Below the pieces are notes generated by a model that was not told where the DNA came from, did not search any database, and was given only the letters and a program-made list of their open reading frames with translations. Source: Clostridia bacterium (GTDB lineage Bacteria; Bacillota; Clostridia; UBA1212). Taken from it: 43,803 nucleotides of DNA. The position numbers were made by a program, and so were the translations under genes. The DNA is taken from contig JAZPZG010000077.1 of NCBI GenBank assembly GCA_045544575.1, positions 1 to 43,803 on the forward strand, read 5' to 3'. Shown piece after piece: positions 1 through 43,803 of the stretch; within the stretch, counting starts at the first letter, position 1; each line of letters begins with the position of its first letter.

Positions 1-195
1 TACCGGTTGTTCCACCAGGATCACCGCCGGGTAGCCGAGTTCGGATCGGATAAACGCTGAAAGCATCTAAGCGTGAAACCGGCCCCAAGATGAGATATCG
101 ATAGACCCCACAAAGACTATGTGGTAGATAGGTCAGGAGTGTAAGCATGGTAACATGTAAGCGGATTGATACTAATAGGTCGGAAGTTTGACCAA
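1..195 (+). rRNA. rrl: 23S rRNA, 3' end (partial)
   Basis: Conserved domain VI sequences GGATAAACGCTGAAAGCATCTAAGCGTGAAAC and GATACTAATAGGTCG...TTGACCAA. The 3' end is approximate. Confidence 0.96.
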
Positions 196-289
196 GAGTC
201 AAGAGAAAGAAACGTCAAAGGTAGAGTTAGAGGAGCATCTGAGTAGTTAGGAATGTTATTTGGTTTTGAGGGTTCGGGGATAGACGAAT

Positions 290-407
290 ATCCGGTGATA
301 ATGATGGAGAGGAAACACCTGTTCCCATGCCGAACACAGCAGTTAAGCTCTCAGATGCAGACGATAGTTAGTTGGAGACGACTTGTGAAAATATGTAGTT
401 GCCGGGT
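290..407 (+). rRNA. rrf: 5S rRNA
   Basis: ACACCTGTTCCCATGCCGAACACAGCAGTTAAGCTC core, terminal helix TCCGGTG/TGCCGGG, ~118 nt, ~95 nt after the 23S. Confidence 0.95.
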
Positions 408-415
408 ACTAATTG

Positions 416-443
416 AAGCGGACTCATTTGAGTCCGCTTTTTT
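416..443 (+). terminator. Intrinsic terminator of the rRNA operon
   Basis: AAGCGGACTC-ATTT-GAGTCCGCTT hairpin followed by a T-run. Confidence 0.9.
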
Positions 444-504
444 ATATTTTTTTTGCATATACATGTAAGTAAAAATATTAAAACAGTTGCGGGGAAAATT
501 TATT

Positions 505-708
505 ATGAATAAGCCGAAGCCGCTGCCGAAAGTTGTTTTGAAATTTATTGATGGGTCAGATTCCTTGGAAAACGAGGTTGAGGCAATACAGAGGTTGCTG
601 AAGTATTACATTAATATTGCCGACAAAAAAAACAATGAACTCCCCAAAATTCTACAAAACTTACTTTTATTCGATGGTCAAACGAAGTCGAACGAATCTT
701 TTGACTAA
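505..708 (+). CDS. Small hypothetical protein (67 aa)
   Basis: ATG at 505 after GCGGGG; ORF fills the gap between the rRNA terminator and the next promoter; no recognisable motif. Confidence 0.4.
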   Translation: MNKPKPLPKVVLKFIDGSDSLENEVEAIQRLLKYYINIADKKNNELPKILQNLLLFDGQTKSNESFD

Positions 709-722
709 ATATAGAAAATTAA

Positions 723-750
723 TTGAAAATTGTATAAATTATGATAGAAT
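723..750 (+). promoter_or_regulatory. Sigma-A promoter (extended -10)
   Basis: TTGAAA-16 bp-TAGAAT with TGn extension, upstream of RBS AAAGGAG and ATG 787. Confidence 0.65.
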
Positions 751-786
751 TAATAACGTAAAAATATTAAAGAAAGGAGCCGCATC

Positions 787-1788
787 ATGAAACAGTTTAA
801 AGAGACTAAGTACGTTTCGGGAAAAGATAATATTACTTTTTTTAGAAATATAAAAAAACGCCGTGTGTGGTTACCTTTTTTTATTTGTTTTCTTGTATTT
901 GTTTTTTTGGTGGTATCTGTTATTGTTGTTTTAAGAGACGGGAGCAGAGTGGTTCTGACCGAGGTTGTTGTCTCTCATTTACAAGTGCCCGAATCATTTA
1001 ACGGTTATAAAATTCTCCAGATTAGCGACCTCTTGGGCAAAGAGTTTGGGGACAGACAGAAAAAGATTAAGAAGTTACTTAAGGATGCGGAATATGATAT
1101 GGTTTTATTTACGGGTGATTTTTTTGAAAGCCCGGATGAAACCGACTTTTGGGCCGTACGCGACTTGATGGAATGTTTGCAAGAGGATGTACCTATTTAT
1201 TATATTGTCGGAGATAATGACTACATTCCTTCTAACGTTGATTCTGATAGTAACAGTTGGAAAATTTGTATTAATCCTGCCAAGAAAACCGAGTTTATGA
1301 AATTTTTTGAAAGTGAATACGGTGCGAAATTTGTTTATCCTGCGCAGAAAATCACTTCTGAAAGCGGTGAGTCTATTTACCTTACCGGTGTGAGCTATGA
1401 TAAAGACGTTTTGAACTCGATGGATTTTGACCAAGACGTAGATTTCAGTATTTGCATAACACATAAGCCGATTAATTATAATGTTACGCGAAGACTAAAG
1501 GATGTTAATAAAAGAACATTTACCGAAGTCGATTACGATTTGTCGATATCGGGACATACGTTGGGCGGTCAGTATAGAATTCCGGTTCTCGGCGCTGTGT
1601 ACACACCGGAGCTTGGTCTGTTTCCTGACGAGGACGATGTATATGGTCTCAGCAGTGACGGTAACGGCCGATTTAATTATATAAGCGGCGGATTGGGTGT
1701 TGAACACGGATTCAGGATGTTGAGTACCCCTGAAATTTCTTTGATAGAGCTTCAAAAGGCCGAGGCGGACGTTGAAGCGGATTCTTAA
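787..1788 (+). CDS. Membrane-anchored calcineurin-like metallophosphoesterase (YkuE-like), degenerate active site
   Basis: N-terminal TM helix; motifs LQISDLL, FTGDF, VGDND, THKP, SGHTLGGQ and PEI at family-typical spacing. Confidence 0.85.
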   Translation: MKQFKETKYVSGKDNITFFRNIKKRRVWLPFFICFLVFVFLVVSVIVVLRDGSRVVLTEVVVSHLQVPESFNGYKILQISDLLGKEFGDRQKKIKKLLKDAEYDMVLFTGDFFESPDETDFWAVRDLMECLQEDVPIYYIVGDNDYIPSNVDSDSNSWKICINPAKKTEFMKFFESEYGAKFVYPAQKITSESGESIYLTGVSYDKDVLNSMDFDQDVDFSICITHKPINYNVTRRLKDVNKRTFTEVDYDLSISGHTLGGQYRIPVLGAVYTPELGLFPDEDDVYGLSSDGNGRFNYISGGLGVEHGFRMLSTPEISLIELQKAEADVEADS

Positions 1789-1828
1789 TCATATATTGTA
1801 AAATATTTTATTGTGGAGGACTTTTATT

Positions 1829-2773
1829 ATGGCAAAAAAATATAATGTCGGAATTATCGGATACACCGGAATGGTTGGACAAGAGCTTACAAGAATTTTT
1901 GAAGATGGCGCTTATGGCGTTCTTTCTCGCGAAGAAGCAGACGTTACCATTTCTTACAGAAGAAATTCAAGCGGAGAAGAAGGTGTGCTTGCAGACTGCG
2001 ACGTGGTTTTTCTTGCTACTAAGGATCAAGCCTCTTTAGACAGCGTTCAAGAGTGCCTTGACAGCGGTTGCAAGGTCATCGATATGAGCGGTGCTTTTCG
2101 TTTAGACAAGGAAAAGTTTGAAAAGTGGTATAAAATAGAGCATACTCAGCCGGAATTGCTTAAAGAAGCAGTATACGGCATGCCTGCTATTAATAGGGAG
2201 AAAATTAAAACAGCGAGACTTATCGCAAATCCCGGATGCTATGCAACCTCTGTCATTATTGCACTGTATCCTATTAAGGACCTTGTTGAAGGGGAAGCTA
2301 CTGTTGTAGCTACTTCCGGAAATTCCGGAGCAAGAAAGTCGATAGAGGATGTTTCCGATGATTGGGCGTATTCCTACGGACATAAGCATAAGCACGTTCC
2401 CGAGATGGCGCTGTATTCAGGAGTAGAGGTCAATTTTACCCCTGTAGTTCTCAGATCTGTTTTCAAGGGGATTAATGCAAACATCAGGGTAAAATTGTGT
2501 GAGAAACTTGCTTGCTTGTCTGATGAAGAGGCAAGAGTTATTCTTGAAGACAGGATAAAGAATGCGTACGGACCTCTTGATTTGGTATCCGTCGTACGGG
2601 ACAATGCTGAAAAGTCATTCGGCACGCGTGCTGTTAACGATACGAATGCCGTAAACATTAAGGTTAACGTTGAGGATGGCTATGCTTATATTAATTCTTG
2701 TCTTGATAACCTCGGCAAGGGTGCGGCATCACAAGCTGTACAAAATTTTAAGATTATGTGCGGAATAGAGTAA
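1829..2773 (+). CDS. argC: N-acetyl-gamma-glutamyl-phosphate reductase
   Basis: GYTGMVG Rossmann motif, VIDMSGAFRL, IANPGCY catalytic Cys, DNLGKGAASQAVQN; GGAGGA RBS before ATG 1829. Confidence 0.92.
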   Translation: MAKKYNVGIIGYTGMVGQELTRIFEDGAYGVLSREEADVTISYRRNSSGEEGVLADCDVVFLATKDQASLDSVQECLDSGCKVIDMSGAFRLDKEKFEKWYKIEHTQPELLKEAVYGMPAINREKIKTARLIANPGCYATSVIIALYPIKDLVEGEATVVATSGNSGARKSIEDVSDDWAYSYGHKHKHVPEMALYSGVEVNFTPVVLRSVFKGINANIRVKLCEKLACLSDEEARVILEDRIKNAYGPLDLVSVVRDNAEKSFGTRAVNDTNAVNIKVNVEDGYAYINSCLDNLGKGAASQAVQNFKIMCGIE

Positions 2774-2783
2774 GGGGTTTATA

Positions 2784-4280
2784 ATGAATTTAACCAGGAA
2801 GCAAATTAAAAAAATATTAATAATCGGAAGCATTGCTATGTTTGCGGCGGCAGTCATTTTTGTGATTGTGCTTCTCGCTTTGGGTTTTTCGGGAAAATTG
2901 GCATCCAATGATAGTGGAAAACCGAATACTAACGATGGACAGCTCTCAGCACCCTCCGCAACCGCGCCGCAAAATACTGATATTCCTACTGAGGAACCTA
3001 CGGCAGAGCCGATTACATATAAAGAAATTAGCTTGCTTTCGGTTGGCGACCTTATGCTTTATGCAGGACAGGTGGACAGTGCCAAGGCATATGGCGGAGG
3101 AAACTATGACTTTTCGGAATCGTTTAAGTATATAAAGGATATTGTAGAGGCACATGACTATTCTGTAATAAACTTTGAAGCTACGGTGACCGAAGGAAAT
3201 TACAAATACTATCCTACTTTCAGAGTTCCTACTGCTATTTTGGATTACGTAAAGTCTACAGGATTTGATAACGTACTTTTTGCAAATAATCATACGTATG
3301 ATAACGGCAGACAAGGTCTTTTAGGAACACAGCAGGCTTTTGCAGAACGAGGATTGTCTTGGATTGGAACAAGACTTGACACTGATTCAAAGAGCTATAT
3401 GATTACGGATGTTGACGGTATAAAGCTCGGCATGCTTAATTACAGCTATGAAGCACCGCCGGAGGCAGAAAAGTATTCAGAAACTGAAGCATTCTTAAAC
3501 GGAATCAGACTTGAAAAATATTGTCCTTCCTGTGCGGAGTGCGTACAGACTTCCCAAATTAATTCAAACGGCGAACATACCGAGTGCGGAGCAAAAGTTA
3601 TTTTCAGCAAAGATTTGGTTGATTCATTTAATCCGAATCTGTTGGATTCATTTTACTCTGAGCTTGAGGACAGAATTGCCGAGCTTAAACAAAACGGTGC
3701 GGATTTGATTGTTGTGTATTTGCACTGGGGAAATGAATACGAGCATTCTGCGAATTCGCAACAGAAAGAGATTGCCCGAAAGCTTTGCGACATGGGTGTT
3801 GATTTGCTTGTAGGCTCACATCCTCACGTGGTTCAGCCTACGGATTTATACGTATCGTCAGACGGCACTCATAAAATGCTTTGCTACTATTCTGTGGGAA
3901 ATTTTATTTCCGGTCAAAACAGGGACGTAGTGGGGAATGATGCTAAAGAAAAATATACATACACCGAAAACGGTCTTATCGCAAGCGTTACAATAAGAAA
4001 ATACAGTACAGGCGAGACTCTGATAAGTCATGCCGACTATACGGCTACGTGGATGCACCGTCACAGCGTAAACGGCAGAATTGTTTTTAACGTGGTCCCT
4101 CTTGCAGCTGCACTTGCAAACGAAGAGTCAAAGAGCACGTATGGCCTTTTAGAAAGCAGTTTCGGAGTATCACGTGCAACGGCAGCGTATGAATACGTCA
4201 CAGGACTTGTAAGCCCGGGCATTGATTCATATAACAGCGCAGTTGTGTTGCCTTATACGGAAGCGGAGGAGCAAAAATGA
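2784..4280 (+). CDS. CapA/PGA_cap family metallophosphatase-fold protein, membrane-anchored
   Basis: N-terminal TM, P/T linker, motifs VGDLM, NFE, ANNHTYD, HWGNEY, GSHPHVVQ, YSVGNF. Confidence 0.9.
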   Translation: MNLTRKQIKKILIIGSIAMFAAAVIFVIVLLALGFSGKLASNDSGKPNTNDGQLSAPSATAPQNTDIPTEEPTAEPITYKEISLLSVGDLMLYAGQVDSAKAYGGGNYDFSESFKYIKDIVEAHDYSVINFEATVTEGNYKYYPTFRVPTAILDYVKSTGFDNVLFANNHTYDNGRQGLLGTQQAFAERGLSWIGTRLDTDSKSYMITDVDGIKLGMLNYSYEAPPEAEKYSETEAFLNGIRLEKYCPSCAECVQTSQINSNGEHTECGAKVIFSKDLVDSFNPNLLDSFYSELEDRIAELKQNGADLIVVYLHWGNEYEHSANSQQKEIARKLCDMGVDLLVGSHPHVVQPTDLYVSSDGTHKMLCYYSVGNFISGQNRDVVGNDAKEKYTYTENGLIASVTIRKYSTGETLISHADYTATWMHRHSVNGRIVFNVVPLAAALANEESKSTYGLLESSFGVSRATAAYEYVTGLVSPGIDSYNSAVVLPYTEAEEQK

Positions 4281-5053
4281 AAATGACGAAAAACTACCAT
4301 TCTCACACGTTTAGATGCGGACATGCAACGGGAACTGAAAGAGAGTATGTTGAAGCTGCTCTTTCCTTAGGCTTTGATGAATTTGGATTTTCAGACCATG
4401 CGCCGTATATCTTTCCTGCAGAAGTAAATTATTATTCCGGCTACAGAATGCCTAAAGATTACGCAGAAGATTATGTAGAAACTATTAATGCAATAAAAGA
4501 CGAATATAAAGACAGAATTAAAATACACTTGGGTTATGAGCTTGAATATTATCCGTCCTGCTTTGATGAAACCTACAGGTTTTTAGAGCGTCTGGGCTTT
4601 GAGTATTTGATTTTGGGACAGCACTTTACCTTTAATGAATATGACGGAGTATACAGCTACAATGCCACGGATGATGTTATGCAGTTTAAGAATTATACGG
4701 ACAGTGTGATTGAAGCAATAAAGACCGGTAAGTTCATTTATATTGCACATCCCGACCTTTTCCGTTTTACGGGTGATGCTTCTTTTTATGAAGAAGAAGT
4801 GCAGAGACTTTGCGAGGCTGCTGTAAAATACGACATGCCGTTAGAGATTAATTTGCTTGGCATCAGAGATAACCGCGCGTACCCCAATGAAGCTTTTTGG
4901 AATGTTGCGGGTAAGGTTCCCGGTGTAAAAGCCATTCTCGGAACGGATGCACATTCCGTTAATTGCGTGCTAAATACAGACTGCATTAAGATGGGCTTTG
5001 AAATTGCACAACGTCACGGAATTGAACTGATAGAAAAGCCGAAAGGAATTTAA
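4277..5053 (+). CDS. PHP-family histidinol-phosphatase-like phosphatase (HisJ/HisK type)
   Basis: NYHSHTFRCGHA, FSDH, AHPD, EIN and GTDAH metal-binding motifs. Confidence 0.88.
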   Translation: MKMTKNYHSHTFRCGHATGTEREYVEAALSLGFDEFGFSDHAPYIFPAEVNYYSGYRMPKDYAEDYVETINAIKDEYKDRIKIHLGYELEYYPSCFDETYRFLERLGFEYLILGQHFTFNEYDGVYSYNATDDVMQFKNYTDSVIEAIKTGKFIYIAHPDLFRFTGDASFYEEEVQRLCEAAVKYDMPLEINLLGIRDNRAYPNEAFWNVAGKVPGVKAILGTDAHSVNCVLNTDCIKMGFEIAQRHGIELIEKPKGI

Positions 5054-5076
5054 TATGTAAAATGCATTAGACTAAG

Positions 5077-5113
5077 TACCGAGCAGAAATGATTGAGTTC
5101 TGCTCGGTGTTTT
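5077..5113. terminator. Probable bidirectional terminator between convergent genes
   Basis: ACCGAGCAGAA...TTCTGCTCGGT 11-bp stem followed by GTTTT. Confidence 0.75.
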
Positions 5114-5115
5114 AG

Positions 5116-5574
5116 TTATATAAACTTTCGGAGTCTTACGCTAAGCTCGTCTTCTATTCGTATTATGTTACCGGCGAGGTTTTTGGAACGCTTGTCTGCC
5201 TTGTCATATTCGTTTACATAACGAGTAAGTGTGCGGGAGCCCATATCGCAGCCTTCTGCCATAAGCTCGGCAACTTTGGTATCGGCATCGTTAAACGTAA
5301 GCTCTGCATTTACTTTTATACGGGACATTGTTTGCGCCATAACTGTGGAAAATGCGTGGTGTTCAAGTTCTTCCGGATTGCCGTCGGCACATTCCTTCAT
5401 GTGCTCTTGAACCTCGTCTCGTAAAAGCTCGTGTTCAGCCTTGTATTTGTTGAGCAAATCTTTAAGGTCGGGGCTGTGGGCGTATTTTAAAGCGTCGTCA
5501 ATGGATTGTACGCCTGTTTCGATTCCTGAGCTGCATTGTCTCAGAAGCTTTATGGTGTCGCTTTTTTCGGGCAT
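5116..5574 (-). CDS. Conserved clostridial four-helix (ferritin-like/DUF2383-like) hypothetical protein
   Basis: AAAGGAGG RBS; helical 152-aa protein with DTIKLL...C.SG and AELMAEGCDMG segments. Confidence 0.7.
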   Translation of the reverse strand: MPEKSDTIKLLRQCSSGIETGVQSIDDALKYAHSPDLKDLLNKYKAEHELLRDEVQEHMKECADGNPEELEHHAFSTVMAQTMSRIKVNAELTFNDADTKVAELMAEGCDMGSRTLTRYVNEYDKADKRSKNLAGNIIRIEDELSVRLRKFI

Positions 5575-5661
5575 TGTGATGCCTCCTTTGATAAATTAAT
5601 ACTTGCCGTATAGGCTAATATTAGTATAGACAAAAACAGGGAAATATATTTTATTATTGTT

Positions 5662-5690
5662 TTGACATTTTTTTATAAGGAGAGTACAAT
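5662..5690 (+). promoter_or_regulatory. Sigma-A promoter of the V-type ATPase operon
   Basis: TTGACA-17 bp-TACAAT. Confidence 0.85.
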
Positions 5691-5722
5691 ATTAACTGAT
5701 TATGAAAGAGGAGGTTTTGGCC

Positions 5723-6037
5723 TTGGATGCGATTATCTCTAAGATTTTGGAAATAGAAACACGTGCGTGTGAGATAGTACGGGAAGCAGAGGAGAGAAAA
5801 CTTGATATTGCCGGTATTATCGAGGACGAAAAGCAAGTCTTGTTGCAGTCAAGCATGCAGCAGACCGAGCAAAAAATAGAAGCAGAGCATTTGAAAATAA
5901 TTAAGGACGCCGAAGCAGAAGCAAAGCAATATGCGGTGCGTGCCGAGGAGAAAATTGCAGTGATGAACGGATACAGAGAGAGCCATTTGGAGGAATGGGT
6001 GAAAACCCTGTATGAAAGGATAGTTGGCTCTCATTAA
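5723..6037 (+). CDS. V/A-type ATPase peripheral stalk subunit G/H
   Basis: GGAGG RBS before TTG 5723; charged coiled coil (MDAIISKILEIE...); first gene of the ATPase operon. Confidence 0.75.
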   Translation: MDAIISKILEIETRACEIVREAEERKLDIAGIIEDEKQVLLQSSMQQTEQKIEAEHLKIIKDAEAEAKQYAVRAEEKIAVMNGYRESHLEEWVKTLYERIVGSH

Positions 6038-6068
6038 TTATACGTATTGTCATCGGGAGGTGATTTTC

Positions 6069-7121
6069 TTGGGTTCTGTTGTAAAGTACAGCGCAGTAAT
6101 TACAAAGCTGAGAGCTATGTACAGCAGATTGCTGAGCTACGAAGATTACATGGCACTCTCCTCCATGTCGAGCGTAGGAGAGGTTATACATTACCTCAAG
6201 GGATGCCCCGGCTATTCGGATTTGTTGAGTAATATCAACGAAGCTACGACACACAGAGGAAGCTTAGAGCATATTTTCAGCGGAAACATCATACATGATG
6301 CAAAAAAGCTGTCTTCGATGCTGGGTCAAAAAGAAAAAAAGGTACTGAATATATTTTTATTGAAATATGAAATAGACGTTATAAAGAGAATAGTACAGCA
6401 CGTTTGCAGCGGCAGAGAAAAAGATACGGCACTGTCTGCAGATATTGCATCGGAGAGTGTTATCATCACAAAAGGTCTTAAAACAGAAAGGTGCTTTGCC
6501 GCAACCGACCTTAAGGAGCTTGCGGACGCATTATCGGGGACGGACTATGCAGATGTAATTTCCGAATTTGTGCATGCTGATTCAGTAACCGCTGCCGATA
6601 TAGGAACTGCTTTGGATGATTATTATTTCAGGCGTCTGCAAAACGGTGTACGCAGTTACTTATCAGGTTCTGACAGGGCGACGTCGCAGGCTTTTTTATC
6701 CGCAGAGATTGATGTTTTTAATATAATGTGGATATACCGATATAAGAAGTATTACGATATGACTCCTGAGGAAATTGTCAACCGCATAATTCCCGAAAAG
6801 AAAAAAACAAGCCGCGAAAAACTGGTTGAGCTTGCAGGCTGTGACATAAGTGAATATAAAAACATTGTCAGCAGCTCAAAATACGGAAATATCTTTGAAG
6901 ACTCAGCTGATAAGGATTGGGACAAAAGGTTTGCGGCATATTTGCATAAAATGTACCACAGGCAGCTGCGTAATGATTCGTATAGCTTCAATACGGTGCT
7001 TGCATATCTTCATCTTAAAGAAATGGATATAAATAATATTATAACTGTTGTAGAGGGCGTCAGGTACGGCGTAGGTGAAGATAAAATACGAAAATATATT
7101 AATATTGACATGAGGCGGTGA
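6069..7121 (+). CDS. ntpC: V/A-type ATPase subunit C
   Basis: KLRAMYSRLL, EIDVFNIMWIYRYK, YLHLKEMDINNIITVVEGVRY; GGAGGTG RBS before TTG 6069. Confidence 0.9.
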   Translation: MGSVVKYSAVITKLRAMYSRLLSYEDYMALSSMSSVGEVIHYLKGCPGYSDLLSNINEATTHRGSLEHIFSGNIIHDAKKLSSMLGQKEKKVLNIFLLKYEIDVIKRIVQHVCSGREKDTALSADIASESVIITKGLKTERCFAATDLKELADALSGTDYADVISEFVHADSVTAADIGTALDDYYFRRLQNGVRSYLSGSDRATSQAFLSAEIDVFNIMWIYRYKKYYDMTPEEIVNRIIPEKKKTSREKLVELAGCDISEYKNIVSSSKYGNIFEDSADKDWDKRFAAYLHKMYHRQLRNDSYSFNTVLAYLHLKEMDINNIITVVEGVRYGVGEDKIRKYINIDMRR

Positions 7122-7127
7122 ATAGTC

Positions 7128-9059
7128 TTGGCTATTGTCAAAATGAAACACGTAAACTTTGTTGGTAACAAAGGGTACGTAGAAGAATTTATAGAAAAGT
7201 ACGTTGATGCTGATTTCGGAATTCAGCCCGAGTATGCTATGAGTGTACTTGAAAACGTAAGAGGACTGCACTCATTTAAGGGAGTTAACTCTTATGAAGA
7301 GGCACTAAAAAGATGCACGGATATACTTTCGAATTTGAAAATTGATATACCCGCAGAGCTTCCGAATGTGAGTAAGGAAACAAAGGACGGCGGGACAGAG
7401 AAGGCAGAGGCTCTTTTTTCGGAGATTGAAGCTACCGTTGCAAAAGCGGAGAAGGAAAAAGAAGCCGTAGAGAATGAAATCACCCAAAGAAAACAGTTGC
7501 TTGGTCAGATATTGGATATGGGAGACCTTGACGCAGATCTTGAAAAGCTTTTTAAAATGAGATTTTTTAAGATTCGATTCGGGCGGCTTACAAAACGTAA
7601 TTTTGACAGACTGATGCTTTATGCGGCAAATCTTGAGACCGTGGTTATACATATAAGAACCGTGGGTGAGTATGAGCATCTGCTTTATATAATGCCTGAA
7701 GATGCTGAGGTAAGAGTTGACGGAGTGTTCAGCAGTTTGCAGTTTGAACGTATTTTTATTCCGGAGGGTCTTACGGGAACACCTAAAGATATTTGTGCGG
7801 CATTAAACGGAGAGATTAGTGAAAAATGTGCAAAATCTGCGGCGCTTGCGGCCTTTATATGCGGGGTGGCAGATAATTACCGCAAGAGACTTCTCGAGAT
7901 TTATTCATATCTCTCCGAACGCAGTGCTGTGTATGAAATAATGAAGTACGCTGCCTTTACAAAAGATTCCTTCAGAATTGTAGGTTGGATTCCCGAGGAA
8001 ACGTTTAACCGTATTTCATCTGTTATCGGCGAGGACCCTAACGTTGTGATTGTGGCAGACGAAGACGACAGTGTAAAGACCGTTCCGCCCACAAAGCTTA
8101 AAAATAATGCACTGTTCAGAACCTTTGAGCCTATAGTAAAAATGTACGGTTTACCGTCATATAACGAAATAGACCCTACGCCTGTAGTTGCGGTTATTTA
8201 TTGTCTGATGGTGGGCTTTATGTTCGGAGACGTTGGACAGGGACTGATATTTTTTCTTGCGGGACTTTTTCTTTTGAGAAAAAAATCGCCCCTTGCAGGA
8301 GTGTTTACGGGCGGAGGAATTACCGCGATGATTTTCGGATTTATGTACGGCAGTGTTTTTTCGAACGAACACTTGATAAAGCCGCTGTTTATGAATCCGA
8401 TGGAGGATGCAAACATCACTACAATGCTTATTATCGGTATTGCCTTCGGTGTTGTGATGATGCTTGCGGGAATGACTCTGAATATTATCAACGGTATAAA
8501 AGCAAAGGATTTCGGCCGTGTTTTACTTGACAGAAACGGTGTTGCCGGTCTTGTTTTCTACGGGGTGATAATCAGCGTGGTTGTTTCGCTGCTGCTCCTG
8601 GGAAAACCGTGGACTTCTGCCGCTGTTCTGGCGATTTGTATAATAATTCCGTTCTTGGTTATTTTCTTCAAGCACCCTATAGAAAATTTGATTAAGAAAA
8701 AACCGGCGATGCCCGACGGTGTATCCGGTTTCTTTATAGAAACGGTTTTTGAAATGATAGATATGCTTCTGAGCTTTGCCAGCAACACTATTTCGTTTGT
8801 GAGGCTAAGTGCATTTGCCATAAACCACGTGGGTCTTTCCATGGCCTTTAATATTTTAGCACAGATGTCATCAAGCCCCGTTGCACAGACCGTAATTATG
8901 GTCGTGGGAAATGCGGTGATTATCGTGCTCGAGGGTATGGTTGTAGGAATACAAGGCTTGCGACTTACTTACTATGAGCTGTTCAGCAGATTTTACAGCG
9001 GTGACGGCGTTCCGTATGAACCGATTGCTTCTGTAGAAGATAAAAATAAAAAAGATTGA
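7128..9059 (+). CDS. ntpI: V/A-type ATPase subunit I (a)
   Basis: PPTKLKN, YGLPSYNEIDPTP, MFGDVGQG, SNTISFVRL (essential Arg), LRLTYYELFSRFY. Confidence 0.95.
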   Translation: MAIVKMKHVNFVGNKGYVEEFIEKYVDADFGIQPEYAMSVLENVRGLHSFKGVNSYEEALKRCTDILSNLKIDIPAELPNVSKETKDGGTEKAEALFSEIEATVAKAEKEKEAVENEITQRKQLLGQILDMGDLDADLEKLFKMRFFKIRFGRLTKRNFDRLMLYAANLETVVIHIRTVGEYEHLLYIMPEDAEVRVDGVFSSLQFERIFIPEGLTGTPKDICAALNGEISEKCAKSAALAAFICGVADNYRKRLLEIYSYLSERSAVYEIMKYAAFTKDSFRIVGWIPEETFNRISSVIGEDPNVVIVADEDDSVKTVPPTKLKNNALFRTFEPIVKMYGLPSYNEIDPTPVVAVIYCLMVGFMFGDVGQGLIFFLAGLFLLRKKSPLAGVFTGGGITAMIFGFMYGSVFSNEHLIKPLFMNPMEDANITTMLIIGIAFGVVMMLAGMTLNIINGIKAKDFGRVLLDRNGVAGLVFYGVIISVVVSLLLLGKPWTSAAVLAICIIIPFLVIFFKHPIENLIKKKPAMPDGVSGFFIETVFEMIDMLLSFASNTISFVRLSAFAINHVGLSMAFNILAQMSSSPVAQTVIMVVGNAVIIVLEGMVVGIQGLRLTYYELFSRFYSGDGVPYEPIASVEDKNKKD

Positions 9060-9084
9060 TACATGATAAACAGGAGGTAAAATT

Positions 9085-9498
9085 ATGAGTATTGAGAAAA
9101 TTAAGAATCCTAATAAGTCAAAGGTGCAGTTTATTGCAGGTGCGCTTGTTATATTTATGATAATGATGGTTGTTTTGTCTACCGTAGTGCTTTTTACAAA
9201 CGGAAACGTGAGTGCGAATGCAGAGGCGAGTGATACCGTGCAGTCAGAGAGCGATGCAGAAGCGACGGAAGAAAAAAATGACGGCGGTGCGGGCCTTGCA
9301 TATCTTGGTGCGGCACTCTCCACGGGCCTTGCTTGTATAGGTGCAGGTATTGCAGTTGCAATAACAGGCTCTGCGGCATTGGGCGCAATAAGCGAAGATC
9401 CCAAGCTCCTCGGTAAAACTCTTATTTTCGTAGGTCTTTCCGAGGGTATCGCAATTTACGGTCTTATTATCTCAATTATGATTCTTAATAAGGTCTGA
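9085..9498 (+). CDS. ntpK: V/A-type ATPase proteolipid subunit K (c)
   Basis: One c-hairpin with GAGIAVA...GAISEDP...GLSEGIAIYG (conserved Glu) plus an N-terminal hydrophobic extension. Confidence 0.93.
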   Translation: MSIEKIKNPNKSKVQFIAGALVIFMIMMVVLSTVVLFTNGNVSANAEASDTVQSESDAEATEEKNDGGAGLAYLGAALSTGLACIGAGIAVAITGSAALGAISEDPKLLGKTLIFVGLSEGIAIYGLIISIMILNKV

Positions 9499-9525
9499 AA
9501 AGATTAAGCTAAAGGTAAAAGCACT

Positions 9526-9798
9526 ATGAAGTTGTATCTCTTAAGTGATAACGTTGATACGCATACGGGTATGAGACTTTCCGGCGTGAGGGGCGAAGTG
9601 GTTCACACGAGAGACGAGTTCTCTGCGTCCTTTCAAAATGCTGTTTGCCGTGAAGACGTTGGCATTTTGTTAATTACGGAGCTTCTTGCAAAGCAATACG
9701 GTGACATTATCGGTGCGTATACTAAGAACAGTCCGAAACCTATTATCACGGTAATTCCGGACAGACATACTGCTGAGAGGGAGGCGTCACAAAAATGA
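9526..9798 (+). CDS. ntpG: V/A-type ATPase subunit F (NtpG in Enterococcus nomenclature)
   Basis: SDNVDTHTGMRLSGV, GILLITE and VIPDRH motifs. Confidence 0.9.
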   Translation: MKLYLLSDNVDTHTGMRLSGVRGEVVHTRDEFSASFQNAVCREDVGILLITELLAKQYGDIIGAYTKNSPKPIITVIPDRHTAEREASQK

Positions 9799-10427
9799 TG
9801 TCTAACGAAGAAAAGTTAAAACGGTTTGAAAGCGCCGCGCTGTTAAAAGCGGAGCAACGGCGTGATACAATAAATGCAGAGCTTGATAAGGCTACTTCAG
9901 AGGCATTGGCCGAAAGTCGTAAAAAATTCAGAAGGGAGTCTGCCAAGACCAGAAGCAAGGCTCTTTCCGAGGCGCGCAAGGAAGCCCGACTTATCGTATC
10001 TACTGCTCAAAACAGAGGTCAGACGGCGCTTATGGCTAAGCGTAATGAAATTATTGACCAGGTTTTCAGCAAGCTTATTGAGCGGTTACAAGCCTTTGTT
10101 GCATCAGACGAGTACGAAAGCTTTTTTGCAAAACGTATTTCCGAGGCACTTAATGCCGCTACGTTACATTTGGGCGAAAGCAATTCGGGCATATACATAG
10201 ACGTTACGGAGTCGGATTCGAAAAAATACGCTGATTTGATTGAGAGAATTTCAGACAAGGTGGTTGTATGGGCTTTTTCGGAAGTCAGGGTGACAAAAGA
10301 GGATATTATCGGAGGATGTGTTGTCCGCGTGCCGTCACTTGGGCTTGTGATTGACAACTCAATAAAAGCCGATGTGCTTCGTGAACATGAGGATTTTCTC
10401 TCGTGGAGTAACATTTCGCTTAGTTAA
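9795..10427 (+). CDS. ntpE: V/A-type ATPase subunit E
   Basis: N-terminal coiled coil, C-terminal IIGGCVV...IDNS motif, operon position. Confidence 0.85.
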   Translation: MMSNEEKLKRFESAALLKAEQRRDTINAELDKATSEALAESRKKFRRESAKTRSKALSEARKEARLIVSTAQNRGQTALMAKRNEIIDQVFSKLIERLQAFVASDEYESFFAKRISEALNAATLHLGESNSGIYIDVTESDSKKYADLIERISDKVVVWAFSEVRVTKEDIIGGCVVRVPSLGLVIDNSIKADVLREHEDFLSWSNISLS

Positions 10428-10445
10428 TGGGGGGCAAATTTATAA

Positions 10446-12302
10446 ATGACCGAGTCAAAAGGTAAATTAAAAGAAATATACAGAATCAACGGTCCCGTTG
10501 TAAAGGCACGGGGCACGGCTGATTTTGCCATGCAAAGCGTTGTTCTCGTGGGAAATGAGAAGCTTATAGGAGAGGTTATAAGGCTTGACGGAGAAGAGGC
10601 TACCATTCAGGTATACGAAACAACGGGAGGTTTAAAACCGGGTGAGCCTGTTGAAAGTACGGGTAAGCCCTTGTCAGTGTTGCTTGCTCCCGGTATTATA
10701 GGCAATATTTTCGACGGTATTCAAAGGCCCCTTAAGTCTCTTGAGGAAGAAAGCGGTTCTTTTATGAGTCGCGGCATTAACGTGAGCAACTTGGATACAA
10801 AAAAACTTTGGCACTTTAAACCCGTTGCGGATGCAGGTCAAAGCGTAGGCGTGCTTTCCGTGGTAGGAGAGGTTAAAGAGACGGGCTCTGTTACTAACCG
10901 TATAATGATCCCGATGTCTGCCTTTGAAGAGTATAACAGACATTCACGCAGCAAAGTGAAAAGCGGCGAGACTGTGTGTACAAGAGGAATTATAAAAAGC
11001 ATTGTGCCTGAGGGTGACTATACAATTCTTGATACTGTAGCAGTTATAGAGCTTCCGGACGGAAGCGTAAGCGAAATCAGTATGGCGCAAGAATGGCCGG
11101 TGAGAATTCCAAGACCGGTACAAAAACGACTTCCCATAGACGAGCCTTTGATAACGGGGCAGAGGATAATAGATTCTCTTTTTCCGATCGCAAGAGGAGG
11201 AACTGCAGCGGTTCCGGGAAGCTTCGGCACGGGAAAAACCATGACTCAGCACCAGCTTGCACAGTGGTGTGATGCCGACATAATTATTTACATAGGCTGC
11301 GGTGAGCGAGGCAACGAGATGACGGAGGTTCTTGAGGATTTCCCGAAGCTTAATGACCCGCGAACAGGTCGTTCGCTTATGGAAAGAACTATTCTTATTG
11401 CCAATACTTCAAATATGCCTGTTGCGGCACGTGAGGCTTCCGTTTACACGGGAATAACACTTGCCGAGTATTATCGTGACATGGGCTATGACGTTGCAAT
11501 CATGGCAGACTCAACGTCAAGATGGGCGGAGGCGCTTCGTGAAATATCGGGCCGACTTGAAGAAATGCCCGCAGAGGAAGGGTTCCCTGCATATCTTTCT
11601 TCCAGACTTTCGGAGTTTTACGGAAGAGCGGGAAGAGCTCTCAGCCTTAACGGAAAGACGGGCAGTGTATCCGTTATCGGTGCTGTTTCTCCTCAGGGCG
11701 GAGATTTTTCGGAGCCTGTTACGCAAAATACAAAGCGATTTGTGCGTTGTTTTTGGGGACTTGACAGAAGCCTTGCGTATGCAAGACATTATCCTGCCAT
11801 ACATTGGCTTACAAGCTACAGCGAGTACGGCGAGGATTTGGAGAAATGGTACGTTGAGCATCTTGATAAAGAATTTATAGAGAGACGTGAGCGCATAATG
11901 CTTTTACTCCGACAGGAAGAAGAGCTTATGGAAATAGTAAAGCTTGTTGGTATGGACGTGCTTCCCGAGGATCAGAAGCTGGTGCTTGAAATTTCTCGAG
12001 TTATACGTGTAGGATTTTTACAACAAAATGCTTTCCATAAGGTCGATACGTATGTGCCGCTCGAAAAGCAATCTGCAATGATGGGACTGATTCTTTTCTT
12101 GCTTGATAAAGTCGAAGAGCTTGTAAAAAACGGTATACCTCTTTCTGCAATTTCCGCTAAAGGATTTTTTGAAGAGTGCGTACAGATGAAATATACAGTG
12201 CCCAATGATGACCTTAGTGTAATCAGAGACATGCAAAAGCGTTTTGATGATGAGTTGCGTGTGATGCTGCGTGAGTACAATGCGCACCGTGTAGGCAATT
12301 AA
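10446..12302 (+). CDS. ntpA: V/A-type ATPase catalytic subunit A
   Basis: P-loop [42 protein letters not shown]. Confidence 0.97.
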
Positions 12303-12320
12303 TTTGAAGGAGAAAATCAG

Positions 12321-13694
12321 ATGATTATTGAATATACCGGCATAAAAAGTATAGTTGATCCGCTCATTATGGTAGAGGGCGTAGAGGACGTTGCCTACGA
12401 CGAGCTTGTAGAAATACATCTGAGTGACGGAACTGTCAGAACGGGTAACGTTATTGATATCAGCAAGGGCAATGCCGTTGTACAGGTGTTTGAAGGAACA
12501 AACGGAATGTCTCTTGGTAATATATCTGCAAGATTTTCCGGAAAACCTTTGATGCTTCCGCTTTCGGAGGAAATTCTGGGAAGAGTTTTTGACGGAGCAG
12601 GTCGGCCTGCCGACGGTCTCGGCGCGGTATACGCTGAGAAAAAAAGTGACGTTAACGGGCTTGCCATAAACCCTATTTCAAGGAGATATCCCCGAAACTA
12701 TATTCAAACCGGTGTGTCTGCAATTGACGGACTTATTACCCTCATCAGGGGTCAAAAGCTCCCCGTGTTCTCGGGAAACGGACTTGCACACGATAAACTG
12801 ACTGCACAGATTGTAAGACAGGCGGGAGTTATGAATCCCGATGATAAGTTTGCCGTAGTTTTCGGTGCCATAGGTGTTAAACACGAGGTTGCGGAGTTTT
12901 TTAAAAACGCCTTCGCCGACAGCGGCGTACTGAGCCGTGTTGTAATGTACCTTAACCTTTCAAACGACCCTGCGGTAGAGCGTATTTTCACACCGCGCTG
13001 TGCACTTACGGCTGCCGAGTATCTTGCTTTTCAAAAGGGTTATAACGTTTTGGTGGTGCTTACCGATATGACCGCATATTGCGAGGCTCTGCGTGAGATT
13101 TCTTCAATGAAAGGTGAAATTCCTTCAAGAAAAGGATATCCGGGATATCTTTACAGCGACCTTGCATCTATTTTTGAACGTGCAGGAATGATTGAGGGTT
13201 GCGAAGGTTCTATTACACAGATTCCGATACTTACAATGCCAAACGATGACATAAATCATCCTGTTCCGGACCTTACGGGCTACATTACCGAAGGTCAGAT
13301 AGTTTTGGATAGGTCGATAGGACAAAAAGGGATTTATCCCCCTATTAACGTATTGCCTTCGCTTTCCCGTCTTATGAAGGACGGCATAGGAGCAGGCTAT
13401 ACAAGAGAAGACCATTCGGCTGTTGCGAATCAGCTTTTTTCTGCATATTCAAAGGTGCAGGAGGTAAGAGCACTTGCTACTGTTATCGGAGAAGAGGAGC
13501 TCAGTGTTCAGGATAAGCGCTATATGGAGTTCGGAAGAGCTTTTGAGGAAAGATTTCTTGCACAGGATTATGATGAAAACAGAACGATTGAGCAGACTCT
13601 TGATTTAGGTTGGGAGATATTGTCTGTTTTGGGTGAAGCGGAGCTTGATCGTATGGACCCTGAGCTTGTGAAACGGTATCTTAAGAAGAGGTGA
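12321..13694 (+). CDS. ntpB: V/A-type ATPase subunit B
   Basis: [49 protein letters not shown]. Confidence 0.97.
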
Positions 13695-13701
13695 AATTGC
13701 T

Positions 13702-14328
13702 GTGGATGTAAATAAAACACCTACCAAAAGCAATCTCATGAAGGCTCAGGCAAGTCTTAAAATGGCAGAGCAGGGATATGAGCTGCTTGACCGAAAACGC
13801 AAGCTTCTTATGAGAGAGCTTGCAGGCTTAGAGGGGAAAAAGGAAGGCCTTCAACAAAGACTGTCGGCTACTTTTATCGAGGCATATGAGGCTTTGAAGG
13901 AGGCAAATATAAGCTTAGGCATAGATCGTGTTGAGCAATTTGCAGACGGTGTTCCCGAAGAAAACGGTGTAGAAATTAAATTTTACAGCGTAATGGGTGT
14001 TGAAATCCCCGTGGTGCGAATAAGTGAGCCCCTGCGGCGTTATCCTACGGAGAGTATGTACGGAACGAATCTGTCGCTTGACGAAGCAAAGCTTAAGTTT
14101 GACGAAGCCAAAAAGCTTTCAGCGCAGATTGCCGAACTGCTGGGGGGAATAGAAAGACTCGCGGTAAATGCCGGGAAAACACAAAAACGTGCCAATGCAC
14201 TTAAAAACATAATGATTCCCAGGTACACCGAGCTGATTTCGGAAATTTCCGCAGGCCTTGAAGAAAAGGAGCGGGAAGAATTTTCAAGACTTAAAGTCAT
14301 AAAACGCAACAGTGCCGTAAAGGACTGA
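13702..14328 (+). CDS. ntpD: V/A-type ATPase subunit D
   Basis: PTKSNL, GYELLDRKR, KTQKRANAL, LEEKEREEFSRLK; GTG start after GAGGTG. Confidence 0.95.
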   Translation: MDVNKTPTKSNLMKAQASLKMAEQGYELLDRKRKLLMRELAGLEGKKEGLQQRLSATFIEAYEALKEANISLGIDRVEQFADGVPEENGVEIKFYSVMGVEIPVVRISEPLRRYPTESMYGTNLSLDEAKLKFDEAKKLSAQIAELLGGIERLAVNAGKTQKRANALKNIMIPRYTELISEISAGLEEKEREEFSRLKVIKRNSAVKD

Positions 14329-14370
14329 GTTGCGCCGTAATATAAAAATAATTGCAAAAGGAGTAAAGCT

Positions 14371-15459
14371 ATGGATATCCGAACTTCAAAATTAAACAAG
14401 CTTGACAAGGTGCGAGGTTATCTGTCGGAAAACAAACTCGGAGGAATAATCGTTGCTACGTGGCAGAACGTTCTTTATCTTTCGGGATTTACAGGCTATG
14501 GCGATGCCGTGCTTTTAGTAACGCCGCAAAAGTCGTTTATTATAACGGATTCTCGCTATTACGTGCAGGCAGAAGAAGAGGCTCCCGAGTTCGAGCTGGT
14601 AAAGGGAAATTGTTCCTCTGCGGAAATTATGAAGAAGCTGCTTTCGGAAAACGGTATAGAGGCAGTTGCATACGAGAACCTCGGTATTTTGTATAACGAA
14701 TACTGCAGATATTATACGCAGCTCGGCGTTAAGCTTTGCGAAGCCGGTACGTTCTTTGACGAGATGCGACTTATAAAGACTGATGAGGAAATTACGGCAA
14801 TTGAAAAGGCATGCGATTTGGCTTCCGAGGCACTTTTGATGACACTTCCTGAAATTAAGGTCGGAAAAACAGAAATTGAAATCGCGGCAAAGCTTGAATA
14901 CAATATGCGTATTCTGGGTGCAGAAAAGCCTTCTTTTGACACTATAATAGCATCAGGCGTGAGAGGCTCTATGCCGCACGGAACCGCAAGCCTCAAAAAG
15001 ATAGAGCAAGGTGACGGCGTAACAATAGATTACGGTGCTTTTCTTGCAGGCTTTTGCTCAGATATGACGCGTACGGTTTTTGTCGGAGAGCCGGTTGCCA
15101 AAATGCGCGAGATTTATAACGTGGTTCTTGAAGCTCAGCTCTGTGCCATTGACGGCTATAAAGAGGGCATGACGGGAGCAGACGTAGATAAGCTTGCTCG
15201 CGAAGTAATTAAGAAGGCGGGCTACGGTGAGTATTTCGGACACGGATTAGGTCACGGTGTGGGCATAAACGTACATGAAGCACCGTCACTTTCTCCCCGC
15301 GGCGACAAGGTGTTGAAGCCGGGAATGGTTTTCAGTATTGAGCCGGGTATATACATTCCGGGACTCGGCGGTGTCAGAATAGAAGATCTCGCGACAGTTG
15401 AAAACGGAAAGCTGCGCGTTATCACGAAGGCTCCTGCAAAGGATTTGATTATTCTCTAA
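14371..15459 (+). CDS. Xaa-Pro aminopeptidase/dipeptidase (M24B, YqhT/PepQ-like)
   Basis: Creatinase N-domain (YLSGFTG, TDSRY), IDYGA, SDMTRT, HGLGHGVG..VHEAP, IEPGIY, GVRIED. Confidence 0.93.
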   Translation: MDIRTSKLNKLDKVRGYLSENKLGGIIVATWQNVLYLSGFTGYGDAVLLVTPQKSFIITDSRYYVQAEEEAPEFELVKGNCSSAEIMKKLLSENGIEAVAYENLGILYNEYCRYYTQLGVKLCEAGTFFDEMRLIKTDEEITAIEKACDLASEALLMTLPEIKVGKTEIEIAAKLEYNMRILGAEKPSFDTIIASGVRGSMPHGTASLKKIEQGDGVTIDYGAFLAGFCSDMTRTVFVGEPVAKMREIYNVVLEAQLCAIDGYKEGMTGADVDKLAREVIKKAGYGEYFGHGLGHGVGINVHEAPSLSPRGDKVLKPGMVFSIEPGIYIPGLGGVRIEDLATVENGKLRVITKAPAKDLIIL

Positions 15460-15473
15460 TCGGGCAGAAAGAA

Positions 15474-15581
15474 TCAGTCTAACTTCAGAATTTCTTCAAA
15501 GCCTGACGGCTTCATAAGGCCGCTGAATAATAATGTCATAAGCTTGTGAAGCTTGGAAATAAAGTATTTTACATTGTTCAT
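15474..15581 (-). CDS. Unannotated 35-aa small protein MNNVKYFISKLHKLMTLLFSGLMKPSGFEEILKLD
   Basis: Perfect TAAGGAGG RBS 8 nt before ATG; fills the peptidase-rsmD gap; TG-extended TATACT upstream on the minus strand (15658-15663). Confidence 0.6.
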   Translation of the reverse strand: MNNVKYFISKLHKLMTLLFSGLMKPSGFEEILKLD

Positions 15582-15712
15582 ATAACGTTCCTCCTTAGTA
15601 AGACACTTGCAGTGTGTATGCCGATGTTTTACGGCAATGTTTTTCTTTACAATACGAAGTATACCAAATTAAAAGTCCCATAAGACGGACTTTCAATGTA
15701 TTGCTTTTCTTG

Positions 15713-15741
15713 TTGACAAAAGTGTTTTTTGCAAGTATTAT
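15713..15741 (+). promoter_or_regulatory. Sigma-A promoter of the rsmD-coaD operon
   Basis: TTGACA-17 bp-TATTAT. Confidence 0.8.
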
Positions 15742-15765
15742 ATTTTGTGGAGGGGAGTATGGTAT

Positions 15766-16353
15766 ATGGTCAGAGTCATTGCCGGAAAAGCGCGCGGAAG
15801 AAAGCTCAGAACGATTGATTCGGACAGCACTAAACCTACGCTTGACCGAGTGAAGGAAGCAATGTTCAGCATGATAATGCCGTATTTACCATGCAGCGAC
15901 GTGCTCGATCTTTTTGCGGGCAACGGTGCATTGGGAATTGAAGCTCTCAGCCGAGGCGCAGACCGCTGTGTTTTTAATGATAAGTCTCGTGAGTGCGGCA
16001 GATACATAAAAGAAAACGTGAGCGCCACGGGTTTTGAGAATGCTTCCGAAATACATTCTGCGGATTACCGTGAAGTGATAGCTCTTCTTAAAAAGAAAAA
16101 GAGAAAGTTTGATCTTATTTTGCTCGATCCTCCGTACGGAAAGGAGCTTGCAGGTGATGCTCTTAGTTGTATTTCTTCTGCGGGCATTTATTCGGGAACG
16201 GAAGCGGATGAGGTCTGTTGTGTTGCTGTAGCCGAACATTCTGCAGAGGACGTGCTTTCGGAGAGGTACGGAGTTTTCAAAAAATTAAAAACCAAGACAT
16301 ACGGTACCGTTGCGGTGTCGGTGTATTTGGCAGAAACGGAGGCTGACACATGA
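15766..16353 (+). CDS. rsmD: 16S rRNA m2G966 methyltransferase RsmD
   Basis: [51 protein letters not shown]. Confidence 0.95.
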
Positions 16354-16847
16354 GCAGTCGGAAAAAAGAGAGAGTAGGCGTATATCCGGGAAGCTTTGAC
16401 CCATTGACGAAAGGTCACTTGGATATTATAATTAGAGCGTCTAAGCTTTTTGATACGTTGGTTGTCGGCGTTTTAAAAAATGACAGCAAGCATGCTATTT
16501 TTTCAATGGAGGAGCGTGTTTCTCTTATAAAGAAATGCGTGGCAGGTCTTGAAAACGTGGAAGTCGAAATGTTTGAAGGTCTGCTTGTTGACTTCGTGAA
16601 AAAGAAGGATGCACGTACTATTGTAAGAGGTCTAAGGGCTGTTTCGGATTATGAATACGAACTGCAGATGGCCATGCTTAATAAGCACATGGAAGAGGAT
16701 ATCGATACGATATTTTTCATGACGGATATTCACAATTCATTCTTAAGCTCAAGCATAGTTAAGGATGTTGCGAAAAACGGGGGCAATATTCGAGGGTTGG
16801 TACCCGATGAGATTGTTGATGACGTATATCAAAAGCTGCAAGGCTGA
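16350..16847 (+). CDS. coaD: Phosphopantetheine adenylyltransferase
   Basis: [34 protein letters not shown]. Confidence 0.97.
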
Positions 16848-16912
16848 AATTTAATTTTTAAATAAAGGTATTGACCCGATTGACGGGGCGTAAAGAAGAA
16901 GGAGATGTTACA

Positions 16913-17620
16913 ATGAGCGAGAAACAGGGATCGGATTTTAAGAGAAGCAGAGGTAATGTACAGGCGTTTATGGATAATCTTGACCGTCTGAGAGATCTTA
17001 TTGAGGATAGCAAGCAGGGACTTTTCGGAAAAAGAACGTTTACTAATTACGAAGAAGTTACGAATGTGTTAAATGATCTTACCAAGAGTGCTCCTTCTGC
17101 AGTTAACAGTGCTATGGCACTTGTTTCTTCTGCGGACAGCATTACTTCCGAGGCCAGAACTTTTGCTACCAAGGTTAAAAGCGATGCAGAGGCTTCCGTT
17201 GCAAAGCAGCTTGCAGAGACCAAGTCAAATTGTGACAGTGCTATAGAGGCTGCAAATGCACAGGCAGACAGTGTACGTATCAGTGCAAAGGCTGAGGCTG
17301 AAGATATTTTGAGTAATGCTAAGTTTGAGGCAGAGCGCATTGTAAGTGAGGCTCAGCAGCGCGCAAGTCAGCTTGTTTCCGAAAACACCATTACTCTCAG
17401 AGCTCAGGAAGAAGCAGCAAGAATTACCGACGAGGCTAAGAGAAGAGTTACTGAGGGATATGCACAGGCTCAAAGACAGCTCGACGGACTTATTAAAGAA
17501 AATCTTACCAGAATTGACAGACAGTATTCCGAAATTGAGGAGTTTGTGAACAAAGAGCTTATCGCAGTGCAGAAGATGCACACGGAGTACAGAAAAAAAG
17601 TCAATTATCATGAGAACTGA
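16913..17620 (+). CDS. Long coiled-coil protein (DivIVA/ATP synthase b-like family commonly found after coaD in Clostridia)
   Basis: AAGGAG RBS; Ala/Glu/Lys-rich heptads (EAEDILSNAKFEAERIVSEA); conserved position. Confidence 0.75.
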   Translation: MSEKQGSDFKRSRGNVQAFMDNLDRLRDLIEDSKQGLFGKRTFTNYEEVTNVLNDLTKSAPSAVNSAMALVSSADSITSEARTFATKVKSDAEASVAKQLAETKSNCDSAIEAANAQADSVRISAKAEAEDILSNAKFEAERIVSEAQQRASQLVSENTITLRAQEEAARITDEAKRRVTEGYAQAQRQLDGLIKENLTRIDRQYSEIEEFVNKELIAVQKMHTEYRKKVNYHEN

Positions 17621-17651
17621 GATATCTGCCCGAAAATGAGAGGTCTTGGTT

Positions 17652-18434
17652 ATGTCAAGATTTTTTGTCCCGTCAGAGAATATACATTATGAAAATGAAG
17701 CGGCAGTGTCGATAGAAATTATCGGCACTGACGTTAATCATATTAAGAATGTGCTCAGAAAAGCAGAAGGCGAGAGCATTTTGCTTTGTGACAGTAAGGG
17801 GCTTGAGTACGAGTGTATTATTTCAAAAATTGAACAGGATCGGATTGCTGCGAAAGTCATAGCCGTAAGTGATGTGAGTTCCGAGCCTTCTGTTCCTGTT
17901 TTTCTTTTACAAGGGGTTCCTAAAGGCGATAAGATGGACCTCATTGTTCAAAAAGGTGTTGAGTTGGGAGTGAGCGGTATTATTCCCGTGATAACGGAAC
18001 GTACCGTGGTAAAGTTCGGCACGGCACAGGATCGCGAGAAAAAACGAACGAGATGGCAGCGTATATCATTGGAGGCTGCGAAGCAATGCGGCAGAGGTGT
18101 TGTTCCCGACGTGCTTACGCCCATAGATTTTAAGGGAGCAATAAAGCTGTTGCAAGAGGGAATTTTTAAGGATTACCTTAAGCTTGTTCCGTATGAAAAC
18201 GAGCAGCAGCGTTCACTTAAAGAAATTCTTACGCAAAATAAGCAAGGCTTTGAGAACGGGACTTATACCGGGCTGTGCATATTTATAGGGCCCGAGGGCG
18301 GCTTTTCACAAAAAGAAATTGAAATTGCTGTTGAAAGTGAATTTGTTTCAGTGAGCTTGGGTAAAAGAATTTTAAGGACCGAAACAGCAGGACTTGCATC
18401 AATTGCTGCCATAAGATACGAATTTGGAGACTAA
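17652..18434 (+). CDS. rsmE: 16S rRNA m3U1498 methyltransferase RsmE
   Basis: HIKNVLR, KGDKMDLIVQKGVELG, EAAKQCGR, IGPEGGFS, LGKRILRTETA. Confidence 0.96.
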   Translation: MSRFFVPSENIHYENEAAVSIEIIGTDVNHIKNVLRKAEGESILLCDSKGLEYECIISKIEQDRIAAKVIAVSDVSSEPSVPVFLLQGVPKGDKMDLIVQKGVELGVSGIIPVITERTVVKFGTAQDREKKRTRWQRISLEAAKQCGRGVVPDVLTPIDFKGAIKLLQEGIFKDYLKLVPYENEQQRSLKEILTQNKQGFENGTYTGLCIFIGPEGGFSQKEIEIAVESEFVSVSLGKRILRTETAGLASIAAIRYEFGD

Positions 18435-18437
18435 ACC

Positions 18438-19568
18438 ATGCAAAAGCAAAAGATTTTTAATATTCAAATCAGTGAAAAAACAAAAAAGATACTTCTGAAG
18501 ATCGCAAATTACGGAAGCAAAGTTCTGTTGTGCATAGTGTCGTTTGCGCTTGTTGTTGTTATGACTTTGCTCTCTGCTATATACATGATTTCAAAAGGAC
18601 CCTCCGACATTGTCCGTGAAATGTTTGTGGTGGCAATGGTTGAAACGGGTGCTATGGATTTTTGTGCACATCTTTTTCTCTCGGATGCAGAGGTTGATGC
18701 TATAATGGCAAAAAACAGCATTATAGTTCCCGAGGGCAATACGGATACAAGTATGATAGTTGTCGGCGGTGATAACGGAGGCAATAACGAAACCGAAATA
18801 ATCGATAATAATAAAGGCATTGAATATAATGACCAAGGTGTGGCTTTGATTGATATCAAGGGTAAAACCTTTGTCGGTAAGATTTTGGTAGTAAAGGATC
18901 CGTCCCGTGTGTCAGTTTACGGACTTCCCGAATACGGAGAAGGTAAAAAGGGAATGAGCACGGAACAGATGGCTATTAAATCGAATGCGTTGGCGGCTGT
19001 AAACGGCGGCGGATATCAAGAAAATGAAAAGGATTATACCAAAACCGGCGGAATTCCTCTCGGAAGAGAAGAAAGCGGTGTTGTAATAATTGACGGCAAG
19101 CTTATGTGGGGCAATCTTGACCAGACGTACGAGATTATCGGCTTTGACAATAATAATATTCTCCACGTTGATAATATGACGGCTCGTGCGGCTCTCGACG
19201 CGGGCATACGCGATGCTGTAAACTGGGGTCCCGTGCTTGTTAAAAACGGTGAACCGTGCGTTATCCCTTCGGAAAGCGTAAATCCCGGCTTTCACCCGAG
19301 AACAGCAATCGGTCAGCGTGCTGACGGATCTGTACTGCTTGTAGTTATTGACGGAAGACAGACACACAGCTTGGGTGCTTCGTATGACGATCTGGTTGAA
19401 ATTATGGTAGAGTACGGCGCTGTAAATGCTGCTAATCTTGACGGCGGAATGTCATCTTATATGGTATACGAGAATAAGGTCATTACTTCTCCGTATATGC
19501 TTTATTGGGGTGGCAGAAGAAACGTTGCGACGAGCTTTATTGTAAGCAGGCTTGAAGATGCCGAGTGA
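18438..19568 (+). CDS. Phosphodiester glycosidase family protein (NAGPA/DUF2233, EpsL-like), membrane-anchored
   Basis: N-terminal TM; AVNGGG, HPRTAIGQ, VIDGRQ and NLDGGMSS motifs. Confidence 0.9.
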   Translation: MQKQKIFNIQISEKTKKILLKIANYGSKVLLCIVSFALVVVMTLLSAIYMISKGPSDIVREMFVVAMVETGAMDFCAHLFLSDAEVDAIMAKNSIIVPEGNTDTSMIVVGGDNGGNNETEIIDNNKGIEYNDQGVALIDIKGKTFVGKILVVKDPSRVSVYGLPEYGEGKKGMSTEQMAIKSNALAAVNGGGYQENEKDYTKTGGIPLGREESGVVIIDGKLMWGNLDQTYEIIGFDNNNILHVDNMTARAALDAGIRDAVNWGPVLVKNGEPCVIPSESVNPGFHPRTAIGQRADGSVLLVVIDGRQTHSLGASYDDLVEIMVEYGAVNAANLDGGMSSYMVYENKVITSPYMLYWGGRRNVATSFIVSRLEDAE

Positions 19569-19588
19569 TGTTGACAGAGGGTGACTGT

Positions 19589-20971
19589 ATGGAGAAAAAT
19601 AAAAAAAATAATCTTTTTTGGAAAATATATGCCGTGTCACTTGCAACACTTACCGTTATAATGGCTGTTGCACTCATTATCGGCTATAACGTCATGATTG
19701 ATTATGAGGAGGCACAGGGTGTATTGAGCGCTGAGTCTGCTAAGATTGCCGAAGAAATAGCTGCGGGAAATTTTGACGTTCTGTTCTCAGACGAAAATGA
19801 ACAGACTGCGCCTATGATTTTTGAAAAAGAGGCGTATCTTGAAAAATTAAGCACACTTATCAAAGATGGTGTCACGTCACGCAAGGGCTTTTCGTCCGAC
19901 CGTTATACAAGGCCTGTATACGATATCATTGCAGGTGATGAAAAGATTGCATCCGTTCATTTTGTGAAGGCGGAGTCAGAGAGCAGCTTTGGCTTTGATA
20001 CTTTTAAAATCGAAAAAATAATTCCGAAAACTGACGGAAAATATTCTATAAGTGTTTACGTGCCCGAGGGTGCTGATTTGTACCTGAATGACACTGTTTT
20101 TGTAGGAAGCAAATGGATAGAGCAAACTATCGAAGAAAACGAAAATGCTGAAAACAGTCTTTTTGCAGAGCAGCAGAGCAAGCGAATCGTAAAATATACG
20201 GTTTCGGGACTTTTTGAAAATTACGAGCCTAAGGTTGTTTATGCGGAAAACAATACTGAGGCGGATATTTTCTTTGACGAAGAAACAAAAGCATGGCGCT
20301 GTGAGCCTGTGGGCATTGAAATTCTTGCACCGTCCAATTGCGAGGTTTACGTAAACGGAGTGGTTGTTTCGGGTGTTGACAGGTTTATAAGTGAATGCGA
20401 CATTAAAATAGAGGATGCCGCCGTTGCGTTAAAGTATATTGAGGAAAACATAACCATGGTACGTTATAAGGTAAGCGGACTTGAAATGCTTACAAGCGTA
20501 GAGGTTACCGCAAAATCGTTTAACGGAGGTGCACTTGACGTTGCAGTAAACCCTGACAGCGGTGTGTACGAGGTTAGTTTTTCTTCTGATGAAAGCTTGC
20601 TTGCCTCTTTCGGCGTTGACAAAAATTGGCTCATTAAGAGAGCAGAGGGATATGCAAAGGCAATCTGTGCAGATGCGAGCAAGTATGACGAGCTGCTTGC
20701 CTACGTCCTCAAAGATACGGAAGCTTATGCGGAGCTTGAGGACTTCTGGGTAGTATTTTCCAGACATAATACCTTCTGGATTGAGAACAGTGTTTGTGAG
20801 GAGTTGAAATTTTACGGCAATGAAATTTTCTCTGCCACGGTAAGTCTTGATTATTGGATAAAAGGCTTTGACGGCAATGCCAACGCAACAAAGGTTTACC
20901 CGACGACAGTAACGTTTTTCTACGTACAAAGGGATGGCGGTCTTAAAATCGTGGACTATGCGCTTGGCTGA
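19589..20971 (+). CDS. Membrane-anchored exported hypothetical protein
   Basis: N-terminal TM; two similar beta modules (VPEGADLYLND / APSNCEVYVNG); NTF2-like-looking C-terminus (FFYVQRDGGLKIVD). Confidence 0.75.
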   Translation: MEKNKKNNLFWKIYAVSLATLTVIMAVALIIGYNVMIDYEEAQGVLSAESAKIAEEIAAGNFDVLFSDENEQTAPMIFEKEAYLEKLSTLIKDGVTSRKGFSSDRYTRPVYDIIAGDEKIASVHFVKAESESSFGFDTFKIEKIIPKTDGKYSISVYVPEGADLYLNDTVFVGSKWIEQTIEENENAENSLFAEQQSKRIVKYTVSGLFENYEPKVVYAENNTEADIFFDEETKAWRCEPVGIEILAPSNCEVYVNGVVVSGVDRFISECDIKIEDAAVALKYIEENITMVRYKVSGLEMLTSVEVTAKSFNGGALDVAVNPDSGVYEVSFSSDESLLASFGVDKNWLIKRAEGYAKAICADASKYDELLAYVLKDTEAYAELEDFWVVFSRHNTFWIENSVCEELKFYGNEIFSATVSLDYWIKGFDGNANATKVYPTTVTFFYVQRDGGLKIVDYALG

Positions 20972-21001
20972 TAAATATTTGATTTTATGAGGAAGATAAT
21001 T

Positions 21002-21607
21002 ATGAATAATACTTTTTTTAAGAAAATAGCGGCAACCGCTCTTTCTGCGGTAATGTGTCTGTCTCTTTTGGCCGGTTGCGGAAAGCCCGCGGATGAAACC
21101 CCCGATAATTCACCTTCTACCACCGAAGCTCCGGTGACTTCGCAGGGTAGTTTTTCAAAGGAAATGCTTGATATTACCGTAAACGGAAAAACCTTAAAGC
21201 TCGGAGAAAACGAGAGCAGACTTGAAGAGGTTTTCGGCGAGCCGCTTAACGTTGAAGAGGCGGTAAGCTGTATGTTTGACGGCTTTGACAAAACGTATAC
21301 CTTTGAGTCATGCACCGTTTTTACTTTTCCTGCAGAGGACGGAAGCGGAAACGTTATTGACGAGGTATGGTTTTCGGGAGATAACGTTCCTGAATTGATA
21401 AAGGGTATCGGTATCGGTTCGTCAAAGGCTGATGTTGTTAAGGTACTTGGTGACAAATATTTTATGCAGGGAGAGGCAATGATGGTATATAACGCAGAGA
21501 ACAGTGCGGAGAAGTACGACAGCCTTCCTATGCTCTATTTTATGATTGAGTCCGATACCGTGACGGGTATAGGCTACTGTGCGAATTTATATCACACGGA
21601 GGCATAA
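21002..21607 (+). CDS. Lipoprotein with tandem BamE/BLIP-like repeats
   Basis: Lipobox LAGC, S/T/P linker, repeated LG...EEVFGEP / IGSSKADVVKVLGD pattern. Confidence 0.75.
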   Translation: MNNTFFKKIAATALSAVMCLSLLAGCGKPADETPDNSPSTTEAPVTSQGSFSKEMLDITVNGKTLKLGENESRLEEVFGEPLNVEEAVSCMFDGFDKTYTFESCTVFTFPAEDGSGNVIDEVWFSGDNVPELIKGIGIGSSKADVVKVLGDKYFMQGEAMMVYNAENSAEKYDSLPMLYFMIESDTVTGIGYCANLYHTEA

Positions 21608-21638
21608 GAGTTATCGTTGTTGGTTTTGAGGTAAGCAG

Positions 21639-23090
21639 ATGGTTTTCAGCAGTCCCGTTTTTGTTTTTATATTTTTGCCTGCGGTGTTCTTTGCGGTCAC
21701 CGCAGTAATGCTGTGTGGAATAAAGTCCTCACTCCGTGTAAAAATTGCAAACGTGCTGTTGCTTTTTGCGAGCCTCTTTTTCTATGCGTGGGGAGAACCC
21801 CTGCTGATATTTTTGATGGTAGGGGTAACATTATTGTGTTACCTTTTTGCTCTTTTAACAGAGCGTTTTAAGGACAACCCCGTGAAAAAAAAGGCGGCGC
21901 TTATATGTGCCGTGGTATCTGCCTTGGGGATTCTGGTGTTTTTTAAGTATGCGGGCTTTTTGGCAGATATTTTTACCGATAAAACACTCAACGTTCCTCT
22001 TCCGTTGGGAATATCTTTTTATACGTTTCAGGCGCTGTCTTACGTGATAGACGTATACAACGGAAAGGCAACCGCAACAAAAAATTTCGGCAGAGTGCTT
22101 TTGTACGTGTCACTGTTTCCTCAATTGGTTGCAGGACCGATTGTAAAGTATTCCGACGTGGACGAGCAGTTGGTATGCAGAAACTTTAATATAGAAGAAG
22201 CGGCGCATGGTCTAAGGAGATTTATATGCGGTCTTGCAAAAAAGATGCTTATAGCAAACACCGTGGCGGTTGTGGCTGATGGTGTGTTTGCCCTTGGTAG
22301 TGCAGAGCTTACGGGTGCAAGTGCTTGGTGCGGAGCACTCGCATATCTTTTCCAGATTTATTTTGACTTTTCGGGATATTCCGATATGGCAATCGGCTTG
22401 GGCGCTATGTTCGGCTTCAAGTTCAATGAAAACTTTAATTATCCTTATTCTGCGACAAGTGTACAGGACTTTTGGCGCAGATGGCATATTTCCGTATCAT
22501 CTTGGTTTAAAGAATATTTATATTTCCCGTTGGGCGGAAACAGAAAAGGTCGTTTTCGTACGTGCGTGAATAAAATTATAGTATTTTTCTTTACGGGCCT
22601 TTGGCACGGTGCCGCATTTACGTTTATCGTGTGGGGCCTTTGGCACGGATTGTTTTTACTTTTGGAGGAATACCTGCCGAAGCTGAAAAAGCAACCGTCG
22701 TCTCGTTTTGTTAAAGGCTTACTGTGTGTCGTAAAATATATTTATACGATGACGGTTGTACTGTTTGGTTTTGTGATTTTCCGTGCGGAGTCTATGTCTC
22801 AGGCATTGACGTATATGGGTAAGATGATAACCGATATAGGTTCACTTCCGAGTGCTCTTGCTCCCGCTATGGTGTTTGTGGATGGGTATACCGTGGTCAT
22901 GTTTATTCTTGCGGCAGTACTTTCTTTCCCCGTTACAAGAAAAATTTGTGATATGGCAAGGAAAAAGGGTGAGCGAGCTGAGACCGTATGCGAGGTGTTA
23001 TCCTTTGCGGGTACGGTTTTGCTGTTTGGAGCGTGTGTGCTGAGTCTTGCGGCTTCGTCGTATAACCCGTTTATATACTTTAGATTTTAA
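21639..23090 (+). CDS. MBOAT O-acyltransferase (AlgI/DltB/PatA family)
   Basis: MVFSS, LPLGISFYTFQ, FPQLVAGPI, YFDFSGYSDMAIG, FWRRWHIS, GLWHGA (catalytic His), YNPFIYFRF. Confidence 0.95.
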   Translation: MVFSSPVFVFIFLPAVFFAVTAVMLCGIKSSLRVKIANVLLLFASLFFYAWGEPLLIFLMVGVTLLCYLFALLTERFKDNPVKKKAALICAVVSALGILVFFKYAGFLADIFTDKTLNVPLPLGISFYTFQALSYVIDVYNGKATATKNFGRVLLYVSLFPQLVAGPIVKYSDVDEQLVCRNFNIEEAAHGLRRFICGLAKKMLIANTVAVVADGVFALGSAELTGASAWCGALAYLFQIYFDFSGYSDMAIGLGAMFGFKFNENFNYPYSATSVQDFWRRWHISVSSWFKEYLYFPLGGNRKGRFRTCVNKIIVFFFTGLWHGAAFTFIVWGLWHGLFLLLEEYLPKLKKQPSSRFVKGLLCVVKYIYTMTVVLFGFVIFRAESMSQALTYMGKMITDIGSLPSALAPAMVFVDGYTVVMFILAAVLSFPVTRKICDMARKKGERAETVCEVLSFAGTVLLFGACVLSLAASSYNPFIYFRF

Positions 23091-23119
23091 ATTTGAGATT
23101 GCTAAGGAGGTGCAGCGGA

Positions 23120-24553
23120 ATGGAGAACCGTGTTTCAAAGAAAAAAATAATGTATGCGGTGTTTACTGTGTTTATAATGCTTGCCGCGGCACTGCCCTTT
23201 CTTGCAATGCCTTTTTATGAAAGCAGTGCCGCCGATGCGGAACAACGTGAGCTTGCGGAGTTCCCTGCGCTGATTGATGAGGACGGCTTTAACGGTAATA
23301 TCGGCAAAGATATAGAGGAGTGGTTTCAAGACCGCTTTGCATTCAGAAGTGAGCTTGTTAACGCCGGATCTGAAATAATGCTCGGTGCGTTTGCTTCCTC
23401 CTCTGAGGACAGTGTTATCTGCGGTAAGGACGGCTGGCTTTTTTATGCAGAAACGTTGGAGTCGTATTGCGGAACGAAGAAAATGAGTGCTGCAGAGCTT
23501 GGACGACTTGCAACGGTAATTCGCCTTGAACAACAGTTTTGTACTGACAGAGGCGTTGCTTACGTTTTTGCGGCTGCGCCCAATAAGAACTCCGTATATC
23601 CCGAATATATGCAACCTCAGTATATTTGCACCGAGAGCGAAACTGACCTCGAAAAGTTAAATTTTTTACTTTTGGACAGCGGTGTAAACGTTGCGGATCT
23701 TAAGAGTGCTCTGCTTGCGGAAAAAGACAAGGGCTTGCTTTATTATTATGCGGACAGCCATTGGAATCTTGCCGGAGCGACTGTTGCATACAGAGCCATA
23801 ATGGAGCGCGCAAAGGTGCAGAATGAGTTTTATTATGATTCTTACACTGATGCGGTTTATGAAAGTGCAGAGCGAGAGGGCGACCTTTTGAAAATGGTTT
23901 TGCCGCTTGACTGCGTTGTGAAAGAGAATTCGGTAAAAAGCAATATTCCCTGCAATTACAAATATGCGGGAAGGTTTAAAACTCTTGATGATATGAGTAT
24001 CAAAACTCAAAATAAATCTGCCAACGAGAAAAACGGCGAGCTGTTGATGTTCAGAGATTCATTCGGCAGAGCTCTTATTTCTCTGTTTTCCGAACAATTT
24101 GCTTCGGCGACCTACGTGAGGACAACTCCTTTTAACCTGTACGGAAATATTTCGGGTAAGAGGCTTGTTGTTCGTGAAATCGTAGAGAGAAATCTGGATA
24201 CGCTTTTGGAGAGAGCGCCTGTAGCGACTGCGCCTGTTACGGCAGGCGGGGTGATAATGTCATCACGTGCCGTGAACGTAAGCGATGCTTCGGTAATTGT
24301 TTCCGAAGCTTCGATGGCAGGCAAGCTTACCCATGTGTACGGATTTATTGAGCAGGAAAACGGCGGTAATGACAATTACCGTGTGTTTGCGTGCGTAGAC
24401 GGTGAATATTACGAGGGCTTTCCCGTGTATGAAAGTCTTCTTTGTGAAGAATACGGTGATTGCGGCGCAGACAGGGCAGGCTTTTCATTTTACTTTGAAA
24501 GCGACGTACTTGCCGAAGGTGAGTCTGTTGAGATTTATTATGCCGCAAAATAA
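23120..24553 (+). CDS. AlgJ/AlgX-like (DHHW) SGNH polysaccharide O-acetyltransferase
   Basis: N-terminal TM, GKDGWLFY, APNKNSVYPE, DSHWN (D-x-H) and RDSFG (catalytic Ser); directly after the MBOAT. Confidence 0.88.
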   Translation: MENRVSKKKIMYAVFTVFIMLAAALPFLAMPFYESSAADAEQRELAEFPALIDEDGFNGNIGKDIEEWFQDRFAFRSELVNAGSEIMLGAFASSSEDSVICGKDGWLFYAETLESYCGTKKMSAAELGRLATVIRLEQQFCTDRGVAYVFAAAPNKNSVYPEYMQPQYICTESETDLEKLNFLLLDSGVNVADLKSALLAEKDKGLLYYYADSHWNLAGATVAYRAIMERAKVQNEFYYDSYTDAVYESAEREGDLLKMVLPLDCVVKENSVKSNIPCNYKYAGRFKTLDDMSIKTQNKSANEKNGELLMFRDSFGRALISLFSEQFASATYVRTTPFNLYGNISGKRLVVREIVERNLDTLLERAPVATAPVTAGGVIMSSRAVNVSDASVIVSEASMAGKLTHVYGFIEQENGGNDNYRVFACVDGEYYEGFPVYESLLCEEYGDCGADRAGFSFYFESDVLAEGESVEIYYAAK

Positions 24554-24586
24554 ACCGCTTGGCGGTGCTTGAAAGGAGCATGATTT

Positions 24587-26845
24587 ATGAGGGCTTTAAG
24601 GTGGCTTAAAAGAAGTGTTTGTTTGCTTTGTGCCGTTGTTGTAACGGCGGCTTTGTTTCCCGCCTGCTATTTTGCAAAAGCAGAAGAGCCGGACGTATCT
24701 CCTGAACCCTCGGCGACAGAAGCTCCTACGCCACCGCCCCCTGCGTACGTTTCCGATGTGAGTAACTTTTCCGTGGATGCGTTGCGTGAGGGCAGGGAGA
24801 GAATCTCCGTGTCGCTCGGAGGAACCTGGGAGGCGGCTGTTAAGCCCTCTTCTTTTTACGGAGAATACTTAGGAGAGCCGATTGAAGCATCGGAACAGGT
24901 AAGCTTTCCGGGAATTATAAAAGCAGAGACGTGTAAGGATTACGTTAAGAGCGATGACGGGTACTGTTTCGTGCTCAGAAGCGTTGTTACTGCGGAAAAC
25001 TTGTCGGCAGATTCTTTGGTGTTCTTTGAAATGCCGTCGATTGAAAGCGAAAAATCACTGTTCATAAACGGAACAATGGTAAAAGAGCTTGGCGCCGGTC
25101 TTGTTCGGGAGCGTATTGATATTTCGGACGTATTGACTGAGGGTGCAAATGAGATTGTTGTACTTATTAATTCCGAAAAGGCTACTGTGGAGCTTGGAGA
25201 AGAAGCGAGTATTACTGTTTCGGGTAAGGTTTTTATTGAGAACGTCAAAACCTCTTGTATTGTTGATGAGGGAATACTATCGGTAAATGTTGTTTTAAAT
25301 AATTATTCTGCAGAGGATATTAAGGACAGAGTTGAGGTGACCGTTTATGAACTCGGGACCGTGGTTAACGGGGTAAGCTCTGTTCGCAACGGAGTGGGCT
25401 TTGTTTCGGAAAACGTTGTTCTTCCTGCGGGTGAAACGGCGGAGGTTTCGGGGGTTTCGGTTAATTTGCGTGATTTTTCGGCAGACAAGTATTGGAGTCC
25501 CGAAAATCCTTATCTTTATGAAATAGAAATACGGACGTCTGTTGATACGTACGTTATGCGAACGGGAGTTAGGGAGTTTTCCGTTGCTACGGAAGAAAGC
25601 AGTTACCCCGTGCTTAACGGATCCCCCTTCTTTATGTCGGGAATAACGCTTGACTTTGATGAGTTTGTCGGCGGAGATTCGGAGCTGTTTTACAGCGTGA
25701 GAAACCGTGAGTGGATTAAAAAATTCATGTCGGAGTTAAAGGAAAAGTCTTTGTCGGTCATAAAGTCGGAGAGAGGTCTTTTCCCAAGCCTGTGGTATGA
25801 CGTTGCAGACGAACAGGGAATGTTGCTTATTTCCGAGGTATCTTTATCGGTTGCAGATGACGTCGGTGCAGAGGGATATATTTTGCAGGCAAAGAAGATA
25901 ATGGACTTGCTTTATAACAATCCGTCTGTGGCGGTATGGGATATGTCGGATGCCGTGGCGGATTCCGAGCTGCTTCGTAAAATCGTTGACGGTCTGCGTG
26001 ATTTTGATATTCAAGGGAGACCGTTTGACTGCGGTTTTGCCATTGAGCCTGCAAGTGAAAAAGATATTATAGAGTGTGATATATCAGAGCTTGAAATTGA
26101 GGACATTGTTGAGAACGGAGTTTACACGGAAGGCAGCGGAGGGGTGATTTATTATCCCGAGGAACACTCGTGGAACGTTAAGGAGCAAAAAAATCCGAAA
26201 ATAATAACCAACTACGGAACAGAAAAACAGAGCACCGAGGAATTGTTGCTTTTGACTGAGTATCTTCGTGTTCAGCGCAAATTTGCGGGAATACTGATGT
26301 CTGCAGAGCTTATAAGCACCGAGGCGGGAACTTACGTTGCTTCGAATGCACTTGATCGGGTAGGTTTGACCGTTGAATATTATTCCGAAACGAGCGGCAG
26401 AGGTGATACCGTAAGCTTTGACGTCGCCGTGATGAATGATACCGCAGAAAATATAGATGACCTAAACGTTACCGTTGTACTTAGGAACGGTGAGGATGAA
26501 ATCTTTTCAAAAACAACCCTTTATGACAGTATAAAAAAATACGGCAGTGACGGGCGTGACATTGCAAGAAGAAAATTTGATATTGAGATTCCTGCATATA
26601 TTCCCGACAATACCGTGACAGTAATAGAAGCTCATTTTTCATTAAACGGCAAGGTTATAAAAAGCACCCGAAAGATTACAATAAACGGCGGTGTACCGTA
26701 CGAGTCTCCGTATTCAACGTTGTTTGTTGCAGGTACGGTAGGTGCGTGCATATTAATAATCGCTTCCGCCGCGGCAATTGCCTTTGCACAGCAGAAGCGA
26801 AATGACTTGAAAAATAAGAATCTTAAAAAAACAAGTGCTCAATGA
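24587..26845 (+). CDS. GH2 (beta-galactosidase/glucuronidase)-fold surface protein, apparently catalytically inactive
   Basis: Signal peptide, C-terminal TM with basic tail; GH2 motifs SLGGTW, WSPENPYLY, GVREF, LNGSPFFMSG, YDVADEQGML, NNPSVAVW; both catalytic Glu positions appear substituted. Confidence 0.82.
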   Translation: MRALRWLKRSVCLLCAVVVTAALFPACYFAKAEEPDVSPEPSATEAPTPPPPAYVSDVSNFSVDALREGRERISVSLGGTWEAAVKPSSFYGEYLGEPIEASEQVSFPGIIKAETCKDYVKSDDGYCFVLRSVVTAENLSADSLVFFEMPSIESEKSLFINGTMVKELGAGLVRERIDISDVLTEGANEIVVLINSEKATVELGEEASITVSGKVFIENVKTSCIVDEGILSVNVVLNNYSAEDIKDRVEVTVYELGTVVNGVSSVRNGVGFVSENVVLPAGETAEVSGVSVNLRDFSADKYWSPENPYLYEIEIRTSVDTYVMRTGVREFSVATEESSYPVLNGSPFFMSGITLDFDEFVGGDSELFYSVRNREWIKKFMSELKEKSLSVIKSERGLFPSLWYDVADEQGMLLISEVSLSVADDVGAEGYILQAKKIMDLLYNNPSVAVWDMSDAVADSELLRKIVDGLRDFDIQGRPFDCGFAIEPASEKDIIECDISELEIEDIVENGVYTEGSGGVIYYPEEHSWNVKEQKNPKIITNYGTEKQSTEELLLLTEYLRVQRKFAGILMSAELISTEAGTYVASNALDRVGLTVEYYSETSGRGDTVSFDVAVMNDTAENIDDLNVTVVLRNGEDEIFSKTTLYDSIKKYGSDGRDIARRKFDIEIPAYIPDNTVTVIEAHFSLNGKVIKSTRKITINGGVPYESPYSTLFVAGTVGACILIIASAAAIAFAQQKRNDLKNKNLKKTSAQ

Positions 26846-27404
26846 GTATTTTAAGACCAATAAAAATAAGAACGATGCCGCCTGCTATCTGCGCCTTGTC
26901 TTTTAGCGCTCCGCCTGCAAAGGTCCCTATATATACACCTGCAAGACAACACAGGAACGTGATTACGGCAATTGAAACAGCGGAGGTTAAAATGCTTGCG
27001 CCCGCAAGTGCAAGGCTGATTCCTACTGCGAAAGCATCAATGCTGGTGGCAACACTTTGGACAAGCAAGGAGGTTATTGTGAGTTTTTTTATCTCACAGT
27101 AGCTTTCTCCTTTTTTGTGCGACTTATTTTCCTTTATGGCTTCTGCTATCATATTAATACCGATTCCGGCAAGAAGCACAAAGGCAACCCAGTGGTCTAT
27201 CGCTTTTATTTTTTCTGCAAAAACGTTGCCTGTAAAATATCCCAAGGCAGGCATTATTCCCTGAAAAAGTCCGAAAGATGCCGCCATCGTGATTCGCATA
27301 CCCGTGCGCATGTCCTTGTAGCAAAGACCGTTGGTGATTGAAACGGCAAAAGCATCCATGGCAAGGCCCAAGCCAAGCATTACAGTCGTTAAAAATTCTA
27401 TCAA
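26823..27404 (-). CDS. mntP: Manganese efflux pump MntP
   Basis: Duplicated motifs LAMDAFAVS and ATSIDAFAVG, FGLFQGIMP, DHWVAF; TTG start with GGAGG RBS. Confidence 0.93.
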   Translation of the reverse strand: MIEFLTTVMLGLGLAMDAFAVSITNGLCYKDMRTGMRITMAASFGLFQGIMPALGYFTGNVFAEKIKAIDHWVAFVLLAGIGINMIAEAIKENKSHKKGESYCEIKKLTITSLLVQSVATSIDAFAVGISLALAGASILTSAVSIAVITFLCCLAGVYIGTFAGGALKDKAQIAGGIVLIFIGLKILIEHLFF

Positions 27405-27450
27405 AAGAATACCTCCGAAAAGTTTCTCTGTCCTTAGAAGAACGTTTTAC

Positions 27451-27480
27451 AGTATACCATAGCTTGCTTAAAAAGGACAA
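27451..27480 (-). promoter_or_regulatory. Sigma-A promoter for mntP
   Basis: Minus strand TTGTCC-18 bp-TATACT with TG extension. Confidence 0.6.
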
Positions 27481-27673
27481 GTATTTAAATTATTATATTC
27501 AACCGCTGACTGGTTTATCGAGCAGTCTTGCAAAAATACGAGTTGAGGCAGAATATTAACGCCGTCGATGATTTTGAATTTTTACAGCAAACTCACTTCC
27601 CAAAATTGAAAAAATTATAAATTTGGGTAACGCAATTAACGAAATATTTGTTTATCCGAGCAAACATTTAGTA

Positions 27674-27702
27674 TTCACAAAAAAATAAGTTTATGTTAGA
27701 AT
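27674..27702 (+). promoter_or_regulatory. Sigma-A promoter for the aminotransferase
   Basis: TTCACA-17 bp-TAGAAT with TG extension. Confidence 0.65.
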
Positions 27703-27743
27703 ATTGGTCATATGATAAAAGCTATTACTTATGAGGTGTAATT

Positions 27744-28937
27744 ATGTTATCAAAAGCTTACAGTAAAAACGTAAATAACCGCTCTGTTATAAGAGAATGT
27801 TTTGAATACAGTAAAAGAAGAGCCGCAGAGGTAGGCGCAGAAAACGTGTTTGATTTCAGTATAGGAAACCCCAACGTTCCGCCGCCGGAGATTCTCACGG
27901 AAACCGTACAGAAAATCACAAGGGATTTTTCTCCCGTCGAGATACACGGCTATCCGAGCGCAGAGGGTATTCCTGCCACACGCAGGGCAATAGCTGAGTC
28001 TCTTAACAGAAAGTACGGCATGTCGTATACCGAGAAAAATATTTTGATGACGAACGGTGCGGCGGCAGCCATAAGTATATGCTTCAGGGCAGTTACCGAT
28101 TTCGGTGAAGATGATGAAATTATCACCTTTGCTCCTTTCTTCCCCGAGTACACTGTGTTTGTAAGAAGCTCCGGGGCAAAGCTCGTTGTCGTTCCTGCAG
28201 ATATTGAATCTTTTCAGATAAACTTTGACGAGCTTGAAAAACGCCTTACACCCAAAACGAAGGCGGTTTTGATAAATTCGCCCAACAACCCAAGCGGAGC
28301 CGTTTACAGTGAGGAAACCATAAAGCGCCTCGCTGCGGTGCTTGAAGAGAAGCAGAAGGAGTACGGACACTCAATATATATTATTTCCGATGAACCGTAC
28401 CGCGAGATAGTGTTCGGCGGATTCAGTGTTCCGTACGTTCCCAAGTATTACAAGAATACACTTGTGTGTTATTCCTACAGTAAATCTTTGTCAATTCCGG
28501 GCGAGCGTATAGGTTATATTGCTTTTTCGGATGAAGCGGAGGATTCTGCTATATTGCTCGGAGTTCTTGCAGGTGCGGCACGTGACATGTCATACGTCGG
28601 TGTTCCTACGCTTTTCCAGATGGTAATAGAGCGCTGTGTTGACGAAACGTCTGACCTTTCCGTTTATCAAAGAAATAAAGATATTCTCTATAGCGGTCTT
28701 GTTTCCATGGGATATGAGTGTGTTGAGCCGGGCGGAACGTTCTATGCTTTCCCTCGTTCATTGGAGCCTGATGCCGCCGCTTTTTGCGAGAGGGCAAGAA
28801 AATACGACCTTGTTTTGGTTCCGGGTGACGGCTTCGGATGTCCCGGACACGTCAGAATAGCGTTTTGTACCTCTACCGACAAGGTTGAGCGTTCCCTGGA
28901 GCGCTTCGAGAAGCTGATAAAGGAATATAAAGGATAA
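27744..28937 (+). CDS. PLP-dependent class I/II (aspartate-type) aminotransferase
   Basis: FSIGNP, INSPNNPSG, SDEPYRE, SYSKSLSIPGERIG (PLP Lys), VRIAFC. Confidence 0.93.
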   Translation: MLSKAYSKNVNNRSVIRECFEYSKRRAAEVGAENVFDFSIGNPNVPPPEILTETVQKITRDFSPVEIHGYPSAEGIPATRRAIAESLNRKYGMSYTEKNILMTNGAAAAISICFRAVTDFGEDDEIITFAPFFPEYTVFVRSSGAKLVVVPADIESFQINFDELEKRLTPKTKAVLINSPNNPSGAVYSEETIKRLAAVLEEKQKEYGHSIYIISDEPYREIVFGGFSVPYVPKYYKNTLVCYSYSKSLSIPGERIGYIAFSDEAEDSAILLGVLAGAARDMSYVGVPTLFQMVIERCVDETSDLSVYQRNKDILYSGLVSMGYECVEPGGTFYAFPRSLEPDAAAFCERARKYDLVLVPGDGFGCPGHVRIAFCTSTDKVERSLERFEKLIKEYKG

Positions 28938-28997
28938 TAATTCTTAACTTGAACCGTTTTTTGTACATATAATAAATCATAAAAAGGAGGGAAAGGC

Positions 28998-30197
28998 TTG
29001 ATTAAACTACTTGTGCGAATGTTTATTCCTGATTTTGAGAATACACAGGATAAAGACGTAAGAGCTTCGTACAGCACACTTTCGGGAGTTCTTGGGATAA
29101 TCTGCAATTTTTTCCTCTTTGTTGTGAAAATCATTATCGGAATGATGATGAGCAGTATTGCGGTTGTGTCTGATGCGTTCAATAATCTTGCGGATATCGG
29201 AACCTCAGCGGTCTCTATTGTCAGTGCCAAGATGAGCAACAAGCACCCCGACAGAGAGCACCCGTTCGGACACGGAAGAATTGAGTACGTTGCTTCGCTG
29301 ATAGTTGCTTTTTTGATAATGCTGGTGGGCTTTGAGCTTTTAAAAACGTCTGTTGACGGTATCATTCATCCCGAACCCGTAAAAATACAGCTCCCCATGC
29401 TGGTTTTCCTTTTGATTTCAATATCGGTGAAGGTGTGGATGTATTTTTACAACCGTTATCTCGGCAAAAAAATTAATTCTCAGCTTTTGTTTGCTACGGC
29501 AAAGGACAGTATTAACGACAGTTTTTCCACTGCCGCGGTTATTGCCGCTTCGGGACTTGGATATTTGTTTTCTTCGGAACGTTTTGCAGATACGGTATTG
29601 TCGAAAATACCGTATGACGGGATAATAGGCGCTTGCGTTTCGCTTCTTATTCTTTGGGGTGGCATTAACGTCGCAAAAGAGGTTGTAGGACTTTTGCTGG
29701 GAGGACCTCCCGATAAGGAGCTTGCCGAAAGTCTTGAGAAAACGGTGCTTGCAGGGGAAGACGTTGTGGGTGTACACGACTTGATTGTACACGATTACGG
29801 ACCCGGAAGAATAATTGCATCGGTTCATGCGGAGGTTCCCGTTGACTGTGACTTTGTAAAGATTCACGAGACGATTGATGAAATTGAGTCGAAGGTGAAG
29901 GCAGAGCAGGGAATAATATTGGTTATTCACATGGACCCGATTATTACGGGGAACGAGCGGGTTGACGCTCTTAAGAAGCTTGTTGCGGGAATTGTGAGCG
30001 AGTTTGACCCTGAGTTTACGATTCACGACTTCAGAATAACTGACGGAGAAAACCGTATTAACATGATTTTTGACATGGCAGTACCGTGTGAGACCTCCGA
30101 ACAAAAGCGTGCGGATGCGGTGGATTTCATAAAGAAGAGACTTAAGAAAGAAAACGAAGGATATTATGCGGTTATACAGATTGATAACTGCTATTAA
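28998..30197 (+). CDS. Cation diffusion facilitator (CDF) transporter, probably Mn2+-type
   Basis: SIAVVSDAFNNLAD, HPFGHGRIEY, AKDSIND, HDLIVHDYGPG; TTG start after AAGGAGG. Confidence 0.92.
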   Translation: MIKLLVRMFIPDFENTQDKDVRASYSTLSGVLGIICNFFLFVVKIIIGMMMSSIAVVSDAFNNLADIGTSAVSIVSAKMSNKHPDREHPFGHGRIEYVASLIVAFLIMLVGFELLKTSVDGIIHPEPVKIQLPMLVFLLISISVKVWMYFYNRYLGKKINSQLLFATAKDSINDSFSTAAVIAASGLGYLFSSERFADTVLSKIPYDGIIGACVSLLILWGGINVAKEVVGLLLGGPPDKELAESLEKTVLAGEDVVGVHDLIVHDYGPGRIIASVHAEVPVDCDFVKIHETIDEIESKVKAEQGIILVIHMDPIITGNERVDALKKLVAGIVSEFDPEFTIHDFRITDGENRINMIFDMAVPCETSEQKRADAVDFIKKRLKKENEGYYAVIQIDNCY

Positions 30198-30217
30198 TTA
30201 ATTTTAGGAGAGTTTTT

Positions 30218-32257
30218 ATGGGCGGAATTATTTTATTACTGTTCTATTTGGCGGCAGGCGTGATAATTGCCTCAATGCTTTTTGATGACGAAAGGACGTT
30301 AAAAAAGCTTTGGCTCGGCGGTGTCATGGGCGTGATGCTTTTGATGTGGTCGCACGTGCCATTTTCATTCTTTTTGGGCTTTACCGTGTGGTCGCACCTT
30401 TGCGGTGTTGCACTTACCGCTTTGATAGGCGTGGGTATATTTTTTCTTAAAGGGAAAAACTTACCTAAACTTGCAGGTTCTAAGACTGTCGGGAAAAAGA
30501 CGAACAAGCTTATTGCCGTAGAGGGTGTGTGGCCGCTTACGTTGAGCGAAAGGATTATGCTTATATGTACCGTGTCCTTGACGATTCTCGCGGGTGTTAT
30601 GCTTGCAAATCACACAATAGTTGAAATCAACGGTGCGTATTATACGGGACAGTGTACGTACGGTGACATGAACATGCATCTGGGCTTTGTTACCAGCATT
30701 GCAACCCAAGGGATGTTTCCGCCTACCTATAGTATAATTGCGGGAGAACCCCTTAACTATCCTTTCTTGTGTGATTCGGTTTCTTCATCGTTGTATCTTT
30801 TCGGTTCAAGTCTTCGCGTTGCATACATAGCTCCTGCCTTGACTGCTTTTGTTGCGGTATTCATGGGCTTTTGGTACCTTGCGGAGTCGATACTTAAAAA
30901 AGCGGGCAGAACGCTGCTTGCTTTCGTATTGTTTTTCTTTGACGGCGGTTTTGGAATTATTTATTTTCTGGACAACCTTAAAGGTGAGGACAAGTCGAAT
31001 TTTAAGCGAATTTTCGAGGCTTTTTACGAGACACCTACAAACTACGTCAATGACTTGCGTGATGCCGTAAATGCCGCAGGTGAGACGGTGCAGGTACAGA
31101 GCTATTCAAATATTCGTTGGACAAACGTTATTGCAGACATGCTTTTGCCTCAGAGAGCGACACTGTTCGGCTGGATGTGCCTCTTTGCAGTGCTCTATTT
31201 ACTCTACAATGCAGTGTTTAGCGGAAAGAAGCAAAACTACGTTGTGGCAGGCGTTATGGGTGGTTTAATGACCATGGTGCATACGCACTCATATTTTGCA
31301 CTCGGTATGATTGCAATTTGTTGGATTGTTTACAGCTGTATTAAGGAACGCTTCAATAAGGATATTATCGTTTCATGGCTAAAGTTCGGTGTTCCGGCTC
31401 TTGTGCTTTCCGTTCCGCAGCTGTTGTTCTGGACGTTTAATGCGGTAGGTGAGAGCTTTGTTCGCTTTACCTTTAACTGGGCAAACGTGTCGGATTCGTG
31501 GCTCTGGTTCTGGGTGAAGAACGTGGGCTTGGTATTTATATTGCTTCCGATTGCGTTTTTGCATGTTGACAAGGAGAAAAAGTGCATGTACAGCGGTGCG
31601 CTTCTCATTTTTGCGGTAAGTGAGCTTGTTTTGTTCCAACCCAATCCTTACGACAATATAAAGCTTTTCTTTATTTGGTATGTGTTTACGGTAATTATAG
31701 TTGCAGAATTTTTGGCGGATTGCTGGCATAAGCTCAAGGGCATAAAGGGAAGATCTCTTATTGCGGCGGTACTTATTTTTACATGTACCGTTTCGGGTGC
31801 ACTGACAATCGGCCGTGAGGTGGTTTCGGGTGTATATCAGACCGACGGCGATGCAAAATACGCTTATCAGCTTTATTCTGCGGCACAGGTGAAAAGTGCT
31901 GAGTTTATAAAGGAAAATACAGAGGCGGATGCAATATTCCTTTGCCATAATAACCACAACAATTCCATTTCCAGCCTTACGGGAAGAAATATTTATTGCG
32001 GCGCAGGTACGTTCCTTTATTATCACGGGGTGGGTTATCAGGAACGTCAGGCTCTCTTGAAGAAAATGCTTACCGATGCCGAGGCTTTTGAGGAAAACCG
32101 CGAGGCTGCCGGTATTGATTACGTGTTTATAGGCGACTACGAGCGCGGTAATTACGGAGACAGATTGATTTCTGCTCATCTTGATGCGAATTACAAAGTC
32201 ATTTACGATAATGACGGCATAAAGATATATGACGTACGAACCTCAGCGGGAAAATAA
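30218..32257 (+). CDS. Polytopic membrane protein, GT-C-fold glycosyltransferase-like
   Basis: About 13 hydrophobic segments, acidic first-loop motif YGDMNMH followed by PP...YPFL.D, soluble C-terminal domain (SLTGR...GIDYVFIG). Confidence 0.65.
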   Translation: MGGIILLLFYLAAGVIIASMLFDDERTLKKLWLGGVMGVMLLMWSHVPFSFFLGFTVWSHLCGVALTALIGVGIFFLKGKNLPKLAGSKTVGKKTNKLIAVEGVWPLTLSERIMLICTVSLTILAGVMLANHTIVEINGAYYTGQCTYGDMNMHLGFVTSIATQGMFPPTYSIIAGEPLNYPFLCDSVSSSLYLFGSSLRVAYIAPALTAFVAVFMGFWYLAESILKKAGRTLLAFVLFFFDGGFGIIYFLDNLKGEDKSNFKRIFEAFYETPTNYVNDLRDAVNAAGETVQVQSYSNIRWTNVIADMLLPQRATLFGWMCLFAVLYLLYNAVFSGKKQNYVVAGVMGGLMTMVHTHSYFALGMIAICWIVYSCIKERFNKDIIVSWLKFGVPALVLSVPQLLFWTFNAVGESFVRFTFNWANVSDSWLWFWVKNVGLVFILLPIAFLHVDKEKKCMYSGALLIFAVSELVLFQPNPYDNIKLFFIWYVFTVIIVAEFLADCWHKLKGIKGRSLIAAVLIFTCTVSGALTIGREVVSGVYQTDGDAKYAYQLYSAAQVKSAEFIKENTEADAIFLCHNNHNNSISSLTGRNIYCGAGTFLYYHGVGYQERQALLKKMLTDAEAFEENREAAGIDYVFIGDYERGNYGDRLISAHLDANYKVIYDNDGIKIYDVRTSAGK

Positions 32258-32315
32258 AAAATAATTTTTTAAAATGTTTCAAGGTTATTTTAAGAAAACA
32301 ACGTATAATTAAAAC

Positions 32316-32523
32316 TGTAAACAGCAGATGGGATTTATCTAAAAAGCTGTTTGATGGTTTGCATACACTGCAAAAGCGGTGAGCAGGTTGCGGAGTATTC
32401 CCCCCCTAAACAGCTTCGCACCTTGAAACATACCCCTGTTTTAATCACCGGTTTTGTTTTTCATGATTCTTCATATTTTCCCTTCGGACAAGCGGGCAGT
32501 TTAAGCTGCCCGCTTGTTTTTTT
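32316..32523 (+). ncRNA. Candidate orphan structured small RNA (~205 nt)
   Basis: TATAAT at 32304-32309, two predicted hairpins, C/U-rich single strands, own strong terminator, no RBS-led ORF. The 5' end is inferred. Confidence 0.5.
32488..32523 (+). terminator. Intrinsic terminator
   Basis: ACAAGCGGGCAG-TTTAAG-CTGCCCGCTTGT 12-bp perfect stem plus T-run. Confidence 0.92.
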
Positions 32524-32564
32524 ATATGTAAAAATAAATTTAGTTAAATAAATTTAAAAATCGA

Positions 32565-32593
32565 TTGCATTATTAATAAAACGGGTGTATACT
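32565..32593 (+). promoter_or_regulatory. Sigma-A promoter of the giant surface-protein gene
   Basis: TTGCAT-17 bp-TATACT with an AT-rich UP-like region upstream. Confidence 0.8.
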
Positions 32594-32677
32594 GTATACG
32601 TAGGTCTTTACCTATAATGTTTTTTCATACATATAATATATATCATCTGAATTGTCGGAGTACGTAGGAGCCTGCAT

Positions 32678-32693
32678 GGAAAAGCGCTTTTTC
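32678..32693. promoter_or_regulatory. LacI/CcpA-type palindrome (possible operator)
   Basis: GGAAAAGCGCTTTTTC with a perfect 12-bp core AAAAGCGCTTTT and central CG, in the 5' leader. Confidence 0.4.
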
Positions 32694-32734
32694 GTTGCTA
32701 AATAAACCCGGCAAGTGACATGGGAGGAGATATA

Positions 32735-35700
32735 ATGAAAGCGAAAAGAAATTGGACGAAAGGATTATTGAGACGCGTTACGAGCTTTGTGCTTGTGCTT
32801 GTGATGCTGCTTACGAGTGTTACTCTGCCTAAGATTAACTGGCAGAAGAGTAATGCTACGCAGATTGGCGGCACAGTAATGCCTGCGGAACCCGTATTTT
32901 CATGGGAGCCGAGCAGCGCGGATCCGGATCTTTCATACGTTCATTCCGGAAATATTGAGCTTAGAGGCTCTGATGACGGCGCCCTTATTATTAAGAATAC
33001 CAGCGGTACCGGTGTTACTATGGACACTGCGTACGGCACGGTTTTACAAGAGGGTACGTATGCCGATGTTAGCTCTAGCTATTTTGATCTTGCTGCTTCT
33101 TGGGGTCTTAACGAAGAAGAGAATTCCAAGGGATATATTGCGTGGTTCCATACGGGTCCCGACGGAATAGGCAGTTATAATAACGGTATAGCGACGACCG
33201 GCACCGGTGTAGGCGGAACCACCGTTGATTACAGCGGAATTGCAGACTATGACGAAGGTCTTATTTCTTTCAGCGGATTGATTAATGAAGGTAATGAACT
33301 TAACTGGATTCCTCCTCAATATTCCGATACTAACGGTACACGTTATGCATACTTCCTTGTTAAGTATAAGGCTGACGGATATACTCCCCGTATGCGTATA
33401 TGGGCGTACGGTGACCAGCGTGACAACAATGGCAACACATATCAGCAAAACAGAGTTTCTGATGAAGGTCTTACTGCATACAGAAGAAACAAAAATGAGA
33501 ATGAAGACGACGTTGTTTTCATAGAGCGTGATTTCCACGAGGGCGACGGTAATATCCAGTATCAGATTATATGGGTAGACGTAGTGCGTGCGGCAGGAGT
33601 TGCGGGTCGTGAGCTTGATAACTTTGCACTCGAAGTTAACGGTGCGGATGCAACGGACTTTGGTTGGAACGGACACCCTTCTACTGCAAGCAAAAGACAG
33701 ACCGAACTTATAAATAAGGATTTTTATCTCTACGGTATATACGGATTTAACTCCGAGAACGATGCCATTTCGTTTATGTACAGCGATATTCTCGGCGAGG
33801 ATGGTATTGTAGAGGATAACGTTCGTGCTACGAACATCATCAATGCACCCCAGAAGGTTGCAAAGGGCGACCTTGTTGCTTCTCATATCAATGAAGCTCT
33901 TCCCGGTGTTTGGGCAGAAAGAACCCCTTACAACTACGGCACCACGTCTGTTACCGAATATTGGGCGAAGAGTGAGCTGTATCAGTCTGTTCCTTATGTG
34001 CTCGAAAAGGGTGGCGACGGAATCTGGAATCATGACGTTCCCCACTTTGCCATGGGCGATGCGGGTTATCTTGAGACGACCAGATTTACGGCGAATACTC
34101 TTGGCTCACAGAGCTTCCGACTGAAATTGATGAATATTTCAGACGGCGGTACTGCAGAACTCTACCCCGGACATACACAGACAGGTTTCTTCGAGCTTAA
34201 TGCTCCTTTTGAGGTTGTTGAATATGCAAACAGCCCTTCTCTTCCCGACGTGCATACACGTTATGCAAACGGTCACGCATACTACGAGTATGATATGGAC
34301 TTTGCTTTCATGCTTGCTCAAGATGATGGCAACGGTCAACTTATCGACGATTGGAGTATTGACAACTATATCGTTTATAAGCACGGTGTTAACTCTATCG
34401 GAAAGCAGGTTGCAGAGGATGCTATCGATGCCCTTGAAGTTGTTCAGCCGTATTTCCACACTTCGAGAAATTCGATGACGTTTGATCTCGGTCCTGTTAT
34501 TTACGATGATTACGAGACCGTGACTTTCTACTATAATAATACGACAGGTACAGAGGCTACTTTTGAGCTCTATATCACGACGTATTACGACGATACGAAT
34601 TTGGACACTGTAGGTGCAGAAAAGAAATACACGAAGTCTGTTTCCGAGGGCGAAGGTAAAGTTACTTTCACTATTCCTAAGACTACTTTGGGCTACACTA
34701 AGTCCGAGGTTGTTCAGGACTTTGCTATCCGTGTTGTTACAAACGACAAGACTGCTGATGCTGCGGGCGATAAAGAGACCTACGTAGATATCACTAAGAT
34801 TGAATTCGCTGCTCGTCACGAGCTCAACGTTGACTTTAACAACGAAACTGACCGTGAAGACCATAACGCATGGGATTTCAACAACAAGGCTTTCGGTGTA
34901 AGCATTAACGGTGATGCTGTTCAGGGCGTTGCAAATGAGAACAACGGATACAGATTTGAACTGTATAACATTGCATGTGAAGCTTACTGCGATTACCTCG
35001 TTAACGGTGATACTATTACCGACGAGAACAAAATAGAAAAAGAAGAAATTAAGGTCTATGCTGTTCAGCAAAGTGACTATAATTTTGCTTACAATGTTTC
35101 CGGCTATACCACGAATAACGGTGTTAATATTATGGACGGAACCTTCGCTCAGGGTCAGCCTAATGCTGCAGGTCTGGGCCACGTAAACTATTCGTTCACG
35201 ATGCAAAAGGATACCGTAATCGATATCGATGTTGTTTGGGTTGACTATACAAATAACGTAACTGCAGGTATCGGCGAAATTAATTCAGACGGTACCGTAC
35301 AGACGTATATTCCTGCTCCTACTTCTTCTACAGAGTCTGTAGTATTGCAGGGATCTGATAATAATGCGGCATCGGGAACAAGCTCTGAGGTTCTTACCGA
35401 GGCAACATACACAAAAGATGCTTCCAAGGCGGCTTATTATGCTGACGGTACTATACACGTAGAGTTTGATCCTACTTTGGGATATATTGTTACCGATATC
35501 GTTCCTTATTTTGCAGATGCGAACGGTAATCTCCTCGAGGGATACGCTTCGCTCCAAAATCAGCCGGTAAGACTTGGTGCAAGTTCACTTACCTTTAATT
35601 TGGTTAAGAATACTATCATTCCTGAGGGTGCTGCAAAGATTGTAGTATATGCAAGAACTGCACAGGGTCTCAGCAATGGTATCGCAGTTGATCTCGCTTC

Positions 35701-38700
35701 AGGCTTCAAAACAGAAGCAGAGGCTTTTTCGGATGATGACTTGACTGCTGAATTCCAGGTGCTCAGTGATATCCATATCGTTAACCCTGACTACAGAAGC
35801 GAGATAGAGGCAACAGATATTGATGATTATTGGCATCATACGTATCCTAATTATCCGGAAAACGTTAACCCGTTTACAATTCATAATCAGAGATTCGAGA
35901 TGGCACTTCGTGATATTGCAGCAATGCAGTCAAGTAAGTCTATCGGTATTGTCGTAAACGGTGACGTTACTGAGCATAACCAGGCGTATGAATATACAGA
36001 GTGTGTTGAAATATACAACACAGTAAATGCTTCTGTCGGCGGTACGCTCAAGAACATGCTTTGGACTATAGGTAACCACGACTTTGGTCTTTATGCTAAC
36101 AGAGGTAACGGCCTTACCACAAATCACAAGAATTTGTCCGGTTCTGCCATCGGTGACTTCTACGTTAATTTGTTCTTGAATCAGATTGCCGCAGGCGGCT
36201 CTGCTGTCTATAACCCCGGTGTTTCGGGCATTCCGTATTACAGCATCAGTGCTAACGGATGTAAGTTTATTTACCTCGGAAGTGAGGAATATGACGAGAC
36301 TGGTGCTGTTGATGCTATTTTGTCACAGACTCAGCTTGACTGGCTCGCAAGAGAGATTGGTTCCACAGACAAGAATATGCCCGTATTCGTATTCTGCCAC
36401 CAGTCTATGTACAATACTGTTGCAGGTTCACTTCCCGGACAGGGTTGGGACGGTATAACAAATAATGCAGGTTTTGATGCAGGTACAGAGGATCGTCTTG
36501 CTGCTATTTTGGCAAGCCACCCCAATGCTATCTATTTTGCAGGTCACAGCCACTGGGATCTTAATTCCGAAGGCAACATGTATACACAGACAGACAATAT
36601 GTGTGACTCGTTTAATACGGCTTCTACTGCATACTTGTGGTCTACCTATGCAGGTGACACAGGTCACTATGTTGACGGCAGCCAAGGCTACTACGTATAT
36701 GTTTATTCAGATGGTACCGTTCTCGTTAAGGGTAGAGATTTTACTACTAATGAGTGGCTTCCTTCTGCTATGTACTGCGTAGAGCACAAGGACGGTTCTT
36801 CGCTTTCTGCGGACAGCTATGCAGGTTATGTTGACGGAACGACAAAGCTCTACACAAATAAGACTACTTTCTCTTATGGTGAGCCTATTGAGGTTATGTA
36901 TAATAACCAGGTAGCAAGCACACTTTCTAATAAGTGGATTGCGATATATGCATCCAGTGCTACCATTGGTACTAATGCTTGTAAGCAGTATGCATACATT
37001 AATTCCGGTACAGGATATATTACGTTTAATAATTTGCAGGGTGTTACAACCGATAGCGAGGCTGCAGCTTCATTGGGAACAGTAGAATATAATGATCCTA
37101 ATAGTTTTACACCGCTCGTCCCCGGCACTTATAGAATCGTAACGCTCGGTACAGACGCTAATGGCTATGCGTACGCAACAGATTCTGCGGAACTTTGGAT
37201 TACAGTCACCGACGACACGACTGCTGACTATGCAAATCGTTTGAGCGTAGGCGCATCTTCATACAATGTAAACGAGAATATAACGTTTAATTTCTCTCAG
37301 GTATATCATGGAACAAAAGCTGGAGATAATGCTGTTTGCTTGTGTATTTATACTGTTGGCGAAGATCCGACCGTGGATAACTCATACATGTATGCATATC
37401 CTTATATATGGGCAGGCGGAGGTGCTCCTTTTAACGGTTCTATTACAGTGCCTTGCAGCGGAAGCGGTACGGGAACGACCAATTTGAATTTTAATGATGG
37501 TAATAGTAAGCCCGGTGTTGGTTCTTACTATGCGGTGCTTATTAACCCCAGAGGAAGGACTTCTGATGATAAGCCTTACGGCAACTACGAGGAAGTTTCC
37601 AACAGAGTATACTTTGAGGTTACAAACAACAATACTTATTACAATACGCTTTATCAGGTAGGCGGAGCAACGGAATTTACTTCCGGCGAAGCTATAGAAC
37701 TTGGTTATGCTTCTTACGGTACACAAGCTGCATGGCTTGCTATATACGGTGAGAATGACGATCCTAACACTGTTACTGCATCTAAGCAGTATGTATATGT
37801 TACCGGTATATATAACACGATGGCATCCGGCACTGCAACGTTTAACGCATTGCCTGCAGGAAAATACTATGCACAGATTTTGGTTGGCGAGACGAAAGGT
37901 TCGTATGCCGCTTTGAGTGAAAAATTTGCGTTTAGTGTTCTTGATCGTGAGATTTCTATCTCCGGTGTTGACGAAGGTGCAGAGCTTGAATATTCCGAAG
38001 AACAATTGGATATCAGCTATACAGGCGCAGATTCCGGTGACTGGATAGGTATATTCAGAGACGGTGTTACCGATAAGAGCCTCGCGAATGCAGTACAGTA
38101 TGCTTTCATTGCAGGCGACGGAACTGTTGAGTTCTGTCATCCTACAAATGGTACCACCGCAAATTTGGATGCAAGTGCTGTTAATGGTGTGCATTTCAGT
38201 ACAGATGCTGTAGGAACTGTTTTAAGATTCCTTCCCGCAGGTAATTATTACGTGCAGGCATTTGACAGCGACAACGGCAATATAGCATTGTGTGATCCTA
38301 TTAACTTCAGTGTGAAGTTTGCTCTCGACAATATTACCGAAGGTCAGACTTTTGAGTACAGTGAAATGATTCCTGTATACTATTATGGAGCTGAATATGG
38401 TGATTGGTTGGGTGTTTTTGCAAACGGTGTTACAACCAAGAGTAAAGATGCTTCACTTCAGTACGCATGTGTTATAGGTAAAAATTATGTAAACTTCTGT
38501 CCCGACAAAGACGGAACGAGCGGTGATTTGACACCTGAGGCGGGCACCGGACCTTATTATCTGCACTTTGACGATGGTTTGAGATATCTCCCCGCAGGCA
38601 CCTACTACGTTCAGGCATTTGACAGCAATGGCAATGCTCTTTGTGATGCAATCAACTTTACTGTGAATGCGGCACCTACCGAGGAGCCTACAGCTGTTCC

Positions 38701-41700
38701 TACTGTAGCACCTACTGCAGAGCCTACTGAGGTTCCCGTAACGGCTGTACCTACAGCTACGCCTACTGTGGCACCTACTGCAGAGCCTACGGCTACACCC
38801 GTTATCTTTAAGGAAAACAACAGCGGCGTTACTGTAAAAGCGCCTACGGGTACTGATATTGACTCTTCAATGATTCTTAACGTTGAAGTTACGAATGACG
38901 TAACAATTCCTGCAGACAGCGAATTTGCATCATATACTGCAGTTGTTTATGACATATACTTCACAAAGGATGACAACAGAGTTTCCGTAGAGATTGAAAA
39001 CGGCACGGTTACCGTAACAATTCCTGTTCCGACAGGAATGAATGGCAAAAAGTGTAAGGTAGTACATATCAGCAATGACGGCATGACTGTTACTGATATG
39101 AACGCATCTTATGACGGAATGGGCAACATGACCTTTACGACAAAACACTTTAGCTATTACGCAGTAATTGAAGCTGCCGCATCCCTTAACGAGGCGGCAT
39201 ACTGGAATCAGAACGGTCACTACTACGTAACTGCTGACTCCGTAACGGTTTATACCGATGCTTTGGACGGTACGATTCTTCAGAAATACGTTACGGCTGA
39301 GGATGGCACTGAGTCGTTGGTTAATATGACCATTGCGAAGAACGAGATGTTCTCCGTTACTGAAACCAGGAAGATCGAAGAAGGCGACTATATCGGTATT
39401 TACGGTAAGGTTACTGTTTTTGACGGCAAGAGTACAACCACAGGTTGGATCAAGCTTGCAAAGACAGACGTTACACCTGTTGAGTACGAAACAGACACCG
39501 ATTGGGGTATGGGCTTTACGAATGACGTTTACTATCAGCCGTTTGAAAATCTTCCTGTCGGAAAGTATTTTGATCTAACCGGTACAATCATTCCTAATTT
39601 TAAAGAAGATACCGGCGCATTCACACCGAATGGAGCTAATTCCAATGATTATATTATGTTGGATCACAAAGGTGCGTTTGGTTCATTTTACGGTCAAGAT
39701 AATGTAAACGTTAACAGTGGCTATCAGTCAAATGACCATGAGTTGGCATACAAACGAGTTGGCAATACCGTTATCTCTACTTTCTATACAGACAGAAGCA
39801 ATCCGTACTACGGTGTGGCAGGATTCTCCTTCCAGTTCCGATATGATTGGGCATCGAGCTACGGTATGGCTATTCGTCCTATTACCGATAAAAACCAGGA
39901 CGTTAAGGGTACTTGGGATCCGGATGGTTACTATCCCGATCTGTTGACAATCGAACATGATCCCGGCGATACTACTTCCGGTAAGGCGTACCTGTTTGTA
40001 AATGATGAAAGCGGTACCGGAAAGATTGCCAGTGGTCGTCCTATGCTTCGAACTATTGAGTTTGAAAAGGGCAGAGACTATACCATTACCGTGATTATGA
40101 CCGCAGGAAGCTCAGACTATACTGTGGTTGTTGATGGTAAGGTTATAGGTACGTACACATATTCTGCAAATCTCAACAATGCAGGAACCATAACGACTGT
40201 AACTCCTCACGAGTACCTGAGAGGATTCTCCATGTTTATGCATGGTTTCTGGGAAGATGCTACTCGTGGTTCTGACAAGATGTACTTTGATAACTTTGTT
40301 GTCGGTGAAATCGAAAACATTGAAAAAGACGTTTTGGTTAATACTCAGGGACACCAGACCGAGTTTATTGTTGATGACTTGATTCAGATAACGTATGACG
40401 GTACGGAGATAGGCAACTGGATTGCTGTTTACAGATACGACGCAACTACCGGAAAGTTCTATTCACCTGACGGTACAACGGAGATTATTCCTAACTTTGA
40501 CAACTGTGCACAGCGTGCATACACGGAAGACGGAAAGAACTTTGCTTACTTTAACCGTCATTGGGATGAACTGGGCGGTGGTTCTACGTTTGACTGCGGA
40601 TGGCATCCTGGAAATCAATCCACACGTGACTCCGTATGGTACAATGGTTACGGTTGTATTTCGTTGTTGCCCAAAGACATATACGGCGACGCTTGTGACT
40701 ATGCTATCCTTGTGTTTAATGCGGGTGGCAGCATTATAAGTGAAGAACTTGTATTCTGCACGGTATCGGGCTCTTGTCCTCATATCGATATACCTGAAAA
40801 TGTATATGTAAAGGGTGAGCAGATTCCCGTAAGCTATGCATGGGCAGATGCAAACTCAAAGATCATTTTGAAGGATGAGAATGGAAACGTTATTATGGAT
40901 CCCGTTATTTCTTTTGACGTACGTTCAAAAGTGGGAACCGTTATCCTGGATACAGAGAATCTTATTCCGGGTATGACATATCGACTTGTAGGTGTATGTG
41001 AAGATGCAAACGAAAATCTGGTCGAAACAGGATACAAGGAGTTTGAGATTCGTAATCCTATCTTGGCTATTTCCGGAATTGAAGGAAACACCGTATCAGA
41101 GGATGAGATATTCAATCTTGAGTACTATCGCCAGTACGGTGAAGCGGGAGACGTTTATGCTTCCGACACGTATTACCTTGCAATCTTTAATAAGAATGCA
41201 ACAAGTAAAAAACTCGCAAATGCATTGCAGTATGCTTTGATAGAAAATATTGCTCTGGACCAAATAAATGTGGAATACGCTATCGAGTATAACAAGTATG
41301 CAACAACTCTTGAGGGTAAGTTTGCAATTACAGGCGTTATCGGTGAGGTAATCTACAATGAAACTGATGGTTTGAGACTTCCTGTGGGCGATTACTTTGC
41401 AATCATTACCGATAAAGACGGTAGTACGCTTTCAAAGGAAATGTTCTTCTCTGTTACAACTAACAACAGTGCAAACATTGCTGACAGCGATAATGAGTAC
41501 GCATACGGCGAAAAAGTAAACGTTTCTTACACCGGCGGAGATGTTGGTACGTATCTTGCTATCTTCAACGCTGACTTTACAGGAGACTTTACAAAGGAAA
41601 ATGCAATTCAGTTTGCTCCTCTCTTCGGTAACAGCACTGTAGGCTTTAATACCGATATGATTACAACACATCCTGACATCAGAGACATGGTTGGCTTTAC

Positions 41701-43552
41701 AGAGATTCCTGCAGAGTACCTGCCTTACGGTGACTACGTAGTTAAAATGATTGACGGTGAGACGGGTGAAGCTCTTACAGATAAGGGCGGAAATGTAATT
41801 ACTGTTGCGTTCTCCGTTGTTGCAGAAGAGGTATCAATTGAGTCCGACGAAGGCATATGGAACGCTATACCCGGTAAGGTAACTATCACTATTGATAATG
41901 ACGACTCCACTTCCGGAGTAACACCTTACGGATCTATCAAGACCTTTGTTGCTGAGGCTAATATAGGTTACTCATTTGTTGGCTGGTATGAGCTTAACAA
42001 TGACGGTTCTGTTAAGTGCCTTGTAAGTAAGGATGCAAAGTATACTGTTGAGAATATTTATGTGGCTAATACGAAGATTTTTGCAATCTTTGTTAAGAAT
42101 GCGGATAAGGCAAATCTTTACTACGTGGATTTTGTAAACGATGCAAATCAGGTAGTTCAGTCGATTCCTGCAATCGAAGGCGGCAGTGTAAATATGGCAG
42201 AGCTTTCCTACAACAGGCCTATCAAGGTTGGTTATACGTTTAACGGCTGGACAGTCGAGAACTATGATGCGAAGAACGTTACTAAGTATTTCTACTATGT
42301 GACAAATGAAAGCGGTGAATACGTTCTCGATGAAAACGGTGAAAGAACGATAGTTGTTCTGGATAGCGAGGAAGCTGCGATAGCACAGGCAATGACGTTT
42401 ATTGATGAAGCAAAGGCTGAGGCTGAAGCGAGCGGCGAGGCAGTAGCACCTGAGAAGGTATACGCTCTTATTGAGCTTGCAGGCAAGAGCTATGATGTTC
42501 TTTATGCATACACATACTATGCAGATGCTGAAGAGCCTTACGGAGAGTGGACGATTCACTCTTTGATTAACGTAAGCGCTAACATTACTGTAAAAGCTTC
42601 TTGGAAGGCGGCAAGCGGTACAGGTGCAACTACTCCTGCGGTTGTTGATGTTATTGCATACAATGACAGCGGTGAACAAGTAACCGGCAGCTTTGAACGT
42701 CCTATCAATGCAAGCGTGTACGTTACTACACCCGCTGCTTTGGACGGAAAGACCTTTGTAGGTTGGGTAGATATGAGTAAGCCCGCAAGACAGAGCTACG
42801 TTGTAAATAACGATGCTGTTGAGCTTACAGAGGGCGAGACTTCTGCTGATGAAGCTGTTAAGATCTACTCTAACGGAACTGTTAAGGTGGGCAACTACTA
42901 TTATCCGATATTGAGCTACAATGCGAAATATTCTTTCAGAGTTGTAGGTCATATGGAACTGAGAGCTGTTTACACATCGGGTACGTTTGATGTGACAACG
43001 ACTAAGCCTGCAGTGACGATTTCCGAGTATGCACAGTATTCGTTGCGTGCAAACGAGAAGGTAAATATTGCCTTTAATGCAATTGTTACTCTTCCTGCTG
43101 ACGGCTCGAAGTACGAATTTGTAGATTTTGGATATTTGCTCTACGTATCCGGAAGTGATGATGTGAAACCTATTACTAACTTCTACGATATCGATGGTAA
43201 TATGACTGCTGCAGATTTCCTCTCTCTTAATACTGAGAGCGGTAACGGAGGTACGTTCAAGAAGCTTTCCATTAATACAAACAATAATGCCGGTCAGTTC
43301 TTCGGTAACGTAACCACTAAGATGATAGACGGAAAGACACTTTACGTGAAGCCTTACGTGATTTACGTGAACTCCGACACAACTGCTGAAAATAGTAACT
43401 GGACAATTTCTTACGGTAATGCTATAATGATAGACGCTTCTGTTATAACGGCTGATTGTGATGCTATAAATGTCACTGCAGGCGGAAAGATTAAGCATTA
43501 CGAAGAAACTCAATTGACAGCGGGCGATTGCGTAAATTACGCTGCTCAATAA
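32735..43552 (+). CDS. Giant secreted multidomain protein (3605 aa): metallophosphoesterase, Ig-like repeats, PT linker, HFS domain, SH3-like, LamG-like and InlB-B/Flg_new-like repeats
   Basis: GGAGGAG RBS; signal peptide ending SNA; intact phosphoesterase motifs SDIH, NGD, GNHD, CHQ, GHSH (~35750-36780); GY(S/T)F.GW repeats near the C-terminus. Confidence 0.9.
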   Translation: MKAKRNWTKGLLRRVTSFVLVLVMLLTSVTLPKINWQKSNATQIGGTVMPAEPVFSWEPSSADPDLSYVHSGNIELRGSDDGALIIKNTSGTGVTMDTAYGTVLQEGTYADVSSSYFDLAASWGLNEEENSKGYIAWFHTGPDGIGSYNNGIATTGTGVGGTTVDYSGIADYDEGLISFSGLINEGNELNWIPPQYSDTNGTRYAYFLVKYKADGYTPRMRIWAYGDQRDNNGNTYQQNRVSDEGLTAYRRNKNENEDDVVFIERDFHEGDGNIQYQIIWVDVVRAAGVAGRELDNFALEVNGADATDFGWNGHPSTASKRQTELINKDFYLYGIYGFNSENDAISFMYSDILGEDGIVEDNVRATNIINAPQKVAKGDLVASHINEALPGVWAERTPYNYGTTSVTEYWAKSELYQSVPYVLEKGGDGIWNHDVPHFAMGDAGYLETTRFTANTLGSQSFRLKLMNISDGGTAELYPGHTQTGFFELNAPFEVVEYANSPSLPDVHTRYANGHAYYEYDMDFAFMLAQDDGNGQLIDDWSIDNYIVYKHGVNSIGKQVAEDAIDALEVVQPYFHTSRNSMTFDLGPVIYDDYETVTFYYNNTTGTEATFELYITTYYDDTNLDTVGAEKKYTKSVSEGEGKVTFTIPKTTLGYTKSEVVQDFAIRVVTNDKTADAAGDKETYVDITKIEFAARHELNVDFNNETDREDHNAWDFNNKAFGVSINGDAVQGVANENNGYRFELYNIACEAYCDYLVNGDTITDENKIEKEEIKVYAVQQSDYNFAYNVSGYTTNNGVNIMDGTFAQGQPNAAGLGHVNYSFTMQKDTVIDIDVVWVDYTNNVTAGIGEINSDGTVQTYIPAPTSSTESVVLQGSDNNAASGTSSEVLTEATYTKDASKAAYYADGTIHVEFDPTLGYIVTDIVPYFADANGNLLEGYASLQNQPVRLGASSLTFNLVKNTIIPEGAAKIVVYARTAQGLSNGIAVDLASGFKTEAEAFSDDDLTAEFQVLSDIHIVNPDYRSEIEATDIDDYWHHTYPNYPENVNPFTIHNQRFEMALRDIAAMQSSKSIGIVVNGDVTEHNQAYEYTECVEIYNTVNASVGGTLKNMLWTIGNHDFGLYANRGNGLTTNHKNLSGSAIGDFYVNLFLNQIAAGGSAVYNPGVSGIPYYSISANGCKFIYLGSEEYDETGAVDAILSQTQLDWLAREIGSTDKNMPVFVFCHQSMYNTVAGSLPGQGWDGITNNAGFDAGTEDRLAAILASHPNAIYFAGHSHWDLNSEGNMYTQTDNMCDSFNTASTAYLWSTYAGDTGHYVDGSQGYYVYVYSDGTVLVKGRDFTTNEWLPSAMYCVEHKDGSSLSADSYAGYVDGTTKLYTNKTTFSYGEPIEVMYNNQVASTLSNKWIAIYASSATIGTNACKQYAYINSGTGYITFNNLQGVTTDSEAAASLGTVEYNDPNSFTPLVPGTYRIVTLGTDANGYAYATDSAELWITVTDDTTADYANRLSVGASSYNVNENITFNFSQVYHGTKAGDNAVCLCIYTVGEDPTVDNSYMYAYPYIWAGGGAPFNGSITVPCSGSGTGTTNLNFNDGNSKPGVGSYYAVLINPRGRTSDDKPYGNYEEVSNRVYFEVTNNNTYYNTLYQVGGATEFTSGEAIELGYASYGTQAAWLAIYGENDDPNTVTASKQYVYVTGIYNTMASGTATFNALPAGKYYAQILVGETKGSYAALSEKFAFSVLDREISISGVDEGAELEYSEEQLDISYTGADSGDWIGIFRDGVTDKSLANAVQYAFIAGDGTVEFCHPTNGTTANLDASAVNGVHFSTDAVGTVLRFLPAGNYYVQAFDSDNGNIALCDPINFSVKFALDNITEGQTFEYSEMIPVYYYGAEYGDWLGVFANGVTTKSKDASLQYACVIGKNYVNFCPDKDGTSGDLTPEAGTGPYYLHFDDGLRYLPAGTYYVQAFDSNGNALCDAINFTVNAAPTEEPTAVPTVAPTAEPTEVPVTAVPTATPTVAPTAEPTATPVIFKENNSGVTVKAPTGTDIDSSMILNVEVTNDVTIPADSEFASYTAVVYDIYFTKDDNRVSVEIENGTVTVTIPVPTGMNGKKCKVVHISNDGMTVTDMNASYDGMGNMTFTTKHFSYYAVIEAAASLNEAAYWNQNGHYYVTADSVTVYTDALDGTILQKYVTAEDGTESLVNMTIAKNEMFSVTETRKIEEGDYIGIYGKVTVFDGKSTTTGWIKLAKTDVTPVEYETDTDWGMGFTNDVYYQPFENLPVGKYFDLTGTIIPNFKEDTGAFTPNGANSNDYIMLDHKGAFGSFYGQDNVNVNSGYQSNDHELAYKRVGNTVISTFYTDRSNPYYGVAGFSFQFRYDWASSYGMAIRPITDKNQDVKGTWDPDGYYPDLLTIEHDPGDTTSGKAYLFVNDESGTGKIASGRPMLRTIEFEKGRDYTITVIMTAGSSDYTVVVDGKVIGTYTYSANLNNAGTITTVTPHEYLRGFSMFMHGFWEDATRGSDKMYFDNFVVGEIENIEKDVLVNTQGHQTEFIVDDLIQITYDGTEIGNWIAVYRYDATTGKFYSPDGTTEIIPNFDNCAQRAYTEDGKNFAYFNRHWDELGGGSTFDCGWHPGNQSTRDSVWYNGYGCISLLPKDIYGDACDYAILVFNAGGSIISEELVFCTVSGSCPHIDIPENVYVKGEQIPVSYAWADANSKIILKDENGNVIMDPVISFDVRSKVGTVILDTENLIPGMTYRLVGVCEDANENLVETGYKEFEIRNPILAISGIEGNTVSEDEIFNLEYYRQYGEAGDVYASDTYYLAIFNKNATSKKLANALQYALIENIALDQINVEYAIEYNKYATTLEGKFAITGVIGEVIYNETDGLRLPVGDYFAIITDKDGSTLSKEMFFSVTTNNSANIADSDNEYAYGEKVNVSYTGGDVGTYLAIFNADFTGDFTKENAIQFAPLFGNSTVGFNTDMITTHPDIRDMVGFTEIPAEYLPYGDYVVKMIDGETGEALTDKGGNVITVAFSVVAEEVSIESDEGIWNAIPGKVTITIDNDDSTSGVTPYGSIKTFVAEANIGYSFVGWYELNNDGSVKCLVSKDAKYTVENIYVANTKIFAIFVKNADKANLYYVDFVNDANQVVQSIPAIEGGSVNMAELSYNRPIKVGYTFNGWTVENYDAKNVTKYFYYVTNESGEYVLDENGERTIVVLDSEEAAIAQAMTFIDEAKAEAEASGEAVAPEKVYALIELAGKSYDVLYAYTYYADAEEPYGEWTIHSLINVSANITVKASWKAASGTGATTPAVVDVIAYNDSGEQVTGSFERPINASVYVTTPAALDGKTFVGWVDMSKPARQSYVVNNDAVELTEGETSADEAVKIYSNGTVKVGNYYYPILSYNAKYSFRVVGHMELRAVYTSGTFDVTTTKPAVTISEYAQYSLRANEKVNIAFNAIVTLPADGSKYEFVDFGYLLYVSGSDDVKPITNFYDIDGNMTAADFLSLNTESGNGGTFKKLSINTNNNAGQFFGNVTTKMIDGKTLYVKPYVIYVNSDTTAENSNWTISYGNAIMIDASVITADCDAINVTAGGKIKHYEETQLTAGDCVNYAAQ
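38669..38800 (+). repeat. Pro/Thr-rich linker built from degenerate 12-bp (xPTx) repeats
   Basis: APTEEPTAVPTVAPTAEPTEVPVTAVPTATPTVAPTAEPTATP; near-identical 29-bp copies at 38699-38727 and 38762-38790 (1 mismatch). Confidence 0.9.
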
Positions 43553-43571
43553 GCGGAAAGGAGTTGCTATA

Positions 43572-43727
43572 ATGAAAAAGGTATTTGTCGAGCCTGAAAT
43601 AGAGATAGTATCCTTTGAGGCTTTGGATAAAATCGGAGCTGTATCCTATACTGATACAGGTGAAGGTTGGGGAGACGGCGGAACTTCCGACAGTGTGCCC
43701 GGCGGCGGTACAGAAATAGAAATATAA
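43572..43727 (+). CDS. Unannotated 51-aa peptide MKKVFVEPEIEIVSFEALDKIGAVSYTDTGEGWGDGGTSDSVPGGGTEIEI, RiPP-precursor-like leader
   Basis: GAAAGGAG RBS; starts 19 nt after the giant gene's stop; followed by a terminator; MKK.F..PEIEIV.F leader pattern. Confidence 0.8.
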   Translation: MKKVFVEPEIEIVSFEALDKIGAVSYTDTGEGWGDGGTSDSVPGGGTEIEI

Positions 43728-43754
43728 AGTCGCCATCTTCATTATGAAGTTAAC

Positions 43755-43795
43755 TGCAACAGACCGAGGCGTATGCCTCCGGCTGTTGTATTTTT
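43755..43795 (+). terminator. Intrinsic terminator closing the giant-protein/peptide unit
   Basis: TGCAACAG-ACCGAGGC-GTAT-GCCTCCGG-CTGTTGTA imperfect stem followed by TTTTT. Confidence 0.8.
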
Positions 43796-43803
43796 AAGTT
43801 CTG

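Follow-up and report, generated by a model that had tools for sequence, protein, structure and literature searches.

What is encoded by the very short open reading frame that lies directly behind the gene for a giant secreted protein, at the far end of the 43,803-nucleotide stretch of DNA analysed here (the window), and how is it related to its neighbour? A sequence-only reading of the window had taken the frame for a leader-bearing peptide of 51 residues, co-transcribed with the giant gene, matured by enzymes encoded elsewhere and part of an undescribed system of peptide and surface protein. The analysis presented here indicates that the frame probably encodes a RiPP precursor encoded away from its enzymes, and that the system is most likely a Clostridial version of one already in the literature, the linear polyphosphorylated peptides (LPP) of Popov et al. 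(Nat Commun 2026, PMC13381572), whose pathway has the same set of enzymes as far as the accessible parts of that paper describe it.

Layout of the locus and evidence for coding

The features of the locus are as follows.
32720..43552, plus strand: giant secreted-protein gene, 3610 aa, TAA stop at 43550-43552
43400..43428, plus strand: promoter-like site, TGGACA-17 nt-TATAAT with a preceding TG, within the giant gene near its 3' end
43556..43564, plus strand: ribosome-binding site GGAAAGGAG, spaced 7 nt from the peptide start codon
43572..43727, plus strand: 51-aa precursor-peptide reading frame including its stop, a putative LppA-like precursor of a Clostridial family
43572..43637, plus strand: putative leader, residues 1-22, ending at G22 in the family alignment
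43638..43724, plus strand: predicted core (residues 23-51), G/S/T/D/E-rich, with EIEI at its C-terminal end
43644..43646, plus strand: Ser25 codon, candidate phosphorylation site by analogy with LppA only
43755..43795, plus strand: intrinsic terminator, a hairpin at 43755-43790 followed by UUUUU

Translation from the ATG at 43572 gives MKKVFVEPEIEIVSFEALDKIGAVSYTDTGEGWGDGGTSDSVPGGGTEIEI, and the physical description offered by the sequence-only reading holds in every particular. A gap of 19 nt (43553-43571), in which the strong ribosome-binding site lies, separates the giant-gene stop from the peptide start, EIEI stretches are present at both ends of the peptide, and a terminator closes the unit, its hairpin having a folding energy of -26.1 kcal/mol and a z-score of -4.45, with 0 of 200 shuffled sequences folding as well. 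GGAGG-like sites also precede the peptide ATG at related loci, and a terminator stands at the same place in a second genome of the same genus (G001). What comes next in that genome, as in G038 and G033, is rpoB. A simple terminator scan did not include the hairpin at 43755-43790 among its matches. The peptide has no hydrophobic run of more than 3 residues and no recognizable Sec-type signal, and the giant protein carries a single hydrophobic segment, at its N-terminus (a signal or an anchor), and thus has no C-terminal anchor; among Pfam families it shows a weak match to Metallophos only, over residues 1014-1279.

Comparison between genomes indicates that the peptide reading frame is more than a chance one, because a homologue of 64% identity occupies the same place in G001, the first 24 codons of the two genes differ by 10 synonymous and 5 non-synonymous codon differences, a profile finds relatives throughout a family (below), and insertions in the tail region of a relative (strain or species, run X4) sum to 12 nt and keep the frame. 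The G001 copy also stands beside a similar giant gene, whose product is 37% identical to the one in the window over its last 590 aa. Co-transcription with the giant gene is plausible, because a 219-nt contig from a metatranscriptome library spans 43468-43686, across the giant-gene stop and the peptide start; such a contig is silent on strand, level and translation and may derive from contaminating DNA, and in three RNA runs parts of 42600-43803 are uncovered at a depth of about 3. Against this, both G001 and the genome of the window have promoter-like sites a short way ahead of the peptide gene. The site at 43400..43428, which precedes the peptide start codon by 144 nt, scores highest among 26 matches to the consensus, a number in no excess over shuffled sequence (mean 26.3), and may be the peptide gene's own promoter; its counterpart in G001 is a 12/12 TTGACA-18-TATAAT site that ends 20 nt before the ATG.

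A dispersed peptide family and its probable enzymes

Small reading frames of this kind are evidently rarely called in protein databases. Neither Pfam nor NCBIfam returned a family for the peptide at E up to 10, and 29 aligned members gave one spurious family per library (E 0.13); a word-indexed protein search yielded one candidate, the window's own protein (1/1), and HMMER against 1.84 billion representatives at E<=0.001 yielded 4 proteins, namely the peptide itself and three long proteins (606-1574 aa) in which the matches are split into several short segments. A literature search on the leader motif, NTP_transf_5 and HprK-related kinase brought up nothing relevant. A profile of the leader searched against small reading frames, as the sequence-only reading had proposed, does uncover a family: 9 peptides led to 63 short frames in 22 of the 46 genomes of the order, and a profile of 29 peptides to matches in 39 genomes out of 399 sampled from the class. 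Among the 77 unique small peptides collected the N-terminal region is conserved, with the consensus [YF]xxPx[ILV]E[IV][IV]xFxxED[VI]ITxS, and the acidic tails, corresponding to the core, are variable, ending in F, V, L, I, G, D or other residues. The lasso-type leader recognized earlier is supported, Y/F standing at position 5 in 76 of the 77 and P at position 8 in 57; further conserved columns are F15 (63), D19 (68) and S24 (74). In the peptide of the window the recognition motif is F5-V-E-P8 (43584-43595), followed by the landmarks E11, F15 and D19, and alignment places the predicted end of the leader at G22, in a column that holds Thr in 62 of the 77 members.

The window holds no maturation enzymes, on which both analyses agree, and enzymes of the kind postulated to be encoded elsewhere, together with a protein of the RRE type, are found on two other contigs of this genome (G000).
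C62 6799-7503: HprK-like P-loop kinase, adjoining the PqqD-type gene
C62 7534-7800: PqqD-type recognition protein, matching PF05402 at 42.9 bits against a cut-off of 23.4
C62 7809-8306: SipW/archaeal-type signal-peptidase-like protease
C13 1214-2440, minus strand: NTP_transf_5 transferase, matching PF14907 at 97.4 bits against a cut-off of 31.2

The kinase-like protein carries Walker A and N-D-D-K-P motifs and reaches no sequence family at its cut-off, and a PDB sequence search with the kinase profile gave P-loop noise only (E >=0.11). Its AF2 model (pLDDT 91.1) is matched best in Foldseek by ATP-PEPCK (E 2.4e-6), with HprK/P 1kkl_B at E 1.3e-5; a single query with this kinase against the genome contigs found no relative. 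The peptidase-like protein has the motifs G-x-S-M-x-P, H and G-D, with residues S43, H84 and D99, unchanged throughout an alignment of 7 proteins (7/7), and it weakly matches signal peptidase I, at 28.3 bits in TIGR02228, below the cut-off of 51.85, and at E 0.0015 in the PDB (4nv4). The cassette is thus split in this genome, which is only 62% complete, with kinase, recognition protein and protease on C62, the transferase on C13 and the peptide on C77; no further family peptide was found near the C62 or C13 genes, the one in the window being the only one in the genome, and 7 ABC_membrane genes lie elsewhere, none of them beside the C62 cassette or assignable to it.

In at least 9 other genomes family peptides lie directly upstream of a cassette of HprK-like kinase, PqqD-type protein, SipW-type protease and NTP_transf_5, sometimes with an ABC exporter. 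The order in G017 is secreted protein, peptide, kinase-like protein, PqqD, peptidase-like protein and NTP_transf_5, in G009 three tandem peptides precede the kinase-like, PqqD and peptidase-like genes, and in G244 the order is peptide, kinase, PqqD, peptidase, ABC exporter and NTP transferase. In G244, G130, G216, G065, G362, G302 and G236 the coordinates place a peptide and a kinase-like gene on one strand, with the peptide upstream at a distance of up to 2 kb. The precursor is inside the cluster in G017, G009, G244, G130, G059, G216 and G065, and not in G000; an exporter is within it in G244 and G130, and NTP_transf_5 is adjacent or fused in G017, G031, G033 and G244. Of the kinase loci retrieved, 20 in all, 5 are immediately preceded by a family peptide, and 10 have neither recognition protein nor peptidase beside the kinase. 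In the class sample a kinase-like match occurs in 38 of 39 peptide-positive and 112 of 360 peptide-negative genomes, and in the order a PqqD match, for which co-occurrence had been proposed, in 21 of 22 and 12 of 24, respectively, counts that come from related and hence not independent genomes.

Binding of the peptide by the PqqD-type protein was also approached by structure prediction. The complex scored 0.43, the best of 3 controls 0.00, and runs agreed in at least 91% of contacts with a partner pLDDT of at least 51. Among 157 solved complexes 116 attain the mark applied, as do 2 of 215 mismatched pairs; at scores of 0.60 or below it is attained by only 18 of those 157, together with both mismatches. 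The prediction hints that the two molecules bind, as the sequence-only reading had it, and the pass may instead reflect likeness, because solved complexes of recognition proteins with leaders exist.

Relation to known pathways and the fate of this copy

The LPP pathway was described from Bacilli, and its lppA-K-B-S-D-N cluster belongs to Paenibacillus alginolyticus DSM5050; there, according to the accessible parts of the paper, the protease LppS cuts the leader only in the presence of LppB, the leader of LppA is cut after T-1, LppK polyphosphorylates core Ser3, and a [Y/W]xxP motif is bound by lasso and LPP recognition proteins alike (PMC13381572). There are several parallels. The enzyme set is the same (an HprK-like kinase, a discrete PqqD-type protein, a SipW/archaeal-type Ser/His/Asp peptidase and an uncharacterised NTP transferase), the gene order of G244 is that of lppAKBSDN, an MsbA-type exporter stands in the clusters of some relatives, and the lasso protease is absent from both. 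The residues mutated in LppS, S29, H68 and D93, are of the same kind as S43, H84 and D99 here, and both kinds of precursor combine a conserved N-terminal [Y/F]xxP region with a conserved Thr and Ser where leader and core meet and a C-terminus that varies greatly. The novelty claimed for the system by the sequence-only reading is lost with this match.

There are differences as well. The published LPP leader, YxxPxVLxHQxIxFETxxS, is not matched as written by the Clostridial family, in which the distances from Y to F, T and S, compared by eye, are 10, 17 and 19 rather than 13, 15 and 18, and the window's peptide has Phe where the LPP motif has Tyr or Trp. The published precursors number 1-3 genes inside a cluster, in Bacilli capsule loci, whereas a Clostridial genome can carry as many as 10 precursor genes, most of them distant from the cassette, and these follow genes for large secreted proteins. 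The G000 cassette, moreover, is divided between contigs (K-B-S on C62, N on C13), with no exporter assigned to it. Supplementary Data 1 of the same paper lists Clostridial peptidase/recognition-protein pairs as 'RRE others', not as 'LPP RRE', and gives their precursors as 'not determined', and in its main text the terms 'Clostridi', 'surface', 'orphan' and 'secreted' do not occur (PMC13381572).

Two other groups of systems share components with the cassette. In the paeninodin/pseudomycoidin group of phosphorylated lasso peptides (Zyubko et al. 2019, PMC6993621), with the kinase PsmK and the NTP transferase PsmN, an HprK-family kinase phosphorylates a precursor serine, an uncharacterised NTP transferase is required for placing a hexose on the phosphate, and a PqqD-type recognition protein meets a [Y/W]xxP leader; they differ in having a macrolactam cyclase and a B2 cysteine protease, whereas leader removal here would fall to a predicted serine protease, and in a phosphorylated serine that is C-terminal, whereas the conserved serine here is right behind the leader. 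The HPr-rel-A/SynChlorMet systems (TIGR04352 HprK_rel_A, TIGR04353 PqqD_rel_X, TIGR04249 ScmC) likewise combine a P-loop protein related to HprK with a peptide chaperone of the PqqD family, and their models are the only NCBIfam models touched by the kinase-like protein, but membership is denied because the matches fall far below the curated cut-offs (29.2 against 125 bits and 17.9 against 200). We know of no signal-peptidase-like protease in these systems.

Lasso-type pathways were the context in which the leader had originally been placed, and a lasso precursor with its cyclase encoded elsewhere has some resemblance to recommend it, since the leader follows M-K-K-x-[YFW]-x-x-P-x-[LIV]-E, a pattern like those of predicted Firmicutes lasso leaders (PMC7533575, as listed in its Table 3) and the NCBIfam models nearest to the recognition protein, all below their cut-offs, are lasso PqqD chaperones. 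It is nonetheless extremely unlikely: the lasso B2 protease, PF13471, reaches its cut-off in 0 of the 46 genomes of the order, the cassettes examined contain no cyclase-like gene, and several family members have only 6-10 residues after the conserved serine, a tail that at 6 residues (G130) is too short for a ring and a thread, even if the tail in the window is long enough. Two sub-threshold PF13471 matches were seen, in long unrelated frames. Three further candidates were set aside: a double-glycine/PCAT leader for its misfitting spacing, an immunity protein of a polymorphic toxin since conservation lies in the peptide and variation in the C-termini encoded upstream, the reverse of the expected pattern, and a ribosome-arrest peptide since the peptide gene follows the secreted-protein gene instead of preceding it.

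That the frame encodes an LPP-type precursor is the probable reading of a family to which it belongs, of enzymes present in this genome, of peptide and cassette genes adjoining in others and of peptide and kinase-like genes occurring together. Leader binding, cleavage dependent on a recognition protein and serine polyphosphorylation are known from the Bacillus-class relative (PMC13381572); the processing of this copy, its exact sites of cleavage and phosphorylation, its export and any part played by the giant protein are inferred. The leader, some 22-25 N-terminal residues with the F-x-x-P motif and the beta-strand-like E-I-E-I-V-S-F, would be bound by the PqqD-type protein of C62, which would present the peptide to the adjoining HprK-like kinase for phosphorylation of a Ser behind the leader, probably Ser25, and likewise to the signal-peptidase-like protease for removal of the leader. 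The product would be a linear, acidic phosphopeptide rich in G/S/T/D and some 26-29 residues long; the NTP_transf_5 protein of C13 may modify its phosphate further, and an ABC exporter of the genome may carry it out of the cell.

The peptide of the window deviates from its family precisely at the presumed site of modification, with G22, V24 and S25, and that of G001 has G at position 24 and its next serine about 10 residues later; column 24 lacks Ser in 3 of the 77 peptides, these two clear outliers and one gapped row. This is the most conserved site of the family, and the two peptides may undergo a different processing or none. Carried to its end, this would make the window's copy a decaying or non-functional relic, unprocessed after loss of the Thr22/Ser24 site, and the lack of any nearby serine in G001 and the single copy found in each of the two genomes would fit such decay. 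The relic is an unlikely reading all the same. Between the two species the leader is conserved, with the excess of synonymous over non-synonymous differences given above, the ribosome-binding site, frame and terminator are intact in both, indels in the relative keep the frame, the cassette is intact in both genomes, and the window's peptide has a Ser one position past the family column, which, with a leader ending at G22, would stand at +3 relative to the predicted cut, as does the serine of the published LppA (PMC13381572).

Placement behind secreted-protein genes

The association in position between family peptides and genes for large secreted proteins is strong. A reading frame on the same strand ends within 60 nt before the peptide ATG at 22 of 29 loci in the order and 22 of 26 in the class; the upstream frame begins with a hydrophobic, signal-like segment at 29 of 33 fully readable loci, and at 21 of the 33 it has such a segment, is at least 600 aa long and ends within 60 nt. 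The baseline for frames of that kind in G000 is 47 of 821 of at least 200 aa. Where the peptide adjoins its cassette a secreted protein still precedes it, as in G017, G009, G244, G130 and G059.

It could be supposed, as the sequence-only reading did, that peptide and giant protein are direct structural partners, the peptide serving as an anchor, a donated beta-strand or a covalent tag, whether instead of or besides being a substrate of the cassette, and the strongly conserved position, the signal-bearing nature of the upstream frames set against that baseline, and its persistence at cassette-adjoining peptides would all suit such a partner. So would G038, in which a paralogue with a C-terminal membrane helix lacks the peptide and one with a beta-rich C-terminal domain has it behind. 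A structural partnership is nevertheless very unlikely, for partner proteins bear Sec-type signals and the peptide has no export signal, and the C-terminal domains encoded upstream are unrelated, one BLAST cluster taking in 20 of 40 while those of G000 and G001 form a pair of their own. Profile comparison of the C-terminal 300 aa of the giant protein with the common upstream C-terminal module gave a probability of 0.1%; a scan of 18 members of the common module against Pfam identified no family, the best match having E 0.0078. Nor is the lack of an anchor distinctive (1 of 25 against 9 of 77), and G000 has one family peptide for 77 signal-bearing, non-polytopic reading frames of at least 400 aa. 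Of the tie to the giant protein, then, what survives is the association in position.

The LPP-type precursor favoured here leaves room for a looser relationship, to which a small but not negligible likelihood is assigned: Clostridial LPP-type phosphopeptides would be functional companions of secreted surface proteins and not natural products in their own right, each precursor being expressed with a particular large exoprotein on which the exported acidic peptide, phosphorylated and perhaps glycosylated, would act outside the cell, for example as a tether to wall or matrix or as a mark of the surface proteins in production. The biological role of the LPP was left open in their description, whose discussion, in the portion available, offers biofilms as the authors' only guess (PMC13381572), and the companion relationship, if true, would be the first concrete function for the LPP family.

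For annotation, the small frame is best entered as a probable RiPP precursor, not as a new kind of system. What is new relative to PMC13381572, within its accessible parts, are the Clostridial precursors, the way they are dispersed and their position after genes for large secreted proteins. The family supplies candidate precursors for Clostridial orphan cassettes, and the cassette may be common in gut and rumen Clostridia, because kinase-like genes are present in 150 of the 399 sampled genomes of the class. The placement behind secreted-protein genes is a testable lead to the function of these peptides.

The peptide gene and its family

The window is the complete contig C77 of a 1.35 Mb assembly (87 contigs, estimated 62% complete), its sequence ending at 43803, and the layout that the sequence-only reading gave for its 3' end, a giant gene, a short gap, a 51-aa ORF with EIEI at both ends, and a hairpin with a run of U residues, was confirmed from the sequence.

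Features at the 3' end of the window
32720-43552, plus strand: giant gene, a 3610-aa ORF (ORF reading)
43400-43428: promoter-like site within the last codons of the giant gene, just 5' of the peptide gene
43572-43727, plus strand: 51-aa peptide ORF, ATG at 43572 (ORF reading)
43755-43790: hairpin, then UUUUU (-26.1 kcal/mol, z -4.45; equal stability in 0/200 shuffles)

The 19-nt gap before the peptide ATG contains GGAAAGGAG, EIEI occupies residues 9-12 and 48-51 of the peptide, and the only hydrophobic segment along the 3610 aa of the giant protein is N-terminal. Three metatranscriptome runs from one study contain parts of the stretch, and a 219-nt contig from these RNA libraries (43468-43686, 4 differences) bridges the giant-gene stop and the peptide start, with the provisos that such contigs give neither strand nor level and that DNA may contaminate RNA libraries. 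Since the same-genus genome G001 also carries a promoter-like site, a perfect TTGACA-18-TATAAT in the giant-gene end (locus L009, 10651-10680) that ends 20 nt before the peptide ATG, the peptide gene may have its own promoter in addition to read-through from the giant gene. Shortly 3' of the surface-protein/peptide pair lies rpoB in G001, G038 and G033 (L009 11620-19350; L014 13100-17141; L016 13090-16137), with rpoC also 3' in the first two, and contig C77 probably breaks just short of rpoB. Elsewhere the window holds a V/A-type ATPase operon (5702-14328; subunits C/AC39, I, c, E, A, B and D) and ORFs of 679, 468, 206 and 249 aa without a Pfam family at E 1e-5 (30218-32254, 19565-21604, 16871-17617).

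Pfam and NCBIfam hold no family for the peptide or for 29 aligned relatives; a word-indexed protein search returned the query itself only, and an exhaustive search of protein representatives added three long proteins, matched here and there over short stretches. A six-frame genome search found a 55-aa homologue in G001 (64% identity over residues 1-46), likewise directly 3' of the orthologous giant gene, and within their initial 24 codons the two genes show 10 synonymous and 5 non-synonymous codon differences. A nine-peptide profile then recovered 63 small open frames, spread over 22 genomes among the order's 46, and a 29-peptide profile matched 39 of 399 sampled genomes of the class at E <=1e-4, in each case with up to 10 copies per genome. 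Among the 77 unique peptides collected by running the leader HMM on fetched loci, the conserved columns are Y/F5 (76), P8 (57), E11 (55), F15 (63), D19 (68), T22 (62) and S24 (74); past the conserved serine the tails range in length between 6 and about 45 residues, with G, D and E abundant and frequently a short acidic-aromatic motif at the end. The peptide ORF is a real gene belonging to a family.

The enzyme cassette and its published counterpart

Family peptides recur beside a cassette encoding a kinase-like (HprK-like) protein, a PqqD-type recognition protein, a signal-peptidase-like peptidase, in some cases an ABC exporter, and an NTP_transf_5 transferase. In G017 a 738-aa secreted protein is followed by the peptide, kinase-like, PqqD, peptidase-like and NTP_transf_5 genes, G009 has three peptides in tandem between an upstream 811-aa secreted protein and the cassette, and in G244 the order is peptide, kinase, recognition protein, peptidase, ABC exporter (ABC_membrane and ABC_tran) and NTP transferase. 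By class-sample coordinates the kinase-like gene is preceded on the same strand, at a distance under 2 kb, by the peptide in G244, G130, G216, G065, G362, G302 and G236. Twenty kinase loci were fetched: kinase, recognition protein and peptidase stand together in 7, the first two without the peptidase in 3, and the kinase alone in 10, some of these at contig ends; a family peptide is immediately upstream in 5. The peptide co-occurs with kinase-like genes (38/39 peptide-positive vs 112/360 peptide-negative genomes of the class sample) and with PqqD (21/22 vs 12/24 in the order), relatives not being independent in either count. At one locus of G065 (L158, G065:C52 7387-9217, minus strand) a radical-SAM gene sits between a Cys-rich-tailed family peptide and the recognition protein and kinase, and this may be a hybrid pathway with a second kind of modification.

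For the kinase-like protein (235-250 aa) the sole model matches are to HprK-related and ScmC families, at scores far under their cut-offs. Its predicted fold (pLDDT 91.1) finds its best structural matches in ATP-dependent PEPCK and HprK/P. The kinase profile behind the class-sample count also gives partial matches, in many class genomes, to frames of about 290-300 aa over model positions of about 70-238 (E 1e-43 to 1e-55), a group that looks like a paralogous family. The PqqD protein (about 88 aa) has lasso PqqD chaperones as its nearest models, and the peptidase-like protein (150-170 aa) carries the G-x-S-M-x-P, H and G-D boxes of archaeal/SipW-type signal peptidase I. PqqD and NTP_transf_5 genes, present in 33/46 and 35/46 genomes of the order, are frequently neighbours, and in G031 the transferase is fused to the cassette peptidase. 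The window also pairs an MBOAT acyltransferase gene with one for an AlgX/DHHW-type SGNH protein (21639-24550); in G033 (L104, G033:C20 9614-12388) a similar pair, then an FkbH-like gene, lies directly 3' of a kinase-recognition protein-peptidase-transferase cassette.

The expectation that the peptide is a precursor with its machinery encoded elsewhere is supported in the source genome.

Cassette genes of the source genome
Contig C62, 6799-8306: kinase-like, PqqD and peptidase-like genes, 3' of a kinase-rsgA-rpe stretch
Contig C13: transferase NTP_transf_5, apart from the other cassette genes

A complex prediction of this recognition protein with the peptide scored 0.43 (best of three controls 0.00), with at least 91% of contacts common to runs and partner pLDDT of at least 51. 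The mark applied is reached by 116/157 solved complexes and 2/215 mismatches, although at scores of 0.60 or less only by 18/157 solved complexes and both mismatches; the model lends weak support to the pairing.

The system had been put forward as a candidate undescribed one, but its enzyme set is that of the linear polyphosphorylated peptides (LPP), defined in the text of Popov et al. (Nat Commun 2026, PMC13381572) by the SpI-like peptidase LppS, the discrete recognition protein LppB, the HprK-like kinase LppK, the NTP transferase LppN and the MsbA-like exporter LppD; G244 shares the gene order as well. LPP precursors are described there as 35-200 aa long with a conserved N-terminus and a variable C-terminus. 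Heterologous expression showed LppK adding up to four phosphates to core Ser3 and LppS cleaving after T-1 with LppB required, while no activity was seen for LppN; the products are given no established role (PMC13381572). The Clostridial leader consensus is spaced unlike the published YxxPxVLxHQxIxFETxxS. In Supplementary Data 1 of that paper, pairs of peptidase and recognition protein from Clostridia come under 'RRE others', with no precursor given (among them Anaerocolumna, Desulfosporosinus, Dehalobacter, Lachnoclostridium and uncultured Ruminococcus; network clusters 4, 9 and 20), and their recognition proteins, compared by eye only, are similar to that of the source genome. The peptide is probably an LPP-type precursor encoded in trans. 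Predicted Firmicutes lasso leaders have an M-K-K-x-W-x-x-P-x-L-E pattern too (PMC7533575, Table 3), and the lasso enzyme PsmK phosphorylates a C-terminal serine, PsmN being needed for hexose addition (PMC6993621); a lasso pathway was rejected, since PF13471 reaches its cut-off in 0/46 genomes of the order.

Large secreted proteins upstream

A same-strand ORF ends no more than 60 nt upstream of the peptide ATG at 22/29 loci of the order and 22/26 of the class. A scripted reading of upstream ORFs covered 46 loci, its pattern finding the family peptide in 37 and missing 9, including the window and G001 (three additional pattern hits were false and were excluded). The complete upstream ORF was readable at 33 loci; it has a hydrophobic signal-like start at 29, and at 21 it also has at least 600 aa and ends within 60 nt, against a background in the source genome, among 821 ORFs of at least 200 aa, of 245 with a signal-like N-terminus and 47 that also reach 600 aa. 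The association persists where the cassette adjoins the peptide.

These proteins belong to more than one family. Half of them (20/40) have in common a repeated C-terminal module that closes with L-V-x-A-x-x-x-Y-G-x-A-A-x-x-Y and for which Pfam has no family; the common region of about 250 aa comprises two copies ending Y-S-x-x-S-Y ... L-V-x-A-x-x-x-Y-G-x-A-A-x-x-Y (alignment A6: L098 6879-7628, L017 9184-9933 and 16 other loci). The giant proteins of the source genome and G001 pair with each other and are unrelated to this module. Because several families are involved and the absence of a C-terminal anchor is not distinctive (1/25 vs 9/77), what the peptide genes associate with is large secreted proteins as a general class. 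The proposed functional tie to the giant protein finds no support. In G038 (L014, G038:C6) two secreted paralogues (8030-9952 and 10046-11758, 84% identity over 477 aa) differ in their ends: the first has a beta-rich domain there and a family peptide behind it, whereas a membrane helix closes the second. The peptide ORF (9970-10095) is located between these genes and runs past the start given for the second one.

The predicted leader/core junction and the standing of the family

Where the family consensus is I-T-x-S, the source-genome peptide reads I21-G22-A23-V24-S25 and that of G001 has no serine, these being the two clear outliers of the family. Such divergence might be read as that of a decaying copy, but this is unlikely: leader conservation, together with signals and a cassette that are all intact, speaks for a gene in use. 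By analogy with the LPP precursor LppA, Ser25 would stand at +3, the spacing seen there, if the leader ended at G22. In a relative represented in RNA-library run X4 (90-95% similar) six small insertions fall in the tail-coding part (43640-43658), and as they total 12 nt, tail length differs among close relatives with the frame kept.

The main text of PMC13381572 has no mention of Clostridia, surface or secreted proteins, or orphan precursors. From this and from the 'RRE others' without precursors, judged on the text of the paper and of three of its supplementary files, the Clostridial precursor family, its copy number, trans location and neighbours appear, as far as searches show, not to be in print. 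What is known already is the LPP enzyme set; what is new here, to the same extent, is the Clostridial precursors, their dispersal and their secreted-protein neighbours.
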